A stretch of DNA of 64,000 bases from Oculina patagonica (Eukaryota): NCBI RefSeq assembly GCF_052425735.1, contig NC_135764.1, forward strand, positions 25,420,001 through 25,484,000, given 5' to 3'. The notes below the pieces were generated by a model that was not told the DNA's origin, did not search any database, and saw only the letters and a list, made by a program, of their open reading frames with translations. Made by a program: the position numbers and the translations under genes. Below, in pieces: positions 1 through 64,000 of this stretch; positions within the stretch are counted from its first letter, which is position 1, and the number at the start of each line of letters is the position of its first letter.

Positions 1-273
1 GTGGAAAGTTTTGAAAACGCAGTTATCGTGTTTTCATGTGACGGTGAAAACGGTACTTTTCGAAAAAGACGACGCCACTTGCTGTCTTGCAAGCTCATTT
101 TACTGGTAAATGCGCATGCCCCGTAAGCGGTATTAGCGTTTTGGAATCGTTTTAGAGTTTTCGTGTGGACGGACGAAAACGATTCGAAAACGCTGCCTGT
201 GGACACAAATCTCTTTGAAAACGGAGGAAAAAATTCATTTTCAAACCGAAACGGATACGTGTGGAACGGGCCC
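1..273. mobile_element. Right end of a Harbinger-like non-autonomous element
   Basis: Repeated GTGGA/AAAACG motifs ending ...CGTGTGGAACGGGCCC followed by TAA; left end is outside the window. Confidence 0.45.
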
Positions 274-566
274 TAATCATGGGCTCGTATTCAAGGACAA
301 CAATTGACAATATGTTTAAGAAAAAAGTCTGTCCATTTTGTACAAAGTTGTATCTTTGCTAAAATAATTTAAAAAAAAGAAAAAAAGTTCTAAACTTTAG
401 TTTCCTTCGCAGCCGTTGTTTGGTCTCGTCACGCAACACTCCCTTCTCCACCGTTGCGTGACGACCAAAATAACGGCTGCGACATCCTATGTCTATTCCC
501 GTTTTAATGTTGACACTTAATGAGACCAGATAACTACTGTTAATTACAAAGTGATAAAGGGCTTAC

Positions 567-3500
567 CTCAACTTGTGGCATATCCACGTCATAACACAGG
601 GACGCCATTGTACAAGCCGACCGCAGGAATGCCAGACATGAGTCCTGTAAGGACCGCTCTACAGTGTGTGGAGACCATACTGACTGCGAGATCTAGACAA
701 GGAACAAAAGCCAAACATGAGTCTGATTAAAATGACTGGCTCGGACCATTTTTGGAGATGGCAGACTGGGAGCATTCGTCGCGAGCAATCTTCCCTGCGT
801 ATGCGATTTTCATGACTCACAGCTAGGCTACTCGCCACTGGAAGTTTTTAGATACAGTCAACTCTCTCTAAGACGGACACCGTCGGGACCGGCCCCAACT
901 GTCCGTCTTATAGAGGTGTCCGCCTTATAGAGAGTCTAGGTAACGTGACACCAGAAATGTTGAGACGATAAAGCTAAACGGCTATGCACAACGAATACAC
1001 GTCTGTTTTAGTCGCTTACATTAGCAAAACCTATAAAGTGGAACAAAAATAATATCAGAGATTCGATTTGTTTGTTAATAACAAACGGTGATACTGTAAG
1101 TAGAAAACTAAATCTACAAGTTAAGCAGAGAAGTAATGCGTTTTAGCGGATTGTTTTTGGTAAATTTGGTATTTTAAAGGCGCTGACCTGAATGAATGAA
1201 TGAAATACTTTATTAAAGTGTCTGAAGTATTTAGCTTAAAAAAACTAATTGTGGACACTATTTACATTATTATATATCTAAGCTATTTAAAGTTAAAATA
1301 TTTACACTTAAATTCTAAGAAGAAGAAAAACTGAAGAATCGTACTACATACATTAATAAATAAATAAATCAATAAATTACAATAGAATATAAAATTTTAT
1401 CATAAAAGTAGGTGAAAGATAAAAATTGCAGTTAAGAGTTAAAAATTAAAAATTTAAAAATGTATATCGGCTAGCTGCATATGTCACATTGACACTCATA
1501 TGTCACATTGACACTCAGTTTGTATGCTATATGTCGATAACAAGTTTTGAAGTATTATTCACGAAAAAACAAATTTTAGTGCCTGTTCGTTGGCGGTTTC
1601 AAAGTGTCCGTTGTCCGTCTTAGAGAGGTGTCCGTCTTACAGAAAGTTTTCTTACAGTAAAATGACTGAAAAACGGCAGGGACCATAACCAGGTGTCCGT
1701 CTTATGGAGGTGTCCGTCTTATAGAGGTGTCCGTTAAGAGAGAGTTGACTGTACTTCGATTTCTTCTTGCGAAACTTGTTCGTCATCTATAGAGATGAAT
1801 TTCTGTCTCAGCCCATAGAAATCTATCGGGCGGGATTCCCGTCCTAAATACATCCAAACAATAAGAAAAACACACGCAATCGTTCGACCTTCTGATTTGC
1901 CGTACACGCCTTTTCTCTTGCTTGTCGTCGGTTTAATGTTTGTGAATGGTAAAGTATGGGGTGATTGATTACTCACCCCTCCAGTATGGTGATCCTCCTT
2001 GATCAAGGTACTGTTACTGAGTATGCGACAAACATAACCAAGCAACAGATCAGCTGATAATGGGGCCTGAGAATTCTCCTAAAAATTCATGGAAAAAGTC
2101 TTAAACGTTTTTGACCTATCTCGCAGGAAGATGTTAATAGTATTTTTATTGATCAGCCATTAGAGACCCCGAGATAATGTCAACATGTAGAGGTATGAAA
2201 ATAACCCCTCTCCCAAATCCTCTGAAAATTAGGTCCTCCGTCTCTCCCCCTCCCTTGCCTGTAATGTATGTTCGAGAGTCTGAGACTTGATACTTTTTGA
2301 CGAATCCAGAGCTTGATTTGTGTTTCAATTCGTTATATTTGGGGAATTTAACAGGTAGCCTTCCTAATATATGGACTTCAGCAGCCAAATTCGTTCCAAT
2401 GATAAGCCCAATCAACTTCGAAATGTACAATTCATTCATCACCCCCAGCCCATTTCCCGAAAATATGTCACCCGAAAATAAGACTATACAAAAACTTACA
2501 AAATAAAAAAAAAATAAAAAAAAATAAGCCCAGGGCTTAGAGTACATTTGAGCTTACCAGTGAAGCTGCTTTTTTTCCCAGGTCTTGCCATGAGAGTTTC
2601 TCATCCCCAACAAACTTGCAACACGTGTCAACCAGAGTCTAAAACAAACACAAAACATAAAACTAAGGCTTTTCAGGTATGTTTTTGCAAAGCCTACCAC
2701 ACTCAAAGTACAAAGCTACCACAGGGAACCAAGCACAAAGCTTCCACAAGGTACACGCTTAAGACAACCACAGCACACCACACCCAAAGCTACTACAGGA
2801 AACTACTTTTAAAGCAACCGCAAGCCATCACGCTTAAGGCTACCACAGGCTACCACACGCAAAACTACCACAAGTGATGATTCCATGTTTTCTTGAACAT
2901 TACTCGTATCACAAAAAGGATGTAATCCTTACCTGGGTAAACACCAAGTTGAATACAAGCTGGACAAGGCACTTGAAGTCACCTAAACGACGAAAAGATA
3001 AAGCAGTAGGCAAGTGATTATCAACAACAGAAATAACACTCCGTAAAATTTAGGAAATCTCAGACGCATAAGTCCTTTTGATTATAAGCCATCCTTGCTT
3101 ATACCAGAAGGTCGTTTATTCACAGCATAAAGGGACTATGTCACGGCTAAGTGAATCTTATGTTATTAAATTTTGCCAAATATTCGCTATGAAACTAAAT
3201 GTTTGCAAAGAAATTAATTCTTTGATACTAAATGACAAAAGCATAGCTTCCTTGCAGCTAAATGTGTCTCCCGGGCGTCATAAATTTAAGTTACAAGCAG
3301 ACAAGATTATCTTTGAAAACTGTTCCGCCGGACCATATTTCAAAATCCCACATTGCAATCCGTTTCAATCTTCGACACTTTTGGCCATCCGTACCTTCTT
3401 TTGCATTTGGTGTGTTATTTAAATATTCCTTCACTGTTTTAAGAGGTTATTTTATACATTTAAACAAATTTGATGGTCATTTCCTATGCCTAATTTTGGC

Positions 3501-6500
3501 TTAAATCCGTGACACGGTCCCTTTAACATGGGTTTAACGGAAATATCTCGTTCGCGTTGCAAGGAATCCAAAAAATCTCTCATTATTTCATATATCTATG
3601 TTTAACGGTGTTTTGCAATTTCGGGGGATGCTGGAAGAAGATAGTTTTTTCGCAATGGATTAGAAAAATTTAGAGAAATAAGAAAAAAGGAAAATTTATT
3701 TTGTTTTTAAAATTAGAGTGCTCTTGCGTGGGGGTCAACTGTCTGCTGGTGTTTCAAATATTGTTTTCTTTCTTCAATCCCTTCTTCACAACTCTTAAAA
3801 TTTCATTCAAATTCAGGTATAATGCCCCCTTAAAAGACCCCTGTTATTAAGTTTGTTCGTTCATTTGTTTGTTTGGAATTTTAGCAGATGGAAGCATGAC
3901 TTCTAAGTGAAAGCATTAAACTCACGTTGTAAAAGGGCAGCCGGCCATGACAGCATCATCTGGATCAACAGTGACGGCGCGTCTCTCAAGAGGAGAGGGC
4001 ACTCCTGGAAAGTGCTTGGACCACTGCAATCAAAATAACAACAGAACGTAATCTGCCGCTCGCATTTGTCAGCACAACTAAGCTTACAAGTAAGCAAGAG
4101 TCTCACTTGCACTTGTTTTCGGCTAGAGGAAAACCGTGACAAATATTTTCTAAATTCGCCTGGGCGGCTAACGTACATTAAGTTATTAATTACAATTAGG
4201 AAAGTAAACACTTGGGTATTACAGAAGGCCCGGTGGCTAACAGTTGGCGTGTTAGACTCAAGCGAATCATGTTCCGAGCGCTGTTCGGAATCATTGTGTT
4301 GTCTTCTTGGGTAAGATTATTCTTCAGAGAACTATTTACAATAAGAGTAACCTGACAAATGGGGAAGGAGGGGGGGGGGGGGGGTATAGCATCCACTTCA
4401 GGGAGGAGTAGTAATATTCCTAGTTGCTTCATATATCAGGTAAGCTCCGGCAGTGAGAACACTTAGGCCCCAACACTTCACATGACAAACTAAAGTTGGC
4501 AAACTCATGTTGGCAAACTCAACTTGGTGTGTGTGAACGACACAACAGTTGGCAAAAAATGGGGCAAATTGTTGGTGAGAATAGAGACAAGTTCTATTTT
4601 GTTGCCAACAGTTGGCCAACTTGTTGCGTCGTTCACACACACCAACTCGAGTTTGACAACACGAGTTGGCCAATAGTTTGTCGTGTGAAGGCCGCTTTAA
4701 AGATGTAGCAACTGAATTTTAATCATACCTGGGTGATGTTGGTGATGACTCTCTGAGGTCATCAGTGCCAGTCAGATCTGACCACACGGACAATAAAGGA
4801 CCCACTAGCGTCTGGGAATGAAACTGGAATGCTCGCAACAGTGGACCTAACAATGCAAATAACAGACGCATTGACGTGTTGACAACTCATGTTATTAATG
4901 ACTTGTTCAGCTGAGGGTTTGTCAGGTAGTTTAAGAGGCTTGAGGACGTTAAAGGAGTTACCGCACAAGGGGGCTTATTATAGAGGTGAGAGGGGGGGGG
5001 GGATTTCAAACAATATATTAGTTAGGGTACATATATACAAAAAATGGATTTTTTTTAAATAATAAAATGTTTTATTGCTGTCTAGTAACATATTTCCCCA
5101 AGTAAACAGTAAATATCGTGGATGAACAACTTTAAAAGCGTCAAGTGTCCTTGTTTTCTTGCCTATAAATCGTTATAACCTACCATCTTGGCAAGATAAT
5201 TTTGTAGTACAGTCAACTCTCGTTATAGCGGACACGCTTGGGGCCTCGTTTCGTGTCCGTTATAGCGAGAGTCCGTAATAGCGGGAGTCATTTCCAGTCA
5301 AACCTTGTTCGTTGGGGATCTGGATTTTGTCCGTAATAGCGAGTGTCCGCAATAGCGGGGTGTCCGCAAGGCGAGAGTTGACTGTACAACGAAAAAAAGT
5401 GGCTTGTTTATCCTGACGTATCTCCTTTAAGCACTTAGGAGACTCAAGAGCAAGGTCCATACAATGCAACCAACTCACCAAAACATGATTTTCTTGGACT
5501 TGAGAGTTTCCTTGCAGCTTTGTCTACTTGTTCAAGTTCTAAATTCGTCCTACAATGTATTAAAAATAAAGCATGAAAAACACGATCCTTAAGACAGAGT
5601 ACTGCAGTAACATATATAGCAAACGCGAAAGGATGACTATGCAGTGGTGGATTACATACACGAGACTGTTTGCGCTTAACATAACAGTAAACTACTTTTC
5701 TAAAAGACAAGTAACAAAATGTTGTTACTTAGTCTCTATAGGTATAAGATTGCAAGGCGCCCTCACACTAAAGTGAAATAGTTGACTAGAAATACCACAC
5801 TCTCAAAACCACACAAAGGTGGATGTTGACGCATTTTAGTTAGGAAGGGGGAGGGATGGGGGAGGTAAGTTCTAAGTTCTGCTGAATAGAATATTTTTCT
5901 GTCGTTGATGGCACTGTGTGTTAAGTCGAGGGAACTTGTACCATTAGAGAATGAAATTTCGCCCCCGAGAGTTAACAGAGCCCACGGGTTTTGGTCAGCG
6001 CAGTTGCTGAGCAACATGACGTATGCGTCACGCTTGCGTGACAATTTCCGGAGTGGTTGCACTGTTTTGATCGTCTTATAAGAACCAGAACTCTTGGAGT
6101 ACTAGAATGATTGTTCAGTTCTTTAAGTAGAATTTATATTCGTGACGCTTTTCTTCATGATCGAGTAGTGGCTTACATACCTGGCCATTCTGTAAAGCAG
6201 GCTGAATTTCTTCTCAGCTGAGCATCTGTGACTTTCTCCATCCAGTTCAGAGACTGATTCAACTACAGCCTTGATAGCTGCACCGAGCACATTGAAGTTG
6301 AGCGCACTGGCTGTCAGTTTAGTGATGGTCTGTTGAATAATAAGACAAACAGTCGGAAGGTTTTATTGCTATTCGTTACTTGCAGTATTGCTGCGTAAAG
6401 AATGTCTACCTGTACTGCATACAGCTACAACTCGGTTGGTTTGTCTGTGCTGCAGAGCGAATGTTACGCTTCTGCTACTCAATGCTCGGTAAACCTGTGC

Positions 6501-9500
6501 TACATAAACTCTGTACCGTGTCTAGCTTGGAATGCCTGCCTGCGCCCTACATAAAGCTCAGTATGACTGTGCTATAAAAAAAAAATTGGTATGACTTTGG
6601 TGCGAACTGTTCTTCCAAGAATTGTAGGCCAAACGCCAAGGCAAGAAAAGTTTTGTCTTTTTAAGACTACATGATATTCTACTGAACAGAAAATTCAGTT
6701 TTTCGACACGGAATCTCATTATGATAAAAAAAAAATTATCCTCTTTCTTACAAAGTGTGCTTCACACATGCACAATAAAATAATATGTACCTGATATAAG
6801 GGAACAACTACTGCAAGAATTATTAAGTTACAAGGGCAGTATTTGCGGATGAGGTAAGCTAAGCAAACTTCGTACGATTGAAGGTACATACATGAAGTTT
6901 GAATTTCCTCAGGACTGCATGAAGATCGCTTGTTTGTTCTTTGTGGCTTTTCAACGTATTCTGTGTAATTCGTAATGAGACACAATCAGTAAACTTATGG
7001 TCTTTATAGATCATTTTGCTGAACATTGAAACAAGATTGTTAGTTATTGCATTATGCCACAATTTTAAATGTGCACGCAAATAAAAGGTCGCCGTTAGTC
7101 ATTTCAGTGCGACAGTGTGTTCAAACAAAAGCAACTGAGCGATAATTTCCCGTGGTACTGTTTATTTTGCTGTGCAAGATGATTCTAACTTTTATGACTG
7201 CAGAAAAATCCTAGTGTGTGACCATTCAAATGAAAGCTATCGAGCAGTACTTTCATGTAGTACTGCAGCTGTACTGTTGCAGGTGGTGGTTCTAACTTTT
7301 AAGTCTACGGATTTAAAACCCTAGTGTGTGACTACTCAAAAGAAAGCTATTGCGCAGTACCAAACACTAGTGTGTGACCATTCAAACGAAAGCTATTGAG
7401 CAGTACTTTCATGTGGTACTGTTTATTACGCTGTAGAAGGTGGTTTTAACTTTTAAGTCTGTGGATGAAACCCTAGTGTGTAACCATATAAATGAAAGCT
7501 ATTAAGCAGTACTTTCATCGGGTGATCTTCAGCGATCTTTGGGAGAGTATCTGAAATATTTGGTCATCTCTAGATGACGTTCGAAAATCTTCCAAAGTCC
7601 TCAAGTGATCTTCGGAAATTGTGGGAAATCTTGGAGCCACTCTAAAAACGGTCTTTAGCTCTATATTGGAGTCTCCGTTTTTTATTGGGTAATCTTTGGG
7701 ATAAGTTTAACCTCACCGAACAAAATTAACAAAAAAAACCCTAGTGTGTGACCATTCAAATGAAAGCTATCGAGCAGTACTTTCATGTAGTACTGCAGCT
7801 GTACTGTTGCAGGTGGTGGTTCTAACTTTTAAGTCTACGGATTTAAAACCCTAGTGTGTGACTACTCAAAAGAAAGCTATTTCGCAGTACCAAACCCTAG
7901 TGTGTGACCATTCAACTAAAGCTATTGAGCAGTACTTTCAACTGGTACTGTTTATTACGCTATAAAAGGTGGTTTTAACTTTTAAGTCTGTGTATGAAAC
8001 CCTAGTGTGTAACCATATAAATGAAAGCTATTAAGCAGTACTTTCATCGGGTGATCTTCAGCGATCTTTGGGAGAGTATCTGAAATATTTGGTCATCTCT
8101 AGATGACGTTCGAAAATCTTCCAAAGTCCTCAAGTGATCTTCGGAAATTGTGGGAAATCTTGGAGCCACTCTAAAAACGGTCTTTAGCTCTATATTGGAG
8201 TCTCCGTTTTTTATTGGGTAATCTTTGGGATAAGTTTAACCTCACCGAACAAAATTAACAAAAAAAAACCCTAGTGTGTGACCATTCAAATGAAAGCTAT
8301 CGAGCAGTACTTTCATGTAGTACTGCAGCTGTACTGTTGCAGGTGGTGGTTCTAACTTTTAAGTCTACGGATTTAAAACCCTAGTGTGTGACTACTCAAA
8401 AGAAAGCTATTTCGCAGTACCAAACCCTAGTGTGTGACCATTCAACTAAAGCTATTGAGCAGTACTTTCAACTGGTACTGTTTATTACGCTATAAAAGGT
8501 GGTTTTAACTTTTAAGTCTGTGTATGAAACCCTAGTGTGTAACCATATTAAATGAAAGCTATTAAGCAGTACTTTCATGTGGTGTTATTATTTTTTTTAC
8601 AGTTTTAGCAGCCCCATTTTATCACGTTATTCTTCGCCTTCAGAAAGAAAACCATTTTACAGTCATCAAACCGACAGAACACAATATAATACTGACCTTT
8701 GATGCTGTTTTATTAGCTGGGATAATCTGCGTGGGCACAATGGGCAGCACACAATTCCCAAGTTGTCGACACAAGGGGCAAGTGAATTCTCCTTTCCTTG
8801 GATTGTACGGATGCATCTGATGCGGAAGTTGATGAAGCAGGTTTGCATCTTCTTCCTGCAAGAGATTCGCAGTTATTGTCAAGGGAACGTAAGACCCCCA
8901 CTATCCACTACTGATCAGCGCGAAAAAAAATTACAGTTGAATCCCGATAACTCGAACCCTCAGTAACTCGAACTCCAGCTAACTCAAACCTTTTTCGATT
9001 CTCCTTCAGGTCCTTTTCTTACTAATTTTACCCTTGATAACTCCAACTCCCGATATCTCGAACCTTTTTCGACTTCCCTTGAAGGTTCGAGTTATCGGGA
9101 TTCGACTGTATTTTCTCAAACGCATTAAATTTTCGTATTTCTATTTGGGGTTGAACGCTCGTTCAACATATTTAGCTAGAGCTGGTTCCTAAGCCAAGTG
9201 ATACACCAAACACATCTGGATAACCGCGAGAGTTTTGAGTAAAATATAAATTCATTTTCACTAGGCGTTGCCCTTGGCGTCGCCGTCGTCATTGCCTAAG
9301 CTCTCCAATACTCCACTGTGCATTGTATTTTCAACTCTTTCCTCGGTGCCCGGAAATGTGGCGAAACACTCTCTCTCTGTTTGACATATTACTTAAGCAT
9401 GTTTTCCAACTGTTACAAGGTCGAAGCCTCTCAACAAACATGTCTTATTTTTACAGACTGCCAATAAATATAGCTTGTTTTTAACCACCTTTTTTATCAT

Positions 9501-12500
9501 CAAGCCAGTGTCAAAACCACTGTATGCATTATTTTTTAGGAAACAAGAAGTTGAAGAATACCTGAAGAGATTTGAGGTACGTTTGCTGACAGTCTACATG
9601 AAGGTGATGGCCGCAAGTTTGAACATGAACTCCACCTTCCGTGCCACTTGCAGATGCATCCAGACTTGGAATCTACGTGAATAAAAGTTAATAACATATA
9701 CCAACTATGAAACAGGGAATGTGATTGGTTGAAAAGCTCTGTTATTCAAGGTTGTGGTTTAGGTACAGTGGAAAACACCCCACCTGACTTAATGACGTGA
9801 AATTGTTTAGGAGACGAAAGAGTTGATTCCAGGAATCGATAAAGGGAGAACTTTTTATGTCCTTGCTACTCATATTACGAAATGACAATTTGAATAAGAC
9901 AAACTCACAGCAAATGTCAATTGCGACTTAAAGGGGCTATGTCACGCAATTTTAGGCAATTTCAGCACTGACCAACTGGTCATAGAATCAACTGAAATAT
10001 CACAATAACGGCTTAAAACTGTAGAAGAACTCAAAAGAAACACAGAAAGGCCAAAAAGCGGCATGGATGGGCAAAATTCGAGAAGGTTAAAACAGATTGC
10101 GTTCGGGTAAGGGACGGACCATTAGAAATAACCGGAGGGGGGTAAAAAATTTTCGGTGCAGGAATTTTTTTTTTGAAGGCCTACTTGTCTGCAGGAATTT
10201 TTTTTCTGGGGCACAAGCTTTGCACGAATTTTTTTTTTCGCCCAAAGCACAGGCGGCCCAAGCTCACGATGTGAAGAGTTGAAATAATACTCTTTTGAAA
10301 TAGGCGAAACGTGACTCTCGCCTGGTGGCATATGGAGGTGTTGTGTTACAACGATTCGTATTTATAAAGGTTTGTATGGGAGAAAACGCTTTCGAATTTA
10401 TAGCTAAATATAATGATATTTTGACAATAATATCAACTTCCCTCGATGTCTTGTTGTTATATCTGTTGTTATCTCGCTTCTCAGGCCGATCCGAAGCGTT
10501 TTAAGCGAGTTATGCCATTTCGGGTTTCCACTGCTAAGAAGAAGTACATGGTAGCATGTTTCGAAAACTGTGAAAAGAGTATTATTTCAACTCTTCACAT
10601 CGTGAGCTTGGGCCGCCTGTGCCCAAAGATACAGGTCTTTTTTTGTAACGCAACTATGATTTGCGTAACAATTATCATTATTAAATAGCATTATTGTTTC
10701 ATTTTTCAATTAAGCGACATTTAGGGACCGTTCATGTTTTATGGGGTAGGGGGGCTGAAGGGATTTGATAGATAGTGCCTGTTAAATATAATCCCCCCCT
10801 CCTTATTAGAAATTTTTACCCTGGTCCCTCAACAAAAAAGATGGAAAAGATGACAGCTAAAACTTATCAAGCTAAACTTTGGAATATCAGACAAAATTGC
10901 AGTTTAAAGTAATAATAATAATACTGTTTGTGCTTTTGATTAACTGTTTACTGATGCGACGCTATTGTTAGTGTGGGTCAGGTGTGTTTGCAACCAAATA
11001 GTTGATAGGATTCAGCTGATGCTGTTCTCTCGGTACATGACAAATTAGAGGGGTCCGGGGGCATGCTCCCCCGGGAAAATTTTAATTTTCAGAACCTCAG
11101 AAACACTATTTTAGCTATTCTGATGGACGTTTATAGATGCCATCATACAACACTTACAGGTAATTCCGTTGCACGAATTTTTTTTTTTCAGGCACAACCG
11201 CTTGCAGGATTTTTTTTTTCGACAAGTTTCCCTTGCAGGAATTTTTTTTTTGGTAAAAGTCACCCCCCCTCCGGTTATTTCTAATGGTCCGTCCCTAAAC
11301 TTGAAAAACGTTGTTTTCCCGCGCTTCGCACCGGTTGCATGTTTTCCCGCGCTTTTTACTGGTTGCATATTTTCCCGCGCATTGCACCGGTTGCACGTTT
11401 TCCCGCGCATAGAACGAGTTGCATATTTCTGCTTCTATTTCTGATTGATTGACGTTCGTAGTGATTGACCAGACATGATTAATTGATTTTTGGTTTAGAA
11501 AAACCAATCTAAGGGTGAATCGTACCAAGTCAAAGCGTCTCCTCAAGTCTTCAAATCTGTTCCTGAACGTTGTTTCACAGTTGATAACACGAGCCTCTTC
11601 TTCTTCACGGCTTAGCGGAAGCTGATTGTGTCTTACATGAAGTGCCCTGTGTTTCAGCACTGTTGTAAAAGAAGAAATAGGATAACACGGTTAAAATGGC
11701 TGGTTACTTCTGTGCTAATGCTGTGAGAATTGGATTGAATATAAAATAAGTTTTTCCTTGGCAATGAAATTTCTTATTCTCAGAAAATGTATGCCTGGTT
11801 TTAAGCAAATATCTTAAAGAGAAATCAGGCAATCACATGGGCCTAGTAAAATTAACCAAACTCATGTCTATTGAAATTTAAAGAAATCGAAGTAACAAGG
11901 GTAAATTGCAATTTAAAAAAAAACACAAAAATATATATAATCCTGAACTTTATGATGTAAAATTAGTGTGTTCAAGACATCGGGTGATCTTCAGCGATCT
12001 TCGGGAGAGTATCTGAAATATTTGGTTATCTCTAGATGACGTTCGAAAATTTTTCAAAGTCCTCAAGTGATCTTCGAAAATTGTCGGCAATCTTGGAGCC
12101 ACTCTAAAAACGGTCTTTAGCTCTATATTGGAGTCTCCGTTTTTTCTTGGGTAATCTTTGGGATTAGTTTGACCTCACCGAACAAAATTAACAAAGATAT
12201 GTCCTCTGTCTTAGCCAACTAGAATACATCTTTTATTCGGTTATAAAAACAATAAGCTACTTTACCTGCACTAGGTTGTAGCAGAGCTACGAGCCCAATT
12301 GGCCTTCCCTCTGTTGATGTCGACGTTTGTCCACAAATAACACAGTCAAACAATTCTTCAGTCGTTTCGCTTGTGCCGTCTATAGCCATATTCTCCAGGG
12401 CATCTGAGAAATCATTGGCAAGACACAGTGTTATTTCAAAGGGCATTTGGGTAATTCTGTTTATTTTCGTTAGTTATGAGCTCTAAGCTTCAAATCGGCA

Positions 12501-15500
12501 GCGCAACTTAGTCTTTTCTTGACAAAATCCTGGCCACGTTTCCAAACAAGGATGAATTTCGTACACTATGAACGACATTTTAATACAAACTGAGAAAAAC
12601 TTGAGTAGCAACTTTAGTACCTGGATCTTTCTTCAAGGTTTTCTCCATGAAACTCTTCTGCTTGGATGCAAATTCGGCTAAGAGTTTTTGCTGGCGTTCC
12701 CTGGCAAGCTGCCGTCTGCAAGTAAAACAAAACACCAAAATGACTCAATTAAAAAGCAAACCTATTAATGTACATCTTGTATATCCTTGAGTGACATTAA
12801 GAGGCCATTAACTGTTGGAAGAAATTTTGGTTTCAAAAACGGTTAGGCTAATATTAAGAAGGTATTTTGTATCTAAAACATATTAGATGCGAAAAGGCTT
12901 TCAACACACTGCAACGGGAGGAAGCCATTTTTTGGAGGTTTTTGCATCCATGTTTTGGGGAAAGGAGCTTATTGACGTAGAGGGGAGGTGTTTTGGATGT
13001 TTACGGCATCTAAATGACTGTCATAAATAAATCTGAAACCAAAGTAAGCTCTGCCTAATATTCTGAGAAAAAGAGCTACTAATACAGCTGTTACCTGCGC
13101 ATAGTCCTGGCCACAGAATCGTCATCACCATCTGGAGAGGAGGGACTGGTACTAGTCTGAGCAGGTGCTGGTTGGAGCTTGCGCATTGCTGTGGCATTCT
13201 CGGAACTGGATTTACTAATCACATCTAACAGGTCTGACAGGTACTGAACTTCATCACCATACGCTGGATTCCTATTGGAATCAAGTTGAAGGATTAAAAA
13301 AATAACTTTTTTCAACGAACTGATAAGTAAGCTACATTGTTAGAGTGGGGTGGAGTAAATTTAGACTTTGCATTGCGTCGTTTTGCGTGTACCAGGTGAA
13401 TGTCACGTTCAAGATACGAGGTAATAATGCGACAAGTTAGCTCATTTGGTTCACCGTTAAGTGCCTGCTTGGAACGTTGGAGGTCGCATGTTTAACTTTT
13501 GATCATGCTGGCCGTGTATTAAGTAAATGTAACTTGTTCTTGATTAGATTACTGCATCCTTCGACAGGAACGCTAAGCCCTTTGCTTTGTCGCCTATCAC
13601 CTTTATTATGGAATAAAAATTTGTAGAGACAACCTGTTCGAAAGGAGTAGGATAAGCGGTTTCATTCAGAATACCGATCGCATCCTGTGAATTGCCATGA
13701 TGCTAATAATGATGTGAAAATAATAAACCATTAAGAGAGAAGGGTTAAAGTTGCAATAATCTTTCTAACTCAATTGTAAATTTTAAATTTTTATATTTTT
13801 AATCTTAGTTAGACAATATTGTAATTCGTAGTTATTCTTAATTATAGCCTAATTTATTTTTATACACTTTCAAGAAGTTTGTATTTTTCTATTCTGTATT
13901 TTTATTTCGTGGTGCACCTGAAAACTAGCTTTTTAGCTAAGTGTTGCGGACCACGTTAAATAAAGATTGGATTGTATTGTATAGTATTGTTAAAATGTAC
14001 ATGTAGGTGGGGTGACCTCAACCTTGTATATCTTCTGTGCTGTTGCAAAACATCTTTTACCCACCTTCCAGGTGACGATGTAGTGGAACTGGTCATGACT
14101 GACATAAGCTTTACTAACAAGCTCAAAATACTCTGGTTGATTCCTTCTACAGGGCACGCACTTGAGCCTTCCGACTTGTCCGGGGATTCATGCGAGCCTC
14201 CAGATGACGTCATCGAACAAGAGCTTGTTTCCATGGCAACATCACCAACAGCCTGCTCCAAGTCAGGAATAGCCTCTTCTTTGTCTAAGTGCAGATTGAG
14301 GGCCATTTCTAGATTTCCTCTGCAAGCCCTCAAGAGGTTTATTGTAGCAGCTAATTAAAAAAATAGGCGTCATAAGACTGGTCTAAACATACCTTATTAC
14401 ATGAAATTTTCGCGACACGTTAATTTTGCGAGTTTCGCGATTCTAAAAAAATCGCAAAATTAAGGTGACGCGAACAAAAAGTGTCGCGAACATACCATGA
14501 CGCGAAAATGAAGTAACTCACATTTTGCCGATTATCAAGAAAGAATGAGTTAAGTACCACTGAAGGAAGCAATTTTCAGTGTATATTGATGTTGTGGTCA
14601 ATTGACTCAAGAACAATTATTCACGAACAAGCATGAACTGCTTGTGGACATTGTGAAAACTGCTCTGTTGTTACTGTTGACATTTAGTCCCACTGTTGCA
14701 TTTTTGTTAATTTTTACGTTAGTATTCCTTTGACAAAGTCGTTTTATTAAATTCAATGACATGTTTAAATATATTGCCAAGGAAATATAAATTGTGTCTT
14801 CCTCAAAAACGCGTAATTAAAGTGATTCAAAATACAACATTTTCGCAAAATCGCGAAATTTAAGTGTCGCGAAATATGCGCACCTCAAAATCGCGAAATT
14901 TACGTGTCGCCAAAAATTTCATGTAATAAGGTAATTTGCTTTTCACGTCCATAATATAATGTTAGCTTACAGGGTTGTTACTCATTTGAGCTTTTGAAAT
15001 TCCATGACTTCCCATGACCTTTTCCATGACTTTCAAAGTTTTCCATGACCTAAATTATCAAAAATTATCTTGATTTCGTATACGTTTTTATCCTTTTCTT
15101 CACCAAAAGTAATCGGCCTAATTTATTTTGTACAATCAATACCATTTTCCTTGACTTTCCATGACCCACGCTTACATTTCATAACTTTCCAGGCCTAGCC
15201 TGGAATTGAAATTCTCAAATGACATATTTGTACGAGTAATTGCCTTCGGAGTACTCGTGAGCGCTCGCGCTAGTTTTTGATTGGATGAAATAATTCGAAA
15301 AATTCTTCGAGTGCTTTAACGAAGATTTGCCGAAACCGGCACTTATTCCCCCGACTGATCAAAGGGAAATGGGTTATTCCGAGTTGGTGCTAACCATATC
15401 CAAGGAAAATCAAAGGAAAACACAGCAAAGTACCTCAATCAACAAATCATGCATGGACAACCACGAATTCACGAAGCCCGACTTTTTCAAGGATAAAGTG

Positions 15501-18500
15501 GTCTTGAATTGAGTTTTCCAATCACGCCCACGGTGAAACGTTCAGACAAATAAAAAGTACATCAGATTAATAATTGTATAATAATGTTTACCTTCTGATG
15601 CATTGGTTAAACTGATGAACTGCTGTACCAAGCCCCGAAATGACGCTGTGTCCTTAATACTCCAGCCTCTTCTATCGTTTGACCCAATTGACAGCAGCCC
15701 AAGAGAATCCTGAGCACCACTCTTGGTCTGCTGTGGTTCAGATGGGCTTGTACATGTGAACTCTATATCTGTTAATGAAAGGAAAGGCATTAATTTTTAT
15801 CTATTCATTAAATGCCATTCAAACTCTTTTGTAGCTCAAACCTGTACCTGCCCTCGGAACTCACTGCTAATATGAGCAGCTATCATCTTGTTTGATGTTT
15901 CTTCTGGCTGGAGTCGCTGTGTTAAATCCTTAGGCAAAATACTTCACTCTTACAGTGCCTCTCCCTACTCAGGAGAGAGATACTATAGTGCTGGTAAACG
16001 GTAAACAGCTAGCATCCATAATTCAAGACACTTCATGCTACAGGCCTACAGGAACCAAAGTTTAAAGCCATGAAATTGTGAACCATTAGGCACACTGTCA
16101 ATTAAATGACTAGGTCACGGATTTTAACAGATTTTGACAGTGTCGTAGGCAACTTAAAAAATGGTCCATTTTTATTAACAACTGCTTTTTTAAAGCACCA
16201 AACCTGTTTAAAAGCGCATTTGGCCGCAGATGGCTCGGATGGAAATGGATTGCAATTTTAAAAAAATTTTTTCAAAAAAATTGATATTTATAGCCGAAGT
16301 TTGGTTTCTTTCCCCAAATAAAAGTTATATCTTCAGTTAAATGTTCAAAGATAATGTTTTTCAAGGGTAAAGTTGCCTGCCACTTATTTCAGAACAGTTC
16401 AGACCAAAAATCTGCGAAATCCCCATGACAGTCCCTTTAAATTTAGCATAATTTGGACAGCCAAGTAACATACCACTTGCACTCTCATCACAGGTGTCCA
16501 TTGGTTCTTGCACAGCCCGTATCACATGGCTGATGTTTGTCACCATGCTGGAAGAACAGAATCCCAAGTCACTGATAGTCCTTGGCCAACCAGCAGGAAC
16601 TTGGTGAGTCTATAACACAAAGACATAAAACTCGTATCAATACAGTCGCCACTGAGATAGACTTCAAGCAGTCCCTAAACCTGATTTAAACGAGTCATCT
16701 TTGAACGGAAATTTCTTAAAATTAAGGAAGCTGTCTGAAGTAAAAACATGTCAGACTATTTGAGAAGATGAAGAAACAGTAACAATAGTAACGGTTACTT
16801 GATGGTCTATGAGGAAAATCATGAACATTTTATAGACTACCAGTAGATATCGTAAATTAAAGCTACCATACATTTCTAGTATCTCTTGTGAGAAGAATTG
16901 TTATAATCCCAGTAAATGTTAATAGCAATTTTCCATGACGAGAAATACGAGAAAAATAGAAAAAAAATCTCATAGAAATAATTAAAACAATGAACAATAG
17001 AACAAATAGAAAAATATTTTTTTCTTTCACTCCCTTTGCATGCCCCCACCCCTATCCCTCATGCTTCGCGCTCACGCTTTCTTCACTCGCTGTTTCTTTT
17101 GCGTTCTTTTGAGATGACAAACAGGGTCCATGAACCATAGTTATGATCCCGTAGCTCGTTTTACTTACCCTAAAGAGCCATTCATGATACTTGTTAAGAT
17201 ACATCAGCAACATGGAAAGTTCCAGTGGCTGCAAGTATAAATTTCATGAAGGTTAGAAAAGCAGCTAATTTAATTAACTCCTACATTAGAGATCGACATT
17301 AACTCTTATATAAGAAAACTAATATAAACTATGCAACTTTCTTTTTGCCACCTTGCCAAAGAGGAAGACGGACAGTGGCCATGAAACAATAAAACACCAA
17401 AAAGACTAAATTGTTTAGTTTAGTCAAGATGTCATTTCTTATGAAAAGCCATGTAAGCTCACCGAGGCTTGGATTTTGATCCCGTTTCTCCAACATGATA
17501 CAAAAAGACCTACCTGGTTTTCATCACTAGCAAGAGCCAGGTTTTTGGATGGAATCTTGAGCCTCTCGGAGACACTACAATATGCAACAATGTCATAAAT
17601 TGTGAATTTTTGCTCTCAGTTAAAGTAAAAGACAAAATTTCAAAAGAACTGATAAAGACCAGAAACATTCAAGCATCTCTAACAGTTTTAATTAGAAAAC
17701 CTCACATATTTATAAACTTAACTCTGCTTTTTAAACAAGAATTGTCGCAGTTTTAGGCACCGTTTTGAGCAGTTCAAGTGCCCTCCTTCAGGCTATGAGC
17801 AAAACAATCCAACTCTCATGTCTAGATATTTATTCTGACTTTGACTTTAAATTCCAACATAAACACTACCTGACAAGATGTCTGGTGAGTTTCGTGATAA
17901 GATCTCGTCTGTGAGTTGGTTGTTGTTCTATCAAAAACTGAATGTGTTGTAGCTGGGCTATTTTCTCTTGGGTGCTGCTTTGGTTCTCTGAAATTTGAAT
18001 GACAACAAACTTAACAGTGCTTCGAGACTGTGTATAGCTATTGCCAAACGTCCAAATATAGATGCATAGTTGCCACAGACATCAGTTTTCAAAATTCCCT
18101 GACTTTTCCCAGATAAAAATAAAGTTTTGCTGACCAAATAAATCGCGGCCTGCAGCCTCCACTTCCAAAAGTAAAAACATGACTGAGGTCACATTGACCT
18201 GAAATGTTTCTTCCAACCTTCAATGGTGTGAAATCAGATTCGTCATATTTTCAGTTTCCCCCGACTTTTCTTTAAAATAAAATCCCTGTCTTTTCCGTGA
18301 CCTTCAAAAAAATTATTTTTTCCCTGACCATTACCTGACCTGTAGCAACCACGTACTACTAGTATACAAACCTATTTTTGCACTGATTTTTTGTTGTTTT
18401 TGTGGGTGATAAGACCTAACTCTCAGGCTAACTTGATTTTTTGCCACCAACAATACTCCGGTTATAACTTTACCAAGGACTGATCACAAGATTCAGCGAG

Positions 18501-21500
18501 TGTGTACTTACGGAGAGCACTATTGAGCACGCCATTCATAAATGGGAGGAAGGGCTCAAACAGAGGAGGCTTCATGAGATGTGGATTGTACAAAGCATCT
18601 GCCATAGCGGCACACACATGATGAGGGGAGTCTGTACTGGGGTGCAGAGGAGCATAGGGGTCTGTGAAAAGACAAACAGTAGATCAGCATTAAGTCATGC
18701 TAAGTTCTAAAGAACAGTTAGACCATTCGCTTTCGATTTCTCTGATTAGAAATGGTAGTCAAAGAAATTTCAAGCTCATAACCTAATCGCTAAATACATT
18801 GAATGGCCGCAGCATAAAAACTGTTTTAAACTGTGAGTAATCTGTGCACATTTGGCACATTTTGAAATCAATCAGACAATAAAGCAAACTATTGCCAAAT
18901 ACAAACACTTTAAACTGGTGTTTCTCTCCTCTTTAAGGGAAATACGCAGACCAAAGTGAGTACAGGCATTCTTCTTAACCTTTGCAAATAATAGATCTAT
19001 CCCCAGAAACCTTTTTGCAGAGGAAAGTGGGTCATGTTCTCCAAGGCACGACGAGAAGGGGCATTGATTCACTTCACGAACCTGCAAGTCCATGGCACTA
19101 ATGAAGGGTAAGTCTGAGCAAACAGCGATTTCCTAAAATAGACATGAGCACTTTTTGTAGTAGTCGGAATCTGAATCTGAGTTTGATTCTGATAAGGTGA
19201 AGTAAACTAGTTATTCTATGCTTAATACACCCTACCTTGTTGCAATCTGTACGTCAGCTCTCTATTCAAACAGTGATGGGTGTTGATCTGGTGGAGATCT
19301 TTAACATCCTTACCTGTTAACAAACAGTTTGCATTTTACGTGTGATTACCACTTAACTTTACTACATTTCCAAATTCTTATCTACTCAATAGAACTCAAA
19401 ATCGACGATGTACTTAAAAGGAACTAGACTGTGCTATTTTAATAATTTATTTTTCTTGCCAATATTTTTACACAAACCATAAAATTCTAATGGTTAATAA
19501 AAGATGTATTCACCAATAAGATCAATATTGCATTATAAAGTGACGGATTTAAAAGCATTAAAGATGAATTCCAGTCCGTACTGCGCAATCTCGGCTGCAA
19601 TGTTTATGCGAGCCCACACGAAGGAATGTTTACAAGCAAAACTGAAAATTCCGCGACAAACTTACCTTTTTCTTCATAATAAACGCCAGATATCCTTGCA
19701 GAACAAATAATAACGAGTAGAGGAACCTTGACGCTATTTCAAACCGACGTTTCAGCTCATCGGAAATTCTTGAACGAAACGAACTGTAATGGCGGACTAA
19801 AATACTTCATGTATGCTGTCACCGAAGTGTAACGTTTCAACGAATTCAAAACAAAAACGAAAACAAACCCCGAGTCTGCGCAGCACGGATTGGAATTCAT
19901 CTTTAAAGATTGAAGCGCAGCCAGGATTAGAAATAATAAAAACAAACGTTCACTGGCTAAAAATATTAAAAACAAAGCATTAAAAGCATTACTTTAAAAT
20001 CACTTAAACCAAAGTTACTTTAACGTTTTGTTCAATGTTTCTTTTGGGCAACAGATATCATGTTTTGAGTTTTGCAAACAATCAAGTCCAGTATTTTTTT
20101 CCATTTTCCACAGTTTTTATTTTAATTGAAGACCAATTGTTACTGTGCCTTTGATTAACATGCGAACTCTGCTCAATCAACCGCTAACGTTTTTTGGCTG
20201 CCCTTGATCATCTAAGCAGACCTCTCAAGAACAGAAGTTTATTTCAACTGGTTCAAAAGGTCATGTCTGTCAGTTGTGATCACTTTGTTTGTTTGTGTTT
20301 TTCAAGGTTCGTTGGCTGTCGCCATTATTTTAATGATTGAGGGCAGCAAAAAATGCAATCGTTGGTTGGATTTTGAACTTCAAAGTTCTCATGTTATTCA
20401 AAGGCACAGTAAGTGTCAGAATAGCCTGAAAAAGCATTTGAACAAAAAACACTGAAAATCAAAGCCTGTCAGACAGTGTAAAACAATGTGACTCCCATAA
20501 GAGCAAAAGCAAAACAAACAAACAAACCGTAAGCGTCAAGAAAGTCAATACAGCGGTCCACTATTAAGCAGCCAATATCCCTTGACTCATCACTTGTGTT
20601 TGCACAAGGCAAGGAACGCTGACAGAAAAAAAAAACACATTTCCCCATTAATGTACATAGATTTTGCCTAACAGCAAACACTACTCACTGATTTCAACTT
20701 GTAGCATTATAAAGGGGAACTATAATTTTATAATAAGTTATTTATGCAGAGGGTTAATTTTTGTTAATTGTCAAGGGCAAAATTACTCAAAGATTCCTAA
20801 GATTGCCAGTGGACACCTGAAGATTCAAAAGTTAACGATCCTAAAAATTTAAAGTTTGTTGAAAGGTGCCAACATTACAATCTACCAGGTTGAGTTTTTT
20901 TAATGACAACAATGAATTATAGGATAGAAAGATTTGCTAGTTAGAGTATATACCAAAATACAAAATTTATACTTTGCAACACAAGTACAAGGCAACACTT
21001 ACAATATCTGGTGTTTTAGGATTTGCCATTACTGCCACCTTTGTAAGATAAACAGCAAGATGCACTACATCTGCTAAGGAGTTAATGTCCTCTATAGCCT
21101 GAAATTAAATTAAGAACATTCTTGTTAACAAGAAGAAGTTTCCAGACTTCATCCACAGAACAAATTAAAGGGCATACGAAAGGCATAAAGAGTTCTGTTG
21201 TTATGTTAAGTTAGGAAAGAAATGATCAGAAACCATGATGTGTTATCAAGGCTGCTGCCTAAGGAAATTTTTAAGGAGCCCTTTTGGCTCCTTACATCAA
21301 AATTTAGGAGCCCAAGCCATTATGTTAGGAGCCCGGCTTAAGTTGCCAAAAACAAATCGATGGGGGGGGGGGGGGGGGTTACTTAGGCAAATATGTGGTC
21401 AACTATGTGGCCTAGAGGAGGGGCCCAGGGATTGAACCTTCCCCCAACATTATTGCTATAATATACTTGAAGGTCCCCTAGGGGGTACTCCCTATAGTGG

Positions 21501-24500
21501 ACTATACGGGGAGGCTCCGCCCAACAGGAACTAACAGGGATACCTTTTTCAGGCTCCAGGTATATAAAAGGGTAGGGATTTCACGAGTTGGAGTATACAA
21601 AAGGGGAGGGAAAACTGGTTTTTAGGTCTTAAAAGAACCCTTAATAATGCTTGAACAGACCCACCAAATGATCAAGTCATTTAAGTATTTTAAGGTGTTA
21701 TTATTCAAGTGAAAAATAAGAAAAATGTAGTATTCCTTCTGTTGGTATGTGAAAGGGGTGTCATCTTCATGAGGGGGGTATATGGTTTCTAAAAGAGTAA
21801 GGGTCGCTTTCACATACCAAAAATGGTAACCTCGTTCATAAGATCCTCGGAATGAGGTTGCAGAAAGAGTAGATGAAAGGGTAAGGGAACCCTGCCAGAG
21901 CCTCCCCATAAAACTGTTTTTTACTCTGCAGCAACCTCAGAGACCCAGAGAAAAAAAGTTGAATGAGTCATCAATATCGGCTATATCTCTCCCCTATGTG
22001 GGTTAAATCACTAGCTGGGCTGGGAGAAATAAACCAACAATGAAAACTGACATGCATTTAGTTGAGAGCATCAAGGGTTAATTCATTTGTTAAGCCAGTG
22101 CCAGTCTGAGTGCATTTCATGTACTTTCATTAGTTTTTTCATGTAGAAAATCAATGAACATGAAGCAGGAAAATCCAGTTCAATTAATATTTTAGTAATC
22201 AAGGTTAAAAAAGAAGCAATATTTAAGCAGGTCAATTTTTCCTAGGTTTAGAAAAAGGTAATAAGAAGTCAAAAACACCTGTGTAAACACTTTAATTAAG
22301 TTATGATCTTATCTTTGTTACATGATAACCAGTTGACAAAAATAGAACAGAAAAATTAAGTTGTGAAAACACTTCAAATTACTTAACTCATCAAATATGT
22401 TGTTTATAAAATTAATGTAGTAACAAAAGCAATCCATTTTATTTAAACTGAACATCTGAGCAAGCAAAAGCACTGAGGTTTCCAGCACAAAAATTTGCTA
22501 GTCACGGATCAATGCTCGAGAATGCTCCTCATTACAAACGCGAAAACATGAAACAGCTCGTTGAAAATAACAACCTTAGTCCACAAAAAGCGGCAGCAGA
22601 TATGAAATTTCCCATGAAAAGAAAGAGGCATACATTTTATGTTCCTACTAGAGTTAAGCGTTCAATGCTTCATAGATTAAGCTAAAATTACATGTAAAAC
22701 ACGCCACGTAAGTTTGTACACATCACGATATTTGGCACGCTGTTTTACGTAAGTTTAAGCCTGTCGGAAAGGTTTTTATATCAAGCTTTTGCAGATTAAA
22801 ATTATTTCAGACCTGATTCATGACTGCAGTAGCAAACAGATTGATTTCACTTTCGTATCCGTAAATATTTCTTCAGATTCACTTTGATTCACTTCGAAAC
22901 TGCTCCGAAAGGTCAACGAAAACCAGAACATAATACCATTATTCCATATTTGGAAGTTAGGCCCAGTCCTAAACACTTGTAAACGAATGGTTTTCGAAGT
23001 TGCTGAATTTGGGAAAGACATGTTACGTACTTGATACGCTAAATGCGAACAATTTTAGCGTTTCCGTTTTAAAAAAAAGAAGTTTTTGTTTTAAATGGGA
23101 TTTTCTATGCCAATGAAACAAGGTTACAAGGAAATTGAAGTCAAAGGATGGGAGTGGAAGATCAATGTTTAGGCGCCCATGCGGGCTCCTTGAACAAAAA
23201 TTTAGTCGCCCGCGCTCGTAACTTGGGCGCCTCTGGCGACCGGGCGCCCGTTAGGCAGCAGCCTTGGTTATATGATGCAATGAAAACGTTGCATTATGTA
23301 AAGACATTTGCCAAGGTTTCTTATGTTACAGTTGCTGATAGCGACAGCTCGTAAGAGCCTATGAGTTCTGTCATCAGTATTTTCAACCCCCATGTCCAAA
23401 TTTTTACCACCCAAGTCATAACAATTTCTCAATTTTTGAGTTATTTTTTCAAAAATAGCTCTTTAGTCGTCGTGTCCTTGTGATCAGTCGGTGGGTCAGT
23501 GAAGTATGTGTGTTTGTCACACCAATCAGATTTCAGGTACTATCAGAACCAATAAAATTGTAGTTTATAAAGGGGAAGCAATCTGACGTAGTAAGCAATT
23601 TCGTTCTAAGTTTTTAGATTAGAAGGAGGCGGAATCGGTGAGTTGTGATTTAACCCTGGATTAAAAACGTTTTTCGTAACGCCCGCCTGCTTACAACGCA
23701 CACGCCGTGAGCAAAAGGCCCAACACTAACTTGTTATTCGTCTTATTCGAGCGTACGTTTGGAGAGGCTAGCTTTCCATTTGCACAAAGCAGATTTGAAG
23801 AATAATGTGGTCATTACTTTTGCCGTCCGCTTTGTGAAGTTCGTTGGGAAATTGGAAAGTTTGTTATGAAGTTGCCAAATAGGTTGCGAGTTTTTGAATC
23901 AAATTGTGAGCTTCGATACAAAGTTCCCAACTTCGGCCCGAAATTAATAAAACCTTCTATAATTATGTTATCAAAAAGGGCTTTCCACGCAAAACTGTTG
24001 GAAACAAATGTCATAAAAATAAAAAACTTTTATGTTCAGCGAGCCGTAAACACGTTGTCTCGAACAAATTAGTCTGTCGCGTCGCGTCGGCTTCGATTAA
24101 AATCAATAAATCATCCAGTTTCATCCGGTTTACAAACGCAGAAGACTTGAAATTGAAGACAGTGAAGATTATGCCTCACAGAAATCGTTAAATATGTGTT
24201 TTCATACAAAAAAGTTAAAATTTGACCAAATTTCTACCTGCATAAGATTTATTTATCACCAAATCACTTGCGTGATCGCTGATGCGAAACGTTGTCTTGC
24301 ACTTCAAGCTACTTCAACTTTCCTTGACAAGCTCTAAAATCTTCGAGTTCAGAAATCGCCATGACTTTCGAGCAACATGTCTTGTTTCTCCTCAACAACC
24401 AAAACTTCGAAAGTTCAGTCGGGCCGAAGTTGGGAACTTATCGAAGTTCGCAATTTGATTCGCAAACTCGCAACGTAATTGGCAACTTCATAACAAAGTT

Positions 24501-27500
24501 TCCAATTTCCCAACAAACTTCGCAAAGCGGGCGGCCAAAGTAAACTGAAATCAACTGTAAAACATCTCGTTCAAACATTTAATGAACCGGTACAAGTATT
24601 AACTTTGCTGTTAAAAGCAACTACGATCGAGAGTAAAAACAGAATAAGAGCGTGCCATTCCGTGACAATTCGATAACTCAATTAGTTCTTGTTTGTTGAA
24701 TAGAATTTAGGTTGTGAATGAACGAAAATCTTTGTCGAACAGTTCTGACAGAAAACAAATACTCCAGGTGTACTGCGCTTTAAAGAACTTTCCCGAAGAA
24801 AGTGGTTTTTGATTTGATGCGTTTATTACTTCGTTTATTATAGTACCTTTCGTTCAATGTCTATATGGAATCGTGGCTTTTTCGAGAAAAACAAGCGTAT
24901 CGTGTTACGTTCGTTTTTAAAGAACAGAGGTCTCATGTTACAAAAGTGAGAAAAACAACAATATCATGTTTCAGTGTTTGGCAAAAAGCCAAAAGTATTC
25001 CGTAACAAACAAAAGTAACACGTAACGGTTGCAACAAAGCTAGCAACAAAATAACCGCTTAAACAGAATAAGAACGTGCCATTTTGTGACATTTTGATAA
25101 TTGAATTAGTTTTTGTTTTTCAATTAAATGATGAAAATTTACATATTGATTAAAACAGTTCTGATGTATCAAAATGCACGTAAAAGTTATTTTGTTTGCA
25201 AGCAAATTTTGTGCAAAAAGTGACTTCGTGGGCCGCCATACACAAATAGCTCAACCCATGGCATAAACCATCCCAACAGGACAATCACCCAGTTTCACCC
25301 CAAGCCACCCCATAAATTGAAAAAATAACTCCTGCACGCTTAGCGTGCCTATGTTTCTGAAAGTTGCATTGCACTGAGTGACAGGTTACATCATTTTTAT
25401 GGTCTATACTCTCATCAACCAAAGCTCTCAACCAATGAATGTGCGAGAATTCTCAATGTTATTGCAAAAATATCTTATTACTCATTTTTTATAACACATT
25501 AGAGCTTCTTACTTAACTCAGCTACTTATAGTAGATGTTAAGAGACCTGTGGATTCATTATTTCAATGATTTACCTTATGAAATATGAAGAAGAAGATTC
25601 CATGTAGTGTCTTGGATTGGAGAATCTTTGTCAATCCACCAAACTTCTCAGGCAGTGGTTTAAGAGGTAGAAATGGCGGCCACACTTGTCCTTTCTGAGA
25701 ATGGCCATTCTTGCAAGCACTGGAAGTACAGGAAGTGATGGGAAAAAAATAAAATTTACCAATCTTACCAGTTACAGCTTATGGTGCCTAAATATAATTT
25801 GCATTTGATGCTTCTAGTTTTTTAGGAAATGGTGATGTTACATTTACTGAGTTAGCCATGCAGAAAACAAAGAATGTGCTGTTGGGTATACTTGAGCACT
25901 TTGCATAACAGGGTGCTCAAGTTGTTTAGGGGGACAGCTAGGAGGGGATCTAAGTACAGTAAAACACAGGAAGACAAAGACAACCAAACTAGATTCATGT
26001 AAATCAAACGCACAATTTGCTGTGAACGTTGTGATGACATGAGAAAAGGTTGTATTCTTTTAACCCCACATCAAGGGTCGTTTCTTTTTTACTGAGTGTC
26101 AAACGTAATCCAGAGTTGCTTTAGTTTTGCTTCATTACCCTCTGAAATTGGTTCAAAAATCTCACGCCACTTACTTGACCAATCAGAAGTAAACCAAAAC
26201 CAATTCTAACTTGCTAACACACTTTTTCCCGTGCTTCTGGCTGTTACATGTATCGCTTCAAGTTTTGATTGGTTCACTAGATTGTCTTTGCAATTTGTCA
26301 TTGCCAGTGTGATTACTTGGTTTTGGTTTTACGACCCTCAAACAAAAATCGTTTTTAATGATGAACTCAAACTTGTGTGCAATTTTTGGATATTATTAAT
26401 ATGAGCAGTGCATGCTACAGAAGTCAAATTTGAAATAAAATTGAACTACAATCAGCCATTAGCCACTTTAGCTCCCACAGTCTTAGCGTAAAGATGAAAT
26501 ATACTTACTAGTCTTTGTAGCGCTTCATAGCTGACTGCACATCTTGACGATGGAAAGCTCGTAACAACACAAGAACAAAATCAAAGTCATTCTTCCAGAC
26601 AACATCTGAGGATGAAAGAACATTGTAAACTTATAAAGGAGCACACTTTATAATAAATGCATGCCTTGAATCATTAAGCCTACATGTTCTAATATCAGTT
26701 ATAGCTCCATCTCAATCTTTCTCAATCTTAACTAACTGTGTTGAGCTCTTCCACACAAAAATACCTTTTGGAACATAGATGCCCTGTTGCATCGATCCAC
26801 TCTCAAAGCTTGGGGCTCTGTAATCTGCCAACTTTGATAGAGAAAGAAAAAGAAAACAAGTCTATGAGACGACAGTCAGTGATATTTGAAGGTCCAGAGT
26901 TGTACAAGAGTTATCTTAAATTCTAAGCATGCATAGGCCAAGTAAAAAGAATCTAAAGAAAAATTTAAGGGCGCAAGAGCACATTGAGAGCCCTATTCAG
27001 CCAGCCAAAATAATGCAAGTTTAAACTATCAACTCCTGTTCTTACTCCAACCAGCTTTAGGACTGATTTTCATGGGCTGGGGGCTAAAAACAATCTTTCC
27101 TTCCTTTACATTAACTAGTTTTAATGCCTGACCCCACAGGCTCTGCTGATTAATAAATTTATTATGCTAAAATAAAGCTATTCACTCATTCATTGCTTTG
27201 CTATATTGATTGCAACTGTTTTTTTGAAATCTAACTAATTTTACAATTAGAATGTTTTGAGACAGAACATTTTGAGATGGTATAGAAAGGATATGCTAAA
27301 AAGAGAAATTAATGGCTAAAACTTCATCACCTCATTGAGTGTTCTTTCAAAGTCCTGTGCATTGTGAGATTGTCCTGGTTTATCTGGGATGTGGACAACG
27401 TTAAGGCAACTAATTTTCAACTTAGATCCATGTGGTGGGAAGGTCCTAGGAGTATACGAACTGTGGCAAAATTTACAGAGGATCAGAGCTTTGATTTGTC

Positions 27501-30500
27501 AGAATAGTAAGCATAGCTATGAAGGAAACAGTTGAAAGTAAAGGTCTGCACACTCAGGTCAAAGTGCCTCAAACAACAAGCCTCCCCCCCCCCCCCCCCC
27601 TGGATGGGATGCTAGTCCATAGCCCTGTAGGGGAAGGGAAACTCTGACATGAAAGTGATGGGGATGCTCATCATCTCGTTTAGGGGTGTAAATTTCAGAT
27701 TTTGGATACACTTGAAGGGTGTTCCAGGCAAAGCAAATTATTTAAGGTTGCACACGAAAAAATAATAAAAATACAAATTAAATCTATTTTTTTTAATTTG
27801 GTATCTTTTAGGGGTTCAAAAAAGCTTGGCCAACACCCAGATTGGTCTCCTTTAGGAGTTTAATTCAAAATTTCAGATGAGCATCCCATCTGTTTCCAGT
27901 GCAAGCCCCCCCCTGCCCCCCCCCCCCAGAATCAGGTTGGATGGATGGATGGATGGATGGATGGATAATCTTTATTTACTGTAAACACGGTCAAATTCAT
28001 CAGCTTACAACAATCTAATTATAATATATATACAAGAAAGAGGGGAAATATAAAAATATATGTACAAATATAAAAAGCTGCTTTCCACGAATGCCGTGCC
28101 CTAGAGTATTTGTTCAATTAGTTTTTTAAATTGCCCAAGGGACTCTGCTTGTCTTACGTTAATAGGAAGACTGTTCCACAAGATGGCGCCACTGTACGTA
28201 AAGCTGTTTTTGTAATAGTTAGTGCGCGGTAATGGAACATTGAGTTTGTTTTCAGAGTCCCTTAGGTTGTACGCGGTTTCACGTTTTTCAAATTTAGACG
28301 ATATATAGGTAATCTGGAGCCAACCCGTGCAGAGACCTGTAAACCATCGTGGCTCTTTGAATTTGCTGCTGGCGAGCTAGATTTTTCCATCCTAGAATTT
28401 CAAATAAATCACCAGCGTGCGCGTCATAGTTTGAGAAGGTCAAAACACGGGCTGCTCTATTCTGTAGGTTCAGCTTTAACAGTTCAAAGCTACCCATTTA
28501 TCCTTCTGAGCAAAATGAGGCAGTTCAGTAAAGTTCTGTATGCACTTAACCCAAGAACACAACACAATATGCAAGTGAACAGAGATGTTTGTTTCTCAGA
28601 CTATGGAGAAACAGAAATACCGATATATTGAAGTTCATTCTGTAAAATCTATATTCCTCAGTCAAAAAGGATATGAGATCAACCAACTGGCTATGAGTCT
28701 TGTCACCCATGCAGAGCTGAGCAATCATCTCCTGCCGTAAGATTTCTTGATCGCTTAGCCCTGTAAGAAAGCAGAAAAATCATGTGTGTACCAGGGCTGT
28801 ATTAAGGAGGTCGGGGGGGTCATTAAGGGCCATAATCTGTAACACTTGTCACAGCTGAGTTCACTCCATTTTATGGGGTGAAGATGTTGATTGGTGTTAT
28901 GTTACACTTGCGTACAGAGCAGAATGCTATGGGTGATTAATTAATTATCAAAAAGGGAGAATATCATTATGTATATGACACCATAAATTACCCAAATGTA
29001 GTCGAGTACTAAGGAGTGTGATGAGCAGCGTCAGCATTCCTTCCACCATGGACACTTCTGTACTACTGTCAAAACTAGGAGGGCTGGACACAACAGGCAC
29101 ACCAAACTTAAACCAGTGTCGAAGGCCAAAACTGAAAAACAAATAAAGACAACTCATAAACCAAGAGTGAAGACTTGTATTTAAACACAATTTTTTTAGT
29201 ATTTGATTGAGAAAGAACAAATACAGGATATGATGGAAATCACCCAGTCATGATTTTCCATTTGTCTCTTCTTACCAGTATTTTACAACGTTCGTCCAAT
29301 ATCTTCTTGTTATAAGTTAGCTTCATCCACGGCCCTCCCCCCTTCAAACTTCTAACGTATACTTTTATTATCCATTGTTAGTAGTTTATTCAAAAACCTT
29401 GATACACCTGCAGGCTTGGTAGGCTGTTCAGCAACTGCTATGTGTAAGTAGGCTCTTTATCAATGTACAACAAAAAAAATTAGCAACAAATAATTAATAT
29501 TTAGTGTTTGGTGAATTTTAGAGCCCTTTCATGTGTTTCTGTTGGCAGATAATATATTTGTGGCACACTTACAGTAACTTAAGAGATGTTGATATCACAA
29601 TGAACAAACCTCTCAATCATTGTGGAGATGAAGACTTCAGGATCCAGAAACATGGCACACACCTATATGTACACAATTATTAAATAGTTTATCCATGTTT
29701 GTTAAAGATGACATGATAATGCACTTAACTCTTGTGTTTAATTGTAGCATTATTTGTTATGCATGTATCTCTCTGAATGGGATAGCAGTTCATTCCTGTT
29801 TAATAGGTACTGCAAACATACTGCCAGGATGTCATTGTACAGCTAGGTGGGAGAAGTTTGATCTCAATAAAGACTACTGAAAGACTATAGGCAATGTCAG
29901 GACATCTAGACTACCCAGATCGAAACTTGCAATCTCCAGAGTCAAGTCAAAACTTGATAGTGAGCCTGGGCTTATAGAGCTCTGGCATTGCAAGCGTGTA
30001 GTGACATGCCCAAGAAAACAACCCGAGAATTATGGTCACACCTACATGTATGTGTAAACTCTTTTTCTCTAGAACATCAAGTCTGGTGCACTAGCCATTA
30101 CATGTTAGTATAAAAAAAGTGTCAGCTTCGAGCCAAAAGTGGCGCATACTGCCGGAGCTTATCCCGGTTTCCTTAGCATTAAGCAGCTAGGAGTATTTCT
30201 ACTCCCCCCTGGATGGGATGCTAGTCCATCGCAGGGAACCCCCCAGCATTATTTCGCCGGTACCCATTTATACACCTGGGTGGAGAGAGGCACTATGAGA
30301 GTAAAGTGTCTTGCCCAAGAACGCAACACAGTGACCCCGGCCAGGGCTCGAACCCAGAACACTCGCTCCGGAGTCCGGCGCGCTAACCATTAGACCACCG
30401 CGCCTCCCAAATGTCAACTACATCTTAATTATGACAATATTTTAAAAATAATTTAAGAGACTGAAGCAAAAACACTAACCTGTAACAGGAAAATATCCAA

Positions 30501-33500
30501 ATCCAGCATGGAGTTACAGAAATGGCAATTGACATACAGTTGAACTTGACTTCTGATCTGAGATCCATTGCGCACCCATCTTCCAGCACGGATTTCACAA
30601 ATAGCAGCCTGTGAAATAATAGGCTCAAATTAACAATAGTTTGCATAAAAGTAGTAAAGGCCCCAGTTTCACTGCTTTGTCTGATGGATGCATGAGCATC
30701 ACTCACTTAATATGAAGAAATTTGAAGAGAATAAATATATGCACAGTACAATATGTTTGTGGACATGTTCAGTATAGGGAGAATGTAGATATTTTCTGAG
30801 GTGTAAGCACAATAGTCACAGTCAAGCAGAAGTTGGAGTTCATTTTGGTGATGATGCCAAGGAATATTAATACTTAAATTTAGAAGCAAAATGTGCCTCT
30901 AAAGCAGACAGGCAGACAGACAGCAGACAGGCAGACAGCAGACAGACTGACAGACAGACTGAAGGCAGACAGACAGACAGACAGCAGACAGACAGCCTGG
31001 AGACAGGAGACAGACTGACAGTCAGACAGCAGACAGACTGCAAAGGATTAAAATGCCTGTACATGTAACAACACTAAATAAATGTGTATAGATTTACTCA
31101 CCTGAATGTGAAAAAGATCTTCACAAATGTTTCTCAGCAGGTCATTTGAGGGAACAACTTGCTCCAGGGGAACACCAAACTGAGACACTGCCTATAAAAA
31201 ATATGAAAATCAGAAGTTATCAAACATTGACAGAGTTATAAATTTAAAGTTATAACAGCACCAGCAAAGTAAAAGGGAAGTTGTGACAAATGTTTTCTAA
31301 AATTCTGCAACAAACAGAAAACATAACAATTTTAACTGAACAGTACATAATTTTGGTTACAAATGTAAGCATTCTAGTTGAATGTCTTTAACCACTCTAT
31401 AAGTCAAATTTTAGGAACCTATTCAATAAGGCCGTAGAGAGCGACAGCCGAAGCCATTGTTTTTAATATTTTTAGCCAGTGAACGTTTGTTTTTATTATA
31501 ATTAATATTCATGTGAAGAAAAAAAGAACCATAGAAAAAAGCCAGACTGTAACTAAAAAGTCTGAGAACTCGGTTCAAATGATCAAGGCTTGACTTTATC
31601 CACAGTGAGCAGAAATTCCAGCTTACCAGACTTATAAAAGCAGCAAGGTGTCTATGAAGAGGAAGATGAAATGTGACTTCTCCTCGCTGAGGCTGAAACA
31701 AAAGAAATAATAAATTATTGATCAAAACGTACAAATACCTAACATTACAAGTCCAGTGAAACCCTGTTACATTGAAACCTCAATTAAGAAGTATGTGCCA
31801 AAGGATTGGGGAAATTTGTTCGTTGTCTTGAGGGTTCATCATATCGAAAACCTAGCCTCCTACGCAGACGTTCGGCTTTGGGCTTGTCATGCATTTCTCC
31901 CCCATGAACGCCGGTCTACTCAACCGAGCTGCCACTTCCGTTCGCCGGCGGTTAGCCAATTATGGCTCGTCTTCCAAATGTCTAAAGAGATTTTTTATTC
32001 AGAGGGTTGGGGGAATATTGGGAGAATACAGGAGCACTGCATAGAATCTTCCTATCTTGGTAGGGGAAATGCCAGGGCTTTTTAAGAGGCAAGAAGAAAG
32101 GGGGAAAGAGAATTTGTAATCTTGAATGTATCTGGGATTAAGGGGAATTGGTCTTTTCCTCCTATGATTCCCCTACATGTACAGAAAGCCAGTGAAACAT
32201 GCATGATACTTGGTAAACAAACCTTGCTATCAACTTTCTTGTACCATCTATCAAGAGCCTCTACACTCCCTCTGATCATGTTTTGAACACACTGGACATT
32301 TTTCTGGCAGCAAAAGTAAGAAAATATAGTATAAATAGTTATACTAAGTCATAAAATTCTTTGCATTGTTTTAAATAATTATAGTCAAGTTGATGGCTAA
32401 GGTGTAAACTAGATGTACAGAAATTCTAATTTTAAATGAAAACACAAGTTGTTCTAGCCAATGCAATGCATTCTCCACACCATTAAGAGTCAAATGCTTT
32501 AAACATAAGGCCAATGTGCACATGTTTTCACGGTCCTTCGTACTGACTACTGGTTAGGTATCGGTATTATTTTTTCGGCTTCAAGTTTTGATTGGTTCAC
32601 TAGATTGTCTGTGTCCTTTGTGAGTGGCCAGAGTGACAACTTTGGTTAAATGGCTCTACAACAATTGAAAATCGTTACAGAGAAGTGTCACAAACTTACC
32701 AGTGCTGTACATGCATTAACAAAGCTCCACAGGGGTGAGGATGCAGCTTCTAACTCTACATAAAATGCCTCGCAATATGTCTGTGGTTCATACTCAATAT
32801 GTGTCAGCAGTCTGCGGCTGTTTAAGTTCATTCCTGGAATAAGATAATCAATCAACAAAGACGGTTGGCCTGCTGCACAGTTGTGCACTGTATAGGTGTA
32901 TGTAAGGTCTGATACTAAGTTCATTCTTATCCTATACAATGTAGATCAGAGAAGTCAGATGGCTCAATGACGCCAGTGCTTACAGGTGCAACTCTTCCTT
33001 GCTAGCAGAGTCTCCTTTTCCATTATTTTTAGATAATCAAAAAGAAAATGGGAAGTCCTCTGCTCTAACAATTCATACTGAACATGCGCTGGCATTACTT
33101 CAGCTACCGGTTAGTTTTGTCCACTATCATGGATGGTGGAAATGATCAAACATTGTTACAAGTCAGAGCAGAGTCCCATTTTCTTTTGGTCTCAAAAAAA
33201 AAGGAAAGGAGACTCTGCTAGCTAGCAGGGAAGTGTAACAGTTACTCTAGTTTCTGTAGCACATGATTGTACATACAGTAGGGTTGTTGAGCACCACCCT
33301 CTACTCAATGAGATATTAGTCCCTCACAAATAACAAAAAACATTTTTCCACGCTACAGTCGAAGCTCTCGTAAGCGGACACCTCAGGAGGAAAAAAGTGT
33401 CCGTAACTGGAGCTGGCCGCTTACGAGAACCGTCTCGTAAGCGGCCACTGGAGGTGTGGGGACGAGGCTGCTTACGGGAGCTTACCCAGCTAACAATAAC

Positions 33501-36500
33501 AGGACGGACGTAGACGAAGACAAAACAAACACTGAAATATGTATTATTATTATAATATTGTGACGAAGGCGATGTGAAGTTGATTTATAAAAACAAGATA
33601 CAGAGGTTGTTAATAGGATTTCTTGGGCGTCCGCTACGGGAGCTTAAAAACAAAGAAAAAGTCTAAGTTGTAATCTCTCAAAATGGCCGCGGTCGCTACG
33701 GGAATGTCCGCTTACGAGAATGTAAAAGTACAGAATTTGTATGGGAGATAAAACGGGGTTTCAGACAAGGCGACCGTAAGTAGAGCTGTCCGCTTATGAG
33801 AGTGTCTGTTAAGAGAGCAAGGTATAAAATTCCCAACAGTTCGCCAGAAGAGAGACACTGTCGGAGTAAGGCATCTGACAAAAACATAAACCAGTCACTC
33901 CAGGCAAGCTTTAACAGACATATCACAATACAGAGTCCACTGCACCAACAATTAGGGCAACATGTGTCCCTGCTCAATGTACATTTTTCTACATGTAGTT
34001 ACATTTTATAGCACACTAACCAGTCAGGTGTTCAATGAACTTCATCCACTGCCTAATGAGATCATTGTTCTGCATGAACATCTCAGCTATTGACTTGTGG
34101 GACAGAACATTGATAAAGTCGCTAACTATTGGCCAGTAGCAATGATTCTTGAGTGCACGACTCTCGCAATTCACCACAACATGATTTGAAATTGTGTCTG
34201 CAAACAACATGCCGCACTTGTTAATAACAATACATCAAAGCATGAACAAAAATGTAGACATAACACACATGTTCAATAACAAAATGCTATTTTCCATTGA
34301 ACCTGGCCTGCGAGGTGGGGATGCCTATGTGGATTTCTTCAAATGTATTAATTAAGTATAATGCTTGTCAGATTGTTCACGACTTTTGCTAAAAATTTCC
34401 AGGAACATAATTGTATTTCAATGGTAATCCTGTTTTGACAGGCTGCTTAAGGTTACTGGAATTTGGAGTTTTCTGGTTGTAGATTTTCAAGATACACAGT
34501 CTGAAAAAAATTGTTGCAAAAAGTAGTCTCGTTTTTTTTTTTTTTTTAATTTTGAATGGGGGGGGAAAAGAAATCAACTTTACATATATCTAAGTTGCAA
34601 TTTAAACATCAGAATAATTTTTGTCCCCAGGTGCCATGATCTGAGTGGTTAACACCAAAAAGAACCGTGACCATTGACTTGGTCCAATTTGAGAGTCTGA
34701 ATTTATTCTGCTGAAATCTGTTTGGCTGACTGAAAATGACCGCATGCATGAAGAAAATCTTATCCCACCAGAGGTCTTTAATTCTTGGTGCTAAGTGCTC
34801 CAGGGATGGGAATGCATCATTATTTTGAAACTTTTTTTTTTAGTCAATTTTCATTGACAATTTTTTTAACATACACACCCTTGTAAAAATTTTACCGCGA
34901 TCGCGGCACGATCGCGCCGCGATTGCCGCGATCGCGCCGCGAATGTCGCGATCGCGCCGCGACTGACGCGATCGCGCCGCGATTTGTTGTCATCGCGACG
35001 CCATCGTGGTGACGCGATTGTAGAACGCGAACGCGCCGCGAGTCGCGATCGCGGCGTGATGAGTGCGATCGCGGCGCGATGATACCACCGCACCGCGATT
35101 GGGGGGGAATAATCTCGGAAGTGTCCCGGCGAGAACTCACTCTCGACACCGGGAATATGTTGAAACCCCAAAATGTATAATAAAATATTATAAATATTGA
35201 AATTTTTTCGTGACGGGAGCGGGACGACAGAGAAATTTTATTTTTGTGGGGCGGGAAAGTAAAGATAAATTAAAAATAAATTTTTTTTCTTAACAGTCCT
35301 TTTTTATCTTCACATTTTTTTTTTTCTTTTAGGAGCCTTAATCCTTTAGCCCAATGAAATCTTCGCCATTTAAATGCAAATTAAATACAATCAGGAATTC
35401 GCTGCAATTGCGTTTTTTGCATTGAAAAATCCTCTATATGGCATTTAATTTAATTGTGGCTCCGAAGAGGCTGTCAGAATGAGCTTTTTTAGAGCTTTAT
35501 ATTTACCTTCCCGTAGACCACGATCGTAGACCACACACACGAAGTCCTTTCCCGCCTTTTGCCGCAAGGTGTCGTGAATGAGCGTTACGATTGGTGAGTT
35601 AGGTCACGTAGTGCATACAGGTACACGCCGCACGCCACCAAGAAAAATTTTTTAATTGTATTTTTCTCCACAAAGGAAAATTTTCTTTTAGCTGCTTAAA
35701 GCATAGGAAAGCCCTGTAATTTTTTTTTTCGAGCGACTGCTTGTTTATAATTCAACAGCTAGCGCCATTATAAAGAATATAAAAAAATAACTGAGTGGAA
35801 GAGGAAAATTTGAGTAGACCATTCAATGCAAAGTTGTACCTGTTGATGCTTGGGACTTAAATGTTGTATTATTTAAAAAAGCTTCGGGGAAAAGAAAGCG
35901 CATCTTCGACGGTTCGGCACCGCAGATGAAGAGATAGTCGCTCGTTTAGATCACATCATTGATCTTCTTCGCTGAGCACGAGTAAAAGGTTAGTTGCCGT
36001 GTATTTTGTTCACATTTTACAGAAGAATGTCATGCGTAAAAAGATCAGACTCAATCACGCCTCCGGCCGATTGCCGGCAGCGCCGTTTCTGTGCTTAAAT
36101 AAATGATTTTTTGAAATTTTCGGTATGCAAAACGCTAAGATAATTGTTTTTAAATTTATAGATTTAGGCGCGATCGCGGCGCGATTCAAGCCAAATCGCT
36201 GCGCGATTCCCGACCCATCGCGCCGCGATGCGAGAATCGCGGCGGCCAAAAACGCGGCGCGATCCAAGCCGATCGCGGCGCGATCCAAGCTCAATCGCGG
36301 CGCGATCGCGCCAATCGCGGCGGCCAAAAACGCGCCGCGATTCGCGGCGCGATCGCGGTAAAATTTTTACAAGGGCAGTATTTTTTCCATGTCACAAACG
36401 TTCAAAAATATTCAATATATAAGTAAAGGATGTGTGTCACATATTGCACAAGGCAGACCTGTTTCCCTGCATCACAAACTACAAAAAAGTCATTTCTAAA

Positions 36501-39500
36501 TCAGTGTTTCGTTTGCTATCTTTAAAAGTTGCCATACCTCCTCTTCTGAAGGTCACCAGTGTTGGCCTTGCCATGTCATGCAAAACTTTGACCATGACAT
36601 GAAGAAGATTCTGTTCACGCACAACTTTCTCAGCCAACATTTTGTTACTAAACAACTGTACACTGACGTGCACTACCCGGTTTGACAATTGGTCCACATT
36701 GTTAGAGTTGCTGTTTAGTACCAGTACTTTAGCTATCTTCTGATAGTTCTGACAGAATACTCTGGTAAATGCTTCCTGTTGGGAAAGAAGTGGTTTTACA
36801 GTAACTATCAGTGAAGCATCTGAAAGAGGTAAGGTGAATGCGCATGCAACCCACTGGCTTCTGTAGTGTGAAGCAAATAGGAATTTGGTGGTGCTCCAAT
36901 ACCGGGTTGTGGGAGGCACAGTGGCCTATTAAATGCCGGTTAGTGCATTAACTTTGTGTTGTGTTATTGGGCAAGACACTTTACTCTCACAGTGCCTCTC
37001 TCCACCCAGGACTATAAATAGGTACCAGTGAATTTACTGCTGGGAGGAGGGGCAACCCTGCGATGGACTAGCATCAAACCCGGGGGGGGGGGGGAAGTAG
37101 AAATACTCCTAGTTGTTTTATGCTACTGAAACCAGAATAAGCTCTGGCCTAATGGGCCAGTAGACCTGACTGCGGACTTAACCTTTTTTACCTATACCTG
37201 GTTACACCCCGGCAATTTGTTAGGTACCCTAGCATAGAGATAAACAAGTGCTGCACATGGTACAAGTATTTGTGTTTTGCACAAGAACGTAACACAATGA
37301 TCCCTGACAGCACCATATCGGGGGACTGCATGATCATAAGGATGACTTGAAAATCATTAGGCAATGGATAAAACCTGAAATTATTGTACATAATTTGAAC
37401 CCAGGTGTATCAGTAGATTATTTTGTGTGGTTGTCTAGGTGAACAAAGAATTGTTGTTATAGTGACTGACGTCCTGACAAACTGAGCAGAAGTTATTCTC
37501 AAAGGCTAATTAAAAGTCGTTGTCAGTCCGACGTTGATGTTAAGAATATAAGAATATCATCATGGCCAAACTGATCAATCACTTTCAATGGACCAGACTA
37601 ATAACATAGCTACTGACAACAACTTTTCAAAGTTGTCAAAATGTCAGTCACCAACAACAGTTCTTTTAAGAACTACTCTCACCCAAACGATCAAATCTGT
37701 GAAAATTTAGTTTGTAAATCATCCCAAGGCAAGATTTTAACTCAATGTACAGTACCTTGTATTCTGCATTTGGCAAAAGATGAAGAAGAAATGTTACTAT
37801 TTTCTGCGGAAATTCAAACTGTGTCACAAAGTCCATTAAAAAGTCTAAGAACATTCTGTGAACAACATCTTCAACACTCTCAAATGAACAGTTAGTTGAC
37901 AAGGAACTTGAACTATCCATTCTGTCAACTGATGAATGCGTTGAACTGTGAAATGATGCAGAAGCTGTAGATGGTGATCTTGTTTCTTTACTAAATATTC
38001 TTTCTACATCTAATATTTTCAGCATCAAGGACTCTGCTGTTATAGTTTTCATAGTATTTGTGTCACACAATTGCACAAGAAAATTAACAAGGGCCTCTGC
38101 ATCACTCATATCATCAGCTACTAGATCTGAAAAGAAATAAAATTCAAGGTCAGGTTTTACACTTGTAACGCCAAGCAAGCTGAACAGCGAAATAATATTT
38201 ATCTACACATCATTAGAAGCCTGGTCAAGCTGACTGCCAAAAATGGCAGATGCAACTAAAACAACTGCCCACCTCAAGGGTGACACCCCCTCACCCAAGC
38301 CCCAATATGGTGCACAAGAAAAACATTTACCACTTATTTTGTGTTAATAGTCAGTGGAAAATTACCGGGCAATTATCAAAATAATAATAATTATCACTTT
38401 GTAAGGAAAATGTTTTATTTTGACTGTAACTGCTTTTGCAGACTATTACAAGACTTTTACCTGGTTTTCTTACAACAAAGTTTCCAAGGTGTCTCTTCTT
38501 CCTTCCCTTTCTTGCTCCCGGAGGGGAAAGGAAGGTGGAAAGGGGGGGGGGGGGGAGAATAGAGACCCTGATACCAAGGTTGGCTTTCTTAGGGCCGATT
38601 GACATGGTAAGACTTTCCCGCATGCGACAAGCTTACGACAGGCCTACGACATGACTTAAGACCATTTACACACACGCACGTCTGTCGTTACAAGGATGTG
38701 GTAGGTAATGACTTACATGACACGATTCATGTTGTAGTCATGGCGTAAGCATGTCATATAAAATAATTGTATGCAAAATTATACCATCAATACAATACTG
38801 AATTACATAAGTACACAAATACATTACATATTAAGTATACCTATTAAATATGGGGCCAACTCTTTTAACTGTTGTTGAAGTCTCAAACACAGCCTTGGAA
38901 CAACAATTTTAGCCATCGCTAATAGCTCTGGAGGAGGAGTTCTGGAGACTGTTGTGTCCTTTGTGCCATGACGATGACAAAACCTTTCAAGAATCAGTAA
39001 GAGATTGTTACAACACTTGTGTCATGTTTGTCAACAACAAAGAGCATGGGAGCTTCATTGCTCAGCTCCAGTATAGCGTGAGATGTGTTGATCGTAGCTT
39101 CTACAGTACACATTCTCAATACGAGGCAGCATGACATTGTGGCATGAATTACGTGCACAGTAAGGATGAGCATAAACAATTAAGATGGATTCCGCTGAAA
39201 GTTCGAGCAATGAGTGCAAAAATTAAGTTCCAGAAATCTGCTCATAGCATGGGAAGATTTTGTATACTATTTCAAAGACCTTACCAAAATTCATTTGTCT
39301 TAGTGACCCCGTAATTGAATTCAAAAGCACTGTCGAGAAAATTAAAGCCAGTCCTCGTAAAAAAGTTCGAAAAGTGTGCCATTTTGTTTTGAACTGCCAT
39401 GAAACGTCTGTTTTAACTGAAATATAGATAATTTCAAATCCATTTTTCTCTCGCGGGGTCAGCTTGAGTGCTAAAGTTTTGGCCGGTTTTTGTTAGCTGT

Positions 39501-40394
39501 ACTTTAAGTGTATGATATGAGGAATCTTTGGTAACTTTATTTTTGCCTGTTTTGCTCGAATGTTGGGCGAAAACCATCTTAACACAAATGTCCTTAAACA
39601 CTTCAAAACACTGTCACACTGATGATATCATAATTTTTAAAATAAACCATTCTACATCTGTGCATGAAAACGCTTAAAATTTCTTAATAACGAAAATGTT
39701 TAAATTTGTTAGCGGGTGTGCTAGACCAGAAACAGACTTTTTACACAGATTAATTACAAGAATAATGTAAACACGCAAAACGATTAACCTTTTAAACTAA
39801 TTATCTTGTAAACAAACAGTATAGTAAGCAAAAAACACGTTACGATTTTTAGAATCGATCTAAGCTTGCAAAATTGAGTGAGATTTTATTGTAGCGTAAT
39901 TGTAACTAGTGATCTTAGTTTACTCCCTGAAAGCAAAAGACGTATCTAATTTGTACTGACCCTTCTGGTTTCATAACATCTTCATCGCCACAATCACAGG
40001 CGCCCCCTGCTTGACTTCTGAACATGTTAAAATCATGACCTTCGTGATTCCCAGCATGAAAGCAATCCGCGCATAACGACATACAAGGAGAGATGCCGCA
40101 GTCTCTACAACGATATGCCACAAAGTTCTTGTTCCACACCAGACCACAGATTGTTGGCGAGTCAAATGACCTCAGAACATTTTTAAATTCCTCCGGAGGC
40201 CTTCCACCAGCTATGAGCCATAAACACCAATCTTGTCTTTCGGCGTCAAATGGATGCTGCAGGCTAAGCACACCATCTAAAAAGCTTTGTATCTCCTTCT
40301 TTCCTTTCTCTGTGTGGCAGTGAGCCTTGAAATTCGCGGCGGTACTCTGCTTCGCTCTCACAGAGCAATTTTCAGGGAAATGTTTATCCGCCAT
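567..40394 (-). CDS. UBR3: E3 ubiquitin-protein ligase UBR3 (N-recognin), multi-exon, 3' end outside window
   Basis: Phase-consistent exons traced by hand: 39961-40394, 38841-38983, 37756-38126, 36538-36775, 34021-34197, 32700-32833, 32223-32303, 31627-31692, 31102-31191, 30480-30608, 29610-29662, 28992-29131, 28675-28760, 27331-27390, 26765-26831, 26509-26605, 25575-25719, 21003-21098, 20528-20618, 19236-19313, 18512-18661, 17870-17987, 17514-17574, 17169-17228, 16474-16609, 15592-15768, 14023-14350 (alternative same-phase donor at 14065), 13095-13271, 12621-12715, 12266-12403, 11526-11659, 9562-9672, 8697-8855, 6892-6960, 6181-6329, 5479-5549, 4729-4846, 3926-4023, 2933-2982, 2558-2638, 1977-2078, 567-692 (about 1828 codons). 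Motifs: UBR box, [35 protein letters not shown], split RING-H2 (CVIC / CGHHLHVDC / CPLC). Confidence 0.95.
855..1751. mobile_element. Tc1/mariner-pogo-type MITE
   Basis: TA|CAGTCAACTCTCTC...GAGAGAGTTGACTG|TA; subterminal GTCCGTCTTATAGAG repeats. Confidence 0.85.
3131..3522. mobile_element. Non-autonomous TIR element, Kolobok-like
   Basis: AGGGACTATGTCACGG...CCGTGACACGGTCCCT flanked by ATAA/TTAA. Relatives at 16106-16436 and a left part starting near 9952. Confidence 0.6.
5210..5384. mobile_element. 175-bp Tc1/pogo-type MITE
   Basis: TA|CAGTCAACTCTCG...CGAGAGTTGACTG|TA. Confidence 0.85.
7135..8582. repeat. Minisatellite (about 105-bp unit) with 530-bp higher-order repeat
   Basis: CTAGTGTGTGACCATTCAAATGAAAGCTAT recurs at 7211, 7741 and 8271. 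Confidence 0.92.
8697..12403 (-). CDS. UBR3: UBR3 exons 30-33 encoding the RING-H2 domain
   Basis: FDCVICGQ (12266-12403), [12 protein letters not shown] (9562-9672), [17 protein letters not shown] (8697-8855). Confidence 0.9.
8934..9108. mobile_element. 175-bp Tc1/pogo-type MITE
   Basis: TA|CAGTTGAATCCCGATAACTCGAACC...GGTTCGAGTTATCGGGATTCGACTG|TA. Confidence 0.85.
10111..11295. mobile_element. PIF/Harbinger-type non-autonomous element
   Basis: TAA|GGGACGGACCATTAGAAATAACCGGAGGGGGG ... matching inverted copy|TAA; 3-bp TAA TSD. Confidence 0.88.
14392..14931. mobile_element. TA-flanked MITE (Tc1/mariner-type)
   Basis: TA|CCTTATTACATGAAATTTT...AAAATTTCATGTAATAAGG|TA; TCGCGAAA subterminal repeats. 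Confidence 0.85.
21247..23266. mobile_element. Non-autonomous TIR element with 5-bp TSD (hAT5-like)
   Basis: GTTAT|CAAGGCTGCTGCCTAA...TTAGGCAGCAGCCTTG|GTTAT. Confidence 0.75.
23814..24543. mobile_element. Long-inverted-repeat (foldback-like) element
   Basis: 23814-23941 is an imperfect inverted copy of 24419-24543; no clear TSD. Confidence 0.65.
27391..28674 (-). other. U12-type AT-AC intron in UBR3
   Basis: Minus strand: donor ATATCCTTT at 28674, branch site GCCTTAAC, 3' end CCAC at 27391. Joins SQLVDL to IPDKPG in phase 0. Confidence 0.92.
27938..28472 (-). mobile_element. 5'-truncated CR1/L2-type LINE fragment
   Basis: QNRAARVLT...LGW..L...[14 protein letters not shown] (LINE ORF2 C-terminus), followed by AATAAA and an (ATCC)n tail on the minus strand. 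Confidence 0.8.
30117..30408 (-). mobile_element. tRNA-derived SINE
   Basis: Box A TGGTCTAATGG, box B GGTTCGAGCC, body TTCTTGGGCAAGACACTTTACTCTCATAGTGCCTCTCTCCACCCAGGTGTATAAATGGGT. Confidence 0.85.
30903..31040. repeat. (CAGA)n microsatellite
   Basis: Imperfect CAGA run. Confidence 0.9.
33356..33822. mobile_element. Tc1/pogo-type MITE with degenerate right end
   Basis: TA|CAGTCGAAGCTCTCGTAAGCGGACAC; CCGCTTACGAGA subterminal repeats. Confidence 0.65.
34878..36375. mobile_element. EnSpm/CMC-like non-autonomous element with CpG-dense subterminal repeats
   Basis: CA|CCCTTGTAAAAATTTTACCGCGATCGC...GCGATCGCGGTAAAATTTTTACAAGGG|CA; 2-bp TSD. Confidence 0.82.
36910..37187 (+). mobile_element. tRNA-derived SINE, internally deleted
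   Basis: Same body as 30117-30408. Confidence 0.75.
39961..40394 (-). CDS. UBR3: UBR3 exon 1 (UBR-box zinc finger)
   Basis: [56 protein letters not shown], continuing in exon 2 as GFCHRHG; GT donor at 39960. Confidence 0.95.
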
Positions 40395-40517
40395 CTTTCA
40401 TCTTGGTGTCATGTTGTTGCTTGGCGCTGACTGCTCATGCGTAAGATCAGCGATTGTCGAGAGGGAGCTGGAACGAGACATGTCGCGCGTGCGCTGTTTG
40501 TTTCCTGTTGTTCCAAG
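40395..40517. promoter_or_regulatory. Compact bidirectional promoter / 5' UTR region between UBR3 and cyclin T
   Basis: Divergent ATGs 123 bp apart, both in an AAGATGGCG context (YY1/TISU-like). GCGCGTGCGC (NRF1-like) at 40485-40494. Confidence 0.7.
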
Positions 40518-43500
40518 ATGGCGACCAGTGCAGTGAGTACGACAGATCGATTTTACTTCACCAAAGAACAGTTGCAAAATACGCCATCTAGAAAGAATGG
40601 AATTGATCCAGAGAAAGAGCAAAGTTACCGGCAACAGGCGGCAACGCTTATTCAAGACATGGGACAGCGTCTTTCTGTGTATCCTTTCGATAAACGCTGT
40701 TATAGTTTTGACTTCTTTAATTATTACGTTGCTTAACTTAAAATTTCCTCCTTCGTCAAAAATTTCTATTCCTTAACGTGGTCTTATAGGAGCCAACTGA
40801 CAATAAACACAGCCATCGTTTACATGCACAGATTCTACATGTTCCACTCTTTCAACAAATTCCATCGAAACGTAAGTTGAACCGGCAAAGGTCTAACACG
40901 CATTCCTTCTTGCAAATAAGATTTAACTTTAAGCTCAAATTTAAAATTCAATTTATAGTTTTATGACCTTTATCGAGTTAATTTTAATTTCAAGGTTTTT
41001 CTTTAAGCAATTATTGAGTGCTATCCACTATAAATGATGATGTCATTTACTTTAAACATGTGAACTTGTTGTTACTACTGATTGTGTTTCACTCATATTT
41101 TGTCATTTCGTCTTGAATGCCATTTGTTTTAAATCTGTACTAAGGGCCTGATTACATGAGCCAGGCTGCCAAGGTTAGCTAGGCTGGCTCGGTTTGCCGA
41201 GATGAATTTCAGCCCGGTATTACATGAGACCGGTTAGCCGGGCTGACCCGGTTTGCCGAGATGACTTTCAGCCCGGTTTCAGCACGAATGATCAGAGCAT
41301 GAATGATCTTGATCACCTTTTTCCGGAAATTTGGTGATTAAATGTTTTGCACTTATGCAGCTGGATGGGTTACTTTACCTCTTCATCCTATTTAGACGGA
41401 GTAGCATTGATTTTTTCGTCGGATATTGTGCTCGGAAGAGAAATTAAATGCTGGCCCGCTTAGCCAGGCTGGCCCGGTGAACGCGATTACATGGAAAATT
41501 TTCAGCCCGTCTAGCCGAGATCCCGGCATCGCGATACCAGGATCTCGCCTAACCGGGCTGGCCCGGTTGTCATGTAATCGCGAAGTTGATTTTTGTTGCA
41601 TTTAACAGACGTGCCAAGATCTCGGCAAACCGAGCCAGCCCGGCTCATGTAGTCAGGACCTAAGGTTATCTGCTTTACAGACCCTCCAATCATTTGACAA
41701 CTATAAATTTAAATTGTTAAATGCTAACATATATTATAACTAACCTAAATTGTATTTCTGTATTTACTACAATCATGTCACATTTTAATATGTACACATG
41801 TATGTAGGCCCTGGCACCATGTTGCCTGTTCCTGGCTGCTAAAATTGAAGAACAACCTCGTAAACTGGAACATGTTATCAAGGTTGCACATGCTTGCTTA
41901 CACAGAGATGGCCCTCCACTGGACCTCAAGAGTGAAGTATGTTTCATTTTGTTCCTTTTCTATCTGAATTTTTATGGTTGTTTTTATTGTGCTATTTAAT
42001 ATTAATATCATAAATTTCCAAGTTCCACTCTTCCAGGTTAAGACCTTTTACTTTCAGGGTCATAATACGTAAGTGTACATGTGACTGACTGACTTACTGA
42101 CTTATTCCTTTAGGCTCCTGGTGGAGCAAATGGCGTCAACAATGCTTCGCCACCGAACTCTATTTGCTGCCGCCTTCTCTGCTGCGTACAGTATACATGT
42201 ACTAGGCCAATATTCAAACCCAATGACTTGTGGGGTCAAACATGAAGTGTTGCCTCTGTTATATGTATAATGTTTTATTTTCTTAACACAACTTAAGGTA
42301 TAGTATACCCCAACCATTTCAAAAAAAAATATTTTTTATTTTCGGATGATCTCATTAAGACCTTTCATCAAAAAAAAATTATGGAAAAAGATTTACTCTA
42401 CACAGATTATGAAGAAAAAACATTTCTTGCCATTATTTTTTTTTTTGATATTGATAGCTGTCAACAGGTTGTTAAAGGGGCGATGCTACCAGCACTATAA
42501 GTTCGTTGAGTCTTTATTTTTCGCTGGCAATCATATTTTCAGCGTCAGTAAAGAAACATTTCCCATTCCTACTCAAGTTGAAAATGTTGAAAAACGGGAA
42601 AGGACAAAAGATTTGGCAGATGCGCTAGTAGATAGCGACAACGTTTCGCCGCTGAATGGGTAAAGCACGACCTGAATCACGACCCGCAGTTCCTCGCTTA
42701 CTTTGACATTTAGATTTTATTCCACGTTATTTGTTTAGATAAAATTCATGAGATTCGGCGGTGAAGTAGTAAACAGCAACAGTCTGTTTCCGGCAGAGCC
42801 TGACAGCGCGGAAAAGTTTTATAAATGACCTTCACTACGCTCAACGCCTGTCATTTTCACACGTCTTTAATTATCTCATACACCGGAAGCGGCTCGTACA
42901 ACAGAGTCGAGAGGCGTAATTCTTTCAAGGAGTTAAATATAAATGTTGCCCGAACGAGCAATTTCGCGATTTTTTTTTTTTCTTCTTTCAAAAGTTATGC
43001 TTTTTAACGCAGAGAATAGTTGTTTCTTACACTCTTGAAGTTTAACTGCGTGTCAAAAACAAACAGACAATAACAATTTCCCCGACACAGTTTTTTATAG
43101 AAAGGTGTGAAAAACACAAGCGATGTTGATCGCTTCTTTCCGTTCAAAATTGTCCGGAAGAACCCGATTTATGAGCCTCGGTACTTTTGGAAAAAACACG
43201 CTCTTTTTGGACAACATTAATATTTGAACTTAAAATAAATGTATCTTCGCAATCTACAATTCCTAAGCTTTCAGAAAATATATACTTTGCTGGGGTTTGC
43301 TTTAATTAACAGACGGTAAGGCAGCTCCAACGCACACTGGTCATTTGGGGTATACTGATACCTTAATTTCTTTATTTATTTTAATTCAACTGCATTTTTT
43401 TCTTTTAAGGAATACCTACAACAAGCTCAGGATTTGGTTGAAAATGAAAGCATTCTTTTGCAAACATTAGGTAAGGAACAAATTAATAAGCTGACAACCA

Positions 43501-46500
43501 AAGTAGCCAGCCAGCAAAACCTTGCAGTGTAACCAGCCAACTTCGCCAGCTGCTGGCTGTTATATACAACCCTGCCTTCAAGAGAAACCTTTTCAGAGAT
43601 TCAACCTAAAAAATCCGATACTGTATGATACAGTTTGTTTTCGTTTCCCTCATTTGGCCGTTTTGGTGGTTTGTTTTGGTTGTCTCAGTGGTTTCAGTTG
43701 TTTCCTTTCAGTGGTTTCCTTGCGTTGTTTCAGGTTTTAGTACATGCCATGTTTCTGGTCACATCACTGATGTTTCTGAAGTGAGGGGAGAATTGACTAT
43801 ACTCAGGCTATAACTAAAACTCTTCTTTCTTGTTTATTTCAGGATTTGAGATTACTGTTCATCACCCTCACACATATGTGGTCAAGTGTATACAGTTGGT
43901 CAGAGGTGGGTGGCGATGCTTGATTTTCTAGCGTAATCAGAAACCCATAAGGGTTGAAACGTGTAACGCGCGCGCACAGCGTTTGAATATTCATTTTGCT
44001 AAGTACCATATTTGGAAACACGAAGAATTTGTACGCGAATGCTTTATACACGTAATGACACACGCAACATACCGGTAATGTTTGGTTTTTCGGTAAGTTG
44101 CTTGAATTTCGACCTAAAAACCGTAAATTTCTTACAGAAACTAAAGAAATACATTAAGTGTATCGAAGCGAAGTTCTCCAGGACTACTTCAAGAAGATGA
44201 AACAGGAGAATTTTACCAAATTTAACTTTATTTAACCAAGCTTGTTCAAAAACAAGATTATGCCATCGAGCGCGAGCTAGCGCGCGCTGTGAATTTAATC
44301 CCGAATAGAGTAATTTTGATTGGTTAAATGTTTCTCGTGATTTTCCAAATATGGTACTTAGTGTAAACGAATGTGCAAACGCTTTGTACAATACGGATTA
44401 TAGGGAGTTACACGTTTCAACCCTTATGGGCTTCTGGCGTAATGTAATTATAGTAAATGCCTTGTACCCAGGAACTTGATCAGAAGTTCATATCATGTGA
44501 CCGCTTGGGTGAGAGTAGTTCTGAAAAGAACTGTTGTTGGTGACTGAGGTTTTGGCAACTGGAGCAGAAGTCATTCTGACTTGACTCTGAATATGATTTC
44601 TGGTCAGGTTGTTGAAACAATGATGGTACAAACTTTCCCAGTAAAAAAAAATAAATTACAAAGATATAGCGTACTATGCATTTAGTTACTGCATTCTGGT
44701 AAACTACTTCAACATTTTCTTACTTATATATTGATGGAAAGAAAACAAAAGTATAACAGGTAGGTCAAACGTTAATACTACTTAAGTCATGTTACTGTCA
44801 TTTCGTTCAGTTGGTGAATTTTGGGACTGTGAACATTACATTACCTTTATGCTACATAGTGTATTTATTCTGTATTGGAGATTATAAATCCATTTCATAC
44901 ATGTATGTGCAGTGTAGTGAGGGTTTAGAGCAAAACCATTCAGAAATAGATGTTAATGCAGTTGTTAGCCGTTTGATGCACATACAAACAAGGAGAAATG
45001 TTCATTCTGCTTTAAAGTGTTCACTGATGTGTGGACCCTTTCGCCTTGTTAAGACCTTCTTAAGAAAGGAATAATATCATAGGCTCATCTGCAATAACAG
45101 CTATTGTACGATTTTTCTTAGCAACCATATCAACACATTTTTTCTCTCATTTCTGTTAGTGCACAGTCACCGTAAGTTTATTTAAATTGTAAATTTAATT
45201 TTTCCTCCAGCTCTGCAGCTCTTCTGGTTTGGCACTTGCTTTCATTCTGACAGGCCTGAATTCAACTTATTGTCAGTAGCATTCCTTTTTTCCCATTAAG
45301 CATGCTTTTACACAATACTGCAGACATAAGAATACAGGCAAAAACTGAACAGGAATTCATGACTATAAAAGTGACCAATGCTTAGAGAAAATTGTACCAG
45401 TCCTGTAGAATTCAAAACCTTAACCCCGCTTCCAAAACTGCACCCTGCCGCTACCTTTGTGTGTTCCCCCAAGAGATTGGATGTTTTTGCACTAAGCCCT
45501 TATCTGTCATGATACATACATGTATATGTACAGTACTCTGAATAATTAGTTACTTGTGGTAAATGATTTGATTTGCTAATTTACCATTTCACACTACCCA
45601 CTCCAGCAAGCAAGGACCTTGGCCAGACCTCGTACTTCATGGCCACTAACAGGTAGAGCCATCCTACCTTGTGTTCGTTTCACATGTATTACTGACTGAC
45701 TGTTGGTCAACATGGGAGACAGTGGGCGAACGCTTGCCAAGTGTGATGATTGCTGCACATTTTTTAGCTCATTATTGGAAGGAATTTTGCAGATGTTGCA
45801 AAAATGAATTGATTTATGTTTGGAAGGGATCTGGCATCTGAGAGGTTTTAGGTGCACATGAGAAGACCACATAGTATAGAACTCAGGAAGCATATAACAA
45901 TATGAAACACAAAATAGGCTCTACAGTCATCAAAAGGGACATCAAACGCCTCTGCACATAACGTACATGCATACATGTATATTGGAAAATAGGGCGCTTG
46001 TGATGAGAAGAAATTGTATTGTTCGTTAAAGGAGCCCAATCTAAATTATTAGTGGAGATGGGGGGCGTAGCTTTTATTTGGGAGTATTTGTCATTCCAAT
46101 ATGAGGATTTGATTTTTAGAGGACTTTTTTTTGGAGATTTTAAGTATGAGCAATGATCTCTGTTGAAGAAGTAATCACTGAATCTAGATTTTATTTTTTC
46201 ACCACAGATCAAAAATTAATATTGATCAAGTGACTGCAAAGTGTAATGCTGGTAAATGTTAATAAGTATCATGTGTTACCATTAATATTTAATGTATTTG
46301 TTCCTTCACAGCCTCCATCTGACCACTCTGTGTCTCCAGTACAAGCCTCCAGTAGTTGCTTGTGCGTGTATCCACCTTGCATCAAAGTGGTCCAACTGGG
46401 AGGTAAGCTGTTTTGAGTCATCACACAGTTAGTAAGTATTTAACAACAACCTTTGTAGGGGTAACCTCTGTATGGGAAGTGCGGTGGCCTAATGGTTAGT

Positions 46501-49500
46501 GCGCCAGACTCCCGATCAAGCGGCCCAAGTTCTAGCCCCGGCTGGGGTCACTGTGTTGTGTTCTTGGGCAAAACACTTTACCCGCATATTGCCTCTCTCC
46601 ACCCAGGTGTATAAATGGGTGCCAGTGACGTAATGCTGGCGGGGGGTACCCTGCAACGAACTAGCATCCTATTCAGATGAAGTGGAATTATTCTCAGCTG
46701 CCTAATGCTACGGAAACCGGGATAAGCTCCGGCAGTGTGGGCTGCATGGCTTTTGGCTTCCCTTCCCTTCTTTTCTCTGTAGGGGTATCAAACATGTTTT
46801 TGGGAGCATGTGAGCACAGCATTTTTCTTTTTGGGCACGAGCATTGACACAAGTTAGCTTTGTGAGCAACAAGAACTTTTCCAAAAGCTACCTCCACTAA
46901 AAAACCAAGCATGTGAGCACTTGTAAAATATGCAACCACGAGCAAACAGCACCCACTAAAATTTTGTGAGCATTCTGAGCAAAAGCCTTATTTTGCAAGC
47001 ACTGCAAAACTTTGAGGGGCCATTCATGACCCCTTTCTGTCAGAGATTAAGCTCTAGTTTTATTTGCTTTGTGTATCTTGTTCACAAACTGTTTTAATTT
47101 TTTAGATTCCTCAATCAAATGATGGCAAAGATTGGTGGGAATACATTGATCCTAGTGTCAGCAAATCGATGTTAGATGGTATGCATTTTGCGTAATTGTT
47201 ATTTTTTATCAATTATTACTTTATTATTGATTTATTAAATGGCTGCTGAGATTAAACTATTCCGTGTCCTTTAACTGTTTCAGACATAGCACAAGATTTT
47301 CTTAAAGTCATGGAAAAGTGCCCTAACAGGTTGAAGAGAAAGATCAGTTCTGTCACCAACTTAAAGGCAAGATACATGTATACTAACTGTATAATTTAGC
47401 TTATTCAACCCTCCAAGTTAAGATCATTTTAGTTGCCATGACTAAAGTCGCCACCCTGGGGACTAAAATTGAGAAGAAGGATTGAGGTATGAGCTTAATT
47501 TAGCACCTGAAATTTTTTGCTGGTGACCAGACTTGAGCAGCTGGATGCCGAATGGCCACTAAGGAAAAAAATAAAAGAAGAAGAGGATGATGCAGTGATG
47601 TAGTTTTGCTGCGAGTGGAAGGGAGGGGGAGGGGGGGGGGTGGTGTGCTGTATTTGATGCATACCCCTCCATTTCTCCTTTTCCCCAGATCAGCCTTATT
47701 GGGGAAAGTGATGTTACAGTGAAACCCCGATTTGAAGAAGTGGCAAGAGACTGGGGTTTGTCATATTACAGTTCTGTTCCAAGACATTTTACTGTTTTGG
47801 CTGGGTGAAGAATGAGTTTTTTATACCAGGGACTTCTTTTAGAGGGGATCGTTTGATCAAGGTTCCATTGTATTTCTTAAGCTTATTAGCATGACCTAGT
47901 GACCTACCATCAGGCAAACTCTTCATCTGATTGGCTTTACAAGTGCTGTCTAATTTTGGATAGACTACCCAGAGTGTGCCCAAGTAAAATTACCAAAATC
48001 ACAAACCAAACCATAAATAAACCACTTTCACTGAATATTTTGTCGAATATATCGGTCTCTGGGTTATGCTAAAACAATCAGACGGCTCCCTCGGTTTTTA
48101 TTGGCTTTTGATAGTTTGCTTAGGGCTTGGCCCCTCGCCAACTACTCTATCAGCCGATAGAAACCTGGAGCATGTCATCTAAGTTATTGATGCAAGTTAC
48201 TTTGAAAAATATTTCTAGCTCCCATGAGTTTCCTTAAGCGTATGTGTAGTAGGGCTACGACATGTAGGTTTGTCTCCCGTTTGGATAACTCGGATATTTT
48301 TCCAAGTAGCTTACCTCACTAGCATTTTGTGCATGGATAAGACTTCCATTTGTCGCAAAAATCACAACAGTTTTGCAATGCCTTGGCTTTTGGTAATTTG
48401 CAGGGTGTATCACACAGCAAGGTATCAAAAGGAGAATCAAGTAAAACAAATGGTGGAGCTTCAGGTAGTAGCTTAAGTATATCAGCAATGGCTGCAGCTC
48501 ATAATAGCCTGGACAGCGCTCATAATGGGTATGCTTCTTACGATGGATCATACCTTCAAAATGACTTAGATGGGAAATTATTGCACAAGCAAAAATCTGA
48601 CAAAGAGAAGGAAAGGGATAAAGAGAAAAGAAAGGAATCATCGCTGGGGAAACTCAAACCCTTACCTGCGACTGCATCAAGCGGGGCAAGTTCGTCAGCT
48701 ACTGTTACAGCCATGCCTCCCTTGCCGCCCTTGCCCCCGTTGACCTCAAAATATGCTACTGTGACAACTACAGCTAGTCAATTAACGCCAGCTAGCGATG
48801 CAAAGATTTCTACATCTACGGCTCATTCTACTTCTGGGACATCATCAGCGAAAGATCCTTTGTCATCGCGCAAACATAGACATCACCATCAGGGGGATGG
48901 GCAGCCCGCAAAGAAGCACAAATCTTCGCACAATCACTCGCAACGCTCACACTCTTCCTCGCATCGCAAATCTAGCGCATCGTCTCAATCCTCCGATTCT
49001 TCCCCCTCTAAAAGTGCCAAACATTCTCATTCATCGTCTCAGCACAAAAGCTCCAGCCATGCTGTTAAGCCGTCACATCCTTCTCATCACTCTCAGCCAG
49101 GTCACTTGTCTTCTCAAGGTGCTCATAGCTCTTCTCATTCTGTGCATTCTCACTCTTCCAAGAAACCTCACCCTCCCTCCCACCACACGCCTTCAAGCCA
49201 CAAGCCGCCGTCACACCATGGACACAGCCATTCATCGTCCCATAAGTCTTCCTCAGGTACATCGCAATCTGTTAAAAAACATTCTTCAAGTTCAGTGAAA
49301 CCACCACCGATGCTTGCTCCTACTCAGCCAGTGGCTAAACCAATGACTCCCCCACCACCCCCTCCCCCTCCTCCAGCCATGGACTTTGGTTTACTTCCAG
49401 GTGCTCTTGGTGGTTTTCCAGGTGCAGAAATGCAACCCCCACCTCCTCCCGGTGGGCAATTTACAGCTCAATTTTTGCAACCACCTGCCTTTCCATCTGG

Positions 49501-49600
49501 TGTAATGCCGGGAATGATGCCTGGAATGGTCCCCCCTCCACCACCCCCAGAACCTGAACCATCATCGCCCCCACCACCACCCCCTCCGCCCTTACCATGA
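40518..49600 (+). CDS. CCNT: Cyclin T (P-TEFb regulatory subunit), 10 exons, about 661 aa
   Basis: Exons 40518-40678, 40790-40871, 41808-41936, 43410-43470, 43843-43905, 45607-45652, 46312-46402, 47106-47178, 47284-47366, 48404-49600. Cyclin-box motifs [68 protein letters not shown]; C-terminal His/Ser-rich and Pro-rich tail. Confidence 0.95.
40679..40789 (+). other. U12-type GT-AG intron 1 of cyclin T
   Basis: Donor GTATCCTTT at 40679, branch site TTCCTTAAC at 40769-40777, TAG at 40787-40789. Confidence 0.93.
41144..41660. mobile_element. PIF/Harbinger-type MITE
   Basis: TAA|GGGCCTGATTACATGAGCC...GGCTCATGTAGTCAGGACC|TAA. Confidence 0.82.
42297..43362. mobile_element. TTAA-flanked non-autonomous element (Kolobok-like)
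   Basis: TTAA|GGTATAGTATACCCCAA...TTGGGGTATACTGATACC|TTAA. Confidence 0.75.
43938..44436. mobile_element. MITE with 7-bp TSD (P-element-like)
   Basis: GCGTAAT|CAGAAACCCATAAGGGTTGAAACGTGTAAC...GTTACACGTTTCAACCCTTATGGGCTTCTG|GCGTAAT. Confidence 0.85.
46474..46770 (+). mobile_element. tRNA-derived SINE
   Basis: Box A TGGCCTAATGG; same body as 30117-30408. Confidence 0.82.
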
Positions 49601-49993
49601 CATCAGCTGGGGAGGCTGTCCAGAGTTGTCTGCATAAAGGACGTGTACTGCGCACCGAAGAAGGGTACTTCATTCGTTAGATTGGAAATGCTAATGTATC
49701 CTTGAAAGCCCAAGAGTTGAAGAAAACAAATTTTTATACAGCACAAGAAAAAAATCACTAGTCTTGATGTATCATGGCATCTATAGCTCCCTGAGGGTTT
49801 CTAACTTTTAAAAAGGCAAAGGAAATTCTGATTCTTGATCAACAAAAATCAGCACTTCACTGGCTGCAAGTCACAATTGCTTGTGAATGAGTCTTTTGAC
49901 AAATTGTGCCAGGCCATTACCAAGCCGTAAAACAAATTACATGTAGTTAAGGTTAAAACTGTGGCAAGATTAACTGGGGGCTATAGATACAAC

Positions 49994-50285
49994 CAGAAAC
50001 CCATAAGGGTTGAAACGTGTAACTCCCTATGATTCGCTATGTACAAGCGTTGCACACGACACTAAGTACCATATTTGCAATCCGAACATTACCAACATAC
50101 TAATTTGAACACGCCGGGCGCGCATGAAGCTGGAGTAATTTGAATTCCCCCATCTGAGAACCGCCAACACAATGACTTAGCTCTGAAGAAAACGCGAGAA
50201 ACAGCACCCGCAACTGTGATTTGTGTCAAATGAAGCAAAATGATCAAACACTGGGGCGCGGCACGTTCAACCTTATGGGTTTCTG
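49994..50285. mobile_element. Second MITE of the 7-bp-TSD family, just downstream of the cyclin T stop
   Basis: ATACAAC|CAGAAACCCATAAGGGTTGAA...TTCAACCTTATGGGTTTCTG|ATACTAC. Confidence 0.8.
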
Positions 50286-52499
50286 ATACTACGCATATTG
50301 TTTCTTGTATTCGACTAAATTCTTGCATCTCAAATTTTTGGCAGTTTCTTTAGATTTCTGGCAAAAAAATGCTGTTTTCACGAGACAGCATTTATTAGAG
50401 TTGTGATCCCCGGCAAAATAAAAATGCAGCAAAATGCAGTGCCGTTTTGTTGATCAAGAAACAGGTTATCTTTTAGTCGGGTAGGGAACTCGTGCTTTTG
50501 TGCATCAGACATCACTTTTTTTGTACAAACCTCTTCTCATTATGTAGGGCGTAGAAAAATTTAGAAAAAGGAAATTTAACATCATTTTCATTGCACCAAA
50601 GAATGACAAAGAATGAAGTTTAATCAACACCACAAAAAAGAAATAAAAAGTTGAAAATGTTGAAAAACAGGTCATCAGTATATGCGGGAGAAAAAAGAAG
50701 CATTTTTTTATTATTTAAATTTTCGAATTGGTTAAAGAAGACAGCAAAAGTTTAAATTAAGTGTATTTACTTTTTAGTGATAGCAAAACACAAATTATTT
50801 ACTTACCTTACTGCAAATTTTAAAATTATTAGCGTTTGCGCAGTGAAAAAAGAAACCACAACTGTATTCTCGGTATTGGACTGGAAATAGCTTGCAATGG
50901 AGACATCTGCAGGCAATCTTTTCAAATGCAGATGACGTAAAGCTCCTTTTAAGATAACCCCTGCATACCACCAGCACCGACACCACCCTCCCCCCCCCCC
51001 CTCCTACCCCCATTAGCTCGTATTGCAAGCTACCGGTAGTTCCAACCCAGTACCGAGATTATAAATGTCTGTAAGTCCTTACTGGGTGAATTTACTGTTG
51101 TTCACTGGCCATGAAAATGGTTAAAGAAGACAGCTGTCTATTTGTGTCCAGAATGGCGTATATGTATTATATTTCAAGCTGAACTTAAAAGTTAGGCGCG
51201 ACGCCACAAGAAGACAGTAATGCGTTAATAAGGTGGCGACACACTAAGGAACATTTTGCACGGGCATGTTGCAGTGACATGTAACTGGAGCAAAAATTAC
51301 ATCGTGCACACACAAGAAAATGTGGCAGGGACATGTTTCAGGGACAATTCCTCTGAAAAGTGTCAAGATGCATAAGGAGATGTGACGCTGCAGCATGTCC
51401 CAGAACACTACATTTTATTGTGTAAACGTTGTGATCATGATTTTGTTCCCCCTGCATGTCCCTGCGACATGTCCCTTTGTGTCTGAGCACCCTTTAAAGC
51501 CACCTGGTACAGCACATAATTTATTTTTAATTATTGCTAATATTGTTACGTATGAGATAATAGTGAATTGTATGTATGCAATTGTCTGTTAATTTATTTT
51601 GAAAATAGATATTTCGAAATACTTGTCAGTAGTGTGTTGCAGTGTAAAATAATAGTATCAAATGTTAATTGTATAAAATATTGTTATTTCAAGGGAAACT
51701 TGAGTGTAATGAAAACCAAATGCAGATCTGTTAAGCATTTAAATACATTGTTAAGTATATAAGTTGCGAGTAGTAAGGAAATAGGGAAAATTGTTTCAAC
51801 GGAGCTAGCTCCTTTTGAAGGTCCATATTGGTTGGGAACCTGCGTTTGCTAAGCCCAGTAAAGGCCAATTACACGGACGATTTGTCACATGCGACATGCT
51901 CAACAGGCCTACGCACAGGACCACACACGACACACGGCGAGCTGTCAAGCAGCGCATGCGACAAAATCGCACCTTGTAAATCGGCCTTTAATGGAGCTCT
52001 CCCATGGGAATAGTCAGTGATTAGTTATTATGCTTGTTGTGGCCATCTGATTGGCTCTCGTGAATTGTATACCGACCTCGTTTCCAGGGTGAGCACCTGG
52101 GAGCAAGGTCGCACTTCCACACCCCTCTCTGTTTGCAGTATTTGAGTAAACTGAAGCACTATTATATTTACTATTAGCACTTGTACAGGTCTTGAGCTCT
52201 GGAAGCTTACTTGATGCGTTAAAAATTGCACGCAAAGCTCGATCAGTTTTGATGACACTTAGATAACTTTGCTGGTCAAAGAATCAATCATTTTGTTTAT
52301 AATGAAAAAACCTTTCCTTCCAGAGTTTCCGCTGGTAATTTAATATATGAAGTTGAAGAATACGTAACGCATATATTGTAGGTACAAAACTTGTAGTTTA
52401 CGTTAAAAGAGTTGTAAACAGTAATTACTAGTACTGTACGACTTCATTAAAAACAAAAACTTCTAATAGCTTATTCTATTAGATGACACTTAATGAGGC

Positions 52500-53810
52500 T
52501 CGATGATAACAGTTAAAACAGATTTTTCAAAATTTCTCAACAGTTAGTCAATCACTAAACTACATATCAAAAAATAAACACCAAGTGTCAGTCAGATCGA
52601 GAATCAGCTTTTGAGAACAAAAAGAAACGTCAATCGTCATGTAACCGTTGTGACAGTGACGGTAAACAATTTGTCACTTTGATCATTATGTGTATTTGGC
52701 AAAATCGAACATGGCTCCTAGGTAATTTTAATTTTCAAAACAACCACCCTTCGGCTAAAAAAACTACATCGAGCCTCCTTAATGTCCATAATGAACAGAA
52801 GTTTTTCATTTGTAGGAAGAAGATTTTCTGATCCGTTTAAACTTCATTCTGGCTTTACCGAGTCGGTTCTGTTTAGAATAATTTTAAGGTTACTACTCAA
52901 ACACTTTGATGTATTAAATATTAACGAATAGAAAATAAATTTCTATTTACATAATTGGAAGGTTTCGATTTGTCTGCTCCTTAACTTTTTAACACTTTTA
53001 AACAAGTTAGTGGCTTCTACGCACTGGGTTGGCAGGATTGCTTGACCATCCGAAAGGGCGTCTATGTGATGTGATGTCGTGGGGAGCCATGCAAGTATAG
53101 CTGAGACTTGATATTACCGCTGGGGTAACCCTTGGGGGTCACCGGTGGGGCAACGATCGTAAGGAGACTCAATATAGTTTCCTTAGCTCTAGGGTGGTTG
53201 TTTTGAAAATGAAAATTGATAAAATTATCAACGAAGCCAGATTTTGATTTTTGCCAAAAATACACCACAATGATCAAATATGACCAAAGTTTAATTTTTT
53301 TCTGGTCACCTTAGTCCCAAAGGTTACCATAGCAACGATTGTCTTTTTCTTTTGTCTTCAAACAAGGCCTGATTTTCTCGAAATCTAGATTGACTCTTGG
53401 TATTAATTCTTTGATATGTTAAAGTTAAGTACATTGACTAACCGTGGACGAAATTTTAGAAAAATCTGTAAGAGCGTTTTCAAGTAAATCAAGAAAGAAG
53501 TTTACAGAAAAATCTCGTCTTAATGTGAAATGGGCACTTTTAAATGAGAACAATTATTCAAAATAAAATATATAAATACTTAAACCATCAAAAACCCTTA
53601 ATTAAAAGCGAGAGAGTGTTTGCTCTAATTTGTTAAAATATATCGACTGCCGATTATAAGAAATTACAAGAAGTTACAAAAATCTTCATTCCTGGTTTAC
53701 TCTAAAACGCTCTTACAGATTTTTCTAAAATTTTGTCAACAGGTAGTCAATCCACTATACTTTAAAATCAAGCTTGTTTGAAAACAAAAGAAAAAGACAA
53801 TCGTTGTTAT
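52500..53810. repeat. Degenerate nested inverted repeats (old foldback element)
   Basis: About 52560-52770 is an inverted copy of about 53170-53410, and about 53330-53500 of about 53680-53810. Confidence 0.5.
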
Positions 53811-54289
53811 GGTAGAGGTTGGACTGCAAAATAGTAGTTTTTCTTTAATTTTGCTTCGCCCCAGTCTCGCTATCCATTTAGACACTTGCTATTTTGGTCG
53901 AAGACCTCGCGCGTTTGCAAAAAAAGGAAAACGACTGTTTTGCAGTTTACTTTCTAGAGGAGGTGGGAATCAAAATAACATCCCCTGTTCCCCGCCACTT
54001 AGACTACCCGAGAAGGAAAGCGATGGGTGTTTAGGGCGTTGCCGCTCTGAAGAGTAGCACGTGCTCGATCAAGTCATTTGCGGACTGGTAACTAGATATA
54101 TGTACGCCTAGCGGACCTATCTTTATCCAAATTGTGAAGAAATGAAAAAAAAGTTGAACTTTGTCTTGCATGACATGAATAGCAGACAATTTGGCAAGTT
54201 ACCCAAACTCGTGTATCACGTAACAAGCTGAAGAAGTATTCATTCCTCTGCGCTGTAGACTTGCGAATTACTGAAACATCGCCATAATC

Positions 54290-55951
54290 ATGGTTGTTCA
54301 AAAGCAAACTATGCCTTCTTTTGCCTCCATAATTTCTGTTTTGTCCATTGTGTTCTACTGCGCCGGCTTTTTAAGAGTTGAGCTTGAGTTACACGAGCAC
54401 AAGAAAAGAATAAACGCTCTTGAAAGCGTTGCAGAGGCCAAGCCGCCGTCAAACGATCCTGACATAATCAAGAATGCTCCTGGTAAGTTTGTCTTACATT
54501 ACAAGCTAGAGTTTACAAATTGTTACAATAATACAATACAATCAGCAGGAAAAAAAAGCTTGGTCGAAGCGAAAACACCGAAAAGGAAAATACCGTGGAA
54601 AAAGCTACGAGTTGAAACAAATAGCAAATCAACATGTTTTCGCTTGTTTCGTTTTTTTTATGGAGCCTCAAAGAAAACCGAAGGTTGGCGGGTCAAGTTT
54701 TCTTCAATCCAATGCAGACAATTTCAAACGTAAATAGTGATTCGACAGAATTTTCCTTCAGCTATGACTAACATAATGATATGAAATATATAAGATCGTT
54801 CTTTTGTTCAGTTTAATCAAACAAACAATCGGTTGTGACACTTTTTACATCAGAAAACTTGCAAAGGATATATCATATATTGCCAAGTGAGACGTCTAAT
54901 TGCTATTTTAAGTCTGTAATGTGAGAGATTTTAGATAACAAAATGTCAATTATTTCCGTCTTAGCCATCTTGTGAATTAAAGCCATCTTGTGAATTGCCT
55001 GGAGCAAGGATTCCTGCAAAGATGCTAGAACGAGCATAAGCGCACACCAGAGATTTTTAAATTTAAAAAAACTTGTTTGATTTAAAAGACACCAATGTGT
55101 AAAAGAAATAACTTGTGCATTTGTAATTAGAATTTTTCTTTTTCTTCGTAGAATTTCAAACCCATAAACATAGACACAGTCGTCATGTCGAGTCAACCAA
55201 GAACGAGTCAGAATCTAAAAGCACAGCGGAAACGACGATCATAATCAAACATATTTTAACAGACGGGAGATTGCATCTCTGTCAGTCAAAGGATGTCACG
55301 TGTTCATCAGGTCCCCCAGGCCCTCCTGGTCCGCCAGGATCGAGAGGAAATAGAGGAGTCCGGGAACGAAGGGGACAGCAAGGAAGAACTGGAAACAAGG
55401 GAGATAAAGGCATTATGGGATCGCCAGGAAAAAATGGCAAGCAAGGACCGGGAGGCATGGCAGGAACTAAAGGAGACAAAGGATCCACGGGCATGCCGGG
55501 AACGAAAGGAGACACAGGACTCGCAGGCATGCCGGGATCGAAAGGAGGCAATGGAGCTGCAGGCATTCCGGGATCGAAAGGACAAAAAGGAGCCGCAGGC
55601 ATGCCGGGATCGAAAGGAGGCAATGGAGCTGCAGGCATGCCGGGATCGAAAGGACAAAAAGGAGCCGCAGGCATGCCGGGATTGAAAGGAGTCAAAGGAG
55701 CCGCAGGCATGCCGGGATCGAAAGGAGGCAATGGAGCTGCAGGCATGCCGGGATCGAAAGGACAAAAAGGAGCCGCAGGCATGCCGGGATTGAAAGGAGT
55801 CAAAGGAGCCGCAGGCATGCCGGGATCGAAAGGACAAAAAGGAGCCGCAGGCATGCCGGGAACGAAAGGAGAGCCTGGTGAATCGTCGATATTAGCTTTT
55901 GGAAGAGGTACAGTTAAATTATTAATCATAATTATAATAGAAAGCAAATAA
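54290..55951 (+). CDS. Type II transmembrane short-chain collagen-like protein (exons 54290-54482 and 55152 to about 55951; 3' end uncertain)
   Basis: Hydrophobic anchor FASIISVLSIVFYCAGFL followed by a coiled-coil-like segment. Phase-1 G|GTAAG donor and TTCGTAG acceptor join in frame to an RHSR furin-like site, a Cys pair and a long Gly-X-Y run. Confidence 0.75.
55454..55885 (+). repeat. 36-bp coding tandem repeat, 12 units (GMPGSKGxxGAA)
   Basis: Unit GGCATGCCGGGATCGAAAGGACAAAAAGGAGCCGCA with GGN/GQK/GVK variants; 108-bp higher-order duplication. Confidence 0.95.
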
Positions 55952-56051
55952 TATGCGATGGACTAGCTTCCCATTCAGGGGGGAGTAGAAATATTCCTAG
56001 CCGCTTAATGCTACGGAAAACAGGATAAGCTCCGGCAGTATGGGTGCCATG

Positions 56052-56575
56052 TAGGCCTTTCTCGATTATGCTAGTAAAACTGGCATTTAATGCTACTAGA
56101 AATTCTCGCATAAAGCCAAAAAAATGCTAAAATAATGCCTGATTTCTTTAAAAAATGCCACTTGAATTCCAAAGAATGCTTTGTTTTATTTCAAACAAAA
56201 CGTACGAACTCTTACATTATATGCTCATATCAATAACAGGTGATACTAATTGTTTGTTTATATAAATAAGAAATAAAAAAATATATTAAAATTAAAAAAA
56301 AAATGAAAAAAAAAAACACACACACGTAAGTAACACAACACAAGTAACACAAAGCACAAACAGTCGAAACAGACAGAAAACAATCAAATTAAGTAATCAA
56401 AACTGTAAAACTTTAGGATTATTTATCCTTCTGAGTTCTGAGTGCTGAAATCTGGATCACAGTCATGAAAAATGACAGAAAATGCTAGAAATTCTTTTTC
56501 TAGAAAAAGCGAAAAAAAGTGCTCGTTTTCCCAAAAAATGCCGAAAAAAATGCTAGCATAATCGAGAAATGCCTA
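56052..56575. mobile_element. hAT-type MITE inserted in a SINE 3' fragment
   Basis: GTGCCATG|TAGGCCTTTCTCGATTATGCTAG...CTAGCATAATCGAGAAATGCCTA|GTGCCATG; 8-bp TSD. SINE tail sequence lies on both sides (about 55955-56600). Confidence 0.85.
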
Positions 56576-58209
56576 GTGCCATGGCTAGAGGCTTCCCCTA
56601 ATAAATAAAAAACATAAAAATTGGACTGCACGCAGCTTAAGTGTCCAATAACAAGGTCCGCGTGCTGCGCATCCGCGCGTTCTTTATATGGTTCCTCCTG
56701 CGGGGGAAGGGGTGGGGGTGGTACTTGGGTCAACCTTTTTGGGTATGTGCCGCTGGCCTCAACATATTCTATGGCCAATTATAGACCCCATCTTTATAGT
56801 CAATTTTGGGTAAATGTAATTTTCATGACCCCAACTTAGTCACTTTCTGTTTTTGCGTCTACCGTATAAATCCTTTTAACTAAGTTATTCTAAAATGAAT
56901 TGACACATTTTATAAACTGAATGAAGAACACTTTACTTTACTACTACGCTAGCACTGACATTATAATAGCATTTTTGATGTGGATAAAAGCAATTTATAA
57001 AACTTTCAGATCAGAAAATTCCTATTCGTAATAAACATACCAGCAGTACCGTTTTAAAAAAAGTGTGACCTCATTTTAGTCACCCTATAAAAATTGTTTG
57101 AAAAGGCTCCCTATTATAGTCAGTCTTGTCGTGAAAATACGTCCCCATCCAGCGGCACATCCCCATTAGCCCATTTATAGGAAGTGGCCCCCCCCGGGAT
57201 GGTTCCTTATTGTGACTGATTTCTTCCTGTTACTCCTAAAATCTTCAGTTTTAAAAACCGCTCTTTTTTGTCATAGTACGGATAAGTCCTCAACAGGATT
57301 CGTTTACCTAAATTTTTCCTCAAATTTTGCTATATTTATGATTAATTGGCAATAGGACTTTGTGTCGTCCAATTCTGTCTGAAATAAAGTGATTCTTAGA
57401 GAGTTAGATTACACTCATATCCTGGGTCCAACATTTTTTATCACCATGCACTAGCTTTACTAATCAGCACTGCCCAGTCGTTTTAAGATTAAATAAAAAA
57501 ATGTATGTGTTGTTTTGGAAGCAGCGTAGCCCGGGCAAGGGTGAGGGCGATGGACTTGAAACCGGACGTCTGTTATTCAAATCCTCCAATCTAACCACCG
57601 GATGTAACTGAAACAGTGCAGCAGTCTGCAGTACAGCTCTCTTGCTAAACTCATGTTAATAGCCAAATGGTCAGTCTCCCATTAGTTAGGATTCCTTGCA
57701 AGTTTACGTTTTTAATTGATCAGATTCGGCCGTAATCTGTGGGGAGGCTTCTTTTTTTCCACATCGAGAGAAGAGAAAGCGAGGGGGAGAAAAAAGGAAA
57801 GGGAGAGCCTGTTGCCGGTAATCAGTATGTTTACACAAGATCGAGAAAAGGAGGTTGCTTGTTACAACGTTCTTTACTAGCACCACTGAGTGCTAGTATT
57901 TTGACACTAAATGACAAGAAAGGCGTGATTGTACTTTTTATATATCTTTCACTTTACCTAACAGTTTTCCGATTTTTCTCATTGAAGTAGATTGATAATT
58001 TCAGAATTCGCATGCCAATATAGGAACGAGTAAGAAAATTATATCCAGCCCTAACTTGTGATCAGCATCTTCTTTCACACGTCTGAAGCCGGTGATCAGT
58101 CTGTTTACACAAGAGAAAGGAAGGGCTGATCGCTGATTACAGCTTCCTCATTTTCAGTTTTAATATCCTGAGTAAATTTTTCTAATTTTGTATTAACGTG
58201 CTATGCACA

Positions 58210-58325
58210 GTCATGTAAATATGTATATTCCGCCGAGATTAGGTCATTAATCACCTTCAGCACGTGCAGAGCAATGTGTTGCAATAGGACTTGCTGCTCA
58301 TTGGTCGCTGGGTAATATAAAGGGA
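58210..58325 (+). promoter_or_regulatory. Putative Pol II promoter of the retroelement
   Basis: TATAAA 58316-58321, reverse CCAAT (ATTGG) 58300-58304, CACGTG 58261-58266 and octamer-like ATGTAAAT 58213-58220, about 100 bp upstream of the leader ATG. Confidence 0.5.
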
Positions 58326-58426
58326 AAAGGACGCTCATAACTCGTGGTTAGTTAATTCAAACCGACAGAGGGAACTTTAGTTGGCGCCGTCTTGTTTCCA
58401 TCAACCCCGGCTCGAACTGTAGATTT

Positions 58427-58582
58427 ATGGAAGAACAAGCTCCTATTGCAGCTCCTGCAGCGGTTCTTGCAGTGCTACAAGATGTAGACGATGAACTAGC
58501 ACCAAATCCACCGGCACCGAATCCACCGGCACCGAATGCACCGGCACCGAACGCTCCAGCGGCAGATGGACAAGTCGCTGAG
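58427..58582 (+). CDS. Putative shared ATG leader exon of the retroelement (52 aa, Ala/Pro-rich)
   Basis: MEEQAPIAAPAAVLAVLQDVDDELAPNPPAPNPPAPNAPAPNAPAADGQVAE ending at GAG|GTATTT, phase 0; contains 15-bp tandem repeats. Confidence 0.65.
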
Positions 58583-58958
58583 GTATTTATTTCTTGTTTA
58601 CTTTAAACTTTTGTCGCAAGTTCGCGAAGCTTATACTAGGGGTTTGGTCGCGTGGTCGGGCTTTCTGTAGTAATGTCGTTTTCCCTTGTTTTGCGTTCCT
58701 TGGTTTTGCGGTGAATTTTATTCTAGTTACGGGTTCCCAAGTTTGTTTTATATTATTGCCTCGTTGGTCTTTCTATCAGGTCGTATCGCTTCATTTTGTT
58801 TTGCTTTGCTGGTTTCTAAATTTTTTATTACTGTGTTTATGTTACAACGTTAACGGGTAGTTCATACCGTTTGGTTTCGCTGGATAGAACATCGGGTTTA
58901 TTATTTGCTGTAGTCGCGTCTGTAAAGCACTGAATTGTTATTGTCTGTTACGAAACTT

Positions 58959-59305
58959 GCCGTGATCGAGGCAGTATATATACATCTCATTGTAACGCAG
59001 GCCCGTGATCGTGGCTGCTTGAAAATGATACGCTGGCCCGTGATCGAGGCAGCGTGAAAAATGGGAACTGGCCCGTGATCGTGGCAGTATAAAAAAAAAA
59101 AAAAAAAAAAAAATATGATAACGCAGGCCCGTGTTCGTGGCTGCTTGAGAAAATGATAAAACTGGCCCGTGATCGTGGCAGTTTGAAAAAATGATAACGC
59201 AGGCCCGTGATCGTGGCTGCTTGAGAAAATCATATAATGGGCCCGTGATCGAGGCAGCATGAGAGAATGATAACGTAGGCCCGATCGAGGCTGCTTGAGA
59301 AAGTG
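58959..59305 (+). repeat. About 9 copies of a 35-40-bp repeat with core GGCCCGTGATCGWGGCWG
   Basis: Cores near 58959, 59000, 59035, 59070, 59126, 59164, 59202, 59240 and 59278, separated by related A-rich linkers. Confidence 0.85.
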
Positions 59306-59365
59306 AATCAATATATTATGGGTTTATTGAGTCAGTTATAAGCTAACTTTCTGTGTTGGCTTTAG

Positions 59366-59887
59366 ATCCCCAATATGGACGATTTCGCGAGGAGAATTCA
59401 GAAGCTAGAACAATCGCAGCAAGCGACTGTTGATGGTATCATCGAAAAGATTATGCAGTTGGTGAAGTCAAAGGCTGCACCATTTAATAAGGACCAGGTG
59501 TTCGAGCAGATTTTAAACCTGAAGGTTGTGGCTTTGGAAACCAAACACCCTAAAGCCAGTTACTACTCTACAGTGTTCCAAGCTTTACGTGAGAAGATGG
59601 GTGGTTCAGATGAGCAATTTAAAAGATATGTCTTGGCTCTTCTTGGTGACAAAGACCAAGAGAAGGTGCTTGATGTTATGACAAAGGTCGACAAAGCCCT
59701 GAGGGTCCCATCCTTTTCGGCTCCCACGTTCCGAGGTCGTGATCGTGGTAGATCTCTAGGCGGTGTTCAGTGCTTCTATTGTAAGGGTTATGGTCATTAC
59801 CAGAGAAATTGTCAAATGCGCTGGAGAGATGATGGAAAGCCACCACCAGCAAAGAGAGGGAGATGGTTCAGGGGGTCGCCAGTGTGA
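59366..59887 (+). CDS. Gag-like protein with CCHC zinc knuckle
   Basis: CFYCKGYGHYQRNC knuckle. ORF opens at acceptor TTTAG|ATC (59365/59366) and has an internal ATG at 59375. Confidence 0.85.
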   Translation: MPNMDDFARRIQKLEQSQQATVDGIIEKIMQLVKSKAAPFNKDQVFEQILNLKVVALETKHPKASYYSTVFQALREKMGGSDEQFKRYVLALLGDKDQEKVLDVMTKVDKALRVPSFSAPTFRGRDRGRSLGGVQCFYCKGYGHYQRNCQMRWRDDGKPPPAKRGRWFRGSPV

Positions 59888-60285
59888 TCGGACGGATTAA
59901 ATCTGTGGTTTTGAGTTCAGTTGAACCATTTGCGTGTAATAAGAATAAGAATAAATGAATTACAAACAGTATAAGATTGATTCGTGTGTACAAAGTTGAT
60001 TTCCTTTGTTACTGTTTTCTTTCGGTATTTTTAGGGCATTTCTTAGTCTTTTATTTCATGGCATATGGGTTCCACAACAAAATTTTAGTTTTATCTTCGA
60101 TGAGGGTGAGTAACTCCCATGGGCTAGCCTTATTGCTGGGCAGTCTGTGGACGTTCCTTTCGGGGCGTGGGAAGTTACTCTCTCCTGATCGGGGACCTCA
60201 TCTTTAGTGGTTAGATTTTCTTGGGAGGGATAATTTCGTTTGGGTTTTCAGTTTCCCATAAGTATTTTTCCCAATTATTTCGCAG

Positions 60286-62556
60286 TTCCGCCAGGTGAAG
60301 CGGAGAAGGACCTGCGAGGGCTTTGAAATTCCTGCTTGGGAAAAGATAGATGAGGAATTTGATCATAAATTATCCTGTTGTCAGCCTCCCAATGAGAACT
60401 TTTTTTCGACTACTATAGATGGGGTCCTCGTTCAGGAGGGAGTTACAGAGATTCCCACTATAAAGGACGTTCTAGTTTCCGAAGAGGTGCCTGATTTATC
60501 TCTGTTGCGATTTCGTGACCCCGATCATTTTGTGGCTGGCGGCGTTCACAAAGACCCGTCCGCCTGGCAGAAGATTTTGATTAACCATCCGAAGGGTGAC
60601 CAAATACTTAATTGGATCTCGAGCAAAGTAGACGTGCATGATTTTGTGAATCACTATTCGGGTACTTTTAAGGGTGAACCATACGACTCTGACTTTCCTC
60701 CGCCTAAATATTTCCGGAATCATGCATCGTGTAAGAAGTTTTCTACCTTCATTTCGGATGCGATTCTCAAACGTGTGGCGATGGGTTCCGTTAGGGTTTG
60801 GGGAAAAGTTGATCTGGACGAACCACCGTACCTAGTTCTTCCGCTCACGGTAGAGCCATCCAAGCCGAGATTATGTTTGGACGCCAGGTTCCTCAATCTG
60901 TGGATGAAGGATTGTCCTTTTTCACTTGATAAATTAGTGGATGTGAAGCGCTATATCTACAAAGATTCGTATTTTACGAAATGTGATGATAAGTCAGGAT
61001 ACGATCACGTCCACCTGCAGGAGTCCTCACAGGAGTTGTTCGGTTTTGAATGGGGTGGATGGTGGTTTGTCTCCACAACTTTGCCATTTGGATGGAAAGA
61101 GTCTCCATATATTTACCATACTATCGGATTGGCTGCATCCAGCTATTTAAGGTCATGTGGAGTTCCGTGTTCCTTGTACATTGATGATCGACTTAACGGT
61201 GAGGTCTTTGCTCCAACTGGCCCTTGGTCTTTATCTCCTTCAGCTCGCACGGAAAAGTTTAGGCTGGAGGCAGCGAAAGTAGCCATATTCATTGTTGCAT
61301 CATTGTTAATTCAATTAGGGTACACAATTGGCATTCAGAAGTCCGTTTTGTATCCGGCTAAGCGTATAGAGTATCTCGGTCATGTGGTGGACTCTTCAAA
61401 GCAAGCTTTCGAACTTCCCGGGAGAAAAGTCGTTGCGTTCGCTACCTTAAGAGGAGAAATTCTGGCTTGCAAAAAAACGGTGAATGTCCGCACTCTTCAA
61501 CGATTCCAGGGGAAATGTATTTCATTTTCCTTGGCAGTGCCTGGGGCTAAGTTGTTTATAAGAAATATAAGTTCAGCTATTGCTTCATCTCCTGGAAATG
61601 GACAAGTTAAGATGACTGATTCTCTTCGGGAAGAAATTTGCCATTGGCGTTTTCTCGACTCCTGGAAAGGCCACGTTCCTTGGCGTGAAGAGAGGCATGT
61701 TCGTTTATCGTTATCCACGGATGCTTCGGGATACGGTTGGGGATGCGTCATGCATTCAACGTCAGGTGATCAATCCTTTAGGGATTATTGGAATCCACAG
61801 CAGATTGGATTAAACATCTCTACCAAGGAAATGCTTGCTATCTCAAACGCAATAAAAGCCACTCCGGAGCATGTGCGGGACTGTCGGGTAGATGTACAGG
61901 TTGACAGTCAAGTAGCGATTGACACGTATAATGGCCAAGGAAGTAAAAACTCTCCTCAACTGACGGCAGCCACAAAGGAACTCTATTTTACTGTTGTTAA
62001 CCGAAATCTGCAGTTAGAACTGTCTCATATCGCGTCAGATCGAAATGAGGCCGATGGCCCGTCGAGATGCCTTTCTGCGTTGGATTCAACACTTTCTCCA
62101 AGAGTGTGGGAGTTAATTGAACAGACTTTTGGTGGTCTCTGTGGTCATACATTCGATTTGATGGCGTTGGATTCTAACGCACAGTTCTCCAAAGGAGGAA
62201 CCCCTTTGCCGCATTTCACCCCGTGTCCTAGCCCTCAGTCTAATGATGTGAACTTCTTCGCTCAGGACGTTAATCTTATCGGACCTGCTATGGCCAACCC
62301 GTACATTTTCCCTCCATTTGGGTTGGTTCCTGCCGTGCTAAGGTTCCTTACTCAATTTCGAATTCCATTCACAATTGTGGTTCCTGAACTTTACCCACGA
62401 CCATTCTGGTGGCCAATTTTGACAGGTCTTTCTCGGAAAGCAATTTGTCTAGGTTCAGAGGGTGATTGGGATGTCCTTAGATACCCGTCCAGGTCCGGGT
62501 ACGAGCCACGGGTTTGTCCTTTCAAGCTTTGGGCTTTCAGAGTTTCGAAATTCTAA
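60286..62556 (+). CDS. Pol: reverse transcriptase + RNase H + adenine-methyltransferase-like domain
   Basis: KPRLCLDARFLN, DDKSGYDH, LPFGW, YIDD, YLG (RT); STDASGYGWG, KEMLA, VDSQ, NEADGPSR (RNase H); DLMA...YIFPPF (DIRS MT-like). Confidence 0.93.
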   Translation, partial: FRQVKRRRTCEGFEIPAWEKIDEEFDHKLSCCQPPNENFFSTTIDGVLVQEGVTEIPTIKDVLVSEEVPDLSLLRFRDPDHFVAGGVHKDPSAWQKILINHPKGDQILNWISSKVDVHDFVNHYSGTFKGEPYDSDFPPPKYFRNHASCKKFSTFISDAILKRVAMGSVRVWGKVDLDEPPYLVLPLTVEPSKPRLCLDARFLNLWMKDCPFSLDKLVDVKRYIYKDSYFTKCDDKSGYDHVHLQESSQELFGFEWGGWWFVSTTLPFGWKESPYIYHTIGLAASSYLRSCGVPCSLYIDDRLNGEVFAPTGPWSLSPSARTEKFRLEAAKVAIFIVASLLIQLGYTIGIQKSVLYPAKRIEYLGHVVDSSKQAFELPGRKVVAFATLRGEILACKKTVNVRTLQRFQGKCISFSLAVPGAKLFIRNISSAIASSPGNGQVKMTDSLREEICHWRFLDSWKGHVPWREERHVRLSLSTDASGYGWGCVMHSTSGDQSFRDYWNPQQIGLNISTKEMLAISNAIKATPEHVRDCRVDVQVDSQVAIDTYNGQGSKNSPQLTAATKELYFTVVNRNLQLELSHIASDRNEADGPSRCLSALDSTLSPRVWELIEQTFGGLCGHTFDLMALDSNAQFSKGGTPLPHFTPCPSPQSNDVNFFAQDVNLIGPAMANPYIFPPFGLVPAVLRFLTQFRIPFTIVVPELYPRPFWWPILTGLSRKAICLGSEGDWDVLRYPSRSGYEPRVCPFKLWAFRVSKF

Positions 62557-62632
62557 CCAACTAAAGTATGGTTCAAATCAACGAAGTTGTCCATATAGTC
62601 TTGAACATTGTTCGTTTTCTTTTTGACTTCAG

Positions 62633-63973
62633 TCTCTACCAAGAATTCCCAAGTTGTTCCAGCCATCGGTAGCTTGCCCTCGTTGCCAGTACCCAAATGA
62701 TGAAGGGTTTCGTTTTTGCCAGAGTTGTGGTTACAACAGGAAGACAGTTGTATTGGACAAGGATGATGCTTTGAAACTTAAACATAAGGTGGATGAAGAA
62801 CAGATTGCAGCGCGAGTTAAAGAGTTGATACAAACACGTAACACTACTCGATATGCGAAGCAGAAGACAGCCTTGGAGATAGAGTTTTCTCGGTTCGTGT
62901 TATCTTTATCGTGTCGGAAAACTTTAAGTTCAGCTTTACCGTGTGATGTCGTGGCGTTTCTAGTGTGGAAGGATCAGGATGGAAGAACTTTGGTTCATAA
63001 GCCAAATTGTGAGTTTGTTTTACAGCGTAAGCGAAGTCAATGTGCTTGTCCCAAACGGCTTGCGTTTGGTACGGTAGACTCCTTAATAGGAAAACTTAGA
63101 GCAATTTTTATCCAGCTCGGTAGGGGAGCAGAATGGCACTCTGTATTAGGTGTAGGTAACCCTGCTTCCTCTAGGTCAGTGAAGGATTACTTGGCTAATG
63201 TTCGTGAGGAGCAGTTGAGGGCACGAATTACCCCGCGCCAAGCAGATCCGGTTCTGCTTTCAGATGTTGAGATCCTTTCACGGCATATTCAGTCAAAATT
63301 AAGAGATCCTACTTTAGATCCTATTCAGGTTTTTGTGTTAGCCAGAGATCAAGCTTTCTTTAAGGCCCTGTTTTTCTCGGCGGATCGGGCAGCCGACCTG
63401 TTAGGTATTTCTACTCCGACAATTTTGCGCTTTCCAGATAATTCTGGATTTTTGTTTAATCATGTATGGACAAAAACGTTACGGTCCGGAGACGCCAACG
63501 TTTTTGCATTCAAGAGGGGTTCAAATAAGATCGTTTGCCCAGTCTGGGGTATTGAGTTATATTTCAAGATTTGTAGACTGTTAAACATTCGGCTGTCTTC
63601 AGGTTATTTATTTCGCTCCGTGTCTAAAAAAGGTACGGTAACGTCTTGCGCGTTAGACCCTTCTGCGGCTCAGGCTAGGTTGGACACTTATGTGAAACAG
63701 TTGCAGGGGAGTCTTTCGAGCACGCGTTTCACTCTACATGGTTTTAGAAGCGGTGCCGCTATTTCACTGGCACTTGCAGATGTCTCTCTTAATGATATAA
63801 TGGATCATGTAGGCTGGAAGTCTAGCAAGACGGCCCTTCATTATATTAAGTTGAAACAGGTTCTGAATCCAGCAGGTCCAGCGGCAAAGTTAGCGGATTT
63901 AGATAAGGACACGGGTAAACACTATAAGGTAACCAATGAATTGACAGGTTTTGTCACTGCGTTTCCGGAATAA
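62633..63973 (+). CDS. Tyrosine recombinase with N-terminal zinc ribbon and ALOG-type DNA-binding domain
   Basis: CPRC...CQSC ribbon; ALOG-like DGRTLVH..C..CACP..AFGTVDSLIGKLRA..GNP; catalytic R (SADR), K, HGFR, HVGW and Y (LHY). Confidence 0.92.
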   Translation, partial: SLPRIPKLFQPSVACPRCQYPNDEGFRFCQSCGYNRKTVVLDKDDALKLKHKVDEEQIAARVKELIQTRNTTRYAKQKTALEIEFSRFVLSLSCRKTLSSALPCDVVAFLVWKDQDGRTLVHKPNCEFVLQRKRSQCACPKRLAFGTVDSLIGKLRAIFIQLGRGAEWHSVLGVGNPASSRSVKDYLANVREEQLRARITPRQADPVLLSDVEILSRHIQSKLRDPTLDPIQVFVLARDQAFFKALFFSADRAADLLGISTPTILRFPDNSGFLFNHVWTKTLRSGDANVFAFKRGSNKIVCPVWGIELYFKICRLLNIRLSSGYLFRSVSKKGTVTSCALDPSAAQARLDTYVKQLQGSLSSTRFTLHGFRSGAAISLALADVSLNDIMDHVGWKSSKTALHYIKLKQVLNPAGPAAKLADLDKDTGKHYKVTNELTGFVTAFPE

Positions 63974-64000
63974 ATTGTCAGTTCAAAGTGCAATGCCTTT

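What the first reader, a model, noticed from the sequence alone, without database searches (positions are those of the whole stretch)
17169..20618. RhoGAP-like domain lacking the arginine finger inserted in UBR3
Exons 19-24 splice in frame to ...[26 protein letters not shown]...[28 protein letters not shown]...[46 protein letters not shown]...[13 protein letters not shown]. By eye this follows the RhoGAP consensus in order (P.IV..CI..LE..G...EGIYR; D.H.VA..LK....LP.PL; LP..NR..L..L..HL..V; M...NLA; LI..Y..IF). The GIYR position reads DLHQ, which would make it a pseudo-GAP or GTPase-binding module. I know of no such domain in vertebrate UBR3. The model already has about 1828 codons with the C-terminal domain incomplete, consistent with an insertion. 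It would link an N-degron ligase to small-GTPase signalling.
Basis: partly seen in the sequence, partly recalled or inferred. Interest (0 to 1): 0.82.

Follow-up and report, generated by a model that had tools for sequence, protein, structure and literature searches.

The report
Pseudo-RhoGAP domain inside coral UBR3
The UBR3 ubiquitin ligase of this stony coral (Oculina patagonica), and of every other cnidarian checked, carries a six-exon insert that folds like a Rho-GTPase-activating domain but lacks its catalytic arginine, an unreported domain combination that may link this ligase to Rho-type GTPases.

Summary
Both the observation and the reading hold. Six minus-strand exons (20618-17169) are joined GT..AG in RNA-derived contigs of five runs. 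Together they are 558 nt, or 186 codons, flanked by phase-0 introns. The product is identical to residues 870-1055 of the RefSeq protein [quoted passage not shown] (2036 aa).

That segment scores above Pfam's RhoGAP threshold (31.4 bits against 24.5). A profile of it finds only RhoGAP chains in the PDB, with a best E-value of 7e-8. An AlphaFold2 model (pLDDT 80) matches 42 RhoGAP/BH entries at Z 10.5-16.2, and the next fold scores Z 4.9.

The arginine finger aligns to Gln908 (DLHQ). A conserved helix-B lysine aligns to Ala.

The cassette sits in a loop that adds 0-66 aa between two flanking anchor motifs in 164 non-cnidarian UBR3s and 171-202 aa in all 14 cnidarian sequences (stony corals, a soft coral, Hydra, Clytia). 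RhoGAP identity is strong in stony corals and weaker in the soft coral and hydrozoans. dN/dS is 0.06-0.13.

I read it as a non-catalytic binding module. Whether it binds a GTPase is untested. The Pfam hit is already stored in the searched database, but I found no paper on it.

The parts
21003..21100 (-). Exon just upstream of the cassette. It encodes the conserved UBR3 scaffold helix (..[24 protein letters not shown]) and ends in phase 0.
   Evidence: RNA joint 21003|20618. It aligns to the helix found in all UBR3s (fish SEHVLCMVLYLIELGL, amphioxus PIIYLCIYLLDMAV).
20527..20618 (-). Cassette exon A (P0319 residues 870-900): linker plus RhoGAP helix A ([17 protein letters not shown]).
   Evidence: RNA contig pieces and joints, translation, Pfam match starting at residue 887, model helix 18-38.
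19236..19312 (-). Cassette exon B: the finger loop (KDVKDLHQ) and helix A1.
   Evidence: Joints. HMMER alignment to p190RhoGAP places GIYR over DLHQ.
19288..19290 (-). CAG codon for Gln908, at the position of the catalytic arginine finger.
   Evidence: The same column is Q in Pocillopora and Montipora, E in Acropora and I in Xenia.
18512..18661 (-). Cassette exon C: helix B region ([37 protein letters not shown]). Ala (codon 18602-18600) stands where p190RhoGAP has its helix-B lysine, and there is a 7-residue insertion relative to RhoGAPs.
   Evidence: Orthologous exons occur in nine coral loci.
17870..17987 (-). Cassette exon D: helices equivalent to RhoGAP 'eerl..l..ll..LP..nr..L..L..HL..V' ([33 protein letters not shown]).
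   Evidence: 87-100% amino-acid identity in other corals.
17514..17574 (-). Cassette exon E ([20 protein letters not shown]), the region of the RhoGAP 'NkM..NLA' motif.
   Evidence: The Pfam match extends to residue 1028.
17169..17228 (-). Cassette exon F ([20 protein letters not shown]), the last helix of the domain. It ends in phase 0.
   Evidence: Joints 17514|17228 and 17169|16609. Model helices 176-192.
16476..16609 (-). Exon just downstream of the cassette. It encodes the ordinary UBR3 motif ([27 protein letters not shown], equivalent to vertebrate SWFPGTNLLSNLHHVINFV).
   Evidence: RNA pieces and joint, alignment.
39960..40394 (-). First coding exon of the same gene, holding the UBR box. 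It identifies the host gene as UBR3.
   Evidence: Pfam zf-UBR 69.7 bits. The best full-length relatives are named UBR3.
12252..12732 (-). Basic helix ([26 protein letters not shown]) and the start of the RING, downstream of the cassette. Given as context for where the insert lies.
   Evidence: tblastn to UBR3 orthologues, coral-coral conservation.

Best explanation
SHOWN. The window holds most of the UBR3 gene of Oculina patagonica on the minus strand. Six constitutively spliced exons form a 558-nt, phase 0-0 cassette (protein residues 870-1055). The cassette is inserted in a short surface loop of the UBR3 helical scaffold, between the winged-helix region and the UBA-like, basic-helix and RING part. 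It encodes a domain of the RhoGAP superfamily, supported by sequence profiles and by predicted fold. The domain has Gln at the arginine-finger position and Ala where p190RhoGAP has its helix-B lysine. It is under strong purifying selection. An insert of the same size at the same site is present in all cnidarian UBR3s examined and in no bilaterian one.

INFERRED. The domain came from a RhoGAP gene by exon shuffling into a phase-0 intron, in or before the cnidarian ancestor. It no longer stimulates GTP hydrolysis. It works as a non-catalytic binding module, a 'pseudo-GAP', that brings a partner to the ligase. The partner I consider most likely, at about 35-40%, is a GTP-bound Rho-family GTPase. 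In that case the GTPase would either be ubiquitylated or would recruit and regulate UBR3 at membranes or the cell cortex.

The confidence given below is for the shown part: identity, architecture and loss of the finger.
For: Splicing and expression. Identity to XP_078377169.1.

Pfam RhoGAP: 31.4 bits in Oculina and 31.9 in Pocillopora, against a gathering score of 24.5; 24.2 in Montipora and 24.4 in Acropora. The whole-protein score is 27.2 bits. PF00620 is also among the precomputed families of P0319 and P0322.

PDB profile search: 12 of 12 hits are RhoGAP. The eight-row profile reaches p190RhoGAP at 7e-8 and RalBP1 at 3e-6.

Structure: the AF2 model has pLDDT 80.3 and pTM 0.78, from an alignment that holds no canonical RhoGAP sequence and without templates. 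Foldseek's PDB top 50 are all RhoGAP with TM 0.5-0.65, as are the AlphaFold DB top 30 twice over. VIA-align gives Z 10.5-16.2 for 42 RhoGAP/BH entries, then drops to 4.9.

Finger and lysine substitutions.

Insertion site and distribution: (171-202 aa in 14 cnidarian sequences against 0-66 aa in 164 others).

Constraint: dN/dS 0.06-0.13 for the cassette against 0.15-0.33 for neighbouring UBR3 exons.
Against: No biochemical data exist, so both binding of a GTPase and lack of GAP activity are inferred from sequence.

Single exons gave no Pfam RhoGAP hit, and scores in Acropora and Montipora fall just below the gathering score.

Xenia and Hydra alone give no RhoGAP profile hit, and a hydrozoan-only profile finds no RhoGAP chain. 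For those lineages the RhoGAP assignment therefore rests on weaker evidence: position and size, weak profile similarity to anthozoans (E 4e-4 to 8e-3 in a 15-sequence set), a 14.4-bit Clytia hit, the 10-bit gain when they join the profile, and a weak fold match (TM 0.40-0.49).

The helix-B region that contacts the GTPase in true GAPs carries a 7-residue insertion, which could abolish GTPase binding.

The structure is a prediction from a 7-sequence alignment.
Confidence: 0.85

Rival explanations
1. The domain is RhoGAP-derived but no longer touches GTPases. It serves as a rigid helical module that binds another partner (a peptide motif, a substrate, or another part of UBR3) or simply shapes the scaffold.
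For: The finger Arg and the helix-B Lys are lost, and 7 residues are inserted in the helix-B region. The most invariant stretch, [18 protein letters not shown], lies in that remodelled region. The other fold matches include pseudo-GAPs such as the p85 BH domain and OCRL. From my own knowledge, not checked here, those domains use RhoGAP-like folds for non-GAP contacts.
Against: Nothing tested here excludes it. It differs from the best explanation only in the partner. Strong purifying selection argues against a mere spacer.
Confidence: 0.45
2. The domain is a working GAP that uses another residue, or an arginine supplied from elsewhere, for catalysis.
For: The overall fold and the NLA motif are kept in Oculina and Pocillopora. 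One hydrozoan (P0317) has an Arg one position from the finger column (EGLRE).
Against: The finger column is Q, E or I in anthozoans, and the helix-B lysine is Ala. No basic residue is conserved in the finger loop across the eight sequences.
Confidence: 0.05
3. The RhoGAP resemblance is a chance match of an unrelated helical insert.
For: Helical domains often give middling structural scores, as the tool's own note says. Single exons gave no Pfam hit. Hydrozoan-only and Xenia-only searches found no RhoGAP.
Against: Three independent kinds of test all return RhoGAP only. The Pfam score is above the curated threshold in two species. PDB sequence-profile hits are exclusively RhoGAP, down to 7e-8. 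Z is 16 over 163 aligned residues, with a gap down to Z 4.9 for the first unrelated fold.
Confidence: 0.03
4. The six exons are an alternative cassette, and the main UBR3 isoform lacks them. Because the cassette is phase 0-0 and a multiple of 3, skipping it would give an 'ordinary' UBR3.
For: The cassette is phase 0-0 and 558 nt long, so skipping it would keep the reading frame.
Against: No 21003|16609 joint appears in five runs, while all inclusion joints are present. All three NCBI protein models of the gene (2033-2055 aa) are too long to lack 186 aa. Assembled contigs drop rare variants, so a minor skipped form is not excluded.
Confidence: 0.05

Closest known systems
Canonical RhoGAP domains (Pfam PF00620; e.g. 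ARAP3, p190RhoGAP/ARHGAP35, GRAF, p50RhoGAP/ARHGAP1)
   Same: The same all-helical fold, with Z 13-16 and 155-170 residues aligned at about 3 Å. Sequence-profile similarity covers profile positions 2-136 of 148. The order and spacing of helix A, finger loop, helix B, the 'LP..nr..L..HL..V' helix and the NLA motif are the same.
   Different: Gln stands in place of the catalytic arginine and Ala in place of the helix-B lysine. There is a 7-residue insertion before the 'PePL'-like motif. The domain is embedded inside a ubiquitin ligase scaffold rather than in a signalling adaptor. No activity data exist.
Non-catalytic RhoGAP-like ('pseudo-GAP') domains: p85alpha BH domain, OCRL/INPP5B RhoGAP-like domain
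   Same: A RhoGAP fold used without a working finger. They are structural matches of the model at Z 10.5-11.2. That these domains act as binding rather than catalytic modules is from my own knowledge, not tested here.
   Different: They match less well than the active GAPs do, so this is a separate loss of the finger and not membership of those subfamilies. The host protein is different.
UBR3 of bilaterians (vertebrate UBR3, Drosophila Ubr3)
   Same: The host protein is the orthologue. It has a UBR box, a UBR1-like winged helix and a PRT6_C C-terminal domain. The basic helix and RING exons match at 55-79% identity, and the best database relatives are all named UBR3.
   Different: Between the same two anchor motifs, bilaterian UBR3s have 0-66 aa where cnidarians have 171-202 aa. 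Bilaterian entries also lack the UBA-like Pfam hit that most cnidarian entries carry.

Membership tests
RhoGAP domain superfamily (PF00620) | Match to the family profile above the curated gathering score | tested here: met
   31.4 bits in Oculina and 31.9 in Pocillopora against 24.5. Montipora at 24.2 and Acropora at 24.4 are just below; Xenia and Hydra give no hit; Clytia gives 14.4.
RhoGAP domain superfamily (PF00620) | The all-helical RhoGAP/BH fold | tested here: met
   AF2 model with pLDDT 80. Foldseek's top 50 PDB hits are all RhoGAP. VIA-align Z is 16.2, with 42 RhoGAP/BH entries at Z>=10.5 and the next fold at 4.9. The structure is predicted, not solved.
Catalytically active RhoGAPs | Arginine finger in the loop after helix A (GxxR) | tested here: not met
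   The Arg of p190RhoGAP's GIYR aligns to Gln908 of DLHQ. The column is Q, Q, Q, E, I in five anthozoans.
Catalytically active RhoGAPs | Conserved lysine in helix B that supports the finger loop and GTPase contact | tested here: not met
   The Lys of p190's AMKSFF aligns to Ala of AAMADAL. This rests on one HMMER alignment next to a 7-residue gap, so register uncertainty remains.
Catalytically active RhoGAPs | Stimulation of GTP hydrolysis on, or binding to, a Rho-family GTPase | not testable with these tools
   Needs protein biochemistry or at least complex prediction; neither was available.
UBR3 (UBR-box E3 ligase family) | UBR box, UBR1-like winged helix and PRT6_C C-terminal domain in one protein, with closest relatives named UBR3 | tested here: met
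   zf-UBR 67.7 bits, UBR1-like_wing 55.3 bits and PRT6_C 235.6 bits on P0319. The closest relatives are named UBR3.
Domain acquired by exon shuffling | Module bounded by introns of the same phase, with a length that is a multiple of three, at a site that is a plain loop in relatives | tested here: met
   Phase 0-0, 558 nt, at a loop of 0-66 aa in 164 non-cnidarian UBR3s. The donor gene was not identified.

The most novel reading that the evidence does not exclude
Cnidarian UBR3 is a direct effector or ubiquitylating enzyme of active Rho-family GTPases. On this reading a finger-less RhoGAP domain, captured by exon shuffling before anthozoans and hydrozoans split (hundreds of millions of years by my own estimate, not tested here) and kept in all cnidarians sampled, docks GTP-bound Rho, Rac or Cdc42 onto the ligase next to its UBA-like domain and RING. 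That would be a phylum-specific wiring between cytoskeletal GTPase signalling and a UBR-box ligase, with no counterpart in bilaterians.
Probability: 0.3. Interest if true: 0.75.

Novelty: new variant of a known kind. Interest (0 to 1): 0.62.

Why it matters
UBR-box ligases and RhoGAP domains are both well studied, but I know of no ubiquitin ligase that carries a RhoGAP-fold domain. A full-text search found no paper that connects UBR3 with RhoGAP; only an automatic Pfam hit is stored in the searched database.

The insert is old, found in every cnidarian sampled, absent from every bilaterian sampled, and more constrained than the exons around it. It therefore marks a lineage-specific function of an otherwise conserved ligase.

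It offers a concrete, cheap experiment: does a 200-residue domain bind Rho, Rac or Cdc42? It is also a clean example of domain gain by a phase 0-0 multi-exon cassette.

For genome annotation it shows that 'ubr3-like' in cnidarians is not architecturally equivalent to bilaterian UBR3. Together with the UBA-like domain, cnidarian UBR3 has two extra modules.

Tried and rejected
1. Pfam on each exon separately at E<=10 gave no RhoGAP hit. Pieces of 20-49 aa are too short, so this negative does not count against the whole domain.

2. I spent the single search of protein representatives on the UBR-box exon. It returned UBR3 representatives, but no full-length coral one.

3. phmmer of the spliced 186 aa against those 150 representatives found nothing. 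This showed the segment is not ordinary UBR3, but it also missed the very divergent Hydra version.

4. A search with fish UBR3 returned only fish.

5. A search with the exon-C reading frame found only unspliced genomic reading frames of other corals.

6. A scan of JGI metagenome contigs, made in the hope of finding cDNA, found five more unspliced coral loci.

7. An alignment of Hydra UBR3 with 29 window exon translations (A1) was made as a search query. MAFFT scattered the short rows, so I dropped it and did not search with it.

8. Instead I chose Hydra UBR3 residues 1-790 as the query, after checking locally that coral exons outrank other phyla there. That search returned the coral proteins.

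9. The protein-atlas feature search on residues 870-1055 gave only UBR-type clusters at scores of 0.73 or less, which is uninformative.

10. The hydrozoan-only profile and Xenia alone against the PDB gave no RhoGAP hits.

11. I first took exon A's helix for the conserved UBR3 scaffold helix. Coral-coral comparison and RNA joints showed that a separate exon (21100-21003) is that helix and that exon A belongs to the insert.

12. I never typed the spliced peptide into any tool. All tests used P0319 sub-ranges.


Full report
WHAT IS THERE. The window carries a large multi-exon gene on the minus strand. Its first coding exon (40394-39960) holds a UBR box (Pfam zf-UBR, 69.7 bits). A search of 1.8 billion representatives with that exon returned full-length proteins of about 1800-1950 aa. 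Their sources name them UBR3: fish, beetle, spider, amphioxus, limpet, Hydra, sea star. tblastn of these proteins maps conserved blocks from 40.4 kb down to 0.5 kb. It finds nothing between 26.5 kb and 12.7 kb, which is the part that holds the finding.

THE OBSERVATION. Contigs from RNA runs were laid on 16300-21300. They join the following exons with canonical GT..AG ends on the minus strand:
- 21100-21003
- 20618-20527
- 19312-19236
- 18661-18512
- 17987-17870
- 17574-17514
- 17228-17169
- 16609-16476

Single contigs of 980-1965 nt span all of these exons. The six exons inside the finding's coordinates add up to 558 nt, or 186 codons, and they begin and end in phase 0. No joint that skips them (21003|16609) was seen, although assembled contigs can hide rare forms.

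GETTING A REFERENCE FOR THE SPLICED PRODUCT. A spliced peptide has no reference in the window, and I did not type it into any tool. Searches with single exons found only unspliced genomic reading frames of other corals. Those were still useful: nine loci from ENA, Tara Pacific and JGI coral metagenomes hold all or part of the same exons at 62-100% amino-acid identity.

I then checked locally that coral exons outrank all other phyla when compared with the N-terminal 790 residues of Hydra UBR3, and used that region as the last database query. It returned these proteins:
- Oculina patagonica, P0319, 2036 aa
- Pocillopora verrucosa, P0322
- Acropora millepora, P0320
- Montipora foliosa, P0321
- the soft coral Xenia, P0328
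- Clytia, P0318
- an unnamed hydrozoan transcript product, P0317

P0319 residues 870-1055 are 100% identical to the spliced 186 aa. The window is therefore Oculina patagonica, and the protein is XP_078377169.1.

IS IT A RhoGAP DOMAIN? Three kinds of test agree.

(a) Pfam. PF00620 RhoGAP matches residues 887-1028, profile positions 2-136 of 148. The score is 31.4 bits (E 2e-7) on the excised segment and 27.2 bits on the whole protein, against a gathering score of 24.5. Pocillopora gives 31.9 bits, and Montipora (24.2) and Acropora (24.4) fall just under the threshold. The database's precomputed annotation already lists PF00620 for the Oculina and Pocillopora proteins.

(b) PDB sequences. A profile of seven cnidarian cassettes finds 12 chains at E<=1, and all are RhoGAP domains: p190RhoGAP, GRAF, myosin IXb, RalBP1, ARHGAP12, ARHGAP15, ARHGAP5, ARAP3 and Rgd1. 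With eight rows, adding Hydra and Clytia, the best hits improve to 7e-8 (p190RhoGAP) and 3e-6 (RalBP1).

(c) Fold. AlphaFold2 was run on the seven-row alignment, with no canonical RhoGAP sequence in it and no templates. It gives pLDDT 80.3 and pTM 0.78. Foldseek's top 50 PDB matches are all RhoGAP domains with TM 0.5-0.65. The top 30 in both AlphaFold DB libraries are all RhoGAP proteins or unnamed entries. VIA-align gives Z 16.2 to ARAP3 with 163 residues aligned at 3.3 Å. Forty-two RhoGAP/BH entries score Z 10.5-16.2, and the first unrelated fold scores Z 4.9.

I take the RhoGAP-superfamily assignment for the stony-coral domain as established, within the limits of a predicted structure.

THE CATALYTIC RESIDUES. 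In the HMMER alignment to p190RhoGAP, GIYR lies over DLHQ. The arginine finger therefore corresponds to Gln908 (codon 19290-19288). That column is Q in Pocillopora and Montipora, E in Acropora and I in Xenia. The lysine of p190's AMKSFF aligns to Ala in AAMADAL. Seven residues (NPHLMKP) are inserted just before the LFEPF stretch that aligns to LPDPL. The domain therefore fails the test for an active GAP while passing the test for the fold.

WHERE IT SITS, AND IN WHOM. A full-length alignment of 15 UBR3s shows that exon 21100-21003 encodes the scaffold helix present in all UBR3s. Exon 16609-16476 encodes the next conserved motif (WF..N.L.N..H). Bilaterians have only a short acidic loop between the two. 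All eight cnidarians in the alignment have a 160-188-aa insert there.

I measured the distance between two anchor profiles in every protein fetched. It is 171-202 aa in all 14 cnidarian sequences and 0-66 aa (median 12) in 164 others. The insert is therefore not a peculiarity of Oculina. It is common to Anthozoa (both coral clades and an octocoral) and Hydrozoa.

Whether the hydrozoan and octocoral inserts are still RhoGAP-like is less certain.
- Against: alone they give no RhoGAP hit, apart from a 14.4-bit Clytia match.
- For: hydrozoan and anthozoan profiles recognise each other weakly (E 4e-4 to 8e-3 in a 15-sequence set).
- For: adding Hydra and Clytia raised the RhoGAP score of the profile by about 10 bits.
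- For: a Hydra model (pLDDT 80) has RhoGAP chains as its best matches, though these are weak at TM 0.40-0.49 and E 0.2-1. That model used an alignment containing the coral rows, so it is not independent.

I could not test sponges, placozoans, ctenophores or sea anemones, because no database search was left.

CONSTRAINT AND ORIGIN. Between Oculina and three other corals, the cassette has dN/dS 0.06-0.13. That is lower than the neighbouring UBR3 exons at 0.15-0.33. The module is bounded by phase-0 introns, is a multiple of three in length, and replaces a plain loop. This is the signature expected of exon shuffling. The donor gene is unknown.

HOW IT MOST LIKELY WORKS. Shown: a constitutively included, strongly constrained, finger-less RhoGAP-fold domain lies in the UBR3 scaffold, upstream of a UBA-like domain (residues 1147-1185), the basic helix and the RING. 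Inferred: it is a binding module and not an enzyme.

My preferred partner is a Rho-family GTPase, at about 35-40%, either as a substrate or as a recruiter. I rate it as at least as likely that the remodelled helix-B face binds something else (about 45%). An active GAP (about 5%), a chance resemblance (about 3%) and a mostly skipped cassette (about 5%) are unlikely.

KNOWN OR NEW. The protein is in RefSeq as 'ubr3-like', and an automatic Pfam hit is on record in the searched database. Full-text searches found no paper that links UBR3 with RhoGAP, and none among the top results that discusses UBR3 in cnidarians. I class it as a new variant of known kinds: a known ligase family with a known fold in a combination and lineage distribution that, as far as I could find, has not been described.

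Noticed in passing
window 14058-15784 (-); P0319 residues 1147-1185: The same gene has a UBA-like domain (Pfam UBA_4, 34.1 bits, E 2e-8) a little downstream of the cassette. In the table PF14555 is listed only for cnidarian UBR3s (stony corals, Xenia, one hydrozoan transcript product) and for no bilaterian, Hydra or Clytia entry. Cnidarian UBR3 therefore seems to have gained two modules.
   Followed up: partly
window 19473-19973, 17970-18136 and 16300-16466: These intronic stretches have very high summed word depth in RNA-run contigs (hundreds to about 20,000, against about 10-60 for the UBR3 exons), with many loose ends. They are probably copies of abundant transcribed repeats and not part of the UBR3 mRNA.
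   Followed up: no
P0317 residues ~925-935 (unnamed hydrozoan transcript product, Logan): This hydrozoan's finger-loop region reads SEGLRES, with an Arg one column from the finger position. It resembles the RhoGAP EGIxR motif with one residue missing, so some medusozoans may keep a finger-like arginine.
   Followed up: no
window ~7100-8600 (-), intron between RING exons; also L001 19500-20100: A tandemly repeated unit with a spacing of about 530 nt in the window. Each copy has an open frame reading ..[20 protein letters not shown].. and ..[27 protein letters not shown]... It is repeated at the corresponding intron of a related coral as well.
   Followed up: no
window 55127-55948 (+): A long open frame with a Gly-X-Y collagen-like repeat (GxxGxxG.. 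with repeated GMPGSKG units), apparently a separate gene on the plus strand upstream of UBR3.
   Followed up: no
window 48341-49597 (+): A 419-aa open frame rich in Ser, His and Pro with poly-Pro tracts, in the GC-richest part of the window. Not examined.
   Followed up: no
window 59366-63970 (+): Long retroelement-like reading frames: a 764-aa reverse-transcriptase/RNase H-like frame and a 448-aa frame. Other notes of the scan (s1-268513, s1-268539) already cover them.
   Followed up: no
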